Shown: positions 1 to 64,000 of the stretch, piece by piece | Position numbering within the stretch: the first letter of the stretch is position 1 | Layout: each line of letters begins with the position of its first letter | NCBI RefSeq assembly: GCF_964213995.1 | Contig: NC_135808.1 | Location: forward strand, 50,840,001-50,904,000 | DNA length: 64,000 nucleotides | Reading direction: 5' to 3' | Source of the DNA: Mustelus asterias | Lineage: Eukaryota | Position numbers and translations under genes: made by a program | Notes under the pieces: model-generated | Told to the model about the DNA's origin: nothing | Seen by the model: the letters and a program-made list of their open reading frames with translations, nothing else | The model's database searches: none

Positions 1-441
1 AGCACAATGTGCCTCAGCGCACGAATCATTTTTAGGGACAAAGGCATGCACGCACCCCCATCCCTCTCCCTTAAAACATTGTGGGTAGTTCCCATGTGTC
101 TCCTCCGGTTGGGGTCCCGTCCCCCTTAGAATTCCCGGCTCAGTGAGCTCTACACACCTTCCTTGTATCCCTTGCTTAAAGTACCCAATATGTTCTTTGC
201 AGGGTGCCCCCGATGTGTCAATAGTGAATAACTCTTGTGGGAGCCACCCTGGTGTTGCGATGAATAGGGAGTTTACTGATCGCGCTGAGGGGTAACAAGC
301 GGTCCTATTCCCATAGATCTGGATGTGTGTTTTCAGGAATAGGTTTCCTTCCATGATTGGTGGTTCTGCTCCCCTAACCCCCATATGTTGGAGTGTATTT
401 ACAATGGTCAGGGTTATTATCAGATATGTCCCTGTTCCCAT
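1..441 (-). CDS. env: Env-like glycoprotein N-terminus of the ERV; open for 147 codons to the window edge
   Basis: Manual translation from ATG at 441: MGTGTYLIITLTIVNTLQHMGVRGAEPPIMEGNLFLKTHIQIYGNRTACYPSARSVNSLF...NDSCAEAHCA, with no stop. Signal-peptide-like start, sequons NRT and NDS, several Cys, located just 3' of the integrase tail. Absent from the ORF track because it has no stop in the window. Confidence 0.65.
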   Translation of the reverse strand, partial: MGTGTYLIITLTIVNTLQHMGVRGAEPPIMEGNLFLKTHIQIYGNRTACYPSARSVNSLFIATPGWLPQELFTIDTSGAPCKEHIGYFKQGIQGRCVELTEPGILRGTGPQPEETHGNYPQCFKGEGWGCVHAFVPKNDSCAEAHCA

Positions 442-607
442 ATCGCTCTTTTTTTTTTTCAACAGTATTTTACAATTACAGTATATACAGAAAATAAACA
501 GGCAATTAAATTAAAAGTAGTTGGTTCCGACGTCTTGATAGTAGATCTGGTCCTGGTTCCTGTGGAAGTTGAATGAGCAAAACGGTATTTTTTTAGTTCA
601 TTTGTCC

Positions 608-901
608 TCATATAGTTTTAATTGGGTCCAGTGTTTCCAGACCCCCTGTCCCCTTTTTTTTTATACAGGCACAGGTATCTCCGCTAACAATGACCTCGTA
701 AGGTCCGTGCCATCTTGGGGCAAATCCTGGTTTTGCAGGAAGCACTTTTGTTAATACCCGGCTCCCGGCTTTTGGGACTTCTGGTAATATTTCTGAGTCC
801 CCCTCTGCGTTGACCTGTGCCTGATTAGAAATTACGGACCGGCGCATCCCCTTCAATTGGGTGCTAAGGTCTCGGATGTATTGTCGGATACATCCATTCA
901 T
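608..901 (-). pseudogene. pol: Retroviral integrase C-terminal remnant
   Basis: GSRVLTKVLPAKPGFAPRWHGPYEVI matches the GPY/F integrase tail; the following WKHWTQLK motif lies in another frame. Confidence 0.75.
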
Positions 902-2159
902 TTGTATGTAGTCTTATCAAAAGACATCGCTTTCCCCATTAAAATCACATGCCATACAGTTCCGATCTTTATATGAGTACTCTTACACTATCTCTAATTT
1001 GATCATTTGTTTGCGTGCAAGCGCTACACCACAGTACTTCACAAAATAATTATGTCTTTATCAATGCCCAATATAGTATATGAATATATCATACAAAGTT
1101 GGTTAAGGCTTTTCAGGATTTGATGTTATTCTTGTGTCTATATGGCAGTGCTATACTGTATAATAAAAATAATCAAGCGGCAGTTGTATCATACCACTTT
1201 ACACATCGTACCCGTGATATCCAAACCCTTTTAATTTAAGCCGTTTCTTTTTTTTAAACTGAGCTCCAGATCGAAACCCCCGCACTCTAGGAAAAGTAAC
1301 AGGCGCCGAATCAAAATCAAAGCAGGTACAATACATACCAGTTATTTGATTAGGAACATTTTGGTTTCTTAACTGGCTAGGTTTTAAGCTTTGCAGTGCT
1401 TTTATATTTGGCAAACCTTGAACCTTGATGGCTCATGAAATTCCGACGGCAGTACATAATTTTAACTAGTTCAGAATACTAAACTATCTGACGTTCGCAA
1501 ATCGCGATATTCTGCGATTAATACTGTATTTCACTGACTTGATATACTTTAAACTGACTCATAGACCTCAGTCTTTTGTTCCTGCTTTTCTACCTTTCCA
1601 CAAAATAACTTATTTTCTTCTCTTAACTCCTCAACTAACTCTTATAATTTCTACTTCAAGACAAAGGAAAGAGCACATGCTTCCTTCCAAGGTTTAAATC
1701 CTTTCTTAACATTAAAACAAACAACAACAAAGCATCCACGCAACCACTTTGTTTAAACACACACACACATACACATGGAAGCTTCCAAAAGTCATTCCAC
1801 AGTACATCCTTTTTCATTCAAACTTATCATTTCAGACTGGGATGAGTGTAAAACATTCAAAGAGAATACAGAACATTGATTAAGACAATCGCTTTTATTC
1901 TTCTTTCTTCCAAACTGTAATTAACTCAAAGCAGAAGTAAATTCAAGAAATCCTATCACTTTAATCTTTAACAGTTTTAACACTCTCCCAGCCCCCTAAG
2001 GCTAAACCAAGGTGCAATGTACTGCACCCACTGCCTGTAGCAAACATTCCACAGGAACAAAGAGCTCCCTGCTCTCAATCTAATTACAACAACAACCACC
2101 TACATTCGACAAGCTACCAGATCTCACAAACACACTGAAATACAAAAACTAAGATCTCT

Positions 2160-2666
2160 CCTATCCATCTGCTGCCTTTCCCCTGGCGTAAAAGGCTTAT
2201 AGGTTGCCTTTGGTTGTGCTAACGTCCCTCCTCTCGTGACTGGCGCTAGATTATAATTTTCTACGTTTTCTTCTGATGCTGGAGTGGCTGTATGTTTCTG
2301 CACTGACTCGTATGGGCGCCGAGGGTCCGTTTCCTCTGATCTCTGCGTTATCTCCGCAGTGTGTCTTCTGTGTTCTAATTCCCTCACTCTCTCCTGTAAT
2401 ACTTTAATTTGCTCTGTCTCTTTGTGTCTCTCCTCCATAGAGGCATTTACTTCCTCAATTAGTCCAGCTAACTGGGTCACTAATATTACTCCCATTACTT
2501 TTGTTTTGTCCCGTTTAACTCCGTCTACCCACTTTCTTTGATCTTCTAAAGTTTGTGATGCGTTCCACCCGTTCCGTTTCATCTTTGCAACAATCGCTTC
2601 TCTGGCTAACAGATACTTCAAAATGAGAGCTACTGCAGTTTCTCCCTTAACAACGTGGTCTGCCAT
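2160..2666 (-). pseudogene. gag: Truncated gag-like ORF
   Basis: MADHVV... with a coiled-coil stretch, then LAPVTRGG...YKPFTPGERQQ resembling a capsid start; ends abruptly in AT-rich non-coding sequence. Confidence 0.55.
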
Positions 2667-3787
2667 TTTTCTGTCTAGCAGTCCTGCAACCCCCGTATGC
2701 TGGCTGCTACAGTAAAAGTGCCTCAACTCTCTCCCTTATCTCCTGTCACTGATACTGCCCCAGCACCGTCTGTATTGCTGTAGGGCCTCGTAGTGAGGTT
2801 CCAGTGGGTCTCTTTCCCCTGGGCTCCCCCAACTATTCCTGACACCTCACGCTTGGACTATTTTGTGTTGTCTTATTGGGATGTGTGCTGGTTGTTTAGT
2901 GGGTTTGTCCGCCCCTGTTCCCAGCCCCTCTAAGTACAACGCCTCCCGCTCGGCCACCACCCCCACTAGCAGGGTTGATCCGTTACCCCCCAAAACCGGG
3001 TATCCTGCTATGGGCTGTGGTGTTCCCTACAGACGAACAAGGTTATCAAACTCCGCCCGGGTCCCTAATGGATCCTCCGTCGTCGTGTCTCTTGGTCAGG
3101 ATGGATCGGGTCCCCTTTTCCTCAACACTTACACACATGTATTCTGTTATCAAAGCCCCTGTTATAGTTAGTAACTGTATCGACTCTGAGGTTGTTCGTC
3201 CCTTCAGAGTCAGTGTTGTTACCCGATTTACACTGTCCGTGCCTTGCACCCTGAGTGCCTGTGCCTCTTAGCGCCCGCTTCAAAACCCAACCTTAGCGTG
3301 GGAGATTTCTCCTCTTAACGTCCAGTTTAGGGTAGGGCACCTTGAGTCAAGCACTCCCTTGTCCTATTGCCTTGGCACAGACAGTGGTTTCATTTACAAT
3401 CCTGGGTTAGTTACACCAATTAGTTCTGCATGCGGTACTTATCTTTATATTAGTCTTAATTCCTGTTATCAAATAGCCCAAAACCTGTTATCTTTCCCTC
3501 TGGTCCTTTACTCCTATTAAAGTTAAAAGTTACTTACCTTTTTCCACGCGGTCGTTCTGACCTGTACCTCTTTAGTGCGGACTTCTGTTTCAATTTAAAA
3601 ACTTAGGCAAGATTATACAGTTCTACAAGACAACAATACTTAAAACAGACAAACCCTAACCCTTAAAGGTACCTCACTTTGAACGGAGACCTGCACTCGC
3701 CTTTGACTGCTCTGGATTTGTATCAGATTCGTTTAAATTTGATCCCGACTTTCAAACTGTGGCCATCAGTCAGAAGTCAGATATCAA

Positions 3788-3807
3788 ATCCTGCCGTGAC
3801 TACGCCA
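3788..3807 (-). promoter_or_regulatory. Primer binding site, tRNA-Ser, with a 2-nt insertion
   Basis: Minus strand reads TGGCGTAGTCACGGCAGGAT, versus TGGCGTAGTCGGCAGGAT for the complement of the vertebrate tRNA-Ser 3' end; 3 nt from the LTR end ...CAACA. Confidence 0.8.
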
Positions 3808-3810
3808 TTT

Positions 3811-4525
3811 TGTTGTAGGGAAATATCCCTTACCAGTGCAGAATAGAAGTTGAGTCGCAAATCAAGGTTCAAAGCGTGTCTTTATTGTACAATTACTGGG
3901 ATCCCAGGGAGACCCCCGTAGCCAGCTCAGAAACAGTGGCTTGGCCACGTTGATCTCAATTAAATCACATCAGCTCTGGATCTTTATAGGGATCCAAAAT
4001 TCGCGCGGGAACATTTGATTATGCCTTTTTTTACACAATGTATAAAGTGGTCTGTCAGTTTCAAAAGTCCCTAGGAAGTTTCATGGATTAGCATTTGTAT
4101 GGTGTGTGTTCGTGTTAATGGGATTACTTGGTCCTGCCCCGGTGTCTAAATGCGTTTCCCATTACCATCTCTATGTGTCCTCTTATTTAAATTGATCCTA
4201 TTGTTCCGTGTCTGTGTTTCCTGCTTGTGAGATTGAGTGTTAATGTCATCCTGTCCTGTTGGGTGTCTGGGGTATTTCATTCTTAACCTTTTATCCTTAT
4301 CTCTTAGTTTATCAGATTTTTATGTCTGCCTTGGCCAGTTTAAAATGCAGCTACGTGCTGTTGCTAGGCAGATTAGGGATCTTCCGTAGTTTCTGAAATT
4401 CGTGAGTCTCTCAGCTGTGCAGGGGGGGACCCGATCGAATATCCATCCGGGGGTGCCCCTCTGCATTGTTGGCCCGTTATGAGTGGTGCCAATTAGTCCA
4501 ATAAGTAAATATGTTTGATGATACA
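3811..4525 (-). repeat. 5' LTR of the ERV
   Basis: Ends in CA next to the PBS; AATAAA (3881-3886) and TATAAA (3983-3988) on the minus strand. Outer end uncertain. Confidence 0.6.
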
Positions 4526-4687
4526 AATATGGTTTTCTGGAAAATTTCCTCCTTCAAGTTTATCACAGGAAGATAATGACGGAACATATCAGGGGCAGAG
4601 GGATAGAAACCTCTTGAAGGGACTTTCAAGACAGTCCAAACCTCCCCTACACACTGCTGCATTCTCACAGGAGATTGCTTTCTACCT

Positions 4688-5012
4688 CATAGAACCCCGA
4701 CAGTGCAGAAGGAGGCCAATCGACCCAGCTAATCTGCACCGACAACAATCCTCCCCAGCCCCTATCCCCATAACCCCATTTATTCACCCTGCTAATCCCT
4801 CTAACCTACACATCTTGGGACACTCATGGTCAATTTAGCTTGGCCAATCAATCTAACCTTTGGAGTGTTGGAGGAAACTGGAGCACCCGGAGGAAACCCA
4901 CAGACACCGGGAGAATGTGCAAACTCCACACAGTCACACCAGGCTGGAATTGAACCCAGGTCCCTGGCGCTGTGAGGCAGCAGTGCTAACCACTGAGCCA
5001 TTGTGCCTCCCC
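4688..5012 (-). mobile_element. HE1-like tRNA-derived V-SINE
   Basis: A/B-box head (TGGCTCAGTGGTTAGCACTGCTGCC...GGTTCAATTCC), V-domain core GTGTGGAGTTTGCACATTCTCC, CR1-like tail. Confidence 0.85.
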
Positions 5013-7131
5013 AGTCATTTATTTCACACACAAACACAGAAAATGCTGGAAAATCTCAGCAGGTCTGACAGCATCTGTGGAGAGAGAGTAGAGCCAACGT
5101 TTCAAGTCTAGAGTCTTGAGCGGGAGCGACTACCCAGGAGATGCCAGAGTGAGGGATAAGGTAATGGTTCACCGGGAACCGGAACGCCCGGGATTTGTTT
5201 CAGATTTCAGCATGCGCAGGATTTTGCTTTTATCTTAGACATTTATTTTACTGAATCTTTATTTAACCAGGTGAGTCAGTTGAGAACCAATTCTCATTTA
5301 CAACAACAACCTGACCAAGAGGCTATCGCCACAGCAACAGAAATGACAAAATACAATTGATTGAAAGATTAAAAACAATCCAACACAAATTAGCAGTGAC
5401 AGAGAATTGACAGTTTATTCAGTACAAGGATCAGTTAACAGAGATTTAACCCTTCAGTGAAAGGCTTCCATGGACAGGATGAGATTCCTATCCGCAGGAT
5501 TAGAGACTGACATGAATCACACTTTCTGCTACAAATCCCTGACTCCTTTACGGTGACAAACTCTCATCGTGTGGGTCGGACCCTCACTGGTTATGTATTC
5601 AGTCCAAGGTGGGACAGGATGTTAAACATCGACGCTGCCCCAGACCGAATGTCTCGGGGAGCGGTGGAGAGAACCCTGACCACAACCAGAAAGTTGATGG
5701 AACAAAGCAATCGAACAATCCCAAGGGGAAGGGGGCAGGTGAACCTGGCCACAGGAAAGACTAGGAAACTGGAGGATTCAGCAAGAAATCGAGGGGAGAT
5801 GGTGAGAATGCAGAATAAATGGAGGGAAGTAGGGAGGGTGACAGCAGCTGGTGAAACTGTTACAGTTTAATAGTTAGTCTGTGTATTTGCTGTTATCAGA
5901 GAGCTGTTGTGATCCAAAGTGGTACAGATGCTCATTGTAATAACTGGAGGAGACTCGATTTGGAAATAACTCACTAAAGGCTTTATTGATGAGAACTATT
6001 TACAATGAAGGGTTTAACAGCACAACGATACAGGTCTACTCCCAACAACATCCTGACTCCAACTGAAGCTTCCAGCCCCAGAAATGATCACCCTCACTCC
6101 CGATTGGCCCAGGATCACACCCTCGCACTCCATTGGCTCGGGCCTGGTCATGTGGCCCGTGAAGGATTGCCCCTGAAAGGGGCCAGGCTCACACACTCCT
6201 TGCCCCACAACTGCTTGGACTCCCTATGATAAAACAAAAAGGTAAACAGTTAACACATAGGCAGAGAAACAACAATATTACAGAAGGGACACCAGGGAAA
6301 GACAGTTCATAATGTCAGCTGGTCCAGAGATTTCCGGAACCTTGCGGAACGCTGCAACTCTGTCAGGGGCTCTTCAGCAGCCATCGACACGGGATCCACT
6401 GATGGGGTGGACGTGCTAACCACCTCTGGAGCTAGGCCCTGGACAGCCCCTTCCTCTGACTCACCCACCCAAGCCAGAGGCTGCCTTGGCCTCACCATGG
6501 ACATGGAGCTGTCTTGTTCAGAGGCTGGTACACACAAACTGGATACAGGGCCCACTTGCTCAGCTCCTGGAACTGGCTCTACTCTCTTGCGTAGGTGGCC
6601 AACATGCTCCTTAATTCAACGGCCCTGTGTCTCCCCCAAATATGAGACTGGTCCCGTCTTCTCCACAACTCTCCCTGGTACCCAGGCAGGTCCGCCACCC
6701 AAATTCCCTCTCAACACAAGGTCGCCATCATTAAACAATCCGTCCCCTTTCTGAGAGTCACAATATTCTTTCTGAGAGGCTTGCCGAGCCTCCACCCTCC
6801 CCGACAAATTTGGAGACACTAAATCTAAACAGGTACACAGGCACCGACCCATTAACAACTCTGCAGGTGTGACCTCGGCATGACCCCAGTGATGGCGTGA
6901 GGTGTAGTGTTATAGGACAGCAAATAACTGCCCAATCGCAATGGAACGGCCTATGAACCTGCTTCACATGAAGCCTTGAACGTCAGCATGGCTCGCTCCA
7001 CCAACCCATTCGAGGCAGGATGGTCGGGGGCTGACCTGACAGGACAAATGTCATTAAACTTGACCAAAGTCTGAAATTCATCAGCGTGAATGCTGCTCCG
7101 CTGTCTGATAGCAACGCTTCAGGAAGACCAT

Positions 7132-7829
7132 TGTTGGAGGTAAATAATACCTTTGAGACTAGTCGTGAGTCAAAGTGCAGTGGTTTATTTTCACAATTGT
7201 GGGAGAAGTCCGATCCCTAACGCGGTCTCCAGACTTCACACCGAATATGAGTTAAGATCAAATATTTATACATATATTTTCGCCCCTGGTCACGTCCGCA
7301 TCTTCCCATGATTATTGCTGCCTCAGCGATTCCATCCTTCACATAGTCCGCGTAATCATGGCCATCTCAAGGCTGTCTGTTTTGTCGTCTCTATGTGGAC
7401 TCCTGTGGGTTGTTTAGATTATAAGTTTGCACAAACAAGTTAACTGGTGTACAGGGGCCTTTAGAACACTTTATATCGGTGAGGATGAATAGTATATAAT
7501 GAATATATATGAATCTATGATTATACGATCACAGAAGGCATACATGTCAGCTCCACCATGTTAAACAAAGGTACATAATATAACTGAACATAAAATGGAG
7601 TCTAACTCAGCTTATACCAGCTGGGTTAGCCACATTCCTGACATACAACTAGCTGGGAAAAATCATGAACTTGGACACAGCAGCTGCTTCTCTTATCTGG
7701 GTGATGAAAACAAGTTCTAGACACAAAAACCATGAGCTCCACAGTGAGTCTCACAAATCTCTAAGTATTACAGAGTTCGGGTCTCAATGCTTAAGTGTTA
7801 CAAAGTTCATGAATCCATTCCCGTCTTCA
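7132..7829 (-). mobile_element. Solo LTR (698 bp) inserted in the Gypsy integrase
   Basis: TG...CA ends; 4-bp TSD CCAT (7128-7131, 7830-7833); AATAAA on the minus strand. Integrase reads IFVIHG|LPEALLSD across the insertion. Confidence 0.8.
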
Positions 7830-8815
7830 CCATGGATCACAAAGATCTGCCTCAGTTTATCGATGGTAAATGGAGGCTGTGATGGGTCTCATGAGCTGAT
7901 CGTCCAGCCACTTGGAATGGGTATCGACTGACATCAGGAACATCTGCCCCCAAAAATGTCCAGCCAAATCTACATGAAACCTTTTCCACAGACGGGCCGG
8001 ACATCCCAAGGGAGCATGTTCGCTGGTGGAGGTAACGCTTGCTGAGTCAGAAAACTCTCACACTGCCCAACCATTTGTTCAATGCCTCTGTCAATGCCAG
8101 GCCACCAGACATAACTTCTGGCCAACACTTTCATTCTGCTCTGGCCAGTTTGGGTATCATGTAACTCTTGGAGCAGTGGCCATTGCACAAGGGGGTGGTA
8201 CGCTGACACAGACCCCCCGACAATAGCACCCCATCTTCGCAGGGTATCTGGTCCCTGCAATGTAAATACAGCTTCATTTGCTCTGCCTTGTCCAAGTGCC
8301 ACCCGGTCAGTACCATTTTCTTGCCCTTTGCTAACACCGGCTCCCTATCTGCCCACGTCTGAGTGTGGGCTGCTGAGACAGGCAGGGTGTCCAAATAATG
8401 CAGAGCCAATACTATCTCCTGTGGAACAGGCGGTGACGGTATGGTCTGGGGTAGCGGCAGGCGGCTCAATGCATCTGCATTTGAGAGCTGTGTTCCTGGC
8501 CTAAGCTGGAAGGTTTAGATGTTTAGTGCCAGCAGCAATGCCCATCTCTGCCCCCTGGCAGAGGCAATAGGTGGCACTGGCTTATCCTCCCGGAAAAGCC
8601 CCAACAATGGCTTACGGTCTGACACGATGGTGAAATGCCGCCCATAGACGTATTGGTGAAATTCCTCACTGTGTAGATAACTGCTCGGCTTTCTTTGTCG
8701 ATTTGTGAGTACATTTTCTCAACGTCTGACAAAGTCCTCAAAGCAAATGAATTTAGCCTCTCCGTCCCATCTGCCAGTCTATGGAATAGAACTGCTCCAA
8801 CTCCATATAGCGTCA

Positions 8816-10700
8816 TACAGTCACACAGCACAGAAACAGGTCCTTCGGCCCACCATGTCTATGCTGGCCATCCAAACCAATCTATACTAATCCCATTTAC
8901 CTGCTCCCATATTCGAACCCCGGCAAATACAAACAACAAAGAACAAAGAACAATACAGCACAGGAACAGGCCCTTCGGCCCTCCAAGCCCGTGCCGCTCC
9001 CTGGTCCAAACTAGACCATTCTTTTGTATCCCTCCATTCCCACTCTGTTCATGTGGCTATCTAGATAAGTCTTAAACGTTCCCAGTGTGTCCGCCTCCAC
9101 CACCTTGCCTGGCAGCGCATTCCAGGCCCCCACCACCCTCTGTGTAAAATATGTCCTTCTGATATCTGTGTTAAACCTCCCCCCACTTCACCTTGAACCT
9201 ATGACCCCTCGTGAACGTCACCACCGACCTGGGGAAAAGCTTCTCACCGTTCACCCTATCTATGCCTTTCATAATTTTATAAACCTCTATTAAGTCTCCC
9301 CTCATCCTCCGTCTTTCCAGGGAGAACAACCCCAGTTTACCCAATCTCTCCTCATAACTAAGCCCTTCCATACCAGGCAACATCCTGGTAAACCTCCTCT
9401 GTACTCTCTCCAAAGCCTCCACATCCTTCTGGTAGTGTGGCGAACAGAACTGGACGCAGTATTCCAAATGCGGCCGAACCAACGTTCTATACATTTGCAA
9501 CATCAGACCCCAACTTTTATACTCTATGCCCCGTCCTATAAAGGCAAGCATGCCATATGCCTTCTTCACCACCTTCTCCACCTGTGACGTCACCTTCAAG
9601 GATCTGTGGACTTGCACACCCAGGTCCCTCTGCGCATCTACGCCCTTTATGATTCTGCCATTTATCGTATAGCTCCTCCCTACATTAGTTCTACCAAAAT
9701 GCATCAGTTCGCATTTATCAGGATTGAACTCTAAGTATTCCAATTGCCTTCTTCATCGCACTATCCCTCAGGGATTCATGGACTTGTACACCAAAGTCCC
9801 TTTGTTCTTCAATTCTCCCTCGGGACCTACCATTCATTGTGTATATCCAACCTTTATTAAATCTCCCAAAATGCATCACCTCATACTTATCAGGATTAAA
9901 TTCCATGTTTCATTGCTTTGTCCACCTTCCCCATCCCCAAAATGCTCACCCACTGATATTTCAACAACTTACCCGGCTCCATTCCGGAGGATTAGTTCGA
10001 GCACGGGCCATCCCAAGTTGGATTATCTATCTACTGACATAAAAAGCTCTCCTGGAATCACTTCAAAAATTCCACCCTGTCTAATCCTTTCACACTGAGG
10101 TGATTCCATTAATATTGGTGAGGTTGAAATCCCCGACTACCGCAGACCTATTCCTCTCACATCTCTCTCTGTGATTTGCTACATATCTGCTCCTCCATCT
10201 CCCTCTGAGTGTTGGGAGGCCTGTAGTATAATCCCAGCGCAATGATCGCCCTTTATATTTCTCAGCTCCACCCATATGGCCTCATTTGAAGAGCGTTCCA
10301 ATACCTCCTCCCTCATTACTGCAGGCTTGGTCTCTTTAATCAATAAAACAAAATCCCCTCCTCTCTTACATACCCCCCCCCCCCCCCGCCCCCCCGACCC
10401 CCATCACGCCTGAAACTTCTATACCCTGGAGTGTCGAGCTGCCAGTCCTGCCCTTCTTTCAACCATGTCTCAGTGACTGCAACAATCTCATATTTCCACG
10501 TGCTGACCAACTCTCTAAGTTCACCTGCCTGACCAGACAGGCTCCTTGTATTAAAATAGATGCAGTTTAGCCTTCCAATCCTCCCTTGTGCCTTATCATG
10601 CCCAAGTCTTCTCTGCCTGCTGGACTGACCGAGTTTTCCTTCTATATCTGACTGAATCTCACTCCAAACTGTACATCTACAGTGTGTCCCATCCCCCTGC
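8816..10700 (-). mobile_element. Stack of CR1 LINE fragments
   Basis: ORF2 end [12 protein letters not shown]...LGLFSLERRRMRGDLIEVYK (9171-9743), (TTCTTTG)n tail near 8932-8952, endonuclease VAVTETWL (10340-10570). Confidence 0.9.
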
Positions 10701-11499
10701 AAAGTATGGCGAGGCGTCACAAGTGATTCCGAATGGTTTGCTCGGGTCAAAGTGCACGAGCAATGACGATGATTGTGAAGCTGGTTTGACTTTTACAAAA
10801 GTTTCTTTCTGCGCTTCTCCCCAATTCCATCGCTGATGTTTGTTTAGAAGCTGGTGTGGGGAGGGGGGAACCAGAATTGTTGCTGAGTTCAGCAGGAACC
10901 TTCCAGTTGAGGAAGCCATTGGGAGGCTGGTGATCAGGGAGTGGGGGTGTCGGGGCCGGCAATTGGAGGGGTGGGTGGGGGGTGGGGACGCCATCAGGAG
11001 GCCAGTCTATTCGGGAAGGGGAGGTGGGGGTGGGGGGGTCGGGGGCTGTGATCAGGGGAGTGGGGAATTAGATTGGGGAAACCATCGCGAGGCAGGGATG
11101 CGGGGCTGCTGATCCAGTCCTCACGGGTGGGATTAACCCCGTCCACTGGCGTAAATCCCTGGCGGATTTTGTGAAACAGCAAGTGCCGGAAATTCCCCAG
11201 AAAACAGCGGGCAAATCTCCCATTTTTCCGCCCCAACGGCACATCATTTTTTGGGAAATTTGCCCCCCATCTTTTGGAGAGAGTGATGGACATTGGACAT
11301 GACCCACTAATAACACTCCGTCTACCTTCAACTCATTGTTTAACCTCCAGTCCACCTCCTGTTCCAATCCAGATGTTTCAGTCAAGGACTCAGATAGATC
11401 TACAACACAGGAGGAGGCCATTCAGCCCCTCATGTCTGTATTAGCTGTTTTACTAGACTCATTCACAACTAACAGCTCAGTTTAATGTGTGTTGTGGGA

Positions 11500-12665
11500 A
11501 AGTGACTGGAATGTTTTTTTAGAGACAGAACGAGTAAGAAACATGAACTGATCAGAGAGAGTCAACACGGATTTCAAAAGAGTCAGACATGTTTAAGTAA
11601 ACTGCTTACATTTGTGAACAAGCCACTCATGTGTTCAATAAAGGAATGTCTCTGGATGTTATTTCTATGCATTTCCAGAAGACATTCGGGTAGGTGCCAC
11701 ATGAGAGGCTGTGAATAAAAATGGAAGTGTATGGAATTTGAGGGAAGCTTTTGCCATAGATAAGGAATTGGTTCGGAGATAGGAGACAGAAAGTAGGGAT
11801 AATGTGTGTGTATTCCAATCAGCAAGCTGTGAATAGTGATGTCCCCAGGGGTCTGTGCTGAAGCCTCAGCTTTTCACTATATTTGTCAATGACTTGGATG
11901 AAGCAATAGAGAGACACATATCCAAGGTTACTGAGCACACTAAGTTAGGCAGCTTAGAGGAGGTTACAGAGATAGGGAGGGTGCAGGATAGGGAGGGATT
12001 TGAGAGGCAGGATGTTTATGTTAAAATCGGGGCATGGCTGGACCGGGGGTCAGTGTAGGTCAGTGAACACAGGGGGTGACGGGTGAACGGGATTTGGTGT
12101 GAGTTCAGATCCGGGCAGCAGAGTTCTGGGTGAGCTGATGATAACGGAGGGTGGTGGGTGTGAGGTCGGACAGGACAGCATTGGAATAGTAACGTTCAGA
12201 GGTAACAAAGACACGGATGAGATTTTCAGCAGCAGATGATGTGAGGCAGGGGGGACTCGGGAGATGTTACTGAAGTGGAACTAGGTGGTCTTAGTGATGG
12301 AGTGGATGATGTGGTGGGAAACTCATCTCAGGGTCAAATAGGACACCATGGCTGTGGAGTGTGTGGTTCAGTGTCAGACACTCCAATGGGGAAGGCATGG
12401 AATCAGTGTTGAGGGAACAGAGTTTGTGATGGGGTCTGAAGACAATGGAAGATGGAGTTCAATGTGGAGAATGTGAAAACACCCACTTTGGATCTAAGAA
12501 AGAGAGAGCAGAGTAATCTTTGTGATGTGGAGGATTTGGGGGGTCAGGTCAGGGTCAAAGATGAGGCCAATGTTGTCGAGAGTCTGGTTGAGCAGCAGAC
12601 AGTGCTCAGGGGGAGGGATGGAGTTTGTATCGGGAGCTGAAGACCAATGGCTTTGATCTTCCCAA
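11500..12665. mobile_element. Decayed CR1 RT (+) and L2-like (-) fragments
   Basis: LFTIFVNDLDE motif near 11870; degenerate LINE 3' sequence follows. Confidence 0.55.
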
Positions 12666-13374
12666 TGTGTTTCCCAGTGAGCCTGGCTCCTCAGTCCTGA
12701 CTGCTCTGAGCTGCTGTTCTTTTCACTGATTGGACAGTTATTGTTAGAGATTCAGACCACAGCACAAATCCCCAGTGTCAAAAATAACTGCAAAGACTGT
12801 CAGATCGGAAGATTGAAACGTAACCAACAGAGGAAGTGAAAGAAGGAGCTCAGAGCAGCTGGATGTTTGTTACTGAGACGGGAGAAAATGGTGAACCGTG
12901 TCCACTACCTCCAATCTCCCAGCACAGAAGACACAGTGGGATACAGTCAGGAGGGAGTTATCCTGGGAATCCTCAACAACATTCCAGACTCCATGTAGTC
13001 TCTCGGTACCATGTCAAACACGGACAAGGAAACCTCCTCTGGTTACCACATACCGTCCCACCCCCCTCAGCTGATGAATCAGTTCTCCTCCATGTTGAAC
13101 ACCACTTGGAGGAAGCACTGAGGGTGGCAAGGACACTCTGGAAAGGGACTTCAATGTCCAAGAGTTGCTCGGTAGCCCCACCACACACCGAGCTGGCCAG
13201 GTCCTAAAGGACATAGCTGCTAGACTGGGACTGCGGCAGGTGGGGAGGGAACCAACAAGAGGGAGAAACATACTCGACCTCATCCTCACCAACCTGCCTG
13301 CCGCAGATGCAACTGTCCATGACAGTATCGGTAGGAGTGACCACCGCACAGTCCTTGTGGAGATAAAATCCCAT

Positions 13375-13875
13375 AGAACAAAGAACAAAGAACAAAGAAC
13401 AATACAGCACAGGAACAGGCCCTTCGGCCCTCCAAGCCCGCGCCGCTCCCCGGTCCAGGATTGAATCCTGAATCCCAACTATCCGCAGTCTCGCTCTGTA
13501 CTGGCACCAGCAAGATGATCATAGAATGAAGCCTTGAAACGAGAACCAAAGAACAATTAGCCCGCGCCGCTCCCTGGTCCAAACTAGACCACTCTTTTGT
13601 ATCCCTCCATTCCCACTCCGTTCATATAGCTGTCTAGATAAGTCTTAAACGTTCCCAGTGTGTCCGCCTCCACCACCTTGCCCGGCAACACATTCCAGGC
13701 CCCCACGACCCTCTGTGTAAAATATGTCCTTCTGATATCTGTGTTAAACCTCCCCCCCTTCACCTTGAACCTATGACCCCTCGTGAACGTCACCACCGAC
13801 CCGGGGAAAAGCTTCCCACCGTTCACCCTATCTATGCCTTTCATAATTTTATACACCTCTATTAAGTCTCCCCTC
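13375..13875 (-). mobile_element. 5'-truncated CR1 insertion
   Basis: RGDLIEVYKIMKG ORF end, (TTCTTTG)n tail, TSD ATCCCAT (13368-13374, 13876-13882). Confidence 0.85.
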
Positions 13876-14944
13876 ATCCCATCTTCACATTGAGGATACC
13901 CTCCATCGTGTTGTGTGGCACTGCCACCGTGCTAAATGGGATAGATTTCAAACAGATCTAGCAACTCAAAACTGGGCATCCATGAGGCTCTGTGGGCCAT
14001 CAGCAGCAGCAGAATTGTACTCAACCACAATCTGTAACCTCATGGCCCGGCATATCCCCCACTCTACCATTACCACCCAGCCAGGGGATCAACCCTGGTT
14101 CAATGAAGAGTGCAGGAGGACATGGCAGGAGCAACAGCAGACATACTGAAAAATAAGGTGTTAACCTGGTGAAGCTACAACACAGGACTGTGTGCCAAAC
14201 AGCAGAAGCAGCAAGTGATAGATAGAGCTAAACCATCCCACAACCAATGGATCAGATCTAAGCTCTGCAGTCCTGCCACATCCAGCCGTGAATGGTGGTG
14301 GACAATTAAACAACCCAGTGCAGGAGGAGGCTCCACAAATATCCCCATCCTCAATGATGGAGGAGCCCAGCACATCAGTGAAAAGAAAAGGCTGATACAT
14401 TTACAACTGGATACAGCAAAGGCTTTGTCTCCTGACAATAATCCAGCAATAGTCCTGAAGACTTGTGATCCAGAACTTGTCGCGCCCTTAGCCAAGCTGT
14501 TCCAGTACAGCTACAACACTGGCATCTATCCAGCAATGTGGAAAATTGCCCAGACATGTCCTGTATACCAAAAAACAGGATAAATCTATTCTGGCCACTT
14601 ACCGCCCCATCAGGCTACTCTCAATCATCAGTGAAGTGATTTAAATTGTTGACAGTTCTATCAACCAGCACTTACGAGCAACAACCTGCTCACTGACACT
14701 CAGTTTGGGTTCCGCCAGGATCACACAGCTCCTGACCTCATTACAGCCTTGGTTCAAACATGGACAAAAGAGCTGAACTCCAGAGGTGGGGTGAGAGTGA
14801 CTGCCCTTGATATCAAGGCAGCATCTGACCGAGTGTGGCATCAAGGAGCCCTCGCAAAACTGGAGTCAATGGGAATCAGGGGAAAACTCTCCACTGGCTG
14901 GAGTCACACCCAGCACAAAGGAAGATGGCTGTGGTTATTGGACT

Positions 14945-15258
14945 TTTAAGTTTAAGTGTCAGTATTAGTGTCACAAGTAGGCTTACATTAACACTGCAAT
15001 GAAGTTACCAGGAAAATCCCTTAGTCACCACACTCCGGCGCCTGTTCGGGGACACTGAGGGAGAACTTAGCATGACCAATGCATTTAACCAGCAGGTCTT
15101 TTGGACTGTGGGAGGAAACCGGAACACCCGGCGGAAACGCAAGCAGACACGGGGAGAGCATGCAAACTCCACACAGACAGTGTCCCATGCCAGGAATTGA
15201 ACGCGGGTCCTTGGCGCTGTGAGGCAGTAGTGTTAACGAGTGTGTCACCGTGCCACCC
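14945..15258 (-). mobile_element. HE1-like V-SINE
   Basis: tRNA-derived head and V-domain core, as in the other copies. Confidence 0.8.
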
Positions 15259-16700
15259 AATATGATGAGAAGATGGTTGTGGTTAGCGGATTGCAATCTG
15301 AGATTGCCTTGGGACATCACTGCAGGAGTTCCTCAGGGGAGTGTCTGAGACACAACCATCTTCAGCTGCTTCATTAATAACCTTCAGACGTGGGGATGTT
15401 CACTGACGATTGCACAATGCTCAGCACCATTCACAACTCCTCAGATATTGAAGCAGGAACATTCGTGCCACACAAGTGCCACGGAATCACCATCTCCAAC
15501 AAGAGAGAATTTTAACATCTCCCCTTGACATTCAATGTCATTACCATTGCTGAATCCCCCACTGTAAAATCCTGTTGGATATGATTGACCAGAAACTCAA
15601 CTGGACCAGCCTATAAATACTGTGGCTACAAGAGCAGGTCAGTGGATAGGAATCCTGCGGTGAGTAACTCACATCCTGACTCCCCGAAGCCTGTCCACCA
15701 TCTACAAGGCACAAGTCCGGAGTGTGATGGAATACTCTCCACTTGTCTGGATGAGTAGAGCTCCAGCAACACTCAAGAAGCTCAACACCATCCAGGACAA
15801 AGCAGCCCCAGTTGATTGACACCCATTCACAAACATTAAATCCCTCCACCACTGTCGGACAGCAGCAGCAGTGTGTACCATCTATAAGATGCCCTGCATG
15901 AACTCACCAAGGTTCCTGAGGCAGCACCTTCGAATACCATGACCACTATCATCTGGAAAGACAAATGTAGCAGATCCCTGGGATCAACACCACCAGGAGA
16001 TTCCCCTCCAAGCCACACGCCATTCTGACGTGGAAATACATCTCCATTCATGCACTGTCGCTGGGTCAGAATCCTGAAAACGCTCCCTAACAGCACTGTG
16101 GGTGTATGTACACCTCATGGACTGCAGCAGTTCAAGAAGGCAGCTCATCACCACCTTCTCAAGGACAATTAGGGATGGGCAATAAATGTTGGTATAACCA
16201 GTGACACCCACACCCCGTCAATGAATACATTTTTAATAATTCCTACTTTATACAATGTCCCATTCGATCTGTTAAAGTCTGGATCCTGTCAGCAGGATAT
16301 TTGACTGCAAGAGCCTTCACCACTGTGTCTAATTCTGTCCCCAACCAAAATCACACAGAACCTGAATTTATATAGCACCTTAGTGTACAACATAGTCCAT
16401 TATGTTTCACAGAGCAGCATAAGAGAAATGGGGGAGGGGCTGGGGGTAGTTTAGGAAGAGAGATCGAAGGCTTGGGTGAAAGGGTGGAGTTTGATGGGGA
16501 GAGAGACATGGAGAGGGGGAGGGATTAGGGGTGGGAGGTCAGAGAGCAGGGCCTGGGCGTCTGAAGGCTCTGCTGTCAATGGTGGGATGAAGGAAGCAGC
16601 GATGGGCCGGGGAGCAGAGTCAGAAGGTGGAAGGTGAGGGAGAAATGTGAGTCTGGAGCAGGAACGCAGGGTAGGGAGGAGTGAGGTCATGGAGGGAATT

Positions 16701-17204
16701 GGAGGTCAGTGAGGTCAGGGGTAACAGGTCAGTGAGGCCAGCGGTAACAGGTAAATGAAGTCAGGGGCGATAAGTCACTGAGGTCAGGGGTGATAGGTCA
16801 CTGAGGTCAGGGGTGATAGATCACTGAGATCAGGGGCGATAGATCACTGAGGTCAGGGGCGATAGATCACTGAGGTCAGGGGTGATAGGTCACTGAGGTC
16901 AGGGGTGATAGATCACTGAGATCAGGGGCGATAGATCACTGAGGTCAGGGGTGATAGATCACTGAGGTCAGGGGTGATAGATCACTGAGGTCAGGGGTGA
17001 TAGATCACTGAGGTCAGGGGTGATAGATCACTGAGGTCAGGGGCGATAGATCACTGAGGTCAGGGGCGATAGATCACTGAGGTCAGGGGTGATAGATCAC
17101 TGAGGTCAGGGGTGATAGATCACTGAGGTCAGGGGTGATAGCTCACTGAGGTCAGGGGTGATAGATCACTGAGGTCAGGGGTGATAGATCACTGAGGTCA
17201 GGGG
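16701..17204 (+). repeat. 23-bp minisatellite, about 21 copies
   Basis: Unit GATAGATCACTGAGGTCAGGGG(T/C). Confidence 0.95.
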
Positions 17205-17438
17205 TGGTGTTGGAACGACACTTGGTGTGAGACAGGATCCGGACCCACTGCATTTGGGACAAGTTGGGGTTTATGGATGTGGGGAGCTGGGTGAGGATAT
17301 CGGAATAATGGAGTTAGTAGGCGGGACATGCAGGGATAAGGGTTTCTGTACTTAAGGGACTGATGTAGTGCGGAGACGGACAATGTTGTGGAAATAAGAG
17401 GCCGAAGTGATGGAGAGGATGTGGAGTTTGAAGCTCAG

Positions 17439-17633
17439 CTACTGGAGGCTCCAGTGGGAAGGAGGCCCATGTTTACTGCTCCCTATTGGAGGCTCCAGTG
17501 GGAACGAGGCCCATGTTTACTGGTCCCTACTGGAGGCTCCAGTGGGAAGGAGGCCCATGTTTACTGGTCCCTATTGGAGGCTCCAGTGGGAAGGAGGCCA
17601 TGTTTACTGCTCCCTATTGGAGGCTCCAGTGGG
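17439..17633 (+). repeat. 44-bp tandem repeat, about 4.4 copies
   Basis: Unit TGGAGGCTCCAGTGGGAAGGAGGCCCATGTTTACTGCTCCCTAT. Confidence 0.9.
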
Positions 17634-17689
17634 ACGTCATGGTCGATGTGGAGCAGTTTCTTTCTGTTGTACATATGTCATTGTCCACC

Positions 17690-19658
17690 TTTGCGGAGGT
17701 CACAAAATGGATAAAAGGGAACTTGTAGCTGTGATGTACAGGGAATTCGAAAAGGTATTTGAATAATTGCCACATCAAATGTTACTACACAAGATACAAT
17801 GGTGTGTGGGTAAGAAGATGGTGTGTGGGTAACATATTAGCATTGATAGGGGATTGGTTAGCTAACAGAAACAAGAGGGAGGGGATCAATGATTGTTTTG
17901 GGATTGGGAAGCTGTAATTTGTGGAATTCTGGAACAATCAGTGCTGGGACCACAACTATTCACAATCCATATCAATGACTTGGATGAAGGGAGTGAATGG
18001 AGCTGATGTCCCAATGACACGAAGATAGGTGGGAAAGTAAGTTATCAAGAGGAGGTAGAGAATCTGCAAAGGGATAGGGACAGGGGAAGTGAATGGCGAA
18101 ACATCTGGAGTATATCCTGGGTAAATGTGAAGGTGTCCACTTTGGCAGGAAGAATAGAACAGCAGTAAACCATTGAAATGGAGAGAGATTGCACAACTCG
18201 GTGCTACAGAGGGATCTGGCTGTCCTGGGACATGAATCACAACAAGTTAGTCTGCAGCTACAGCAAGTGATTAGGAAGACAAATGGAATGTTGGTGTTTA
18301 TTACAAGGAGAATGGAATATAAAAATAGGGAAGTTTACTGCAACTGTACAGAGTCTCGGTGAGACCACATCTGGAATACTGTGTACAGTTTAGGTCTCCT
18401 TATTTGGAAAAGGGTATCATTGTGTTCGAAGCAGTTCAGAGAAGATTCACTCGACACATTCCTGGGGTGAAGGGTTATCTTATGAAGAAAAGTTGGACAG
18501 GTTGGGCCTGAACCCATTGGAGTTTAGAAGAATGAGAGGTGATCTTATTGAAACATATCAGATTGTGAGGGGACTGACAGAGTGGATACCAGGAGGGTGG
18601 TGTCTCTTCTGGGGCAGAGTGAGATGAGAATACAGAGGAACATAGAGAATGAGCGATGTGCCACAGGGATCGATGCTGTGTCCACTGTTATTTGTCATTT
18701 ATATTAATGATTTGGATGAGAATATAGGAGGTATGGTTAGTAAGTTTGCAGATTACACCAAGATTGGTGGCATAGTGGACAGTGAAGAAGGTAATCTCCG
18801 ATTCCAACCGGAATTGGGCCAGTGGGATGACAAATAGTGGCTGGAGTTTAATTTAGATAAATGCGAGGTGATGCATTTTGGTAGATTGAACCGGGCAGGA
18901 CTTACTCAGTTAATGGTAGGGCACTGGGGAGAGTTACAGAACAAAGAGATCTAGGGGTACAGGTTCATAGCTACTTGAAAGTGGAGTCACAGGTGGACAG
19001 AGTGGTGAAGAAGACATTCGGCATGCTTGGTTTCATTGGTCAGAACATTGAATACTGGAGTCAGGACGTTTTGTTGAAGTTGTACAAGACATTGGTAAGG
19101 CCACATTTGGAATACTGTGTACAGTTCTGGTCACCCTGTTATAGAAAGGATATTATTAAACTAGAAAGAGTGCAGAAATGATTTACTAGGATGCTACCGG
19201 GACTTGATGGTTTGGGTTATAAGGAGAGGCTGGATCGGCTGGGACTTTTTTCTCTGGAGCGTAGAAGGCTGAGGGGTGATCTTATAGAGGTCTATAAAAT
19301 AATGAGGGGCATAGATCAACTAGATAGTCAATATCTTTTCCCAAAGGTAGGGGAGTCTAAAACTCGAGGGCAGAGGGTTAAGGCGAGAGGGGAGAGATAC
19401 AAAAGTGTCCAAAGGGGCAATTTTTTCACACAGAGGGTGGTGAGTGTCTGGAACAAGCTGCCAGAGATAGTAACAGAGGCGGGTACAATTTTGTCTTTTA
19501 AAAAGCATTTAGACAGTTACATGGGTCAGATGGGTATAGAGGGATATGGGCCAAATGCAGCAATTGGGGTTAGGGGTTTTTAAAAAAAGGGCGGCATGGA
19601 CAAGTTGGGCTGAAGGGCCTGTTTCTATGCTGTAAACCTCTGACTCTATGACTCTATG
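17690..19658 (+). mobile_element. Two CR1 LINE 3' fragments (older one to about 18600; younger one 18645-19658)
   Basis: [38 protein letters not shown], (CTATGACT)n tail. Confidence 0.9.
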
Positions 19659-20040
19659 AGATAAAGTGATGGAGAAACTGAGAGGAAGAGAGGGAGGGAG
19701 AATGAGAAGAGAGAAAGAAAGAGTGAATGAGAGGGTAAACAAGGAGTGTGAGATGGGAAGGACAAGAAAGGGAGACAGCGAGAGTGTGGTGGATAGAAAC
19801 AGAGACTAATGGAGAGTTACTCAGAGAGTGAAAGAGACAACAATGAGGGAGAGATATTAATAGAGTGAGGGAGACAGACTGAGGGACAGATATTGAGAGA
19901 GAAAGACTGAGACTGAGAGAGAGACTGAGGGACAAATATTGAGAGAGAGAGAGAGAGAGAGCGAGACAATGAGTGAGGGAGAGATTTCGAGAGACAGAGA
20001 CTGAGGGACAGAGACTGAGGGAGGGAGAGAGAAGAAGAGG
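19655..20040 (+). repeat. GA-rich low-complexity/microsatellite tract upstream of the Ig promoter
   Basis: Runs of (GA)n and GAGACTGAG. Confidence 0.85.
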
Positions 20041-20132
20041 AAGTGAAAGGTGCTGACGTGGTTTCTCTGGGTCAGACCATTTACAAACTGAGGAACAGGC
20101 AGTGAGACTCTGACAGGCTGCAGCTTTATAAA
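20036..20132 (+). promoter_or_regulatory. Ig light-chain promoter
   Basis: GGAAGTGAAA Ets-IRF composite (20039-20048), TGACGTGG (20054-20061), octamer-like ATTTACAA (20079-20086), TATAAA (20127-20132) about 60 bp before the ATG. Confidence 0.7.
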
Positions 20133-20192
20133 GCAGAGCCCAGTGAAGGGAGAGTTTATCAGTAACCAGGCACAGGGACACGACCACACACC

Positions 20193-20241
20193 ATGATTTC
20201 AGCCATCCAGCTGCTCTGGCCTCTGGCATTCTGCATCGCAG
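20193..20241 (+). CDS. IGKV: Ig kappa-type light-chain leader exon
   Basis: MISAIQLLWPLAFCIA-G with a phase-1 GT donor at 20242; splices in frame to the AG acceptor at 20426-20427. Confidence 0.93.
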
Positions 20242-20427
20242 GTACAAATCTCTCTCCTTCCACCTTGAATATTTTCCTGCTCTCCATTTCAATCCAATTC
20301 TCCTGACTTGTGATTGAAGGGAAAATGCTGAAAGGAGAGGAACAGTCAGTGTCTCCAACAAAATCTCATTGTACAGCATCTTTCTGTGACAGTTCTTACT
20401 TCACTCTGTTTCTCTATTACCCCTCAG

Positions 20428-20725
20428 GTATCAGTGGAGACATCATCATGACCCAGTCTCCCCCGGTGCTGTCAGTGAGCCTGGGCCAGACCGCCACCAT
20501 CACCTGTACGGCCAGTCAATCTGTTAGCGATTACGTGAGTTGGTATCAACAGCGGGAAGGACAGAAACCGGCTCTGCTGATCTACTATGCATCAACTCGA
20601 TTCACAGGAATATCCGACCGATTCACCGGCAGTGGATCTGGGACACGATACACCCTGACAATCAGCAATGTACAGAATGAGGATGTCGCTGATTATTACT
20701 GTCAGCAATATGACAGCTACCCCTA
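20428..20725 (+). CDS. IGKV: Ig kappa-type (type III/NS4-like) V segment, intact and in germline configuration
   Basis: [27 protein letters not shown]...WYQQ...LLIY...RFTGSGSGT...[15 protein letters not shown]; both Cys and the Trp are conserved; no stops. Confidence 0.97.
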
Positions 20726-20753
20726 CACAGTGATACAGAGCCTTACAAAAACC
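20726..20753 (+). promoter_or_regulatory. 12-RSS of V
   Basis: CACAGTG + ATACAGAGCCTT (12) + ACAAAAACC, perfect consensus; V-12/J-23 is the kappa arrangement. Confidence 0.98.
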
Positions 20754-20756
20754 CCA

Positions 20757-22030
20757 ACACACACAGCACCACCTCCTGTACTGACACATCCCAGAGTGTT
20801 ATATAATATATAGTAATGGACACACAGCACCACCTCCTGTACTGACACATCCCACAGTTTTATATAATATATAATAATGGACACACAGTCCCACCTCCTG
20901 TACTGACACATCCCACAGTTTTATATAATATATAATAATGAATACACAGTCCCACCACCTGTACTGACACATCCCACAGTTTTATATAATATATAATAAT
21001 GGACACACAGTCCCACCTCCTGTACTGACACATCCCACAGTTTTATATAATATATAATAATGGACACACAGTCCCACCTCCTGTACTGACACATCCCACA
21101 GTTTTATATAATATATAATAATGGACACACAGTCCCACCTCCTGTACTGACACATCCCACAGTTTTATATAATATATAATAATGAACACACAGTCCCACC
21201 TCCTGTACTGACACATCCCACAGTTTTATATAATATCTAATAATGGACACACAGTCCCACCTCCTGTACTGACACATCCCACAGTTTTATATAATATATA
21301 ATAATGAACACACAGTCCCACCTCCTGTACTGACACATCCCACAGTGTTATATAATATATAATAATGGACACACAGTCCCACCTCCTGTACTGACACATC
21401 CCACAGTTTTATATAATATATAATAATGAACACACAGTCCCACCTCCTGTACTGACACATCCCACAGTTTTATATAATATATAATAATGAACACACAGTC
21501 CCACCTCCTGTACTGACACATCCCACAGTTTTATATAATATATAATAATGGACACACAGTCCCACCTCCTGTACTGACACATCCCACAGTTTTATATAAT
21601 ATATAATAATGAACACACAGTCCCACCTCCTGTACTGACACATCCCACAGTTTTATATAATATATAATAATGGACACACAGTCCCACCTCCTGTACTGAC
21701 ACATCCCACAGTTTTATATCATATATAATAATGGACACACAGTCCCACCTCCTGTACTGACACATCCCACAGTTTTATATAATATATAATAATGGACACA
21801 CAGTCCCACCTCCTGTACTGACACATCCCACAGTTTTATATAATATATAATAATGGACACACAGTCCCACCTCCTGTACTGACACATCCCACAGTTTTAT
21901 ATAATATATAATAATGGACACACAGTCCCACCTCCTGTACTGACACATCCCAGTTTTATATAATAGATAATAATGGACACACAGTCCCACCTCCTGTACT
22001 GACACATCCCACAGTTTTATATAATATAGA
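20757..22030 (+). repeat. 61-bp minisatellite, about 21 copies, in the V-J interval
   Basis: Unit ACACACAGTCCCACCTCCTGTACTGACACATCCCACAGTTTTATATAATATATAATAATGG. Confidence 0.97.
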
Positions 22031-22211
22031 ATAAAGACAAGAAAGGAAACTGGACAAATTATTTGCACTGTCCACTACACACTCCAGTCCCTGTGGTGTC
22101 CACCGCTCGCTGAAGGCCTCGAGTTTCCCTCTTACTCTCCATGTCCACATATGAAGAGCAACTGAAAGATTTATCATCTCAAATTAGAATTCTCAACTCT
22201 CCCAACAAAAC

Positions 22212-22343
22212 NNNNNNNNNNNNNNNNNNNNNNNNNNNNNNNNNNNNNNNNNNNNNNNNNNNNNNNNNNNNNNNNNNNNNNNNNNNNNNNNNNNNNNNNN
22301 NNNNNNNNNNNNNNNNNNNNNNNNNNNNNNNNNNNNNNNNNNN
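22212..22343. other. Assembly gap (132 N)
   Basis: N run followed by (GAGT)n. Confidence 0.99.
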
Positions 22344-22377
22344 GATGAGTGAGTGAGTGAGTGAGGCAGAGAGCAGA

Positions 22378-22416
22378 GGTTTTTGTACAGCTTCTGCACT
22401 GGAAGCTGTCAGTGTG
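22378..22416 (-). promoter_or_regulatory. 23-RSS of J
   Basis: GGTTTTTGT (22378-22386) + 23 nt + CAGTGTG (22410-22416; one mismatch to CACTGTG, essential GTG intact). Confidence 0.95.
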
Positions 22417-22451
22417 CCTTACGTTCGGTAAAGGAACCAAACTCAGACTGA
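22417..22451 (+). CDS. IGKJ: Ig light-chain J segment
   Basis: LTFGKGTKLRL (FGxG motif), donor A|GTAAGT at 22452. Confidence 0.96.
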
Positions 22452-23299
22452 GTAAGTAAAGCCCAATCCTCCGTTATTAACCCTTTCAATGCTGAAACTT
22501 TCTCAAACACAAATGCTGAATAGTTGAAGGTGTTGGTGAGGAAGCTGCAGTCAATGAAATGGTTGATTGAAGAACATTGTGTGGAACAGGGAGCCCAGCT
22601 GTATTTCTTTCCTTCCATTCCCCCCTTTAAGCAACAAGATATAAGTAAGCAGCTTTTACCCACCGTGTGGAGGAGATCTGGACGTTTGCAGACTGTGCTC
22701 ACATTCCTGCAGCATGGAGTGAAATCACTCTCTAGACTCCTGTCAGTCTCAGTGTGACACACACAGGCAGAGTTTGATGTGAAGTCGGACTCCCTGTCAC
22801 ACTCTCTGATATAACTGATCACAGCACCAGCACAGTGAGACACCGAGGTGCCACCTCCCCCAGCTTTCACTCTGCTCTCTCCACTCCCTGCTTATCTCTT
22901 GCTAAAGTTCTGATGACAAACAGCTACAGCAGGGCCCACAATCCAGTGGCTTCAGTGTTCCAGGCTTTTGGGGAGACTCTCAGTTACTTTCTCTTTGGGA
23001 CGAGTTCAGTCCGATATTTATCCCGGATCCAACGTCACTGAAAATGCTGATTGTTCTCATTGCATTGTGTGGGATCTTGCTGTGTACACGTTGTGACCAG
23101 TCCTCAGACAAAGTCCCTCATTTGTTAACTTCCTGAACTGGATCCCAATTTTGTTTTGCTCCTGGGTGAGGAGTAATCAGCTGGATCCCTGACTTTATTC
23201 AACCCCGCCCTCGATTGGTCACAACAAGGTTCATTTAAAATGGATCCCTTCACCCGTGGAAACCTTACACAGTCCGCGTAGTCCTTTATTAGCCATTGA

Positions 23300-26200
23300 A
23301 TGGCTACAGTGCAGAAGGAGGCTATTCAGTCCATCAAATCTGTACCAACTCTCTGAAAGAGCTTCTTACCCAGGCTCCCCACCCTATCCCTGTAACCCTG
23401 CGCATTTACCATTGCTAATCCACCTAAAGGACACATTAGGGGTAATTTAGCATGGCCAATCCATCTAACCTGCAGACTTTTGGACTGTGGGAGGAAACCG
23501 GACCATCCGGAGGAATGTCTCAACTCACATTCTGTCACACCCGCACCAGTACACACAGCTCAGGTGTGCAGTTGGATTTTTAACCCATTTCCCTGTTGTT
23601 TCCTGAAAGGTAACAAACAAACATGTCTTTCACCCCAGAGTCGGTTTACTTTGAACTCAGACGATTTCCACATTCTGAGGTATAACTCAACAGGAGATGG
23701 GTTTTAAATGTCTGCTGAGATGTGACAATCAGTCTCCATTGTTTCCGTAACAAAAGGAGATTAAAGTTTAGTGTTAGGCATTTTTTCTATCTCCATTTCT
23801 ATTTCCTGTTTGATGAAATCCCTGACATCTTTCAGGTGTGACATTTCATCTTCTCTCAGGACAATCAGTCAAATATAACCCACATCGGAATTTTCCAGAA
23901 GCTGGTCACTTTACATTCTCGGCCATCTTGGCTCAGTCAGAGTGTCATAGAAATTTACTGCACAGAAAGAGGCCCTTCAGCCCATCCTGTCTCTGCCGGC
24001 CATTGAGCACCCAACTATTCTAATCCCATTTTCCAGCACTTGGTCCGTTGCCTTGTATGCTTTGGAATTTCAAATGCTCATCTAAATACTTCTTAAATGT
24101 TGTGAGGGTTCCTGTGTCTCCCACCCTTTCAGGCAGTGAGTTCCAGATTCCCAACAGCCTCTGAGTGAAAAAGTGTTTCCTCCAATCCTTCAAAATCTTC
24201 TGCTTCTGAAATTAAATCTATGCTCCCTGGTTATTGAATCTGCTGCTAAAAGGGGAAAAGTTTCTTCGTATCTGCTCTATGTCTTCATAATTCTGACCTG
24301 CTGCGGTTATACAGGTCATTGGTGAGGCTGCACTGGGAATATTGTGCGCAGTTTTGGTCTCCCTATCTCAGGAAAGATATTTTTGCTCCAGAGGGAGTGC
24401 AGAGAAGGTATCCCAGACTGATTCTTGTTAGAATGGGACTGATGAATGAGGAGACATTGAGTTGGTTAAGACTTATATTCACTGGAGTTCAGAGGAATAA
24501 GGAGGCAACTCATGGAGACCTATAAAGCTCTAACAGGTTCGGGGGATTAGTGAGGGAAATACATGGGGTTATGGGGTAAGAGTCGATGCAGACTCGATGG
24601 GCCGAATGGCCTCCGCCTGCACTTTAGGGATTCTATTGTCCATGTCTGTGCCGGCCACCAAGCACCTATCTATTCCAATCCCATTTTCCAGCATTTGGTC
24701 CGTTGCCTTGTATGCTTTGGAATTTCAAGCGCTCATCTAAATGTTTCTTAAATGTTGTGAGGGTTCCCACCTCCACCACCCTTTCAGGCAGTGAGTTCCA
24801 GATTCCCAGCACCCTCTGGGTGAAAAGATTTCCCTCAAGACTCTCAAAATCTGCTGCCTCTGTGATTAAGGGGAAAAGTTTCCTCATATCTACCCTATCT
24901 CTGTCCCTCGTAATTCTGTCTTTCTGCAGTTATACAGGGCCTTGGTGAGGCCACACTGGGAATAATGTGTACAGTTTTACTCTCCTTATCTGAGGAAGGA
25001 TGTTTTTGCGACAGAGGGAGTGCAGCAAAGGTTTACTGGAATGATTTCTGCGATAGTGGGATTGATGTAGGAGGAGAGATTGTGTTGGTTAAGATTATAT
25101 ATTTTTTAAAGTTTATTTATCAGTCACAAATAGGCTGACATTTACACTGCAATGAAGTCACTGTGAAAATCCCCATGTGGCCACACTCCGGCGCCTGTTC
25201 GGGTATACTGAGGGAGACTTTAGCTTGGCCAATTCACCTCACCTGCACACCTTTTGGACTGTGGGAGGAAACCGGAGCACCTGGAGGAAACCCACACAGA
25301 CATGGGGAGAATGTGCAAACTCCACACAGACAGTGACCCAAGCCGGGAATCGAACCTAGCCCCCTGGCACTGTGAGGCAGCAGTGCTAACCACTGTGCCA
25401 CCGTGCTGCCCCCACTGCAGTTCAGAAGAATGAGGGGAGAATCGTATAAAAATCTATAAAATTCCAACAGGATTAGACAGGGGAGATACAGGAAGCATGT
25501 TCCCAGTGCTGGGAGCGTCCAGTTTGAGGCGTCATAGTCTGAGAATATGGGGTAAACCTTTTAGGACTGAGGTGAGGAGAAATTCCTTCACCCAGAGAGG
25601 CGTAAACCTGTGGAATTCACTACCACAGAAAGCAGTTGAGGCCAAAATATTGTACGTTTTCAAGAAGGAGTTAGATTTAGCTCTTGGGGTGAATAGGATC
25701 AAAGGATTTGAGGGGGAAGACAGGATCTGGCTCCTGATTGGATGATCAGAAATGATCATGATGAATAGTGGAGCAGGCTCAAAGGGCCGAATGGCCTCCT
25801 CCTGTTCCTATTTTCTGTGATTCTATGCAGACCAGCATTTATCACCCATCCCTAATTGCCCTGGTGAAGTTGGTGCTGAGGTGGTGGAATAAGTTCTACT
25901 CCAATGAGTATCGGCCCAACCTGCTCAAGCTTTCTTCATAAGACAATCCATTACTCAGTGGAATCAGCCTCGTGAACCATCTCTGAACTCTTTCCAATGC
26001 TACTATATCCTTTCTTAAGTATGGAGACCAAAAGTGTCCACAATATTCCAGGTGTGATTTTCTCAAGGTGCTGTACAGCTGCAGCAAAACATCCCTACTT
26101 TTATACTCATCCTCATTGCAATGAAGAGCAACATTCTATTTGTCTTCCTAATTTATTGCTGTTCCTGGATGGAAAGACATCCAGATCACTCGATAGAATC

Positions 26201-27295
26201 TCTCCAGTTTACTAGTATTCTGCTCAATCCTCCTGCCAAAGTGGACAACCTCACATTTTCCCACATTATACTCCATCTGTCAATGTTTTCCCACTCGCTG
26301 AACCTATCTCTATCCCTTTTCAGACTCTGCATCCTCCTCACAACTTGTATTTCTACTTTTCATTTTATCATCAGCACGTTTAGTGACATTCCTCTCATTC
26401 CCTTCATCCAGCTCATTAATATAGATTGTAAAGTTAAACCCCAAACAACAACCATCTTCCATTGTGCTGGGTATAACTCCAACCAGCGGAGAGTTTTCCC
26501 CTGATTCCCATGGGCTCCAGTTTTGCGAGGGCTCCTTGATGCCACACTCGGTCAAATGCTGCCTTGATGTCAAGGGCAGTCACTCTCACCTCACCTCTGG
26601 AGTTCAGCTCCTTTGTCCATGTTTGAACCAAGGCTGTAATGAGGTCAGGAGCTGAGTGATCCTGGCGGAACACTAACTGAGTGTCAGTGAGCAGGTTATT
26701 GCTGAGTAAGTGCTGCTTGGTAATCGCTCTGGATATGTTCAGATCACATTGCTGATGATCGAGAGTAGACTGATGGGGCGGTTATTGTGCGGATTGGATT
26801 TGTCCTGGTTTTTGTGCACAGTTCATAACCGGGTAATTTATCACAATCTTGGGTTGATGCCAGTGTTGTAGATGTACTGGAACAGCTTGGCTAGGGACGC
26901 GGGAAGTTCTGGAGCACAAGTCTTCAGGACCTCCAGAGGAGGTCGAGATGGATCATCCACGCGGCACTTCTGGCTGAAGATTGCTGCAAATGCTTCAGCC
27001 TTATCTTTTGCACTGATGTTCTGGGTTCCTCCGTCATTGAGGATGGGGATATTTGTGGAGCCTCCTCCTCCAGTGAGTTGTTTAATTGTCCACCACCATT
27101 CACGGCTGGATGTGGCAGGACTGCAGAGCTTTGATCTGATCCATTGTTTGTGGGATGGTTTAGCTCTGTCTATCACTTGCTGCTTCTGCTGTTTGACACA
27201 CAGTCCTGTGTTGTAGCTTCACCAGGTTAACACCTCATTTTTCAGTATGTCTGCTGTTGCTCCTGCCATGTCCTCCTGCACTCTTCATTGAACTG
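23300..27295. mobile_element. LINE/SINE fragments in the J-C intron (partial SINE about 23300-23520; CR1 pieces; SINE 25105-25411; CR1-group LINE 26435-27293 on minus)
   Basis: CR1 motifs (EYCAQFWSPYLRKD, FTQRVLGIWNSLP), SINE core, SSREWWWTIKQ on the minus strand. Confidence 0.8.
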
Positions 27296-28519
27296 AAAGC
27301 AGCAGAGAATCCACAGAAACAGACTGATGTTTGTCTGATTTGTCTGTGTGTTTATTAGATGTGACTGAGCAGATAGCAAGAGTTTCAGCAGCAACAAAGA
27401 CATTTCTCTAGTTCACCTCCCACTTTCTGCATCCACTTCCAAAATCCTCATGGGGAAAGGGCTCAGCACCTGTCAGCGACTGGTTAAATGTCCCCCCTCT
27501 AGACTATAGGCTTTCCATAATCTGCTCTCCATCTCTCTCCTGAAGACACTCTCTCTGGCTGGGGAACAGCTCCACCCTCCCCAAGTGGCCTCATTCCTCA
27601 TTTTTCAGTATGTCTGCTGTTGATCCTGCCATGTCCTCCTGCACTCTTCATTCAACTGAAAGCAGCAGAGAATCCACAGAAACAGACTGATACCTCAAAT
27701 CCCACATCATCCAGGCTGAGATCCAGTGCAGTATCGAAGGAGTGCTGCACTGTCAGAGGTGCCGTCTTTCAGATGAGACAAACTGATATCTGTCCTCTCA
27801 GGGGGTGTGAAAGATCCCATGGTACCATTGGAAGAAGGGCAGGGGAGTTCACCCCGATGTGCTGGTCAATATTTATCCCTCAATCAACATCACTACAAAT
27901 CTGCTTATCTGTTCATTCTCACTCTGCTCCCTGGGATCTTGCTGTGCACAATGAGCTGTAAAACACTTTGGGACATTCTGAGGTGATGACAGGTGCTATA
28001 GAAATGTAATTCTGTCTTTGAGGTTGGAGATTCCTGATCCTAACCCTCACTCATTATTCACACACGCGCACCCTCCAGAGTTCATGGGGTCATTCGGAGC
28101 AGTGACCCTGTCTGACCCCTGGACACTGAGACGAATTCTAACCTCACCCTTGACCTCAGCCAAGTGCTGGGGGTAAGGTTTGAAATGAAATCTAGAAGCT
28201 TCTACACTGACAGCCAATCAGAATCCTGTGTGAAGTGTGTTGATCCAAGTCTGCTCCAATGTTCTGGGATAAAGTTCTCCTGATCTGTGTGTGATCTGAG
28301 GTTTGTTGATGCTCAACCTGTTTCCCCCAGACAGACTGAACAATAATTCCAGCTTCCTGACTGGTTAACAGTCTCTTAAAGGGACACTGTGTCTTTAAAT
28401 ACTCTCACTATTAACCATTTCAGTGCTGAATTTGTTGTAACTTTCTTTATATATGTTTCAGCAACATTGCAAAATGATTCAACCAGCTTCAAACCAAACC
28501 TTTACCCCCAGACACTGAA

Positions 28520-29345
28520 CTAATTTGAAATCGAACGTGCCACTTTCCCATTATCCGTCCTCCAGTCCTCCCACACCACACCTGTAGCCAGAGAGGATTG
28601 GAAAATAATGGTCAGAGTCTCTGCTTTTTCTTCCCGTGCTTCCCTTCGCATCCTGGGATACATTTCACCCGGGCCTGGGAATTTCTCCACTTTCAAAGAT
28701 GATAAGCACATTAATATCTCCTCCCACACTATCATTATCCCATTGATTATTTCACAATCCCTCCCCTCCTGAACTACAATGTTAGCTTTATCCCTCTCAT
28801 TTGTGATATCTGATGTAAATTATTCATGACGAACCATCACCGTGTCTTCTCCCTCCACACACAAGTTATCTTTTTGATCTCTAATCAGCCCCATTCATTC
28901 CTTAGTTATCCTCCTTGCAATGTCCCACGCTATTGCTTGATGAACATATTTGTTCTGAACTCTATCTCCAGCTCGAATATCCTCCCACTGCTCTGACACT
29001 GATTTACCTTCAAGTCGCTGTTTCCTCTCCATTTTGGCAAATCCCAGTTTAGTGAAATTGGCCTTTTCCCAATTTAAAACCTTTACTCTTGATCGATCTT
29101 TCCTCTTTTCCATAACTACTCTAAATCTAACTGTATTATGATCACTATTACCCAAATGCTCTCCCACTGATACACCTTCCACATGCTGAGATTCATTCCA
29201 TAAAACTGCCCAAAACTGCCCCTTCTCTTGTTGGGATTGTTCCGTGCTGGTTAAAAAAGATCCCCCGGAATGGATTTTCGGAATTGTGTAACGTTGAAAC
29301 ATTGACACTGATTTGATCCCAGTTAATATTCGGGAAGTTGAAAGC
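28520..29345 (-). mobile_element. Decayed CR1 fragment ending about 40 bp upstream of the C acceptor
   Basis: FNFPNINW, VGEHLGNSDHN, LKVEKFPGPGEMYPRM. Confidence 0.8.
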
Positions 29346-29387
29346 CTGAAAATGGCAGTGATTAAAATTCCTTCTCTTCTCTTTCAG

Positions 29388-29716
29388 CCCGTGAGAATTC
29401 ACAACCCACGCTGACCCTGCTGCCCCCCTCCCCGGAGGAGGTCAAGACCAAGGGCACTGCCACCCTGGTGTGCCTTGCCAATCACTTCTATCCCGATGAG
29501 GTGGAGGTGAAGTGGAAGAAGGATGGTGCAGCCATTTCCAACGGGATTCAGACCAGCAACTACCTGCGAGCTTCAGACAACACCTACAGCGTCAGCAGCC
29601 TGCTGACCCTCTCTGGCTCCGACTGGGAGTCCAACGCCCGCTTCTCCTGTGCCCTCACCCACGTGAGCCTCTCCTCTCCCCTCAGCAAGAGCGTCAGGAG
29701 ATCAGAATGTGCCTAG
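29388..29716 (+). CDS. IGKC: Ig kappa-type light-chain constant exon
   Basis: Polypyrimidine-AG acceptor (29386-29387), phase compatible with J. (T)RENSQPTLTLLPPSPEEVKTKGTATLVCLANHFYP...W...YSVSSLLTL...FSCALTH...SECA*; C1-set Cys pair plus C-terminal interchain Cys. Confidence 0.97.
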
Positions 29717-30148
29717 AGTGTTAGAGACAGTCCACAGAGGAGACACAACTTGGAATAGAACAGGGGTGAGCTGGGAGGGCAAAGGTCACTGTCAGCACTG
29801 AGTTACAACTCTCTTCCTTCTCGGGACTGGGTCTGAGACACTTCTGAGGGTCAGAGGTTAAAGCACGTTATTGGGATAGTGCAGAGGGAGCTTTACTCTG
29901 TATCTAACCCCGTGCTGTTCCTGTCCTGGGAGTGTTTGATGGGGACAGTGCAGATTCGTGATAACAAGTATAACCTCTGGAAGATGCTGAAGAGTGTCAG
30001 CTGTACAATAATAATGTGACCCTGTGAAGTGTCTGCTTCAGTAAACCAGACCTCCTTCCTGCTCACCCTGCAGTTACAATTGAAGCTTCAGTCACTGTTT
30101 AAAGGGACAGGATTCTCATGCTATTGAGAAAATCTCCACAAGTGTTTT

Positions 30149-30237
30149 AATAAACCTCCATTCTCCCTGTGAATTTCTCCAGCTTCCTCTGGCTGGGCTG
30201 TTTTTTCTGTCAATGTCAATGTGTAAAAGGTAATAAA
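30149..30237 (+). terminator. Poly(A) signals of the light-chain gene
   Basis: AATAAA at 30149-30154 and 30232-30237; the second is followed by a GT-rich tract. Confidence 0.7.
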
Positions 30238-30399
30238 CATTAAGAATATTCCGTTTCTGTCTGGTGAGTGCTTTGGAAATGTCCCATCTCCCCATCAGCT
30301 GATTGGCTGCATTTCACCAAGTGATTGTCCTGATTGGCTGCTTGGACTGTCAATCAATGACAGGATGCAGCAATGCCTGTGTTGCACTGGAGGACACAG

Positions 30400-30540
30400 G
30401 AAGAAGTTTAACAACACCAGGTTAAAGTCCAACAGGTTTATTTGGTAGCAAAAGCCACACAAGCTTTCGGAGCTCTAAGCCCCTTCTTCAGGTGAGGAAA
30501 GCAGAGTGAGCAGTCTAACCTGGTGTTGTGAGACTTCTTA
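30400..30540 (-). mobile_element. Penelope-like terminal repeat fragment with a minimal hammerhead ribozyme motif (30456-30496)
   Basis: Minus strand: CAC-CTGAAGA-aGGGGC-ttaga-GCTCC-GAAA-GCTT-GTG, then AATAAA; flanked by an ACAACACCAGGTTA inverted repeat. Confidence 0.7.
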
Positions 30541-30689
30541 AATGACACATCAGCAGAAGATTGGATTCAAAGCCAATGATCATTCATTTGAAAATGATCA
30601 GTTTGATCTGGAATCTCTTGAGTGACAAGATTGAAAACAGAAAAGAAACTGAAAGTTGCTGGGATTAAACCATCACAATCACAATTCTC

Positions 30690-31643
30690 CACCCCATATT
30701 CACCACCTCCCCCTTGACCTTAACCATCTCACGTGGTCTCACTGCTCCCATAGTTTCAATCAGAGATAAGACCATCTCTGATCACTTCCTTGTATCACTC
30801 CCCAGCCACATCCCCCTCCCACATCCAAACCCTATCCCCCTTCTGTATCCATCCCTGCAAAAACCTATTCCCCAATTCACTTACAACCGCACTTTCCAAA
30901 TCCCAACTATCTCGTCTCTGGCCCTCCGATCACCACAACATTTCTGCAGCGACTGATTTCCTCCCCTTCACCCCCACCTTTGATATCCTAATCCCCAATA
31001 AAACCATGATTCCCTCTCCCCCCGGCCATTCCCCCTGCTCCGGCCTCATCTCCACTCACTTCATCCCAGGGACACAGACTTGAAAGGATCTGGTGGACAA
31101 CTGGTTTATCCATCCACTGGCTGATCTGGCTGGAGCAGTTCAAACACTTCCGGCTCCTACTCTCATCTGCTAAAACTGCTGACTATTCCAGGATCATCCT
31201 GGAATGAGAAGATAAGCTCCAGCTTCTTTTCCCAACTGCAGACCATCTTCTTAAACCCCTCTCCCCTGTCCCCTCCCCCCTCACCTCCAGCAACAAGTGT
31301 GAGGATCTCACCGAGGTCTTTGTGACTAAGATTGAGACAATCCAATCAGCTGCCTCTGCCACGTCCCTTCCTTCCTCTAACCATCTGGACAAACATCCTC
31401 TAATTCTACCTCCCCCGCCCGAGCCCTGAACTCACATCTTTCTCTAGTTTCTCTCCAATCCCCACTCATGGCTTCTCTGAGCTCATCTTGTCCATGAGAG
31501 CGACCTGTTGTTCTCAGTCCATCTGCTGCTGAAAGCCTCATCCATGCCTTTGTTCCTCTAGACGTGACTATCCCAATACACTCCTTGCTGCTCTCCCACA
31601 TACCAACATCCGCACACATCAGCTCACCCCAAACTCTGCTGTC
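30690..31643 (+). mobile_element. Decayed L2-like LINE fragment
   Basis: Endonuclease end (LTISRGL..ISDHFLVS) and pyrimidine-rich L2-type sequence. Confidence 0.6.
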
Positions 31644-34600
31644 TGATGCGCGATTAAATCACTCGGGAGGCTGGATCGTACCCGGGAAATAAAGGCTTTT
31701 ATTAGTAACAAGAATGGAGCATACTGCATAACGATACAATCCCAGACTAAAGGGTCACCAGGCAGTGCAGTGACCTTTATACTCCTCCAGGTAGGCGGAG
31801 CCAACTCGAGTGTACCACAGAACAATATCAACAGGTAGAACACCCCAAACCTAACCCCAACAGTGCCAACAGTAACATATGTACAAGTACCCATAGTGCT
31901 AACCATCTATGGTTCAGTACCCATAGTGGTAACCAACTATGGTTCACCACATTCACCCCTCCTTTAAAACAAAGGCCAGTGGGGCAAAAAAAACAGTACG
32001 AACTGTCCATGTATTCACAAGTTCAGTCGTATCGGAGGGCCGCACTGTCTCTGCGACCTCCTCAACACTGGCGGTAGCACCGGTTCTGGTGACCGTGATG
32101 ACCCTCTCTCCAAGGCGCTGTCCAGTGACTTCTCCAGTTCCTCATGGACAGGTGGACCACGAGGTGGCGACAATCTCCTGGACTCGAGCACGCCTCGAGG
32201 TGGCGACAATCTCCTGGACTCAGGCAAGCTGTACACGGGAGTAAGAGGATTAAGTGGTGGTCCCGATACTGCCCGCGCCGTGTCAGGAGGGGAGATAAAG
32301 GTCAAGGGGTCCCTAACCAGGGGTGTGGGAGCGACAAGGGTTTCCAAGTCCCCTGCAGGCGCCAGATCTCGACTAGGGACCGTGTCCTCTCGCCCGTCAG
32401 GATATGCCACATAGGCATATTGAGGGTTGGCATGGAGGAGATGGACCTGTTCAACCAAAGGGTCGGACTTGCGGGTCCTAACATGTCGCCGCAGGAGGAC
32501 AGGTCCTGAGTACGTCAACCAAGACGGCAGTGAGGTCCCAGAGGAAGACTTCCGAGGGAAGGAAAACATCCGCTCATGTGGAGTAGCGTTGGTTGCCGTA
32601 CACAGGAGGGACCGGATGGAATGGAGCGCATCAGAAAGTACCTCTTGCCAACGGGAGACTGGAAGACCTTTAGACCTCAACGCCAGTAAGACAGCCTTCC
32701 AGACTGTAGCATTTTCTCTTTCAACCTGCCCGTTACCCCTGGGGTTGTACTCATAGTCCTACTTGAGGCAATTCCTTTAGAGAGCAGGTATTGCCTCAAG
32801 TCGTCACTCATAAACGACGAGCCCCTATCACTGTGGATATAGCTGGGGTAACCAAACAGGGTGAAAAGATCCCGCAATGCTTTGATAACCGTGGCAGCGG
32901 TCATGTCTGAACAGGGAATGGCAAAAGGGAATCGTGAGTACTCGTCAATCACATTGAGGAAGTACACGTTCCGATCTTTCGAAGGAAGGGGGCCCTTGAA
33001 GTCCACACTCAATCTTTCAAAAGGGCGAGTGGTCTTCATGAGGTGTGCCCTGTCAGGTCGATAGAAGTGCGGTTTGCATTCAGCACATACCTGGCAGCTT
33101 CGGGTTATGGACCTGACATCATCCACTGAGTAGGGTAGATTCCAGGCCTTTACGAAATGGAAGAGCCGAGTGATCCCCGGATGGCAGAGATCATTGTGGA
33201 GGGCCTGTAGCCGGTCCTCCTGCACACTGGCACATGTTCCACGCAACAGGGCATCTGAGGGCTCATTGAGCTTCCCCGGACGGTACATGATATCATAGTT
33301 GTAGGTGGAGAGTTCGATTCTCCACCTCAAGATTCTATCATTTTTGATCTTACCCCTTAACGTGTTGTTGAACATGAACGCCACGGACCGCTGGTCCGTG
33401 AGCAGGGTGAATCGTTTTCCAGCCAAGTAATGGCGCCAATGCCGGACGACCTCCACAATGGCCTGAGCCTCTTTTTCCATCGCCGAATGTCGAATTTCGG
33501 GGCCTTGGAGGGTGCGAGAGAAAAAGGCGACGGGCCTGCCCGCCTGGTTAAGTGTGGCGGCCAGGGCGAAATCAGATGCATCACTCTCCACCTGGAAGGG
33601 GATGGAGTCATCAACAGCGTGCATCGTGGCTTTCGCGATGTCAGCTTTTATCCCTTCAAAGGCTAAGCGAGCCTCTGCTGCCAGGGGAAAAGAGGTAGAC
33701 TTTATGAGCGGACGGGCTTTGTCTGCATAATTGGGAAGCCACTGTGCGTAATACGAAAAGAAGCCTAAGCATCTTCTCAGTGCTTTGACGCTAGTGGGTA
33801 GGGGAAGTTCAAGGAGGGAACCCATACGGTCTGGATCAGGGCCAAGGACCCCGTTTTCCACCACGTATCCGAGAATTGCTAGGCGGCGCTTGCTGAATAC
33901 ACACTTCTCCCTGTTATAGGTCAGATTCAGGCGAGACTCAGTGTGTAAAAACTTTAGGAGGTTGGCATCGTGGTCCTGCTGGTCATGGCCGCAGATAGTG
34001 ACGTTGTCCAGGTACGGGAAGGTAGCCCGTAGCCTGTTTTGGTCCACCATTCGGTCCATTGCACGCTGGAAGACCGAGACCCCATTCGTGACGCCAAAGG
34101 GGACCCTTAAGAAGCGGTAGAGACGGCCATCCGCCTCAAAGGCCGTATATTTTCGGTCCTCTGGGCGAATGGGGAGCTGGTGATAAGCTGACTTCAAGTC
34201 GATGGTGGAGAACACTCGGTACTGCGCAATCTGGTTGACCATGTCAGATATGCACGGGAGAGGGTACGCGTCCAGCTGCGTGTATCTATTAATGGTCTGA
34301 CTATAGTCTATGACCATCCGGGGCTTGTCTCCAGTTTTAACCACCACGACTTGTGCTCTCCATGGGCTAGTGCTAGGTTGAATGATCCCTTCCCTGAGGA
34401 GCCGCTGAACCTCAGATCAAATAAAGATCCGATCCTCAGCGCTGTAACGCCTGCTCTTAGTTGCGATGGGCTTGCAGCATGGCATGAGATTCTCAAATAA
34501 AGATGGCGGGGTGATTCGGAGTGTCGAGAGACTGCACGTGGAGCGCGCTGGGCAATTTGGAGGCTGCTGTTCTCCCACTGAAAGTGGAGGGAGTGGCCCA

Positions 34601-36391
34601 TCGTACTGCAGGGTCACACTCCTCAGGTGGACCATAAAGTCTAGTCCCAGGAGTATCGGGGCGCAAAGGTGCGGTAACACGAGGAGCCTGAAGTTCTCAT
34701 AAACTGTGCCCCGCACTGTTAGGTTGACCACGCAGCTCCCAAGAACGGTAACAGATTGGGACCTCGACGCCATAGAAATTGTCTGTCTGACAGTCTGTAC
34801 TCGGAGACCGCACCGTTTCACGGTGTCAGGATGAATGAAACTCTCCGTGCTCCCGCTGTCAAACAGACAATGTATTAGGCGTCCGTTTACCTCTATGCCC
34901 ATCATGGACTTGTCGAGTCTGTGAGGTTTGGCCTGGTCCAGGATGATTGACGCCACTGTTGAATCTTGAGTACAACTGCAGGCAGCTGAGATGGTTGATG
35001 ATGATGACCCCTGCTGGTCGTCTGTGGTCGGTGCCGACCAAAATGGCTGCGCCCATGGATCGCACGTGGTCGATGGCGTTGAAAGTGGCGGCTCTCGCAG
35101 GTCGCACGTGTCTTGCGTCATCGTCCTCAGGAATGGCGGCGCTCGTGAACCGCACGTGGTTGAAGACCTCGACGAAGCCGGAGATGAGGAGACAGTTTCT
35201 GGAGAGTCACGCGCCGCACTGCTTGGCTTTGAATGTGGTTTAGCTCAGCACACTTTAGCATAGTGCCCTTTCTTCCCAAACGTGGAGCAAAATACCGTTC
35301 TGGCCGGACATTGCTGACGAGGGTGCTTTGCCAATCCACAGAAATAGCACCGCGGGCCACCTGGAGCTGCCGCCGTCGTCAGGTCCGAGGTTGAAAGCAC
35401 GATCGCGCAGTTCCGAGGAGCCGCTGGGTAGAGTTGAGTTGGTGGCTGTACTTGCCACGATGTTCCCACATGGTCGGTGGGGTAAGTTTCAAGACTTCTG
35501 GAGGCCGTTTCCATCGCATCAGCCAATTCCACTGTCTTAGCTAGGTCTAAGTTACCTTGCTCTAGCAGCCGCAGGCGAATATAGGATGAGCCGATTCCCG
35601 CCACGAGCGCATCTCGGATCAGATCGTTAGTGTACTGAATAGCCGACACTGGCTTGCAATTGCAGGCTCTGGCTAGCTGCTGAAGTTCGCGCAGGTACTG
35701 TCCCGTCGTTTCGCCGGGCTGCTGCCGCCGAGTGGCGAGTAGGTGACGAGCATGAATCTCGTTTGGCGGTTTGTTGTACAGCTTCTTAAGTAGTTCGATG
35801 GCCCCTTTGTAGTCTTGGGCATCGCGGATTGTTGAATATACAGTGTCGCTTACCCTTGCGTGGAGGACCCGCAATCTATCGGTGTCGTTTTGAATGGCTG
35901 TTGAGGCGTCGATATAGTTTTGGAAACACTTCAACCAATGGTCGAAAGTGTTCGACGCTCCAGCTGCACGTGGATCTAAGGTAAGCCGATCGGGTTTTAA
36001 CATTTGCTCCATGGTTTTGTTTTTTTTTCAACCAAAATTGTTACTAATAAAATTGATGCGCGATTAAATCACTCGGGAGGCTGGATCGTACCCGGGAAAT
36101 AAAGACTTTTATTAGTAACAAGAATGGAGCAAACTGCATAACGATACAATCCCAGACTAAAGGGTCACCAGGCAGTGCAGTGACCTTTATACTCCTACAG
36201 GTAGGTGGAGCCGACCGGAGTGTACCACAGAACAATATCAACAGGTAGAACACCCCAACCCTAACCCCAACAGTGACAACAGTAACATATGTACAAGTAC
36301 CCATAGTGATAACCATCTATGGTTCAGTACCCATAGTGCTAACCATCTATGGTTCAGTACCCATAGTGGTAACCATCTATGGTTCACCACA
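31644..36391 (-). mobile_element. Full-length but disrupted Gypsy (Mag-like) LTR retrotransposon
   Basis: LTRs 36054-36391 and 31644-31951 (TGTGG...CATCA); PPT AAAGGAGGGGTGAA; gag 35245-36012 with two zinc knuckles; protease LFDSGS; RT YLDN; RNase H; integrase. Several stops and frameshifts. Confidence 0.95.
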
Positions 36392-37467
36392 ATCTGTAAA
36401 GCAGTTTCATAATTAGTGATCTGTGTTAAGTCTTTGTATCTTGGAGATCTCCCTTCTCTTGAACATTGTGTTTATGTGAGCAAAGTCTGTTAGAACCATA
36501 GAAAATTACAGCTCAGAAACAGGCCTTTTGGCCCTTCTTGTCTGTGCCGAACCATTTTCTGTCCAGTCCCACTGACCTGCACTTGGACCATATCCCTCCA
36601 CACCCCTCTCATCCATGAACCCGTCCAAGTTTTTCTTAAATATGTTAAAAGCATTTACCACTTTATCCGGCAGCTCATTCCACACTCCCACCACTCTCTG
36701 CGTGAAGAAGCCCCCCCTAATATTCCCTTTAAACTTTTCTCCTTTCACCCTTAACCCATGCCCTCTGGTTTTTTTCTCCCCTAGCCTCAGCGGAAAAAGC
36801 CTGCTTGCATTCACTCTATCTATACCCATCAAAATCTTATACACCTCTATCAAATCTCCCCTCAATCTTCTATGCTCCAGGGAATAAAGTCCCAACCTAT
36901 TCAATCTCTCTCTGTAACTCAGCTTCTCAAGTCCCGGCAACATCCTTGTGAACCTTCTCTGCACTCTTTCAACCTTATTTACATCCTTCCTGTAACTAGG
37001 TGACCAAAACTGTACACAATACTCCAAATTCAGCCTCACCAATGCCTTATATAACCTTACCATAACACTCCAACTTTTATACTCCATACTCCGATTTATA
37101 AAGGCCAATGTACCAAAGGCACTCTTTACGACCCTATCCACCTGTGACATCACTTCTGGGGAATTCTGTACCTGTATTCCCAGATCCCTCTGTTCAACTG
37201 CACTCTTCAGAGTTTGAGGCGCGTCTGATAAATAGACAAGGCTGATGATGCCAGGAACAGAAGGCTTTTATTCGCTAAAAAGGAACGATGTGGAACAGGC
37301 AATAAACAGAACAATACTGGGCATGAGGATCTCCCGACTGAGGCCGGAGGGGGAGGGCTGCAGCCTTTATACCCTGAGGGCGGAGCCTCCAGTTAAAGGT
37401 GTGTGGTGAACCATCGTTGGTTCCCACTGGATAGTGCTGAGCCAGGGGCTGGCCAGTACTACAAGGC

Positions 37468-40400
37468 CACTGGCTACCTGGCAGCCTCCGCAGCGGTCAC
37501 CACAGATGATGACAGACTCCGGGTCCTCCATGCGAGGGTAAGCGACACTGTCTACCTCGCGATCCGTGCGGCCACTAATTACCCTAAGGCCCTCGAGCTT
37601 CTAAAGAAGCGCTATACCAAACCACCTAACGAGATACACGCTCGTTACCTCCTAGCCACTCGACGACGGCAGTCTGGCGAAACGATGGAGGAATATGCGA
37701 ATAAGCTCCTACAGCTAGCCAGGGGCTGTGACTGCAAAGCTGTGTCGGCTGAGCAGAGCATGTACGACCTCGCCCGAGATGCGTTTGTGGCCGGGGTCGG
37801 ATCGTCGTACATTCGACTTAAACTGTTGGAGAAGGGTAACCTTAATCTTACCCAGGCCATCGAGTTAGCAGAGATGCTCGAGTCGGCCTCCAAGAGCTTA
37901 GTTTTATATCCGGAGGACCATGTGGAGACAACGTGGCAGGAGCAGTCGCAAATTCCTCCTCGTCCCTCGGGTTCGAAATGCTGTGTAATGGCGTGCTCCC
38001 ATTCGGGCCAGGCGACGGCTGCAGCCCCGAGCGGCCCGCGGTGCTATTTCTGTGGAGGAGTGAAGCATACTCGGCAAAAGTGTCCCGCTAAAGCTGTGTT
38101 GTGCACCGCATGTGGTAAAAAAGGGCATTATTCAAAAGTGTGCCGATCTAAACCCAGGAACGGCAGTGCGGCCTGCGATTCTTCAGAGCTCAGGTCTTCG
38201 TCGTCGAAGTCGTCGCGGGGTTCGTCCACATGCGAGACCAGGACGATGCCATTACGGTCGACGGAGTCGGAGGAGTATGACCACCAGGGGTCGCTGAGTT
38301 TGGCGCCCTCGCCCACGTGCGATTCATGGGGGCAGCCATGTTGGTCGACACTGACCACGAACGACCAGCAGGGGTCCTCCTCATCGATTTCAGCTGCCTG
38401 CAGTGGCGCTCATGAACCAACGGTGGCGTCGATCATCCTGGACCAGGCCAAGCCTCATAGACTTGACAAATCTATGATGAATATCCAGGTAAATAACCAC
38501 GTGATTTATTGTCTGTTTGACAGCGGGAGCACTGAGAGCTTTATCCACCCAGACACGGTGAAGCGGTGTGGACTCCAGATTCAACCTGCCAAACAGACAA
38601 TCTCTATGGCATCAAGGTCCCGGTCTGTTGCCGCGCTAGGGAGTTGCGTGGTAACCTTGAAGGTGCAAGGCACAGTTTACGAGCGATTCAAGCTCCTTGT
38701 GTTGCCATATCTTTGCGCGCCAATACTTCTCGGACTAAACTTCATGGTCCACTTGAGGAGTGTAATCCTACAGTACGGTGGGCCACTCCCTTCACTGGCA
38801 GTGGGAAAACAGCAGCAGCCTCCAAATTGCCCAACGCGCCCCGCCTGCAGCCTCTCGACGCTGACGATCACCACACCCTCCTTGTTCCAGAATCTTGTGC
38901 CAGGCTGCAAGCCCATCGTGACTAAAAGTAGGCGTTACAGCACTGAGGATCAGATCTTCATTAGATCTGAGGTTCAGCGGCTCCTCAAAGAAAGGATCAT
39001 ACAACCCAGTGCTAGTCCGTGGAGAGCGCAGGTCGTGGTAGTCAAGAGCGGGAACAAACCCCGGATGGTCATTGACTATAGTCAGACCATTAGCCGATAT
39101 ACGCAGCTGGATGCGTATCCCCTCCCGCGCATATCTGATATGGTCAATCAGATTGCGCAGTACCGGGTGTTCTCCACCATAGACCTCAAGTCTGCCTGCC
39201 ACCAACTCCCCATTCGCCCAGAGGACCGACAATACACGGCTTTTGAGGCGGATGGTCACTTGTATCACTTTCTCAGGGTTCCCTTTGGTGTCACCAATGG
39301 GGTCTCGGTCTTCCAGTGTGCTATGGACCGAATGGTGGACCAGAACGGGCTGCGGGCTACCTTCCCGTACCTGGATAATGTCACCATCTGCGGCCATGAC
39401 CAGCAGGACCACGACATAAACCTCCTGAACTTCTTACGCACTGCATCTCACCTGAACTTGACCTACAACAGGGAGAAGTGTGTATTCCGTACACGCCGGT
39501 TAGCCATCCTGGGATACGTGGTGGAAAACGGGGTCACTGGCCCTGATCCAGACCGTATGCGCCCCCTTTCTGAACTTCCCTTACCTGCTAGTGCAAAAGC
39601 ACTGAGAAGATGCTTAGGCTTCTTCTCTTATTATGCACAGTGGGTTCCCAACTACGCGGATAAAGCCCGTCCGCTCATTAAGTCCACGACTTTTCCCCTA
39701 ATGCCAGAGGCCCGATTGGCCTTCGATAAATTGAAAGCTGACATCACGAAAGCCACGATGCACGCGGTAGACGAGTCCATCCCCTTTCAGGTGGAGAGCG
39801 ATGCATCTGATTTCGCCCTGGCCGCCACATTTAACCAGGCGGGCAGGCCCGTCGCATTTTTTTCCCGCACCCTCCAAGGCCCCGAAATTCGGCATTCAGC
39901 GGTGGAAAAGGAGGCCCAGGCCATTGTGGAGGCCGTCAGGCACTGGTGCCATTACTTGGCGGGAAAACGGTTCACCCTGATCACGGACCAGCGGTCCGTG
40001 GCGTTCATGTTTAACAACACGCAGAGGGGCAAGATCAAGAATGACAAAATCTTGCGGTGGAGAATTGAACTCTCCACCTATAACTACGACATCATGTATT
40101 GTCCAGGGTAACTCAATGAGCCCTCGGATGCCCTCTCGCGTGGAACATGCGCTAGTATACAGGAGGACCGTTTGCACGCCCTCCATAATGACCTGTGCCA
40201 TCCTGGGGGTCACTCGGCTCTACCACTTTATAAAAGCCCGCAACCTGCCTTACTCGGTGGAGGACGTCAGGTCAGTAACAAGGAGCTGTCGGATTTGCGC
40301 GGAATGCAAACCGCACTTTTACCGACCTGACCGGGCACATTTAGTCAAGGCCACTCGTCCCTTCGAGAGACTGAGTGTCGATTTTAAGGGCCCCCTTCCC

Positions 40401-41369
40401 TCAATAGATCGGAATGTGTACTTCCTCAATATCATTGATGAGTACTCTCGGTTCCCTTTTGTTGTTCCCTGCTCTGATACATCCGCTGCCACGGTTATCA
40501 AGGCATTTCGTGATCTCTTTACCCTGTTCGGGTACCCCAGCTACATCCATAGCGACAGGGGCTCGTCGTTCATGAGTGATGACTTGAGGCAATTCCTGCT
40601 CTCATACGGGATTGCCTCTAGTAGGACCACGAGTTACAACCCTAGGGGTAACGGACAGGTGGAACGTGAGAATGCTACAGTCTGGAAGGCTGTCTTACTG
40701 GCGTTGAAGTCAAAAGGTCTTCCAGTCTCCCGCTGGCAAGAGGTGCTCCCTGATGCGCTCCATTCTATTCGCTCCCTCCTGTGTACAGCAACCAATGCTA
40801 CTCCCCACGAGAGGATGTTCTCATTCTCTCGGAAGTCTTCCTCGGGGACTTCATTACCGTCTTGGTTGACGTACTCAGGACCCGTCCTCCTGCGGCGACA
40901 TGTAAGGGCCCGCAAGTCCGACCCGTTGGTCGAACAGGTCCATCTCCTCCACGCCAACCCTCAGTATGCCTATGTGGCATACCCTGACGGGCGAGAGGAC
41001 ATGGTCTCGATCCGAGACCTGGCGCCAGCAGGGGACGTAGCAACTCCTGTCGCTCCCATACCCCCTGTAACAAACCCTTTATCTCTTGTTTCTTCCCCGG
41101 ACACGGCGCGGGCAGCATCGGGACCATTGCTTAACCATTTTACCCCCATGTACAGCTTGCCTGAGCCCAGAAGATGGTCGCCACCGCAGGGCGTGTCAGG
41201 ATCCCCTGGACTACCGTCACCTCAGGGTCAACCGGCCTGTGAGTCCGTGGAAGAACAGCTGGATGCCGTTTTGGGGAGAACGCCACCGCAAGTGCCTACT
41301 CCGGTGTCACCGCCGGTATTGAGGAGGTCACAACGACGGTGCGGTCCCCCTGACCGTCTGAACTTATAG
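37468..41369 (+). pseudogene. gag-pol, copy 1 (start deleted, stop at 40109-40111, +1 frameshift at 40205-40209)
   Basis: CCHC knuckles, LFDSGS protease, RT, RNase H, integrase; lesions identified by comparison with the minus-strand relative. Confidence 0.9.
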
Positions 41370-41800
41370 ACTGCTGACACTTTATCCTGTTTTTTTTGTA
41401 CCCCGCCGGCCTTTGTTCTCAAAGGAGGGGTGAATGTGGTGAACCATCGTTGGTTCCCACTGGATAGTGCTGAGCCAGGGGCTGGCCAGGACTACAAGGC
41501 TGTACATATGTTACTGTTGGGTTGTGCTATTGTTGCTGTTGGGGTTAGGGTGGGGTTGTTACACCTTTGTACTGTAGTGTTGTGGCACATCCCAGTCGGG
41601 CTCCGCCTCCTGGGAGAGGTATAAGAGTCCCTGCTCTGGCCGGGACCCCTTCAGTCTGGGATAGTGTATATAAGTTCTGGTAGCTTCGTTAACAGTAAAT
41701 AAAAGCCTTTCATTTACTGAGCTTCAAGCCTCGTGTCTGAATAGCGCATCAATTTTATTTACTGTCGTTAAACTCTCGTCGAAAAAAAAAGAGAGAGAGT

Positions 41801-44800
41801 ATGGAGCAAATTCTGAAGCCGGAACGCCTTACGCTAGATCCACGTGCGGTGGGCGCTTCTAACACCTTCGACCACTGGCTACCTGGCAGCCTCCGCAGCG
41901 GTCACCACAGATGATGACAGACTCCGGGTCCTCCATGCGAGGGTAAGCGACACTGTCTACCTCGCGATCCGTGCGGCCACTAATTACCCTAAGGCCCTCG
42001 AGCTTCTAAAGAAGCGCTATACCAAACCACCTAACGAGATACACGCTCGTTACCTCCTAGCCACTCGACGACGGCAGTCTGGCGAAACGATGGAGGAATA
42101 TGCGAATAAGCTCCTACAGCTAGCCAGGGGCTGTGACTGCAAAGCTGTGTCGGCTGAGCAGAGCATGTACGACCTCGCCCGAGATGCGTTTGTGGCCGGG
42201 GTCGGATCGTCGTACATTCGACTTAAACTGTTGGAGAAGGGTAACCTTAATCTTACCCAGGCCATCGAGTTAGCAGAGATGCTCGAGTCGGCCTCCAAGA
42301 GCTTAGTTTTATATCCGGAGGACCATGTGGAGACAACGTGGCAGGAGCAGTCGCAAATTCCTCCTCGTCCCTCGGGTTCGAAATGCTGTGTAATGGCGTG
42401 CTCCCATTCGGGCCAGGCGACGGCTGCAGCCCCGAGCGGCCCGCGGTGCTATTTCTGTGGAGGAGTGAAGCATACTCGGCAAAAGTGTCCCGCTAAAGCT
42501 GTGTTGTGCACCGCATGTGGTAAAAAAGGGCATTATTCAAAAGTGTGCCGATCTAAACCCAGGAACGGCAGTGCGGCCTGCGATTCTTCAGAGCTCAGGT
42601 CTTCGTCGTCGAAGTCGTCGCGGGGTTCGTCCACATGCGAGACCAGGACGATGCCATTACGGTCGACGGAGTCGGAGGAGTATGACCACCAGGGGTCGCT
42701 GAGTTTGGCGCCCTCGCCCACGTGCGATTCATGGGGGCAGCCATGTTGGTCGACACTGACCACGAACGACCAGCAGGGGTCCTCCTCATCGATTTCAGCT
42801 GCCTGCAGTGGCGCTCATGAACCAACGGTGGCGTCGATCATCCTGGACCAGGCCAAGCCTCATAGACTTGACAAATCTATGATGAATATCCAGGTAAATA
42901 ACCACGTGATTTATTGTCTGTTTGACAGCGGGAGCACTGAGAGCTTTATCCACCCAGACACGGTGAAGCGGTGTGGACTCCAGATTCAACCTGCCAAACA
43001 GACAATCTCTATGGCATCAAGGTCCCGGTCTGTTGCCGCGCTAGGGAGTTGCGTGGTAACCTTGAAGGTGCAAGGCACAGTTTACGAGCGATTCAAGCTC
43101 CTTGTGTTGCCATATCTTTGCGCGCCAATACTTCTCGGACTAAACTTCATGGTCCACTTGAGGAGTGTAATCCTACAGTACGGTGGGCCACTCCCTTCAC
43201 TGGCAGTGGGAAAACAGCAGCAGCCTCCAAATTGCCCAACGCGCCCCGCCTGCAGCCTCTCGACGCTGACGATCACCACACCCTCCTTGTTCCAGAATCT
43301 TGTGCCAGGCTGCAAGCCCATCGTGACTAAAAGTAGGCGTTACAGCACTGAGGATCAGATCTTCATTAGATCTGAGGTTCAGCGGCTCCTCAAAGAAAGG
43401 ATCATACAACCCAGTGCTAGTCCGTGGAGAGCGCAGGTCGTGGTAGTCAAGAGCGGGAACAAACCCCGGATGGTCATTGACTATAGTCAGACCATTAGCC
43501 GATATACGCAGCTGGATGCGTATCCCCTCCCGCGCATATCTGATATGGTCAATCAGATTGCGCAGTACCGGGTGTTCTCCACCATAGACCTCAAGTCTGC
43601 CTGCCACCAACTCCCCATTCGCCCAGAGGACCGACAATACACGGCTTTTGAGGCGGATGGTCACTTGTATCACTTTCTCAGGGTTCCCTTTGGTGTCACC
43701 AATGGGGTCTCGGTCTTCCAGTGTGCTATGGACCGAATGGTGGACCAGAACGGGCTGCGGGCTACCTTCCCGTACCTGGATAATGTCACCATCTGCGGCC
43801 ATGACCAGCAGGACCACGACATAAACCTCCTGAACTTCTTACGCACTGCATCTCACCTGAACTTGACCTACAACAGGGAGAAGTGTGTATTCCGTACACG
43901 CCGGTTAGCCATCCTGGGATACGTGGTGGAAAACGGGGTCACTGGCCCTGATCCAGACCGTATGCGCCCCCTTTCTGAACTTCCCTTACCTGCTAGTGCA
44001 AAAGCACTGAGAAGATGCTTAGGCTTCTTCTCTTATTATGCACAGTGGGTTCCCAACTACGCGGATAAAGCCCGTCCGCTCATTAAGTCCACGACTTTTC
44101 CCCTAATGCCAGAGGCCCGATTGGCCTTCGATAAATTGAAAGCTGACATCACGAAAGCCACGATGCACGCGGTAGACGAGTCCATCCCCTTTCAGGTGGA
44201 GAGCGATGCATCTGATTTCGCCCTGGCCGCCACATTTAACCAGGCGGGCAGGCCCGTCGCATTTTTTTCCCGCACCCTCCAAGGCCCCGAAATTCGGCAT
44301 TCAGCGGTGGAAAAGGAGGCCCAGGCCATTGTGGAGGCCGTCAGGCACTGGTGCCATTACTTGGCGGGAAAACGGTTCACCCTGATCACGGACCAGCGGT
44401 CCGTGGCGTTCATGTTTAACAACACGCAGAGGGGCAAGATCAAGAATGACAAAATCTTGCGGTGGAGAATTGAACTCTCCACCTATAACTACGACATCAT
44501 GTATTGTCCAGGGTAACTCAATGAGCCCTCGGATGCCCTCTCGCGTGGAACATGCGCTAGTATACAGGAGGACCGTTTGCACGCCCTCCATAATGACCTG
44601 TGCCATCCTGGGGGTCACTCGGCTCTACCACTTTATAAAAGCCCGCAACCTGCCTTACTCGGTGGAGGACGTCAGGTCAGTAACAAGGAGCTGTCGGATT
44701 TGCGCGGAATGCAAACCGCACTTTTACCGACCTGACCGGGCACATTTAGTCAAGGCCACTCGTCCCTTCGAGAGACTGAGTGTCGATTTTAAGGGCCCCC

Positions 44801-45774
44801 TTCCCTCAATAGATCGGAATGTGTACTTCCTCAATATCATTGATGAGTACTCTCGGTTCCCTTTTGTTGTTCCCTGCTCTGATACATCCGCTGCCACGGT
44901 TATCAAGGCATTTCGTGATCTCTTTACCCTGTTCGGGTACCCCAGCTACATCCATAGCGACAGGGGCTCGTCGTTCATGAGTGATGACTTGAGGCAATTC
45001 CTGCTCTCATACGGGATTGCCTCTAGTAGGACCACGAGTTACAACCCTAGGGGTAACGGACAGGTGGAACGTGAGAATGCTACAGTCTGGAAGGCTGTCT
45101 TACTGGCGTTGAAGTCAAAAGGTCTTCCAGTCTCCCGCTGGCAAGAGGTGCTCCCTGATGCGCTCCATTCTATTCGCTCCCTCCTGTGTACAGCAACCAA
45201 TGCTACTCCCCACGAGAGGATGTTCTCATTCTCTCGGAAGTCTTCCTCGGGGACTTCATTACCGTCTTGGTTGACGTACTCAGGACCCGTCCTCCTGCGG
45301 CGACATGTAAGGGCCCGCAAGTCCGACCCGTTGGTCGAACAGGTCCATCTCCTCCACGCCAACCCTCAGTATGCCTATGTGGCATACCCTGACGGGCGAG
45401 AGGACATGGTCTCGATCCGAGACCTGGCGCCAGCAGGGGACGTAGCAACTCCTGTCGCTCCCATACCCCCTGTAACAAACCCTTTATCTCTTGTTTCTTC
45501 CCCGGACACGGCGCGGGCAGCATCGGGACCATTGCTTAACCATTTTACCCCCATGTACAGCTTGCCTGAGCCCAGAAGATGGTCGCCACCGCAGGGCGTG
45601 TCAGGATCCCCTGGACTACCGTCACCTCAGGGTCAACCGGCCTGTGAGTCCGTGGAAGAACAGCTGGATGCCGTTTTGGGGAGAACGCCACCGCAAGTGC
45701 CTACTCCGGTGTCACCGCCGGTATTGAGGAGGTCACAACGACGGTGCGGTCCCCCTGACCGTCTGAACTTATAG
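41801..45774 (+). pseudogene. gag-pol, copy 2
   Basis: ATG at 41801 (MEQILKPERLTLDP) is frameshifted after FDHWL; same stop and +1 frameshift as copy 1. Confidence 0.9.
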
Positions 45775-46205
45775 ACTGCTGACACTTTATCCTGTTTTTT
45801 TTGTACCCCGCCGGCCTTTGTTCTCAAAGGAGGGGTGAATGTGGTGAACCATCGTTGGTTCCCACTGGATAGTGCTGAGCCAGGGGCTGGCCAGGACTAC
45901 AAGGCTGTACATATGTTACTGTTGGGTTGTGCTATTGTTGCTGTTGGGGTTAGGGTGGGGTTGTTACACCTTTGTACTGTAGTGTTGTGGCACATCCCAG
46001 TCGGGCTCCGCCTCCTGGGAGAGGTATAAGAGTCCCTGCTCTGGCCGGGACCCCTTCAGTCTGGGATAGTGTATATAAGTTCTGGTAGCTTCGTTAACAG
46101 TAAATAAAAGCCTTTCATTTACTGAGCTTCAAGCCTCGTGTCTGAATAGCGCATCAATTTTATTTACTGTCGTTAAACTCTCGTCGAAAAAAAAAGAGAG
46201 AGAGT

Positions 46206-49200
46206 ATGGAGCAAATTCTGAAGCCGGAACGCCTTACGCTAGATCCACGTGCGGTGGGCGCTTCTAACACCTTCGACCACTGGCTACCTGGCAGCCTCCG
46301 CAGCGGTCACCACAGATGATGACAGACTCCGGGTCCTCCATGCGAGGGTAAGCGACACTGTCTACCTCGCGATCCGTGCGGCCACTAATTACCCTAAGGC
46401 CCTCGAGCTTCTAAAGAAGCGCTATACCAAACCACCTAACGAGATACACGCTCGTTACCTCCTAGCCACTCGACGACGGCAGTCTGGCGAAACGATGGAG
46501 GAATATGCGAATAAGCTCCTACAGCTAGCCAGGGGCTGTGACTGCAAAGCTGTGTCGGCTGAGCAGAGCATGTACGACCTCGCCCGAGATGCGTTTGTGG
46601 CCGGGGTCGGATCGTCGTACATTCGACTTAAACTGTTGGAGAAGGGTAACCTTAATCTTACCCAGGCCATCGAGTTAGCAGAGATGCTCGAGTCGGCCTC
46701 CAAGAGCTTAGTTTTATATCCGGAGGACCATGTGGAGACAACGTGGCAGGAGCAGTCGCAAATTCCTCCTCGTCCCTCGGGTTCGAAATGCTGTGTAATG
46801 GCGTGCTCCCATTCGGGCCAGGCGACGGCTGCAGCCCCGAGCGGCCCGCGGTGCTATTTCTGTGGAGGAGTGAAGCATACTCGGCAAAAGTGTCCCGCTA
46901 AAGCTGTGTTGTGCACCGCATGTGGTAAAAAAGGGCATTATTCAAAAGTGTGCCGATCTAAACCCAGGAACGGCAGTGCGGCCTGCGATTCTTCAGAGCT
47001 CAGGTCTTCGTCGTCGAAGTCGTCGCGGGGTTCGTCCACATGCGAGACCAGGACGATGCCATTACGGTCGACGGAGTCGGAGGAGTATGACCACCAGGGG
47101 TCGCTGAGTTTGGCGCCCTCGCCCACGTGCGATTCATGGGGGCAGCCATGTTGGTCGACACTGACCACGAACGACCAGCAGGGGTCCTCCTCATCGATTT
47201 CAGCTGCCTGCAGTGGCGCTCATGAACCAACGGTGGCGTCGATCATCCTGGACCAGGCCAAGCCTCATAGACTTGACAAATCTATGATGAATATCCAGGT
47301 AAATAACCACGTGATTTATTGTCTGTTTGACAGCGGGAGCACTGAGAGCTTTATCCACCCAGACACGGTGAAGCGGTGTGGACTCCAGATTCAACCTGCC
47401 AAACAGACAATCTCTATGGCATCAAGGTCCTGGTCTGTTGCCGCGCTAGGGAGTTGCGTGGTAACCTTGAAGGTGCAAGGCACAGTTTACGAGCGATTCA
47501 AGCTCCTTGTGTTGCCATATCTTTGCGCGCCAATACTTCTCGGACTAAACTTCATGGTCCACTTGAGGAGTGTAATCCTACAGTACGGTGGGCCACTCCC
47601 TTCACTGGCAGTGGGAAAACAGCAGCAGCCTCCAAATTGCCCAACGCGCCCCGCCTGCAGCCTCTCGACGCTGACGATCACCACACCCTCCTTGTTCCAG
47701 AATCTTGTGCCAGGCTGCAAGCCCATCGTGACTAAAAGTAGGCGTTACAGCACTGAGGATCAGATCTTCATTAGATCTGAGGTTCAGCGGCTCCTCAAAG
47801 AAAGGATCATACAACCCAGTGCTAGTCCGTGGAGAGCGCAGGTCGTGGTAGTCAAGAGCGGGAACAAACCCCGGATGGTCATTGACTATAGTCAGACCAT
47901 TAGCCGATATACGCAGCTGGATGCGTATCCCCTCCCGCGCATATCTGATATGGTCAATCAGATTGCGCAGTACCGGGTGTTCTCCACCATAGACCTCAAG
48001 TCTGCCTGCCACCAACTCCCCATTCGCCCAGAGGACCGACAATACACGGCTTTTGAGGCGGATGGTCACTTGTATCACTTTCTCAGGGTTCCCTTTGGTG
48101 TCACCAATGGGGTCTCGGTCTTCCAGTGTGCTATGGACCGAATGGTGGACCAGAACGGGCTGCGGGCTACCTTCCCGTACCTGGATAATGTCACCATCTG
48201 CGGCCATGACCAGCAGGACCACGACATAAACCTCCTGAACTTCTTACGCACTGCATCTCACCTGAACTTGACCTACAACAGGGAGAAGTGTGTATTCCGT
48301 ACACGCCGGTTAGCCATCCTGGGATACGTGGTGGAAAACGGGGTCACTGGCCCTGATCCAGACCGTATGCGCCCCCTTTCTGAACTTCCCTTACCTGCTA
48401 GTGCAAAAGCACTGAGAAGATGCTTAGGCTTCTTCTCTTATTATGCACAGTGGGTTCCCAACTACGCGGATAAAGCCCGTCCGCTCATTAAGTCCACGAC
48501 TTTTCCCCTAATGCCAGAGGCCCGATTGGCCTTCGATAAATTGAAAGCTGACATCACGAAAGCCACGATGCACGCGGTAGACGAGTCCATCCCCTTTCAG
48601 GTGGAGAGCGATGCATCTGATTTCGCCCTGGCCGCCACATTTAACCAGGCGGGCAGGCCCGTCGCATTTTTTTCCCGCACCCTCCAAGGCCCCGAAATTC
48701 GGCATTCAGCGGTGGAAAAGGAGGCCCAGGCCATTGTGGAGGCCGTCAGGCACTGGTACCATTACTTGGCGGGAAAACGGTTCACCCTGATCACGGACCA
48801 GCGGTCCGTGGCGTTCATGTTTAACAACACGCAGAGGGGCAAGATCAAGAATGACAAAATCTTGCGGTGGAGAATTGAACTCTCCACCTATAACTACGAC
48901 ATCATGTATTGTCCAGGGTAACTCAATGAGCCCTCGGATGCCCTCTCGCGTGGAACATGCGCTAGTATACAGGAGGACCGTTTGCACGCCCTCCATAATG
49001 ACCTGTGCCATCCTGGGGGTCACTCGGCTCTACCACTTTATAAAAGCCCGCAACCTGCCTTACTCGGTGGAGGACGTCAGGTCAGTAACAAGGAGCTGTC
49101 GGATTTGCGCGGAATGCAAACCGCACTTTTACCGACCTGACCGGGCACATTTAGTCAAGGCCACTCGTCCCTTCGAGAGACTGAGTGTCGATTTTAAGGG

Positions 49201-50179
49201 CCCCCTTCCCTCAATAGATCGGAATGTGTACTTCCTCAATATCATTGATGAGTACTCTCGGTTCCCTTTTGTTGTTCCCTGCTCTGATACATCCGCTGCC
49301 ACGGTTATCAAGGCATTTCGTGATCTCTTTACCCTGTTCGGGTACCCCAGCTACATCCATAGCGACAGGGGCTCGTCGTTCATGAGTGATGACTTGAGGC
49401 AATTCCTGCTCTCATACGGGATTGCCTCTAGTAGGACCACGAGTTACAACCCTAGGGGTAACGGACAGGTGGAACGTGAGAATGCTACAGTCTGGAAGGC
49501 TGTCTTACTGGCGTTGAAGTCAAAAGGTCTTCCAGTCTCCCGCTGGCAAGAGGTGCTCCCTGATGCGCTCCATTCTATTCGCTCCCTCCTGTGTACAGCA
49601 ACCAATGCTACTCCCCACGAGAGGATGTTCTCATTCTCTCGGAAGTCTTCCTCGGGGACTTCATTACCGTCTTGGTTGACGTACTCAGGACCCGTCCTCC
49701 TGCGGCGACATGTAAGGGCCCGCAAGTCCGACCCGTTGGTCGAACAGGTCCATCTCCTCCACGCCAACCCTCAGTATGCCTATGTGGCATACCCTGACGG
49801 GCGAGAGGACATGGTCTCGATCCGAGACCTGGCGCCAGCAGGGGACGTAGCAACTCCTGTCGCTCCCATACCCCCTGTAACAAACCCTTTATCTCTTGTT
49901 TCTTCCCCGGACACGGCGCGGGCAGCATCGGGACCATTGCTTAACCATTTTACCCCCATGTACAGCTTGCCTGAGCCCAGAAGATGGTCGCCACCGCAGG
50001 GCGTGTCAGGATCCCCTGGACTACCGTCACCTCAGGGTCAACCGGCCTGTGAGTCCGTGGAAGAACAGCTGGATGCCGTTTTGGGGAGAACGCCACCGCA
50101 AGTGCCTACTCCGGTGTCACCGCCGGTATTGAGGAGGTCACAACGACGGTGCGGTCCCCCTGACCGTCTGAACTTATAG
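46206..50179 (+). pseudogene. gag-pol, copy 3
   Basis: Same three lesions; private substitutions at 47431 and 48758. Confidence 0.9.
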
Positions 50180-52974
50180 ACTGCTGACACTTTATCCTGT
50201 TTTTTTTGTACCCCGCCGGCCTTTGTTCTCAAAGGAGGGGTGAATGTGGTGAACCATCGTTGGTTCCCACTGGATAGTGCTGAGCCAGGGGCTGGCCAGG
50301 ACTACAAGGCTGTACATATGTTACTGTTGGGTTGTGCTATTGTTGCTGTTGGGGTTAGGGTGGGGTTGTTACACCTTTGTACTGTAGTGTTGTGGCACAT
50401 CCCAGTCGGGCTCCGCCTCCTGGGAGAGGTATAAGAGTCCCTGCTCTGGCCGGGACCCCTTCAGTCTGGGATAGTGTATATAAGTTCTGGTAGCTTCGTT
50501 AACAGTAAATAAAAGCCTTTCATTTACTGAGCTTCAAGCCTCGTGTCTGAATAGCACATCAAGGTGCAGCCGAATTAAAGGTGTCAGGGAGTGTCTCATA
50601 TATGAACAGTAGTGGCAACAATATATACAGCTCAACCGTGCCGAAGGCACGACAGTGGTTTACCACAGAGTCCTACCATTTACCCTGTACGTTCTACTTT
50701 GGTTTGTCCTTCCAAAGTGCAATATCTCACACTTGTCTGCATTAAATTCCATTTGCCATTTTTCAGCCCATTTTTCTAGTTGGTCCAAATCCCTCTGCAA
50801 GTTTTGAAAACATTCTTCACTGTCCACTACACCTCCAATCTTTGTATCATCAGCAAACTTGCTGATCCAATTTACCACATTATCATCCAGATCATTGATA
50901 TAGATGACAAACAACAATGGACCCAACACCGATCCCTGCGGCACACCACTAGTCACAGGCCTCCACTCAGAGAAGCAATCCTCCACAACCACTCTCTGGC
51001 TTCTTCCATTGAGCCAGTGTCTTATCCAATTTACTACCTCCCCATGTATACCTAGCAACTGAACCTTCCTAACTAACCTCCCATGAGGGACCTTGTCAAA
51101 GGCCTTGCTGAAATCCAGGTAGACAACATCCACTGCCTTCCCTTCATCCACTTTCCTGGTAACCTCCTCGAAAAACTCTAATAGATTGGTCAAACATGAC
51201 CTACCACGCACAAAGCCATGTTGACTCTCCCTAATAAGTCCCTGTCTATCCAAATATTTGTAGATCCTATCCCTTATCACACCTTCCAATAACTTGCCCA
51301 CCACCGACGTCAAACTTACTGGCCTATAATTTCCCGGATTTCTTTTGGAACCTTTTTCAAACAACGGAACAACATGAGCCACCCTCCAATGATCCAGCAC
51401 CTCCCCCGTGAATACTGACATTTTAATTATGTCTGCCAGGGCCCCTGCAAGTTCAACACTAGCTTCCCTCAAGGTCCATGGGAATACCCTGTCTGGTCCT
51501 GGGGATTTATCCACTCTGATTTGCCTCAAGACAACGAGCACCTCCTCCCCTTTAATCTGTAAAGGTTCCATGACTTCCCTACCTGTTTGCCCTATTTCTG
51601 TAGACTCCTTGCCCATTTCCTCAGTAAATATGGATGCAAAAAAACCATTTAGTATCTCCCCCATCTCTTTTGGTTCCATACACAGTCTACCACTCTGGTC
51701 TTCAAGAGGACCAATTTTATCCCTCACTATCCTTTTGCTCCTAACATACCTATAGAAGCTCTTTGGATTTTCCTTCAATCTGTCTGCCAAAGCAACCTCA
51801 TGTCTTCTTTTAGCCCTCCTGATTTCCCTCTTAAGTAGCTTCTTGCACTTTTTATACTCCTCGAGCATCTGATCTGTTCCTTGCTGCCTGTACATTTCAT
51901 ACAACTCTCTCTTCCTCTTAATCAGTGTTACAATCTCCCTCGAGAACCAAGGTTCCTTATTCCTATTTACTTTGCCTTTAATCCTGACAGGAACATACAA
52001 ACTCTGCACTCTCAAAATTTCTCCTTTGAAGGCCTCCCACTTTCCATTTACATCCTTACCAGAGAACAGCCTGTGCCAATCCATACTTCCCAGATCCCTT
52101 CTCATTTCATCAAATTTGGCCTTTTTCCAGTTCAGAACTTCAACCCGAGGACCAGATCTATCCTTATCCATGATCAGGTTGAAACTAATGGCATTATGAT
52201 CACTGGATCCAAAGTGTTCCCTCACACTCACATCCATCACCTGCCCTAACTCATTTCCCAATAGGAGATCCAATATCGCATCCTCTCTAGTTGGCACCTC
52301 TATATACTGATGTAGAAAATTCTCCTGAACACATTTTACAAACTCTACCCCGTCTAAACCTTTAACCGTATGCGAGTCCCAATCTATATGTGGAAAATTA
52401 AAATCCCCTACTATCACAACTTTGTGTTTCTTGCAGTTGTCAGCTATCTCTCCGCTGATTTGCTCCTCCAATTCTCGCTGACTATTGGGTGGTCTATAAT
52501 ACAACCCCATTAACGTGGTCATACCTTTCCTGTTTCTGAGCTCCACCCATAGGGCCTCTGTAGACAAGCTCCCTAATCTATCCTGCCTGAGTACCGCTGT
52601 AACATTTTCCCTGACCAACAATGCCACCTTAGCCTTTGGCTATTCTTAGCCTTTTTCAGCTGCATTATCTTGGAGAGGACGCTATCCCACGCAGATCAAT
52701 CATCAACACAGCACACAATGGAGAAACCTTTCTCACTTTGCCTCTTGTGGAATATGTCTGTCAGTACATTGGAGAAATAAACCCACATATCTATTCCTTC
52801 AACCAATGCCAGGTTTTCAGCAATAAGGTGCTTTTCGCAAAACCTTTTAATCTTCTTGGATTCTCAAACCAGAGTGTAACATTTAGTATTCTTTCCCACT
52901 AAGAATCTGATGAACCCTGCGCTGTTCAAAAACCGACCCAGAAGATTGGCATGTGAAGCATCACTAAATCGTAC

Positions 52975-55485
52975 ATAGAAACATGGAAACTAGGAGGAGG
53001 AGGGGCCATTCGGCCCTTCGAGCCTGCTCCACCATTCATTATGATCATGGCTGATCATCCAACTCAACAGCCTTCCCCATGTATCCTTTGATCCCCTCCG
53101 CCTCATGTGCTTTATCTAACGGAACAAAGAACAGTACAGCACAGGAACAGGCCTTTTGGCCCTCCAAGTCTGTGCCAACCACGTTGTCCTACCTAGACCA
53201 ACCGCCTGTATCCCTCCATACATAGAGTCATAGAGTCATAGAGGTTTACAGCATGGAAACAGGCCCTTCCATGCCGCCCTTATATTTTTTTAAAACCCCT
53301 AAGCTAATCCCAATTGCCCACATTTGGCCCATATCCCTCTATACCCGTCGTACCCATGCAACTATCCAAATGCTTTTTAAAAGATAAAATTGTACCCACC
53401 TCTACTACTACCTCTGGCAGCTTGTTCCAGACACTCACCACCCTCTGTGTGAAAAAATTGCCCCTCTGGACACTTTTGTATCTCTCCCCTCTCACCTTAA
53501 ACCTATGCCCTCTAGTTTTAGACTCCCCTACCTTTGGGAAAATATATTGACTATCTAGCTGATCTATGCCCCTCATTATATTATAGATCTCGATAAAATC
53601 ACCCCTCAGCCTTCTATGCTCCAGAGAAAAAAGTCTCAGTCTATCCAGCCTCTCATAACTCAAACCATCAAGTCCTGGTAGCATCCTAGTAAATCTTTTC
53701 TGCACTCTTTCTAGTTTAATAATATCCTTTCTATAATAGGGTGACCAGAATTGCACACAGTATTCCAAGTGTGGCCTTACCAATGTCTTGTACAACTTCA
53801 ACAAGACGTCCCAACTCCTGTATTCAATGTTCTGACCGATGAAACCAAGCATGCCGAATGCCTTCTTCACCACTCTGTCCACCTGTGACTCCACTTTCAA
53901 GGAGCTATGAACATGTACTCCTAGATCTCTTTGTTCTGTAACTCTCCCCAATGCCCTACCATTAACTGAGTAAGTCCTGCCCTGGTTCAATCTACCAAAA
54001 TGCTTCACCTTGCATTTGTCTAAATTAAACTCCATCTGCCATTCGTCAGCCCACTGGCCCAATTGATCAAGATCCCGCTGCAATTGGAGATAACCTTCCT
54101 CACTGTCCACCATGCCACCTATCTTGGTGTCATCTGCAAACTTACTAACCATGCCTCCTATATTCTCATCCAAATCATTAATATAAATGACAAATAACAG
54201 TGGGCCCAGCACTGATCCCTGAGGCACACCGCTGGTCACAGGCCTCCAGTTTGAAAAGCAACTCTCTACAACCACCCTTTGGCTTCTGTCAAGAAGCCAA
54301 TTTTGTATCCATTTAGATACCTCACCCTGGATCCCGTGAGATTTAACTTTATGCAACAACCTACCATGCGGTACCTTGTCAAAGGCCTTGCTAAAGTTCA
54401 TGTAGACAACATCAACTGCACATACCTCGCCTGTTCATGTGTCTATCTAGGAAAGTCTTAAATGTCGCTAATGTAACTACCTCAACCATCTCACTTGGCA
54501 GTGCATTCCATGTCACCACCACCCTCTGAGTAAAAAAACATCCCCCGCACATCTCTACTGAACCTTTCCCCCTTACCTTGAACTTGTGCCCGCCTGTAAT
54601 TGTAATTTCTGCTCTCGGAAAAAGCTTCCAACTGTTCACCTTATATATGACCCTCATTATTTTATAAACTTTTATCATCTTCCCCTGGGAGAACAATCCC
54701 AGTTTATTCAATCTCTCCTCACAGCTAAAACCACCCCCATATCAGGCAACATCCTGGTAAACCTTTTCTGTACTCCCTTCAAAGCCACCACGTCCGTCTG
54801 GTATTGTGGCGACCGGAATTGAACAGAGTATTCCCAATGTGACCTAACCAACGTTTTCTATAACTGGAACATAATTTGCCAACTTTTATCCTCGATGCCC
54901 CAGCCGATGAAGGCAAGCACGTCATATACTTTCTTCACCAGCTTTTCCACCTGTGCTGCCACTTTTAAGGATCTGTGGACCTGTCCTCCCAGATCTCTCT
55001 GTGTGTCTCTGCTCCTGATGGTTCTGCCATTTATTTTATAGCTCCCACCTGAATTGCATCTACCAAAATGCATCACCTCGCACTTATCCATCTACCATTT
55101 CTCCACCCAATTTTCCAGCCTATCTGTATCCTGCTGTATCCTCTGACAATCTTCATCACTATCCGCAACTCCAGCAATCTTAGTATCATCCGCACATTTG
55201 TTAATCAGACCAACTATATTTTCTTCCAAGTCATTAATACATATTACAAACAATAGTGTTCCCAGCACTGATCCCTGTTCAAGACCACCAGTTACAGACT
55301 GCTTCTTGAAAACATACAATGTTTTGGCCTCAACTGCTTTCTGTGGTAGCAAATTCCACAGGCTGACCATTCTCTGGATGAATAAATTTCTCCTCATCTC
55401 TGTCCTAAACACTCCGTCCTTAATCCACAGACTATAAGCCCTGGGTCTAGACACCCCCACCATCGGGTATATCCTTCCTGCATCT
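52975..55485 (-). mobile_element. CR1 cluster including a young copy (53221-54415)
   Basis: 365-aa RT ORF (FSKAFDKVPH, VPQGSVLGP, FADD) with (CTATGACT)n tail. Confidence 0.92.
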
Positions 55486-56194
55486 TACCAATCTCATATC
55501 ATCTGGTTCACCCAGGGCTGGGAACTTGAGTGTGCATTTCTCCAAGTTTAGTTCCTTCAATGTTTTGTTTGCTCTCAGAGCTTCCCCTCTCTCCTGCCAT
55601 GCTTCATCATGTACTCTGCTCCAACACCTCACAACTGGCATCAGGTCTGGTCTGAGTACACAACCAGGTCAACTGTCCAATCAAACTTCTCCAAGGATCC
55701 GTTTCTTCCTTGGACACTGGATCCTCTTTTTGTGAGGATCTGACCCGATTTATTGGATGGGATTAACATTTCCCAAATGATTGTCGGTTCAATGTCACAC
55801 CTGACTTCTTTTGCTTCATGTTTTAACCGATGTGTTTAAAAGCTCCTGAAGCCTGGCTTCCAACCTGGAATTCCTTCTTGATTTCATTGATCATCCATTG
55901 ATCAAATTCAACAAAACCTCCCCACAGAAAATCACCCACATTGATGATAAAGATTCCTGCTGCTCTCTCCTTGTGACACCAATAGAACATCGCAGAGTCT
56001 GCTTTCATCTGGAAACAACCCATTTTCAACAGGGCCGACCTCGGAGAGAAATCCCCTGTTCATAATGCATCAAATCAGTCCATAAACACCTGTTTAATTT
56101 CACAATTTTCCTTCGAGATCACAGGCTTCTTTAGATGCTTCAAAATATCTCCCTTTGAAATTTCTCACCCCACAAAAATGCTGCTTTTATATCT

Positions 56195-56526
56195 TAGAAT
56201 CCCTACAGTGCAGAAAGAGGCCATTCAGCCCATTGAGTCTGCACTGACTCTCGAAAGAGCATCTTACCCAAGCCCGCCACCAACACTGTCCCTGTAACCC
56301 CACACATTTACACTGGCTAATCCACCAAACCTGCACATCTTGCAATATTAAAGGGCAATTTAGCATGGCCAATGCACCTCCCCTGCATATCTTTGGACTG
56401 TGGGAGGAAACTGGAGCACCCAGAGGAAACCCATGCAGACACGGGAGAGAATGCACTAACACCACACAGACAGTGACCCAAGGCCAGAATGGAACCCTGT
56501 GAGACAGCAGTGCTAACCACTGTGCC
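56195..56526 (-). mobile_element. HE1-like V-SINE
   Basis: Head and core motifs, as in the other copies. Confidence 0.8.
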
Positions 56527-56802
56527 AAAGTGCAATATCCAGGAGTATGTCACTAAAGTGGCTAAAAATATCTTCAAGATTACTTTCCCTGCAGTTAGGG
56601 GATACCACCCTGAGAACTTGATCCCCAAGCCTTTCCTCAAATCCCCAAGTTCCCAGTCTAGATTTAGCATTGGAAGTGCTGTTAAGGAGAGATGTTTCTG
56701 AACATATCCACTGTGAGTCCAGTCTGGCTGTTCCCTATTTGGTATTTAGTGTAAACTCCAAACTCTCTCCAACTCCTTTTGTTTTGCTTCCTTTATCAAC
56801 TT

Positions 56803-57129
56803 ATCATAGAAACCCTACAGTGCAGAAGAAGGGCATTCGGCCCATCGAGTCTGCATCGACCACAATCCCACCCAAGCCTTATCCCCATAACTCCATGCAT
56901 TTTACCCTAGCTAGTCCCCCTTACACTAAGGGGCAATTTAGGCCCACCAATCAACCTAACCCGCACATCTTTGGACTGTGGGAGGAAACCGGAGCACCCG
57001 GAGGAAACCCATGCAGACACGAGGAGAATGTGCAAACTCCGCACAGACAGTGACCCAAGCCGGGAATCGAACCCAGGTCCATGGAGCTGTGAAGCAGCAG
57101 TGCTGACCACTGCAACACCATGCCACCCA
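56803..57129 (-). mobile_element. HE1-like V-SINE
   Basis: GGTTCGATTCC B box and V core. Confidence 0.85.
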
Positions 57130-57434
57130 TTTTCCAATTATCTTCCAATTGATTAGCAACTATTAAAACCTTTCTTTCACGGAGGCTTCTGCTTCTAATG
57201 ACATTCCACAGTTCCTTTTCTTATCATGCTCTGAGCTCAACTCTCCTCCTGTCTCTATCTGGACTGTTGTTAAATCAAGTTTCCCACATGTGACCAGGTT
57301 CCTGATTCCACATCCATGATCTTTTCCTGGGATCACAACCTCTTTCCGTTTCACTGTCAGAAATTATAGTGTGCTTCCTGGCCTTTCCCATCCTGACCTC
57401 ATTATCCACTGCTCTGATTTCCTGACCTCTTTTT

Positions 57435-58265
57435 AATTCATTTTTACAGGATGTGGGGATCGCTGGCTTGGCCAACATTTATTACCCATCCATATTTGCC
57501 GGTGAGCTGCCTTCTTGAACCGCTGCAGTCCATGAGGTATATGTACATCCACAATGCTGTTAGGGAGGGAGTTTGAGGATTTTGACCCAGTGACAGCGAA
57601 GAAACGGCGATATATTTCCAAGCCAAGATGGTGAATGAGTTGGTGGGGAATCTCCAGGTGGTGGTGTCTCAGGTGTCTGCTGCCCTTGTCCTTCTAGGTG
57701 GTAGTGCTTGTGTGTTTGGAAGGTGCTGTTGAAGGAGACTTGTTGAGTTCCTGCAGTGTATCTTGTAGATGGTACACACAGCTGACACTGTTCATCATTG
57801 AATGTTTGTGGAAGAGATGACCATCAAGCTGCTTTGTTCTCGATGGTGTTGAGTTTCTTGAGTGTTGTTGGAGCTGCATTCACCCAGGCAAGTTGAGAGG
57901 TCTTGTTCAGGTCTTGCTGCATTCAGATACGGACTGCTTCAGTATCTGAGGAGTCCCAAATGGTGCTGAACATTGTGCAGTCATCAGTGAACATCCCCAC
58001 TTCTGACCTTATGATGGAGGGAAGGTCATTGATGAAGCAGCTGAAGATGGTTGGGTCTTGGACACTCCCCTGAGGAACTCCTGCAGTGATGTCTTGGAGC
58101 TGAGATGACTGACCTCCAACCACCACAACCATCTTCCTTTGTACTGGGTGTGACTCCAACCAGCAGAGAGCTTCCCCCCGATTCCCATTGACTAAAGTTT
58201 TGCTACAGCTCCTTGATTCCACACTCGGTAAAATTATGTCAAGGGCAGTCACTCTCACCTCCCCT
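57435..58265 (-). mobile_element. 3' fragment of the CR1-group LINE family seen at 13-16 kb
   Basis: AGVPQGSVQDPTIFSCFINDLP..MFTDDC. Confidence 0.8.
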
Positions 58266-58308
58266 CTGGGTCTGGGAAAAGCCTTCCGTGAAAAGGATTA
58301 AATCTTAT

Positions 58309-59975
58309 TGTGACAACAGAGGGGCTTTGAGGTCAGCCCTCAATCTTCACTTTCCCCTGGAGTCCCGCTGAATATTTCACCATCTGGTGATGGTGAGAGA
58401 GCAGCCGTTCCCATCAGGGATTGTTCCCAAGGGACAGGATCAGGAGAGACAGGAGGGAGCGATTATTCCCAAGGGACAGGATCAGGAGACACAGGAGGGA
58501 TTCTACCCGAGTGTTAGCAGGCTTTTTTGCGAGGCAGCCACAAAACGTCACAAAGCCGATGTGACAGTTAAAGATGTATCTTTATTTTAACCGGCGATCA
58601 TTGAGAGATATCACCGAAGGTTCCCAGCTCCTCAGTGATTGAGCAGCCGGACCCCTCTGATGACAATATGACAATTACAGCTTGAAACAAAACAATTACT
58701 TACTTTCTCATCAGACATATCCGTCTTTCATTAGTTTTGCATCAATCAACAATAATACCTGCCATATACCTCAGCCAATTGCAGGTTATCACCTGAATAA
58801 TGGTATTTCATTAGTCCGTTTATTCCGGATGTCCTACCTTTCTTGACCAGATTAATTGGCAACCTCAGATGCTAATCCTAAAGTTCAAAAGTGAACATTC
58901 TCACAGACAAAAAGGTTGCTGCGAGGTTAGATGAACACATGATGCCGCGTCCAGACATACATCCTGCTGGACCAGATAGCGAATGATTCATTACAGCTGC
59001 TCTTAGTGTTTCTCCATGGAAACTTGTTGGTGAAACCTATTCAACCCAAGGTCTAAACTTTCCCTCGGAATATGGTTCTAATGACTTTTACCATCATCCT
59101 TTGCGGAGATCTGCTCTTTGACTGAAGCAAACAGGATTCCTTTTAAAATACATTTATAAAATACATTTCAAAATATCAACATCAATGTCTTTAATACCTC
59201 AATCACTTGTCGAATTACCTTCTGTATCTCATGTATATGTAAACTGTGGGGTTTTCCAACAAGGTGGCAATTAGACTCAGGAAACCAATGTCACAGGACA
59301 AAGGTAAAACTTTATTAAAAACCAGTGATCAATGGGAGAAGTTATCTCGATGGTCACAGATGCAGAATACCCAGAATGCTCAGACCAGTTCTGACGTTAT
59401 CAGTAAAAACAGAACGGTTATACATTTTCTTAATCTGATTCTCTGCCTGACATTAAATAAAATCATTGTCAAATGCCTCAGCCAACCACTTAGTACTTTC
59501 CAGCATGATGATGTCTCATTCGTCCATTATAAACCAGACGTTACTCCCTTCTTGGCTAAAGCTATTCCCCCTGTTGCCTGGATACGGTAAAGGCTGACGT
59601 AAGGGTCAAAATGGAGATTCCCACCAGCTCACTGCCAAGCTGAATAGACATGTGTTGCTGCATCCAGGGTCATGTCTATTCTATGTCTGGGCTGCAAATT
59701 AACCTATTCATTCTGTTGCAAAATGTGTTGCCTCAGAAAGATCTCCCAGATATGAGTTTGCAAACTCATGGGTTCCTAGGCCTTTGGCTTGAAATATTTT
59801 ACCTTTCCCATCATGCCTTTCAATATCTTGCATTGGCCAAAGTGTACAATCACAGTAAAATACTTGAAATACATTTCGAAAATCAACTTATTTGTCGTAA
59901 AATCATAGTTACTTGTTTAATTCTCTTACTGCACTCACATGTGGGTAAATTAACATTAACTCCTGACTGTTTGTA
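58309..59975. other. Unclassified sequence, possibly LTR remnants
   Basis: TGT starts followed by TTTATT near 58512 and 59245, and a 42-bp direct repeat near 58420-58500; no TSD found. Confidence 0.25.
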
Positions 59976-60217
59976 AGTTGGAGGTGTGTTTGTTTGTGAT
60001 GCCTCCTGTGGTCAACGAGCTAGGAATTGCGTGTGTGTGTGTATGTGTGTGTGAGATGCCTCCTGTGGTTGATGAGGCAAAAGCTTCAAAATGTGAGGGG
60101 GTAAGATGGTACGGGGTGGGTGAGGGTTTGGATGCGTTGGGGCTTTGGGTGAGTTTGAGATTGGGGGATATTCTGAAGGGCTGGTCAGGTGACGGGGTGG
60201 TTGGTGTTTTGAACTTA

Positions 60218-60557
60218 GATAGATACCCTACAGTGCAGAAAGAGGCCATTCGGCCCATCGAGTCTGCACCGACCACAATCCCACCCAGGCCCTATCCCCA
60301 TATCCCTCCATATTTTACCCACTAATCCCTCTAACCTACACATCTCAGGACTCTAAGGGGCAATTTTTAGCATGGCCAATCAACCTAACCCACACATCTT
60401 TGGACTGTGGGAGGAAACCGGGGCACCCGGAGGAAACCCACGCAGACACGAGGAGAATGTGCAAACTCCACACAGACAGTGACCCAAGCTGGGAATCGAA
60501 CCCAGGTCCCTGGAGCTGTGAAGCAGCAGTGCTAACCACTGTGCTACCGTGCCGCCC
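60218..60557 (-). mobile_element. HE1-like V-SINE
   Basis: GGGCGGCACGGTAGCACAGTGGTTAGCACTGCTGC head and V core. Confidence 0.88.
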
Positions 60558-61014
60558 TGGTGCTGCCAATCGAGTCAGGAGGGTATTCAGGGGGGTGAGG
60601 GGGTCAGACAGGGTGCCCTTTGAAGGCAGGGGACATGTTTCAGTTTTACACTGACCCCGGTGTTGGAACTGCTCTGAATCGTTCTAACTTTTCCTGGGTA
60701 ACTATTCTGGGCAGGAAGTAAGAAACATCCGAATTCTCCGGATTTCAATTCGAGTTTGAGGGTTCCAGACTCAGGGGAATTCCCCATATAGATCCGGGAT
60801 ACAACCATCCGGAGATTGGAAGTTCTGGGTCAAGAGGTCAGACCAACCAAAGATTGGATAAAGAGGTGGACAATAAGGAGAGTTTGAAAGGATCAAAGTG
60901 AGTGAGAGGGATGGAGGGATTTAGGGAGCGAATTCCAGAGCTTGGGACCCAGACAGCTGAAGGCACGGCCACCAATGGAATGTACAAGAAGCCAGAATGA
61001 AAGGAACACAGATA

Positions 61015-63965
61015 TAGAGCCATAGAGTCATAGAGGTTTACAGCATGGAAACAGGCCCTTTGGCCCAACTTGTCCATGCCGCTCTTGTTTTTTAAACTCC
61101 TAAGCTGATCCCAATTGCTGCATTTGGCCCATATCCCTCTATATCCATTTTACCCATGTAACTGTCTAAATGCTTTTTAAAAGATAAAATTGTACCTGCC
61201 TTTACTACTACCTCTGGCAGCTTGTTCCAGACCCTCTCCACCCTCTGTGTGAAAAGATTGCCCCTCTGGACCCTTTTGTATCTCTCCCCTCTCACCTTAA
61301 ACCTATGCCCTCTAGTTTTAGACTCCCCTAACTTTGGGAAAATATATTGACTATCTAGCTGATCTATGCCCCTCATATTTTCTAGATCTCTATAAAATCA
61401 CCCCTCAGCCTCCTACGCTCCAGAGAAAAAAGTCTCAGTCTATCCAGCCTCTCTTTGTAACTCAAATCATCAAGTCCCGGTAGCATCCGAGTAAATCTTT
61501 TCTGCATTCTTTATAGTTTAATAATATCCTTTCTATAATAGGGTGACCAGAACTGTACACAGTATTCCAAGTGTGGCCTTATCAATGTCTTGTACAACTT
61601 CAACAAGATGTCTCAACTCCTGTATTCAATGTTCTGACCAATGAAACCAAGCATGCCGAATGCCTTCCTCACCACTCTATCCACCTGTGACTCCACTTTC
61701 AAGGAGCTATGAACATGTACCCCTAGATCTCTTTGTTCTGTAACTCTCCCCAATGCCCTACCATTAACTGAGTAAGTCCTGCCCTGGTTCAATCTACCAA
61801 AATGCATCACCTCGCATTTATCTAAATTAAACTCCATCTGCCATTCGACAGCCTGCTGGCCCAATTGATCAAGATCCCGTTGCAATCAGAGATAACATTC
61901 TTCACTGTCCACTATGCCATCAACCTTTGTGTTATCTGCAAATTTACTAACCATGCCTCCGATATTCTCATCCAAATCAATAATATAAATGACAAATAAC
62001 AGTGGACCCAGCACTGAAGGGCAAAAAGCGGTCACAAAATGTTCTTGGCAGACAGGATTAAGGAGAATCCTAAGTCATTTTATTCATATGTTAGGAACAA
62101 AGGAGTTGTCAGGGAAAAAGTCGGACCACTCAGGGACAAAGGAGGGGAATTATGCTTAAAACCCAAGGGAATAGGGGAGATCCTAAATGAATACTTTGCA
62201 TCGGAATTCACAAAGGAGAGGGACTTGTTGACTGGGAGTGTCTCAGAGGGAGGTGTTGACCCGTTAAAGAGAATCTCCATTACAAGGGAGGAAGTGTTAG
62301 GTTTCTTAGGTAACATTAAAACTGACAAATCCCCAGGGCCTGATGGCATCTATCCTAGACTGCTCAGGGAGACAAGAGATGTAATTGCTGGGCCTCTGAC
62401 TGAAATCTTTGTCTCTTCATTGGACACAGGTGAGGTCCCTGAGGATTGGAGGATAGCGAATGTGGTACCGTTATTTAAGAAAGATAGCAGGGATAACCTG
62501 GGTAATTATAGGCCAGTGAGCTTGACGTCCGTGGTAGGGAAGTTGTTGGAGAGGATTCTTAGAGACAGGATGTATGCGCATTTAGAACGGAACAATCTCA
62601 TTAGTGACAGACAGCATGGTTTTGTAAGAGGGAGGTTGTGCCTTACAAATTTGGTGGAGTTTTTTGAGGAAGTGACAAAAACGGTTGACGAAGGAAGGGC
62701 CGTGGATGTCGTCTATATGGATTTCAGTAAGGCAATTGACAAAGTCCCTCATGGCAGGTTGGTTAAGAAGGTTAAGGCTCATGGGATACAAGGAGAGGTG
62801 GCTAGATGGGTAGAAAACTGGCTTGGCCATAGGAGACAGAGGGTAACGGTCGAAGGGTCTTTTTCTGGCTGGAGATCTGTGACCAGTGGTGTTCCGCAGG
62901 GCTCTGTACTGGGACCTCTGCTATTTGTGATATATATAAATGATTTGGAAGAAGGTGTAACTGGTGTTATCAGCAAGTTTGCGGATGACACGAAGATGGC
63001 TGGACTTGCGGATAGCGAAGAGCATTGTCGGACAATACAGCAGGATATAGATAGGCTGGAAAATTGGGCGGAGAAATGGCAGATGGAATTTAATCCAGAT
63101 AAATGTGAAGTGATGCATTTTGGAAGAACTAATGTAGGGGGGAGTTATACAATAAATGGCAGAGCCATCAAGAGTATAGAAACACAGAGGGACCTAGGTG
63201 TGCAAGTCCACAAATCCTTGAAGGTGGCAGAAGGTGGTGAAGAAGGCATATGGTATGCTTGCCTTTATAGGACAGGGTATAGAGTATAAAAGCTGGAGGC
63301 TGATGATGCAGCTGTATAGAACGCTGGTTAGGCCACATTTGGAGTACTGCGTCCAGTTCTGGTCGCCGCACGACCAGAAGGACGTGGAGGCTTTAGAGAG
63401 AGTGCAGAGAAGGTTTACCAGGATGTTGCCTGGTATGGAGGGTCTTAGCTATGAGGAGAGATTGAATAAACTGGGCTTGTTCTCCTTGGAAAGACGGAGA
63501 ATGAGGGGAGACCTAATAGAGGTGTACAAAATTATGAAGGATCTGGATAGGGTGAACAGTGGGAAGCTTTTTCCCAGGTCGGAGGTGACGATCACGAGGC
63601 GTCACGGGCTCTAGGTGAGAGGGGCGAAGTATAACTCAGATATTTGAGGGATGTTTTTTACACAGAGAGTAGTGGGGGCCTGGAATGCGCTGCCAAGTAG
63701 GGTGGTGGAAGCAGACATGCTGGCATCGTTTAAGACTGACCTGGATAGTCACATGAGCAGTCTGGGAATGGAGGGATACAAACGAATGGTCTAGTTGGAC
63801 CAATGAGCGGCACAGGCTTGGAGGGCCGAAGGGCCTGTTTCCTGTGCTGTACTGTTCTTTGTTCTTTGTTCTTTGATCCCTGAGGCACACCGCTGGCCAC
63901 AGGTATCCAGTTTGAAAACAACCCTCTACAATCACCCTCTAGCTTCTGTCATCAAGCCAATTTTG
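61015..63965 (-). mobile_element. CR1 copy (61015-62016 plus 63875-63965) interrupted by an opposite-strand CR1
   Basis: CAGCACTGA|TCCCTGAGGC rejoins across the insertion. Confidence 0.85.
62017..63875 (+). mobile_element. 5'-truncated CR1 LINE
   Basis: 416-aa RT ORF plus a frameshifted 126-aa end; (GTTCTTT)n tail. Confidence 0.92.
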
Positions 63966-64000
63966 TATCTCGAAGTATTGTGGGGCTGGAGAAGATTCCA

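What the first reader, a model, noticed from the sequence alone, without database searches (positions are those of the whole stretch)
36038..36121. Independent, covarying copy of the same duplex in a second Gypsy family
Seen: the minus-strand element has a different sequence but the same design. TTGTTACTAATAAAA (36038-36052) and TTTTATTAGTAACAA (36107-36121) form a perfect 15-bp inverted repeat, again 1 nt from the LTR end and again covering AATAAA. Different sequence with retained pairing points to selection on structure (inference). Prediction: full-length members of the third, solo-LTR family (37215-37401, sense TAGCGAATAAAA) should read ...CCTCA-N-TTTTATTCGCTA after the 5' LTR.
Basis: partly seen in the sequence, partly recalled or inferred. 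Interest (0 to 1): 0.72.

Follow-up and report, generated by a model that had tools for sequence, protein, structure and literature searches.

The report
Self-priming hairpin in animal Gypsy retrotransposons
A very abundant group of animal jumping genes has no tRNA landing site and instead carries a 13-15-base match to its own terminal repeat at that spot, so it likely starts copying itself with a piece of its own RNA, and folded-back insertions in the genome likely record that pairing at work.

Summary
Real, and broader than reported. The 15-bp inverted repeat is exact. The third-family prediction holds in 3 of 3 gag-linked 5' LTRs among 30 loci. The duplex sits in the same register, 1 nt after the LTR's CA, in 88 of 90 copies picked by gag start and in 33 of 38 distant relatives from other hosts. 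These form one lineage without a chromodomain.

Two corrections. The families are homologous, not independent. AATAAA lies in the duplex in only 18 of 33 distant relatives, so poly(A) masking is not the invariant.

The downstream arm occupies the primer-binding-site (PBS) position. Its covariation is sharply bounded, almost purely Watson-Crick and transversion-rich, which suggests templated copying from a primer. Seventeen of 30 aberrant loci read are fold-back LTR palindromes with 5-bp target duplications.

Best reading: Tf1-like self-priming in a non-chromoviral Gypsy lineage, with a primer about 37 nt inside the predicted transcript. The start site, the cut and which R copy primes are untested.

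The parts
31644..36390 (-). Family 2 Gypsy element (5' LTR 36390-36054, 337 bp; 3' LTR 31951-31644, 308 bp; gag-PR-RT-RH-IN, interrupted by stops and a frame change)
   Evidence: LTRs 297 of 307 identical; flanks do not form a matching target duplication
36186..36191 (-). TATA box (predicted promoter)
   Evidence: TATA found at the same place in 87 of 88 genome copies
36155..36160 (-). Initiator-like TTAGTC; predicted transcription start at A 36158 (untested)
   Evidence: TATA-to-Inr spacing 31-34 nt in 77 of 83 copies with both motifs
36124..36133 (-). Helix B 5' arm, predicted to pair with the gag start (36012-36003)
   Evidence: seen in this genome's families, not in distant relatives
36107..36121 (-). 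Arm 1: putative self-primer in R, ending in AATAAAA (hexamer 36113-36108); predicted primer 3' end at 36107
36054..36106 (-). Rest of R and U5, which would be the minus-strand strong-stop template; a stem is predicted just 3' of arm 1 and the LTR-end bases are mostly unpaired
   Evidence: pairing probability 0.58-0.75 at +1..+3; 0.12-0.17 for the last 2 nt
36038..36052 (-). Arm 2: PBS-position sequence, 1 nt after the LTR's CA, no TGG
36003..36012 (-). gag start codon and helix B 3' arm
31956..31965 (-). Polypurine tract, 4 nt before the 3' LTR
37215..37401 (-). Family 3 solo LTR, 3' part holding arm 1 (split by the family 1 array)
50567..50667 (-). Family 3 solo LTR, 5' part (288 bp in all)
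37402..50561 (+). Family 1 tandem array (three 4,405-bp units) with 5-bp target duplication AGGTG; 13-bp duplexes at 41692-41765 and 46097-46170

Best explanation
The downstream arm sits where a tRNA-binding site would be and matches a 13-15-nt segment of the element's own LTR, which likely serves as a self-primer for reverse transcription, as in Tf1, but is predicted to lie about 37 nt inside the transcript rather than at its 5' end. Steps: (1) shown: arm 1 and arm 2 are complementary in a fixed register across the lineage; (2) inferred: the 5' R copy of arm 1 pairs with arm 2 in the RNA and is cut just after its AAA end (AAA|RCC), probably by the element's RNase H, giving a 3'-OH that copies the spacer base, U5 and the rest of R; (3) inferred: the first strand transfer uses the short R stretch between that cut and the poly(A) site, which would explain why the poly(A) signal lies at or just 3' of arm 1; (4) inferred from fossils: plus-strand strong-stop DNA ends in a copy of the primer, which regenerates arm 2 from arm 1 each cycle and sometimes snaps back on arm 1 to give integrated palindromic double-U3 elements; (5) predicted side effects in this genome: the duplex hides the 5' AAUAAA, and a second G-U-tolerant helix hides the gag AUG.
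For: Register: arm 2 starts exactly 1 nt after the LTR end. Pairing is 0.00 at position 0, 0.94-1.00 at positions 1-13, 0.82 and 0.75 at 14-15, and 0.08 at 16 in 88 genome copies; the same register holds in 33 of 38 distant relatives. No TGG PBS occurs in these; 56 distinct arm-2 13-mers; at positions 8-13 cognate arms pair 5.8 of 6 against 3.0 for non-cognate. RNAalifold: 13 pairs, 9 with two-sided changes, none one-sided; 0 of 500 shuffles reach the covariation score (relatedness is not controlled). Transversion-rich compensation, and a rate no lower than the flanks. Fossils: 135 genome matches (control 0) to a pattern for the complement running past arm 1; of 30 read, 17 are full LTR + A + inverted arm1-U3 with distinct perfect 5-bp target duplications, and 4 more are partial or lack a called duplication. 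Two related outgroup elements (L268, L274) have an ordinary TGG PBS. Tf1 precedent: passages of PMC7175516, PMC4600332, PMC5341516.
Against: No RNA evidence: the start site rests on TATA/Inr motifs that are conserved in this genome but not in distant relatives. In Tf1 the primer is the first 11 nt (PMC7175516 passage); a primer with a ~37-nt 5' tail needs an extra trimming step to give the sharp 13-15-nt boundary. The fold-backs show pairing on DNA during replication but not which R copy primes; the two arms of a palindrome are closer to each other than to any other palindrome in only 11 of 19. The apparent faster rate in the arm is not significant after correcting for ascertainment (p=0.20). 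5 of 38 distant relatives fail the register test. Copies are related, so counts overstate the number of independent events.
Confidence: 0.6

Rival explanations
1. Self-priming by the RNA's own 3' end: the 3' R copy of arm 1, which lies just upstream of the poly(A) site, pairs with the PBS, and the tail beyond it is trimmed or cut back to the duplex to give the 3'-OH.
For: Arm 1 ends at or just upstream of a poly(A)-type hexamer and 24-70 nt from the LTR end in all families, so it lies near the RNA 3' end and far from the predicted start. Trimming back to a duplex would give the invariant end. Fold-back fossils have U3 joined through arm 1 to the minus-strand sequence.
Against: The 5' copy is only ~50 nt from arm 2 and folds stably in cis (-44.1 kcal/mol, z -3.06), which should block the distant copy. 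The fossils end exactly at the U3 TG with target duplications, which plus-strand fold-back explains more simply.
Confidence: 0.2
2. Exactly the Tf1 design: the transcript used for replication starts at the 5' end of arm 1, so the primer is simply the first 13-15 nt.
For: The sharp 13-15-nt length. Distant relatives lack a conserved upstream TATA/Inr. Tf2 uses alternative start sites (PMC5341516 passages).
Against: TATA in 87 of 88 and Inr in 84 of 88 copies place the start ~50 nt before the arm-1 3' end. Helix B, which lies 5' of arm 1, covaries with the gag codon 2 third base through G-U pairs, so the sequence upstream of arm 1 is probably in the same RNA.
Confidence: 0.1
3. The duplex is regulatory only (it hides the 5' poly(A) signal and the AUG) and is kept by selection on structure; priming uses something else.
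For: AAUAAA is predicted paired in the 5' leader (unpaired <=0.05) and more open at the 3' end (0.36-0.64). 83 of 88 genome copies have the hexamer in arm 1.
Against: 15 of 33 distant relatives have no AATAAA/ATTAAA in arm 1, some through copy-specific changes but several as whole families. No other PBS exists at the LTR edge. G-U pairs are nearly absent. The fold-back insertions imply a plus-strand DNA end in arm 2.
Confidence: 0.07
4. Chance, or a host-DNA rearrangement artefact.
For: The arms are AT-rich, and other 12-14-bp inverted repeats occur in the window.
Against: 8,830 against 62 control matches; fixed register across RT sequences only 44-66% identical; blind prediction met.
Confidence: 0.01

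Closest known systems
Tf1/Tf2/Tj1 self-priming of fission-yeast chromoviruses (Tf1/sushi group, Tcn1)
   Same: PBS-position sequence complementary to an R-region sequence of the element's own LTR, no tRNA, primer end facing U5 (passages of PMC7175516, PMC4600332, PMC5341516, PMC6317226).
   Different: No chromodomain or Tf2 SH3 domain, and a chromovirus (L261) lies outside the clade at 29% RT identity. The duplex is 13-15 bp, not 11. The primer is predicted ~37 nt inside the transcript and overlaps or abuts the poly(A) signal.
TAR/Houba Copia elements of plants (predicted self-priming)
   Same: Self-priming predicted outside chromoviruses (PMC6317226 passage).
   Different: Copia superfamily and plant hosts; here a Gypsy domain order PR-RT-RH-IN in animals.
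Skipper elements of dictyostelids
   Same: TGG PBS replaced by a pyrimidine-rich tract (PMC5006619 passages).
   Different: Skipper has a chromodomain and, by that paper, no complementary region in the LTR; here the complement is present and covaries.
Retroviral leader structures (poly(A) hairpin, U5-AUG duplex, U5-IR stem); recalled, not from a call
   Same: 5' poly(A) signal and gag AUG predicted to be sequestered by pairing.
   Different: Retroviruses prime with tRNA; here the helix that hides AAUAAA is the putative primer-PBS helix itself.
Cigr-1 / 'Gypsy-Cigr' clade (label recalled; small single-ORF Gypsy of Ciona, also reported in molluscs and annelids)
   Same: Relatives here are ~4-kb single-ORF elements of 1,150-1,340 aa in marine invertebrates and cartilaginous fish, which fits my recollection of Cigr-1.
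   Different: No reference sequence was available, so clade identity is untested; a MolGy clade is also possible.

Membership tests
Ty3/Gypsy LTR retrotransposon | LTR pair TG...CA, PPT, gag then PR-RT-RH-IN | tested here: met
   best PDB match is Ty3 RT, E 1e-45
Tf1-type self-priming | No tRNA-type (TGG) PBS; PBS-position sequence complementary to own LTR | tested here: met
   88 of 90 and 33 of 38 in register
Tf1-type self-priming | Primer is the first nucleotides of the mRNA | tested here: inconclusive
   Motifs place the start ~37 nt upstream of arm 1; no read data on RNA ends
Tf1-type self-priming | RNase H of RT cuts the RNA to release the primer | not testable with these tools
   RNase H domain present; conserved AAA|RCC at the predicted cut
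Tf1-type self-priming | R-U5 stem next to the primer helix (recalled from the Tf1 literature; only titles seen) | tested here: inconclusive
   Stem predicted just 3' of arm 1, but no consensus helix on the alignment
Chromovirus (Tf1/sushi/Tcn1) | Chromodomain or Tf2 SH3 at the integrase C-terminus | tested here: not met
   Absent in 7 of 7 proteins scanned and in the precomputed domains of 120 long relatives
Chromovirus (Tf1/sushi/Tcn1) | RT groups with chromoviruses | tested here: not met
   The 83-row clade (SH-aLRT 100, quick tree) excludes L261, a chromodomain-bearing element; only one chromovirus was in the tree, with no Tf1 or sushi reference
CsRn1 clade | tRNA-Trp TGG PBS (PMC3587641 passage on GyRex2/Boudicca) | tested here: not met
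   No TGG at the LTR edge, although the LTR start fits the CsRN1 TGTGGYG motif of PMC3601003
Gmr1 clade | Integrase upstream of RT | tested here: not met
   Order is RT-RH-IN; outgroup L268 has IN before RT and a TGG PBS
Cigr-1 or MolGy clades | RT clusters with the reference elements | not testable with these tools
   No reference sequences found in two papers' supplements (1 and 3 files not searched)

The most novel reading that the evidence does not exclude
An animal-wide, non-chromoviral Gypsy lineage primes reverse transcription in a way not described in the papers searched: the primer is an internal R segment tied to the poly(A) signal, possibly the genomic RNA's own trimmed 3' end. The PBS is rewritten from it each cycle, and a by-product class of integrase-inserted palindromic double-U3 elements (roughly 1 per 100 full elements, extrapolated from 21 of 30 loci read) records the plus-strand intermediate.
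Probability: 0.3. Interest if true: 0.85.

Novelty: new variant of a known kind. Interest (0 to 1): 0.7.

Why it matters
In the papers read, self-priming among Gypsy elements is tied to the Tf1/sushi chromoviruses. A separate lineage, with over 11,000 gag starts in this genome and relatives in corals, molluscs, flatworms, nematodes, arthropods and cartilaginous fish, would be either a second origin or evidence that self-priming is older and wider than thought, which bears on the proposal that hairpin priming preceded tRNA priming (PMC3601003 passage). It would also escape silencing by tRNA fragments (inference), explain why PBS finders fail on these elements, and supply a genomic fossil (fold-back insertions) that reports on a reverse-transcription intermediate and could be sought in other self-priming groups.

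Tried and rejected
RNA evidence: no RNA holder listed on record. Four runs were laid, all contigs, which cannot show RNA ends; not used for or against. Poly(A)-tailed retro-copies to map the RNA 3' end: 0 matches, control 0; uninformative. Recombination-breakpoint mapping to tell the 5' from the 3' primer copy (109 leaders, segment distance correlations): arm 1 and PBS were most correlated (0.82-0.87), but no clear breakpoint appeared. A first gag-start locator for distant loci was noisy because some queries began at the protease; it was replaced. Of 94 distant loci, 41 had a located gag start and 3 of those were too near a contig end, leaving 38. Helix B as a lineage-wide feature: rejected (8 of 29 distant against 3-6 of 29 in shifted controls); even in this genome two shifted controls reached 36 and 49 of 88 against 83 of 88, so the support is the codon-2 covariation (G-C 48, A-T 20, G-T 15, A-C 1, T-T 1, unassigned 3); on the unanchored alignment it is 76% paired. 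SH3_Tf2-1-bearing elements from this genome as controls: 8 regions, too decayed to give LTR junctions. Rfam and tRNA scans: nothing. ESM Atlas: generic Gag clusters only. Clade naming: not achieved. The careful tree did not finish; the quick tree is used. The primary Tf1 papers and review (PMC1369541, PMC1563812, PMC109269, PMC231564, PMC6388632) are not held and were not read.

Full report
Observation. The 15-bp perfect inverted repeat is at the stated coordinates and is the longest of 9 such repeats (>=12 bp, loop <=120) in the window. It belongs to a minus-strand Gypsy element at 31644-36390 with LTRs of 337 and 308 bp (297 of 307 aligned bases identical), a polypurine tract and gag-PR-RT-RH-IN, broken by stops and a frame change. 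Arm 1 (36121-36107) ends in AATAAAA; arm 2 (36052-36038) begins one base after the LTR's CA and 26 nt before the gag ATG. The closest named proteins are from sharks and rays.

Of the 30 best genome matches to the third-family LTR, 3 are followed by gag and all 3 carry the predicted complement; 27 run into unrelated flank. Thirteen such junctions exist genome-wide by pattern (control 0), and 12 of 12 read are in register.

Breadth. The design pattern has 8,830 matches against 62 for the control. A pattern on the gag start alone, blind to the leader, has 11,092 matches. I read 90 of its first 100 listed places, all on contig C1: 72 have a perfect helix of 13 bp or more and 88 have at least 11 of 13 Watson-Crick pairs in the CA-N-arm2 register; the 2 failures are deleted or replaced leaders. 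Ninety-four related loci were fetched from metagenome, viral and MAG collections; 38 had a usable gag start and 33 of these show the same register. They are 44-66% identical to the window RT and fall in all main sampled branches of one clade of 83 rows (SH-aLRT 100, quick tree). A chromodomain-bearing element (L261) and an IN-before-RT element with a TGG PBS (L268) lie outside. No chromodomain or Tf2 SH3 domain was found in 7 proteins scanned or in the listed domains of 120 long relatives. I could not name the clade; Cigr-1 is a recalled guess.

Independence and AATAAA. Families 1 and 2 are homologous, so this is covariation within one inherited structure. The hexamer AATAAA/ATTAAA lies in arm 1 in 83 of 88 genome copies but only 18 of 33 distant relatives; L181 and L182 carry it separately in the loop. 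What is conserved is the arm-1 end (AAA then GCC/ACC-like) and the one-base spacer.

Why a primer. Arm 2 occupies the only place a PBS can occupy, has no TGG, and takes 56 different 13-mer sequences that track arm 1. Pairing switches on at position 1 (0.00 to 1.00), holds to 13-15 and drops to 0.08 at 16. RNAalifold on 24 leaders gives 13 pairs, 9 with two-sided and none with one-sided changes. Among 88 copies there are 1,127 Watson-Crick, 6 G-U and 11 mismatched cells. Between nearest subfamilies the 48 double changes are 32 transversions and 16 transitions, against 150 and 231 in the flanks (p=5e-4); the rate is higher than in the flanks before, and not different after, correcting for ascertainment. 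A stem kept by selection alone usually changes slowly through G-U intermediates (own knowledge); this pattern fits the PBS being re-copied from the primer during plus-strand synthesis (inference). These counts are not phylogenetically independent.

Fossils. A pattern for the complement running on past arm 1 has 135 matches, control 0. Of 30 loci read, 17 are a full LTR, the spacer A and an inverted arm1-U3 copy ending at the U3 terminus, each with its own perfect 5-bp target duplication; 2 are long fold-backs without a called duplication; 2 have lost the left arm; 7 continue into gag (2 with a 23-nt complement that rejoins the leader, 5 ordinary variants); 2 are other. L276 has a 24-bp complement running straight into the gag ATG. 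Target duplications outside two U3 ends mean these were made before integration. The simplest reading is plus-strand strong-stop DNA ending in arm 2 and annealing to arm 1 (inference). The two arms are more alike within than between palindromes in only 11 of 19 cases, so some may be intermolecular or converted later.

Difference from Tf1. [quoted passage not shown] Here TATA (87 of 88) and an Inr-like motif (84 of 88), 31-34 nt apart in 77 of 83, put the start about 50 nt before arm 1's 3' end; distant relatives show no such conserved promoter. The primer is therefore predicted to be internal. Arm 1 is present in both R copies, so the 5' copy cut in cis (preferred; leader fold -44.1 kcal/mol, z -3.06) and the trimmed 3' copy both fit. 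No RNA-end data were available and breakpoint mapping did not decide.

Secondary features. In this genome a 6-8-bp helix is predicted between the motif just 5' of arm 1 and the gag start (83 of 88; shifted controls 0-49 of 88). The third base of codon 2 tracks its partner (G-C 48, A-T 20, G-T 15, mismatched 2, unassigned 3), and its variants are G-U wobbles, as expected for an RNA helix under selection; it is not seen in distant relatives. AAUAAA is predicted closed in the 5' leader and more open at the 3' end.

Literature. Nine searches found self-priming described for Tf1/sushi/Tcn1 chromoviruses, predicted for plant TAR/Houba Copia, and unexplained priming in Skipper and fungal GalEa. None of the passages read describes it in a non-chromoviral animal Gypsy lineage, or describes fold-back LTR insertions. 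I saw passages only of PMC3601003, PMC6317226, PMC4600332, PMC13524379, PMC3587641, PMC6238403, PMC8556966, PMC3670739, PMC7175516, PMC5341516, PMC5006619 and PMC5445492, plus a term search in the supplements of PMC6238403 and PMC8556966 (4 files not searched). Three look-ups of earlier scan notes found nothing on this feature; one note on Penelope elements in this genome suggested looking for genomic footprints.

Verdict. A real, lineage-wide primer-PBS-type duplex. Self-priming of some form about 0.9; the specific internal 5'-copy model 0.6. New variant of a known mechanism; interest 0.7.

Noticed in passing
window 37402-50561: Three 4,405-bp family 1 units, 100% identical in the 300-nt stretch compared, share one target duplication; the first unit's 5' LTR is fused to gag by a deletion that removes the duplex. 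Recent tandem amplification or an assembly artefact.
   Followed up: partly
window 31644-36390: Family 2 copy has non-matching flanks and one more 29-bp U3 repeat in the 5' LTR than in the 3' LTR; it may be a recombinant of two insertions.
   Followed up: partly
L303, L314, L321-L324, L326, L328, L329, L331-L334, L336, L338, L339, L341: MITE-like ~600-bp palindromic insertions made of LTR parts, mostly from one 332-bp-LTR subfamily group.
   Followed up: yes
L058 and L035/L286: One copy has arm 1 duplicated in the 5' LTR; another lacks arm 1 in the 5' LTR only and has a large internal deletion.
   Followed up: partly
L193:1-180: A basal relative has a 14-bp LTR complement after the LTR end in a slightly different register (read by eye; not in the set of 38).
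   Followed up: no
L194, L270: Minimal design: only 24 nt between the arms, a short hairpin plus the LTR end.
   Followed up: no
L262-L274: These animal retrotransposons sit in contigs of bacterial MAGs and are named as bacterial integrases in protein records; probably host contamination.
   Followed up: no
window 16611-17298 and 20637-22095: Tandem arrays with 23-bp and 61-bp periods.
   Followed up: no

Follow-up and report, generated by a model that had tools for sequence, protein, structure and literature searches.

Covarying Duplex between the LTR and the Primer-Binding Site Position Suggests tRNA-Independent Self-Priming in a Non-Chromoviral Gypsy Lineage of Mustelus asterias

Introduction

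What primes reverse transcription in a Gypsy retrotransposon whose sequence directly after the LTR is complementary to a segment of that same LTR? This question is raised by an element in a 64,000-nucleotide stretch of the 3.68 Gb genome of Mustelus asterias (contig NC_135808.1, positions 50,840,001 to 50,904,000), hereafter referred to as the window and numbered from its first letter. Tf1 is an established self-primer, and its chromoviral relatives are assumed to share this mode. In the accessible portions of the literature, it is described for the Tf1/sushi chromoviruses and Tcn1 and predicted for the TAR copia elements (PMC6317226, PMC10085805, PMC4600332), and in Tf1 bases 1 to 11 of the RNA pair with the primer site and are then cut off (PMC7175516). 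The original prediction, made from the letters of the window, proposed that the element self-primes from its LTR and that the duplex alternatively or additionally masks the poly(A) signal of the 5′ LTR.

Organization of the Element

The element belongs to a three-unit Gypsy tandem array on the positive strand (37402..50561), which has a period of 4405 bp and LTRs common to its units. The array constitutes one insertion, bounded by a 5-bp target duplication at 37397-37401 and 50562-50566. Most of the 5′ LTR and the primer site of unit 1 are gone, and the units differ by 0 to 2 positions over 3968 bp. The units share the same breaks, indicating that the array either arose after insertion or is an assembly repeat. 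The array is nested within a solo LTR of a related family, and this solo LTR within a LINE (37215-50667), with LINE open reading frames at 36506-37267 and 50660-52639 around the nested insertion.

The LTR before unit 2 (41435..41751, positive strand) is 317 bp in length, starts with TG and ends with CA; it is identical to the LTR at 45840-46156 and has one difference from that at 50245-50561. The gag-pol region (41801..45774, positive strand) encodes two CCHC knuckles, protease, reverse transcriptase (RT), RNase H and integrase, and is broken, the start codon being out of frame with the long open reading frame, a stop lying at 44514-44516 and the integrase occupying another frame. A polypurine tract (45828..45839, positive strand) ends in AA before the next LTR. 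The TG..CA LTRs, the target duplication, the polypurine tract and the order protease-RT-RNase H-integrase identify a Ty3/Gypsy element, and target duplications of 5 bp were found in 39 of 44 cases in the window lineage. In protein searches, the closest named proteins were from rays, save for one nematode match.

The LTR Block and the Primer Site

As the original prediction had described, the sequence at 41753-41765 is the exact reverse complement of 41692-41704 in the LTR and begins one base past the LTR end, this positive-strand spacer being a single A (41752); inspection also bore out that TGG is absent after the LTR and that the complementary LTR segment contains AATAAA (41698-41703). The full register in the lineage is 15 nt rather than 13, joining an LTR block that is the candidate self-primer (41690..41704, positive strand) with a putative primer-binding site (41753..41767, positive strand); in the window family, the 13 perfect Watson-Crick pairs at 41692-41704 are followed by A.C and U.G. 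A one-base gap between the CA and the site, with the terminal A of the block on the first T of the site, is the geometry of a minus-strand primer, as in retroviral tRNA priming. None of 5000 dinucleotide shuffles of the LTR contained a 13-nt complement (the best reached 11), which excludes chance. The recurrence of the pair at 46097-46109 and 46158-46170 was correctly noted (46095..46172 in the full register, positive strand), but it lies in unit 3, an identical tandem copy, and is not independent evidence. Directly after the block, nearly all families have RCC, which on visual inspection appears to start a short hairpin that ends in GGY (window 41705-41751; loci L062-L139 elsewhere); the predicted cut would sit at the junction of block and RCC.

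A related element, family 2, lies on the negative strand of the window (31644..36391, with LTRs at 36054-36391 and 31644-31951). Its RT-RNase H is 89% identical to that of family 1, its open reading frame is broken by stops and a frameshift, and all six of positions 8-13 in its LTR block (36107..36121, negative strand) differ from family 1. The family 2 primer site (36038..36052, negative strand) is a perfect 15-nt complement of its own block, so that the site tracks the changed block exactly and compensation is visible within the 64-kb window. The start of the family 2 5′ LTR (36296-36386) has three 30-nt tandem repeats versus two in its 3′ LTR, and a matching target duplication was not found at the flanks. 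A third family is represented by the solo LTR split by the array, with its 3′ part at 37215..37401 (negative strand) and its 5′ part at 50562-50667. The block of this solo LTR predicted the primer site of full copies elsewhere in the host: among 18 matches, the 11 that extend into gag each have the predicted site, exactly or nearly so.

Covariation among Host Copies

Covariation of the two segments, which the original prediction had put forward as its check, was assessed in host copies collected by a pattern anchored on two features external to the duplex, the gag start and an initiator-like motif. This pattern returned 6384 matches versus 22 in the control. The first 90 matches in genome order, all on one contig (C1), were sampled, and removal of a chance match (L185) left 89; an LTR without element interior after it (L240) was kept where n is 89 and dropped where n is 88. 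A host pattern built on the duplex region, AATAAA..CA-A-TTTATT, was at chance level (2262 matches versus 3914 in the control).

Block and site covary at positions 8-14, which are Watson-Crick in 76-88 of the 89 copies versus shuffle means of 24-63, with mutual information of up to 1.86 bits; positions 1-7 are nearly constant. Pairing ends sharply past position 15 (79 Watson-Crick and 8 G.U pairs among the 89), position 16 being Watson-Crick in 7, and the spacer is one base in every copy (A in 87, G in 2). There are 24 distinct hexamers in the blocks and 28 in the primer sites, and a run of at least 11 pairs joins a block with its own site in 71 of 89 copies, versus 188 of 7354 cross pairs. When only the 17 states seen in at least two copies are considered, 221 of 221 pairs at positions 1-13 are Watson-Crick, with no G.U. 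Flawed copies (20/88) occur at the share expected from decay after insertion (21%, from LTR divergence). The copies are related, such that these counts are not independent events and the shuffles take no account of relatedness; even so, distinct compensated states are far more numerous than common descent would produce.

Some copies have LTR blocks that differ from each other, and in these the site matches the 3′ copy in two (L233, L280) and the 5′ copy in six (L243, L245, L246, L258, L261, L264); the sequence is compatible with pairing of the site to either LTR copy. Block and site alleles of two subfamilies, or two differing LTR blocks, are present in L233, L257 and L280, suggesting recombination between subfamilies.

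Distant Families

Proteins with 55-80% identity were found in cnidarian, mollusc, nematode and crustacean records, and no relatives were found among viral contigs. Metagenome contigs yielded 80 loci, of which 37 reach the front of Gag and 29 with usable order were tested. A duplex of 10-22 bp was identified in 23 of these 29 loci, which make up 14 families with unrelated block sequences; it always lies one base after the CA, and 0 of 100 shuffles matched it at each locus. One locus, L065, matched in a shifted register. The six loci without a duplex include two that lack upstream sequence, one that is rearranged, and three (L076, L103 and L117) that are unexplained or decayed. The apparent start of a further locus, L006, at the block is due to a SINE insertion at that point. 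By sequence comparison, the duplex is a real, clade-wide and strongly covarying feature.

Relationship to Known Lineages

The accessible sections of the relevant papers show that Tf1, Tf2, Tj1 and the Tf1/sushi group including Tcn1 resemble the window lineage in having no tRNA site, a site complementary to an LTR segment, and the Ty3/Gypsy pol order (PMC7175516, PMC10085805, PMC4600332, PMC6317226). As described there, Tf1/sushi elements prime with the RNA's first 11 nt, held in a three-duplex 'pretzel', whereas the primer of the window lineage would be 13-15 nt long, is predicted to be internal, and overlaps AAUAAA in the host. Tf1/sushi elements usually have a chromodomain, whereas neither a chromodomain nor a Tf2-type SH3 was found in the window lineage: the integrase C-terminal chromodomain was absent from the window open reading frames and from 14/14 long relatives (Pfam E<=0.01), and these sequences had no Pfam matches to SH3, chromo or env domains. 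The lineage is therefore not filed under Tf1/sushi, though it would work like them. A chromovirus outgroup was sought in the host and not found, the SH3 matches being retrovirus-like or giving no RT; decayed retrovirus-like pol fragments with the RT motif YVDD (L347, L348, L350 and L352) were recovered by this SH3 search. A quick RT-RNase H tree, built from 39 rows after 16 near-identical control rows and short fragments had been left out, sets the lineage apart on one side of a branch whose support is 99.

The features of the lineage plausibly fit either Cigr-1 or the Mag lineage, beside both of which it was set by features rather than by named reference sequences. Cigr-1 has a single open reading frame of about 1200 aa, as does the window lineage. 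Two CCHC knuckles, loss of GPY/F, and the absence of a chromodomain and env are likewise shared with Cigr-1 as characterized in the available part of its description (PMC2774666). The Cigr-1 clade is present in a tunicate and molluscs, and one mollusc study lists Cigr-1 under Mag, according to the accessible text (PMC6238403). The Mag lineage (clades A, B and C) also resembles the window lineage in its two CCHC knuckles. One extra residue after the RT 'DY' relative to Ty3 is shared by the window lineage and a control Gypsy family of the host, which we take to be Mag-A-like. Grouping with this control family is weak (SH-aLRT 89, in a quick tree with long branches and this unnamed family as sole Mag reference), and RT-RNase H identity to it is only about 25-30%. 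Mosquito Mag elements have tRNA-Leu, tRNA-Ser or tRNA-Arg sites in the portion of the survey available (PMC3286476), whereas the window lineage has no TGG or tRNA-type site.

Three further systems can be compared from the accessible parts of their descriptions. Self-priming is predicted outside the chromoviruses for TAR (Houba/Osr-1) elements (PMC6317226), but these are Ty1/copia elements of plants. The primer site of the fungal Ty1/copia element GalEa is replaced by a hairpin self-structure, but this hairpin, as presented, does not pair with the LTR (PMC5445492). The Saci2/lennie elements of flatworms have a single Gag-Pol open reading frame, as here, and primer sites that vary between families, but their target duplications are 4 bp versus 5 bp here and their sites were assigned to tRNAs by the author (PMC12471100). 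A search for motifs in paper supplements and a second protein search gave no clade name for the lineage. Full-text searches of the available literature returned no account of self-priming in a non-chromoviral Gypsy clade of animals, and a prior mention elsewhere, as in subscription papers, Repbase or GyDB, is possible.

Predicted Transcript Start and Leader Fold

Upstream of the block, a TATA-like box (TATAAG, 41620..41625, positive strand), a putative promoter element, and an initiator-like TCAGT (41651..41655, positive strand) predict a transcript start at 41653, 37 nt before the block. The A of YAGT is 36-37 nt before the block in 87/89 host copies, and 59 nt before it in the third family, while TATAWA is 31-33 nt before this A in 66/89; conservation of the initiator is partly selected, as the host pattern itself required YAGTCTGGG. 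A conserved TATA box and initiator at this distance suggest that the block lies inside the transcript and that the primer would be internal. Directly 5′ of the block, a 7-nt motif (41683..41689, positive strand), limited to the host lineage, is predicted to pair with the gag start at 41801-41807. Its three positions that allow only Watson-Crick pairs are nearly fixed (87, 88 and 81 of 88), while the four at which G.U is also allowed are variable. Both the promoter spacing and the variation of this motif suggest that the RNA reaches upstream of the block. Per host subfamily the start-codon helix is weak (p 0.003-0.63), and it was rejected as a clade-wide feature, having no support in distant families (combined p 0.63).

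Predicted folds show a central duplex with weak and variable extensions, the pair probability of the 5′ block copy with the site being mostly 0.8-0.99. Whole-leader folding gave z scores of -1.5 for the window family, which is not significant, and -3.2 for family 2, and a hairpin is predicted between the primer site and the gag start (41772..41800, positive strand). Without the primer site, the block is predicted to fold back locally (window 41693-41718) and partly cover AAUAAA, and the 3′ LTR may thus have its own poly(A) hairpin. Both window families also carry an inverted repeat in the interval from TATA box to initiator (41628-41647; 36162-36190, negative strand), and its arms differ between the two. 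A search of Rfam found nothing near threshold, and a search for poly(A)-tailed retrocopies that would place the 3′ end returned 0 matches. A conserved AG was considered as a splice acceptor and rejected, since T occupies the position in about half of host copies and the pairing runs through it.

A Model for Self-Priming and Its Alternatives

That the LTR block serves in tRNA-independent self-priming, in any form, is very likely. The self-priming part of the original prediction is well supported by the covariation; the tie that it drew to the poly(A) signal holds in the host lineage but is not general, as AATAAA or ATTAAA is found within the block in 5 of 14 distant families and is missing from it in 9, three of which have one further downstream. 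The upstream promoter elements, which would place the block inside the transcript, and the compensated family 2 were not part of that prediction.

For the more specific proposal, that the primer is a block cut from a predicted internal position of the element's own RNA leader, in the 5′ copy, and replaces the tRNA, the chances appear evenly balanced. Under this model, transcription would begin near 41653 and the block would pair with the primer site, the two covarying and the fold being predicted. By analogy with Tf1, RT/RNase H would then nick the RNA after the last A of the block, one base from the LTR end, from which minus-strand DNA would copy U5 and the short remainder of R and jump to the 3′ end. 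Plus-strand synthesis would copy the primer and thereby rewrite the site from the block in every cycle, which would keep complementarity strict. In the Mustelus asterias host, the duplex is also predicted to hide AAUAAA, and this solely at the 5′ end. The strictness of the Watson-Crick pairing, next to a start-codon helix that freely fixes G.U (81 in 539 cells), would be expected if the site is recopied from the primer, and goes beyond what masking would need.

The principal alternative, an unlikely one, is that transcription starts at the block itself, with the opening 11-15 nt of the RNA acting as primer, exactly as in Tf1. By eye, AG[T/C] was counted at the start of the final 11 nt of the block in 10 of the 14 distant families (L062, L063, L066, L068, L069, L078, L099, L107, L135 and L139), a motif that may represent an initiator, a cleavage determinant or chance ancestry; the Tf1 primer is of the same length in the accessible account of that element (PMC7175516), the sharp 15-nt limit could be an RNA 5′ end, and the window family has TATATAA 27 nt before the A of AG[T/C]. 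However, TATAWA stands at a fitting distance, 17-36 nt before the block, in only 16/89 host copies, against the conserved box further upstream, and position 15, wherever it pairs, is invariably T and shows no initiator pattern. Positions 12-14 covary, implying a pairing strand longer than 11 nt, and the motif 5′ of the block varies as if it were paired to the gag start.

It is rather improbable that the primer is instead supplied by the 3′ copy, with the 3′ end of the genomic RNA trimmed to the block and pairing with the site in cis or across the dimer. Such a primer would predict the same covariation, the block is at or near the poly(A) signal and would thus be close to the RNA 3′ end, and an uncut 5′ end would leave a longer overlap for strand transfer. 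This route would nevertheless require removal of the tail plus 10-30 nt, the site is predicted to be taken up by the 5′ copy, which lies only about 50 nt from it, and no precedent was found in the literature searched.

A purely regulatory fold, in which the duplex hides the 5′ poly(A) signal (and start codon) and something else primes, has little probability. The probability that AAUAAA is unpaired is predicted to be 0.01 in the 5′ context versus 0.43 in the LTR alone across 17 subfamilies, in keeping with the masking at the 5′ end that the original prediction proposed. Masking cannot account for the strict Watson-Crick pairing, however, as it would tolerate G.U and none is fixed at positions 1-13, and it leaves both the fixed one-base spacer and the absence of any other primer site unexplained. 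The distant blocks that lack the signal argue that masking is not the main role; hiding of the 5′ AAUAAA is probably a second use of the duplex in the host.

Comparison of the post-LTR sequence with tRNAs, likewise suggested in the original prediction, gave best matches of 8 and 5 nt, both internal, for the two window families among 38 host tRNA genes of 7 isotypes. In 16 of 18 LTR pairs, the control host Gypsy family has TGG at most 5 bases past the LTR (two ends were not resolved); its self-complement is at most 6 nt, and its site has a 15-nt match to host tRNA-Thr. This family (L321-L340) is young, with open reading frames of up to about 1996 aa and a site four to five T's past the LTR end; tRNA-Lys(TTT) and tRNA-Thr genes occur in the host in a tandem array with a period near 1.8 kb (L201, L202; G000:C16). 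Half-tRNA priming exists in some copia lineages according to the accessible text of one study (PMC6317226), and the tRNA set was only those 38 genes, but priming by a tRNA half or fragment with an incidental self-complement is extremely improbable, given these short matches beside the 15 nt of the control family and the 28 primer-site hexamers that track their own LTRs in one genome.

Implications

Taken as a whole, the broadest reading is offered tentatively, at slightly less than an even chance: a large, animal-wide, non-chromoviral Gypsy clade may have invented self-priming independently, with either an internal segment of the RNA leader or the 3′ end of the genomic RNA as its primer. In cartilaginous fish, the duplex would serve as primer, as poly(A) mask and as the hub of a fold that holds the start codon, with the site rewritten from the LTR in each cycle. 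With so many compensated variants existing in nature, the mechanism can be tested directly on short RNAs, and tools that seek a tRNA match miss or mislabel such elements. If the reading is true, an internal primer would be a different way of making a 3′-OH, and 3′ tRNA fragments directed at primer sites would have no hold on these elements. The existence of a distinct animal clade of this kind, present in thousands of copies in one vertebrate genome, would then mean that tRNA priming has been abandoned more than once.
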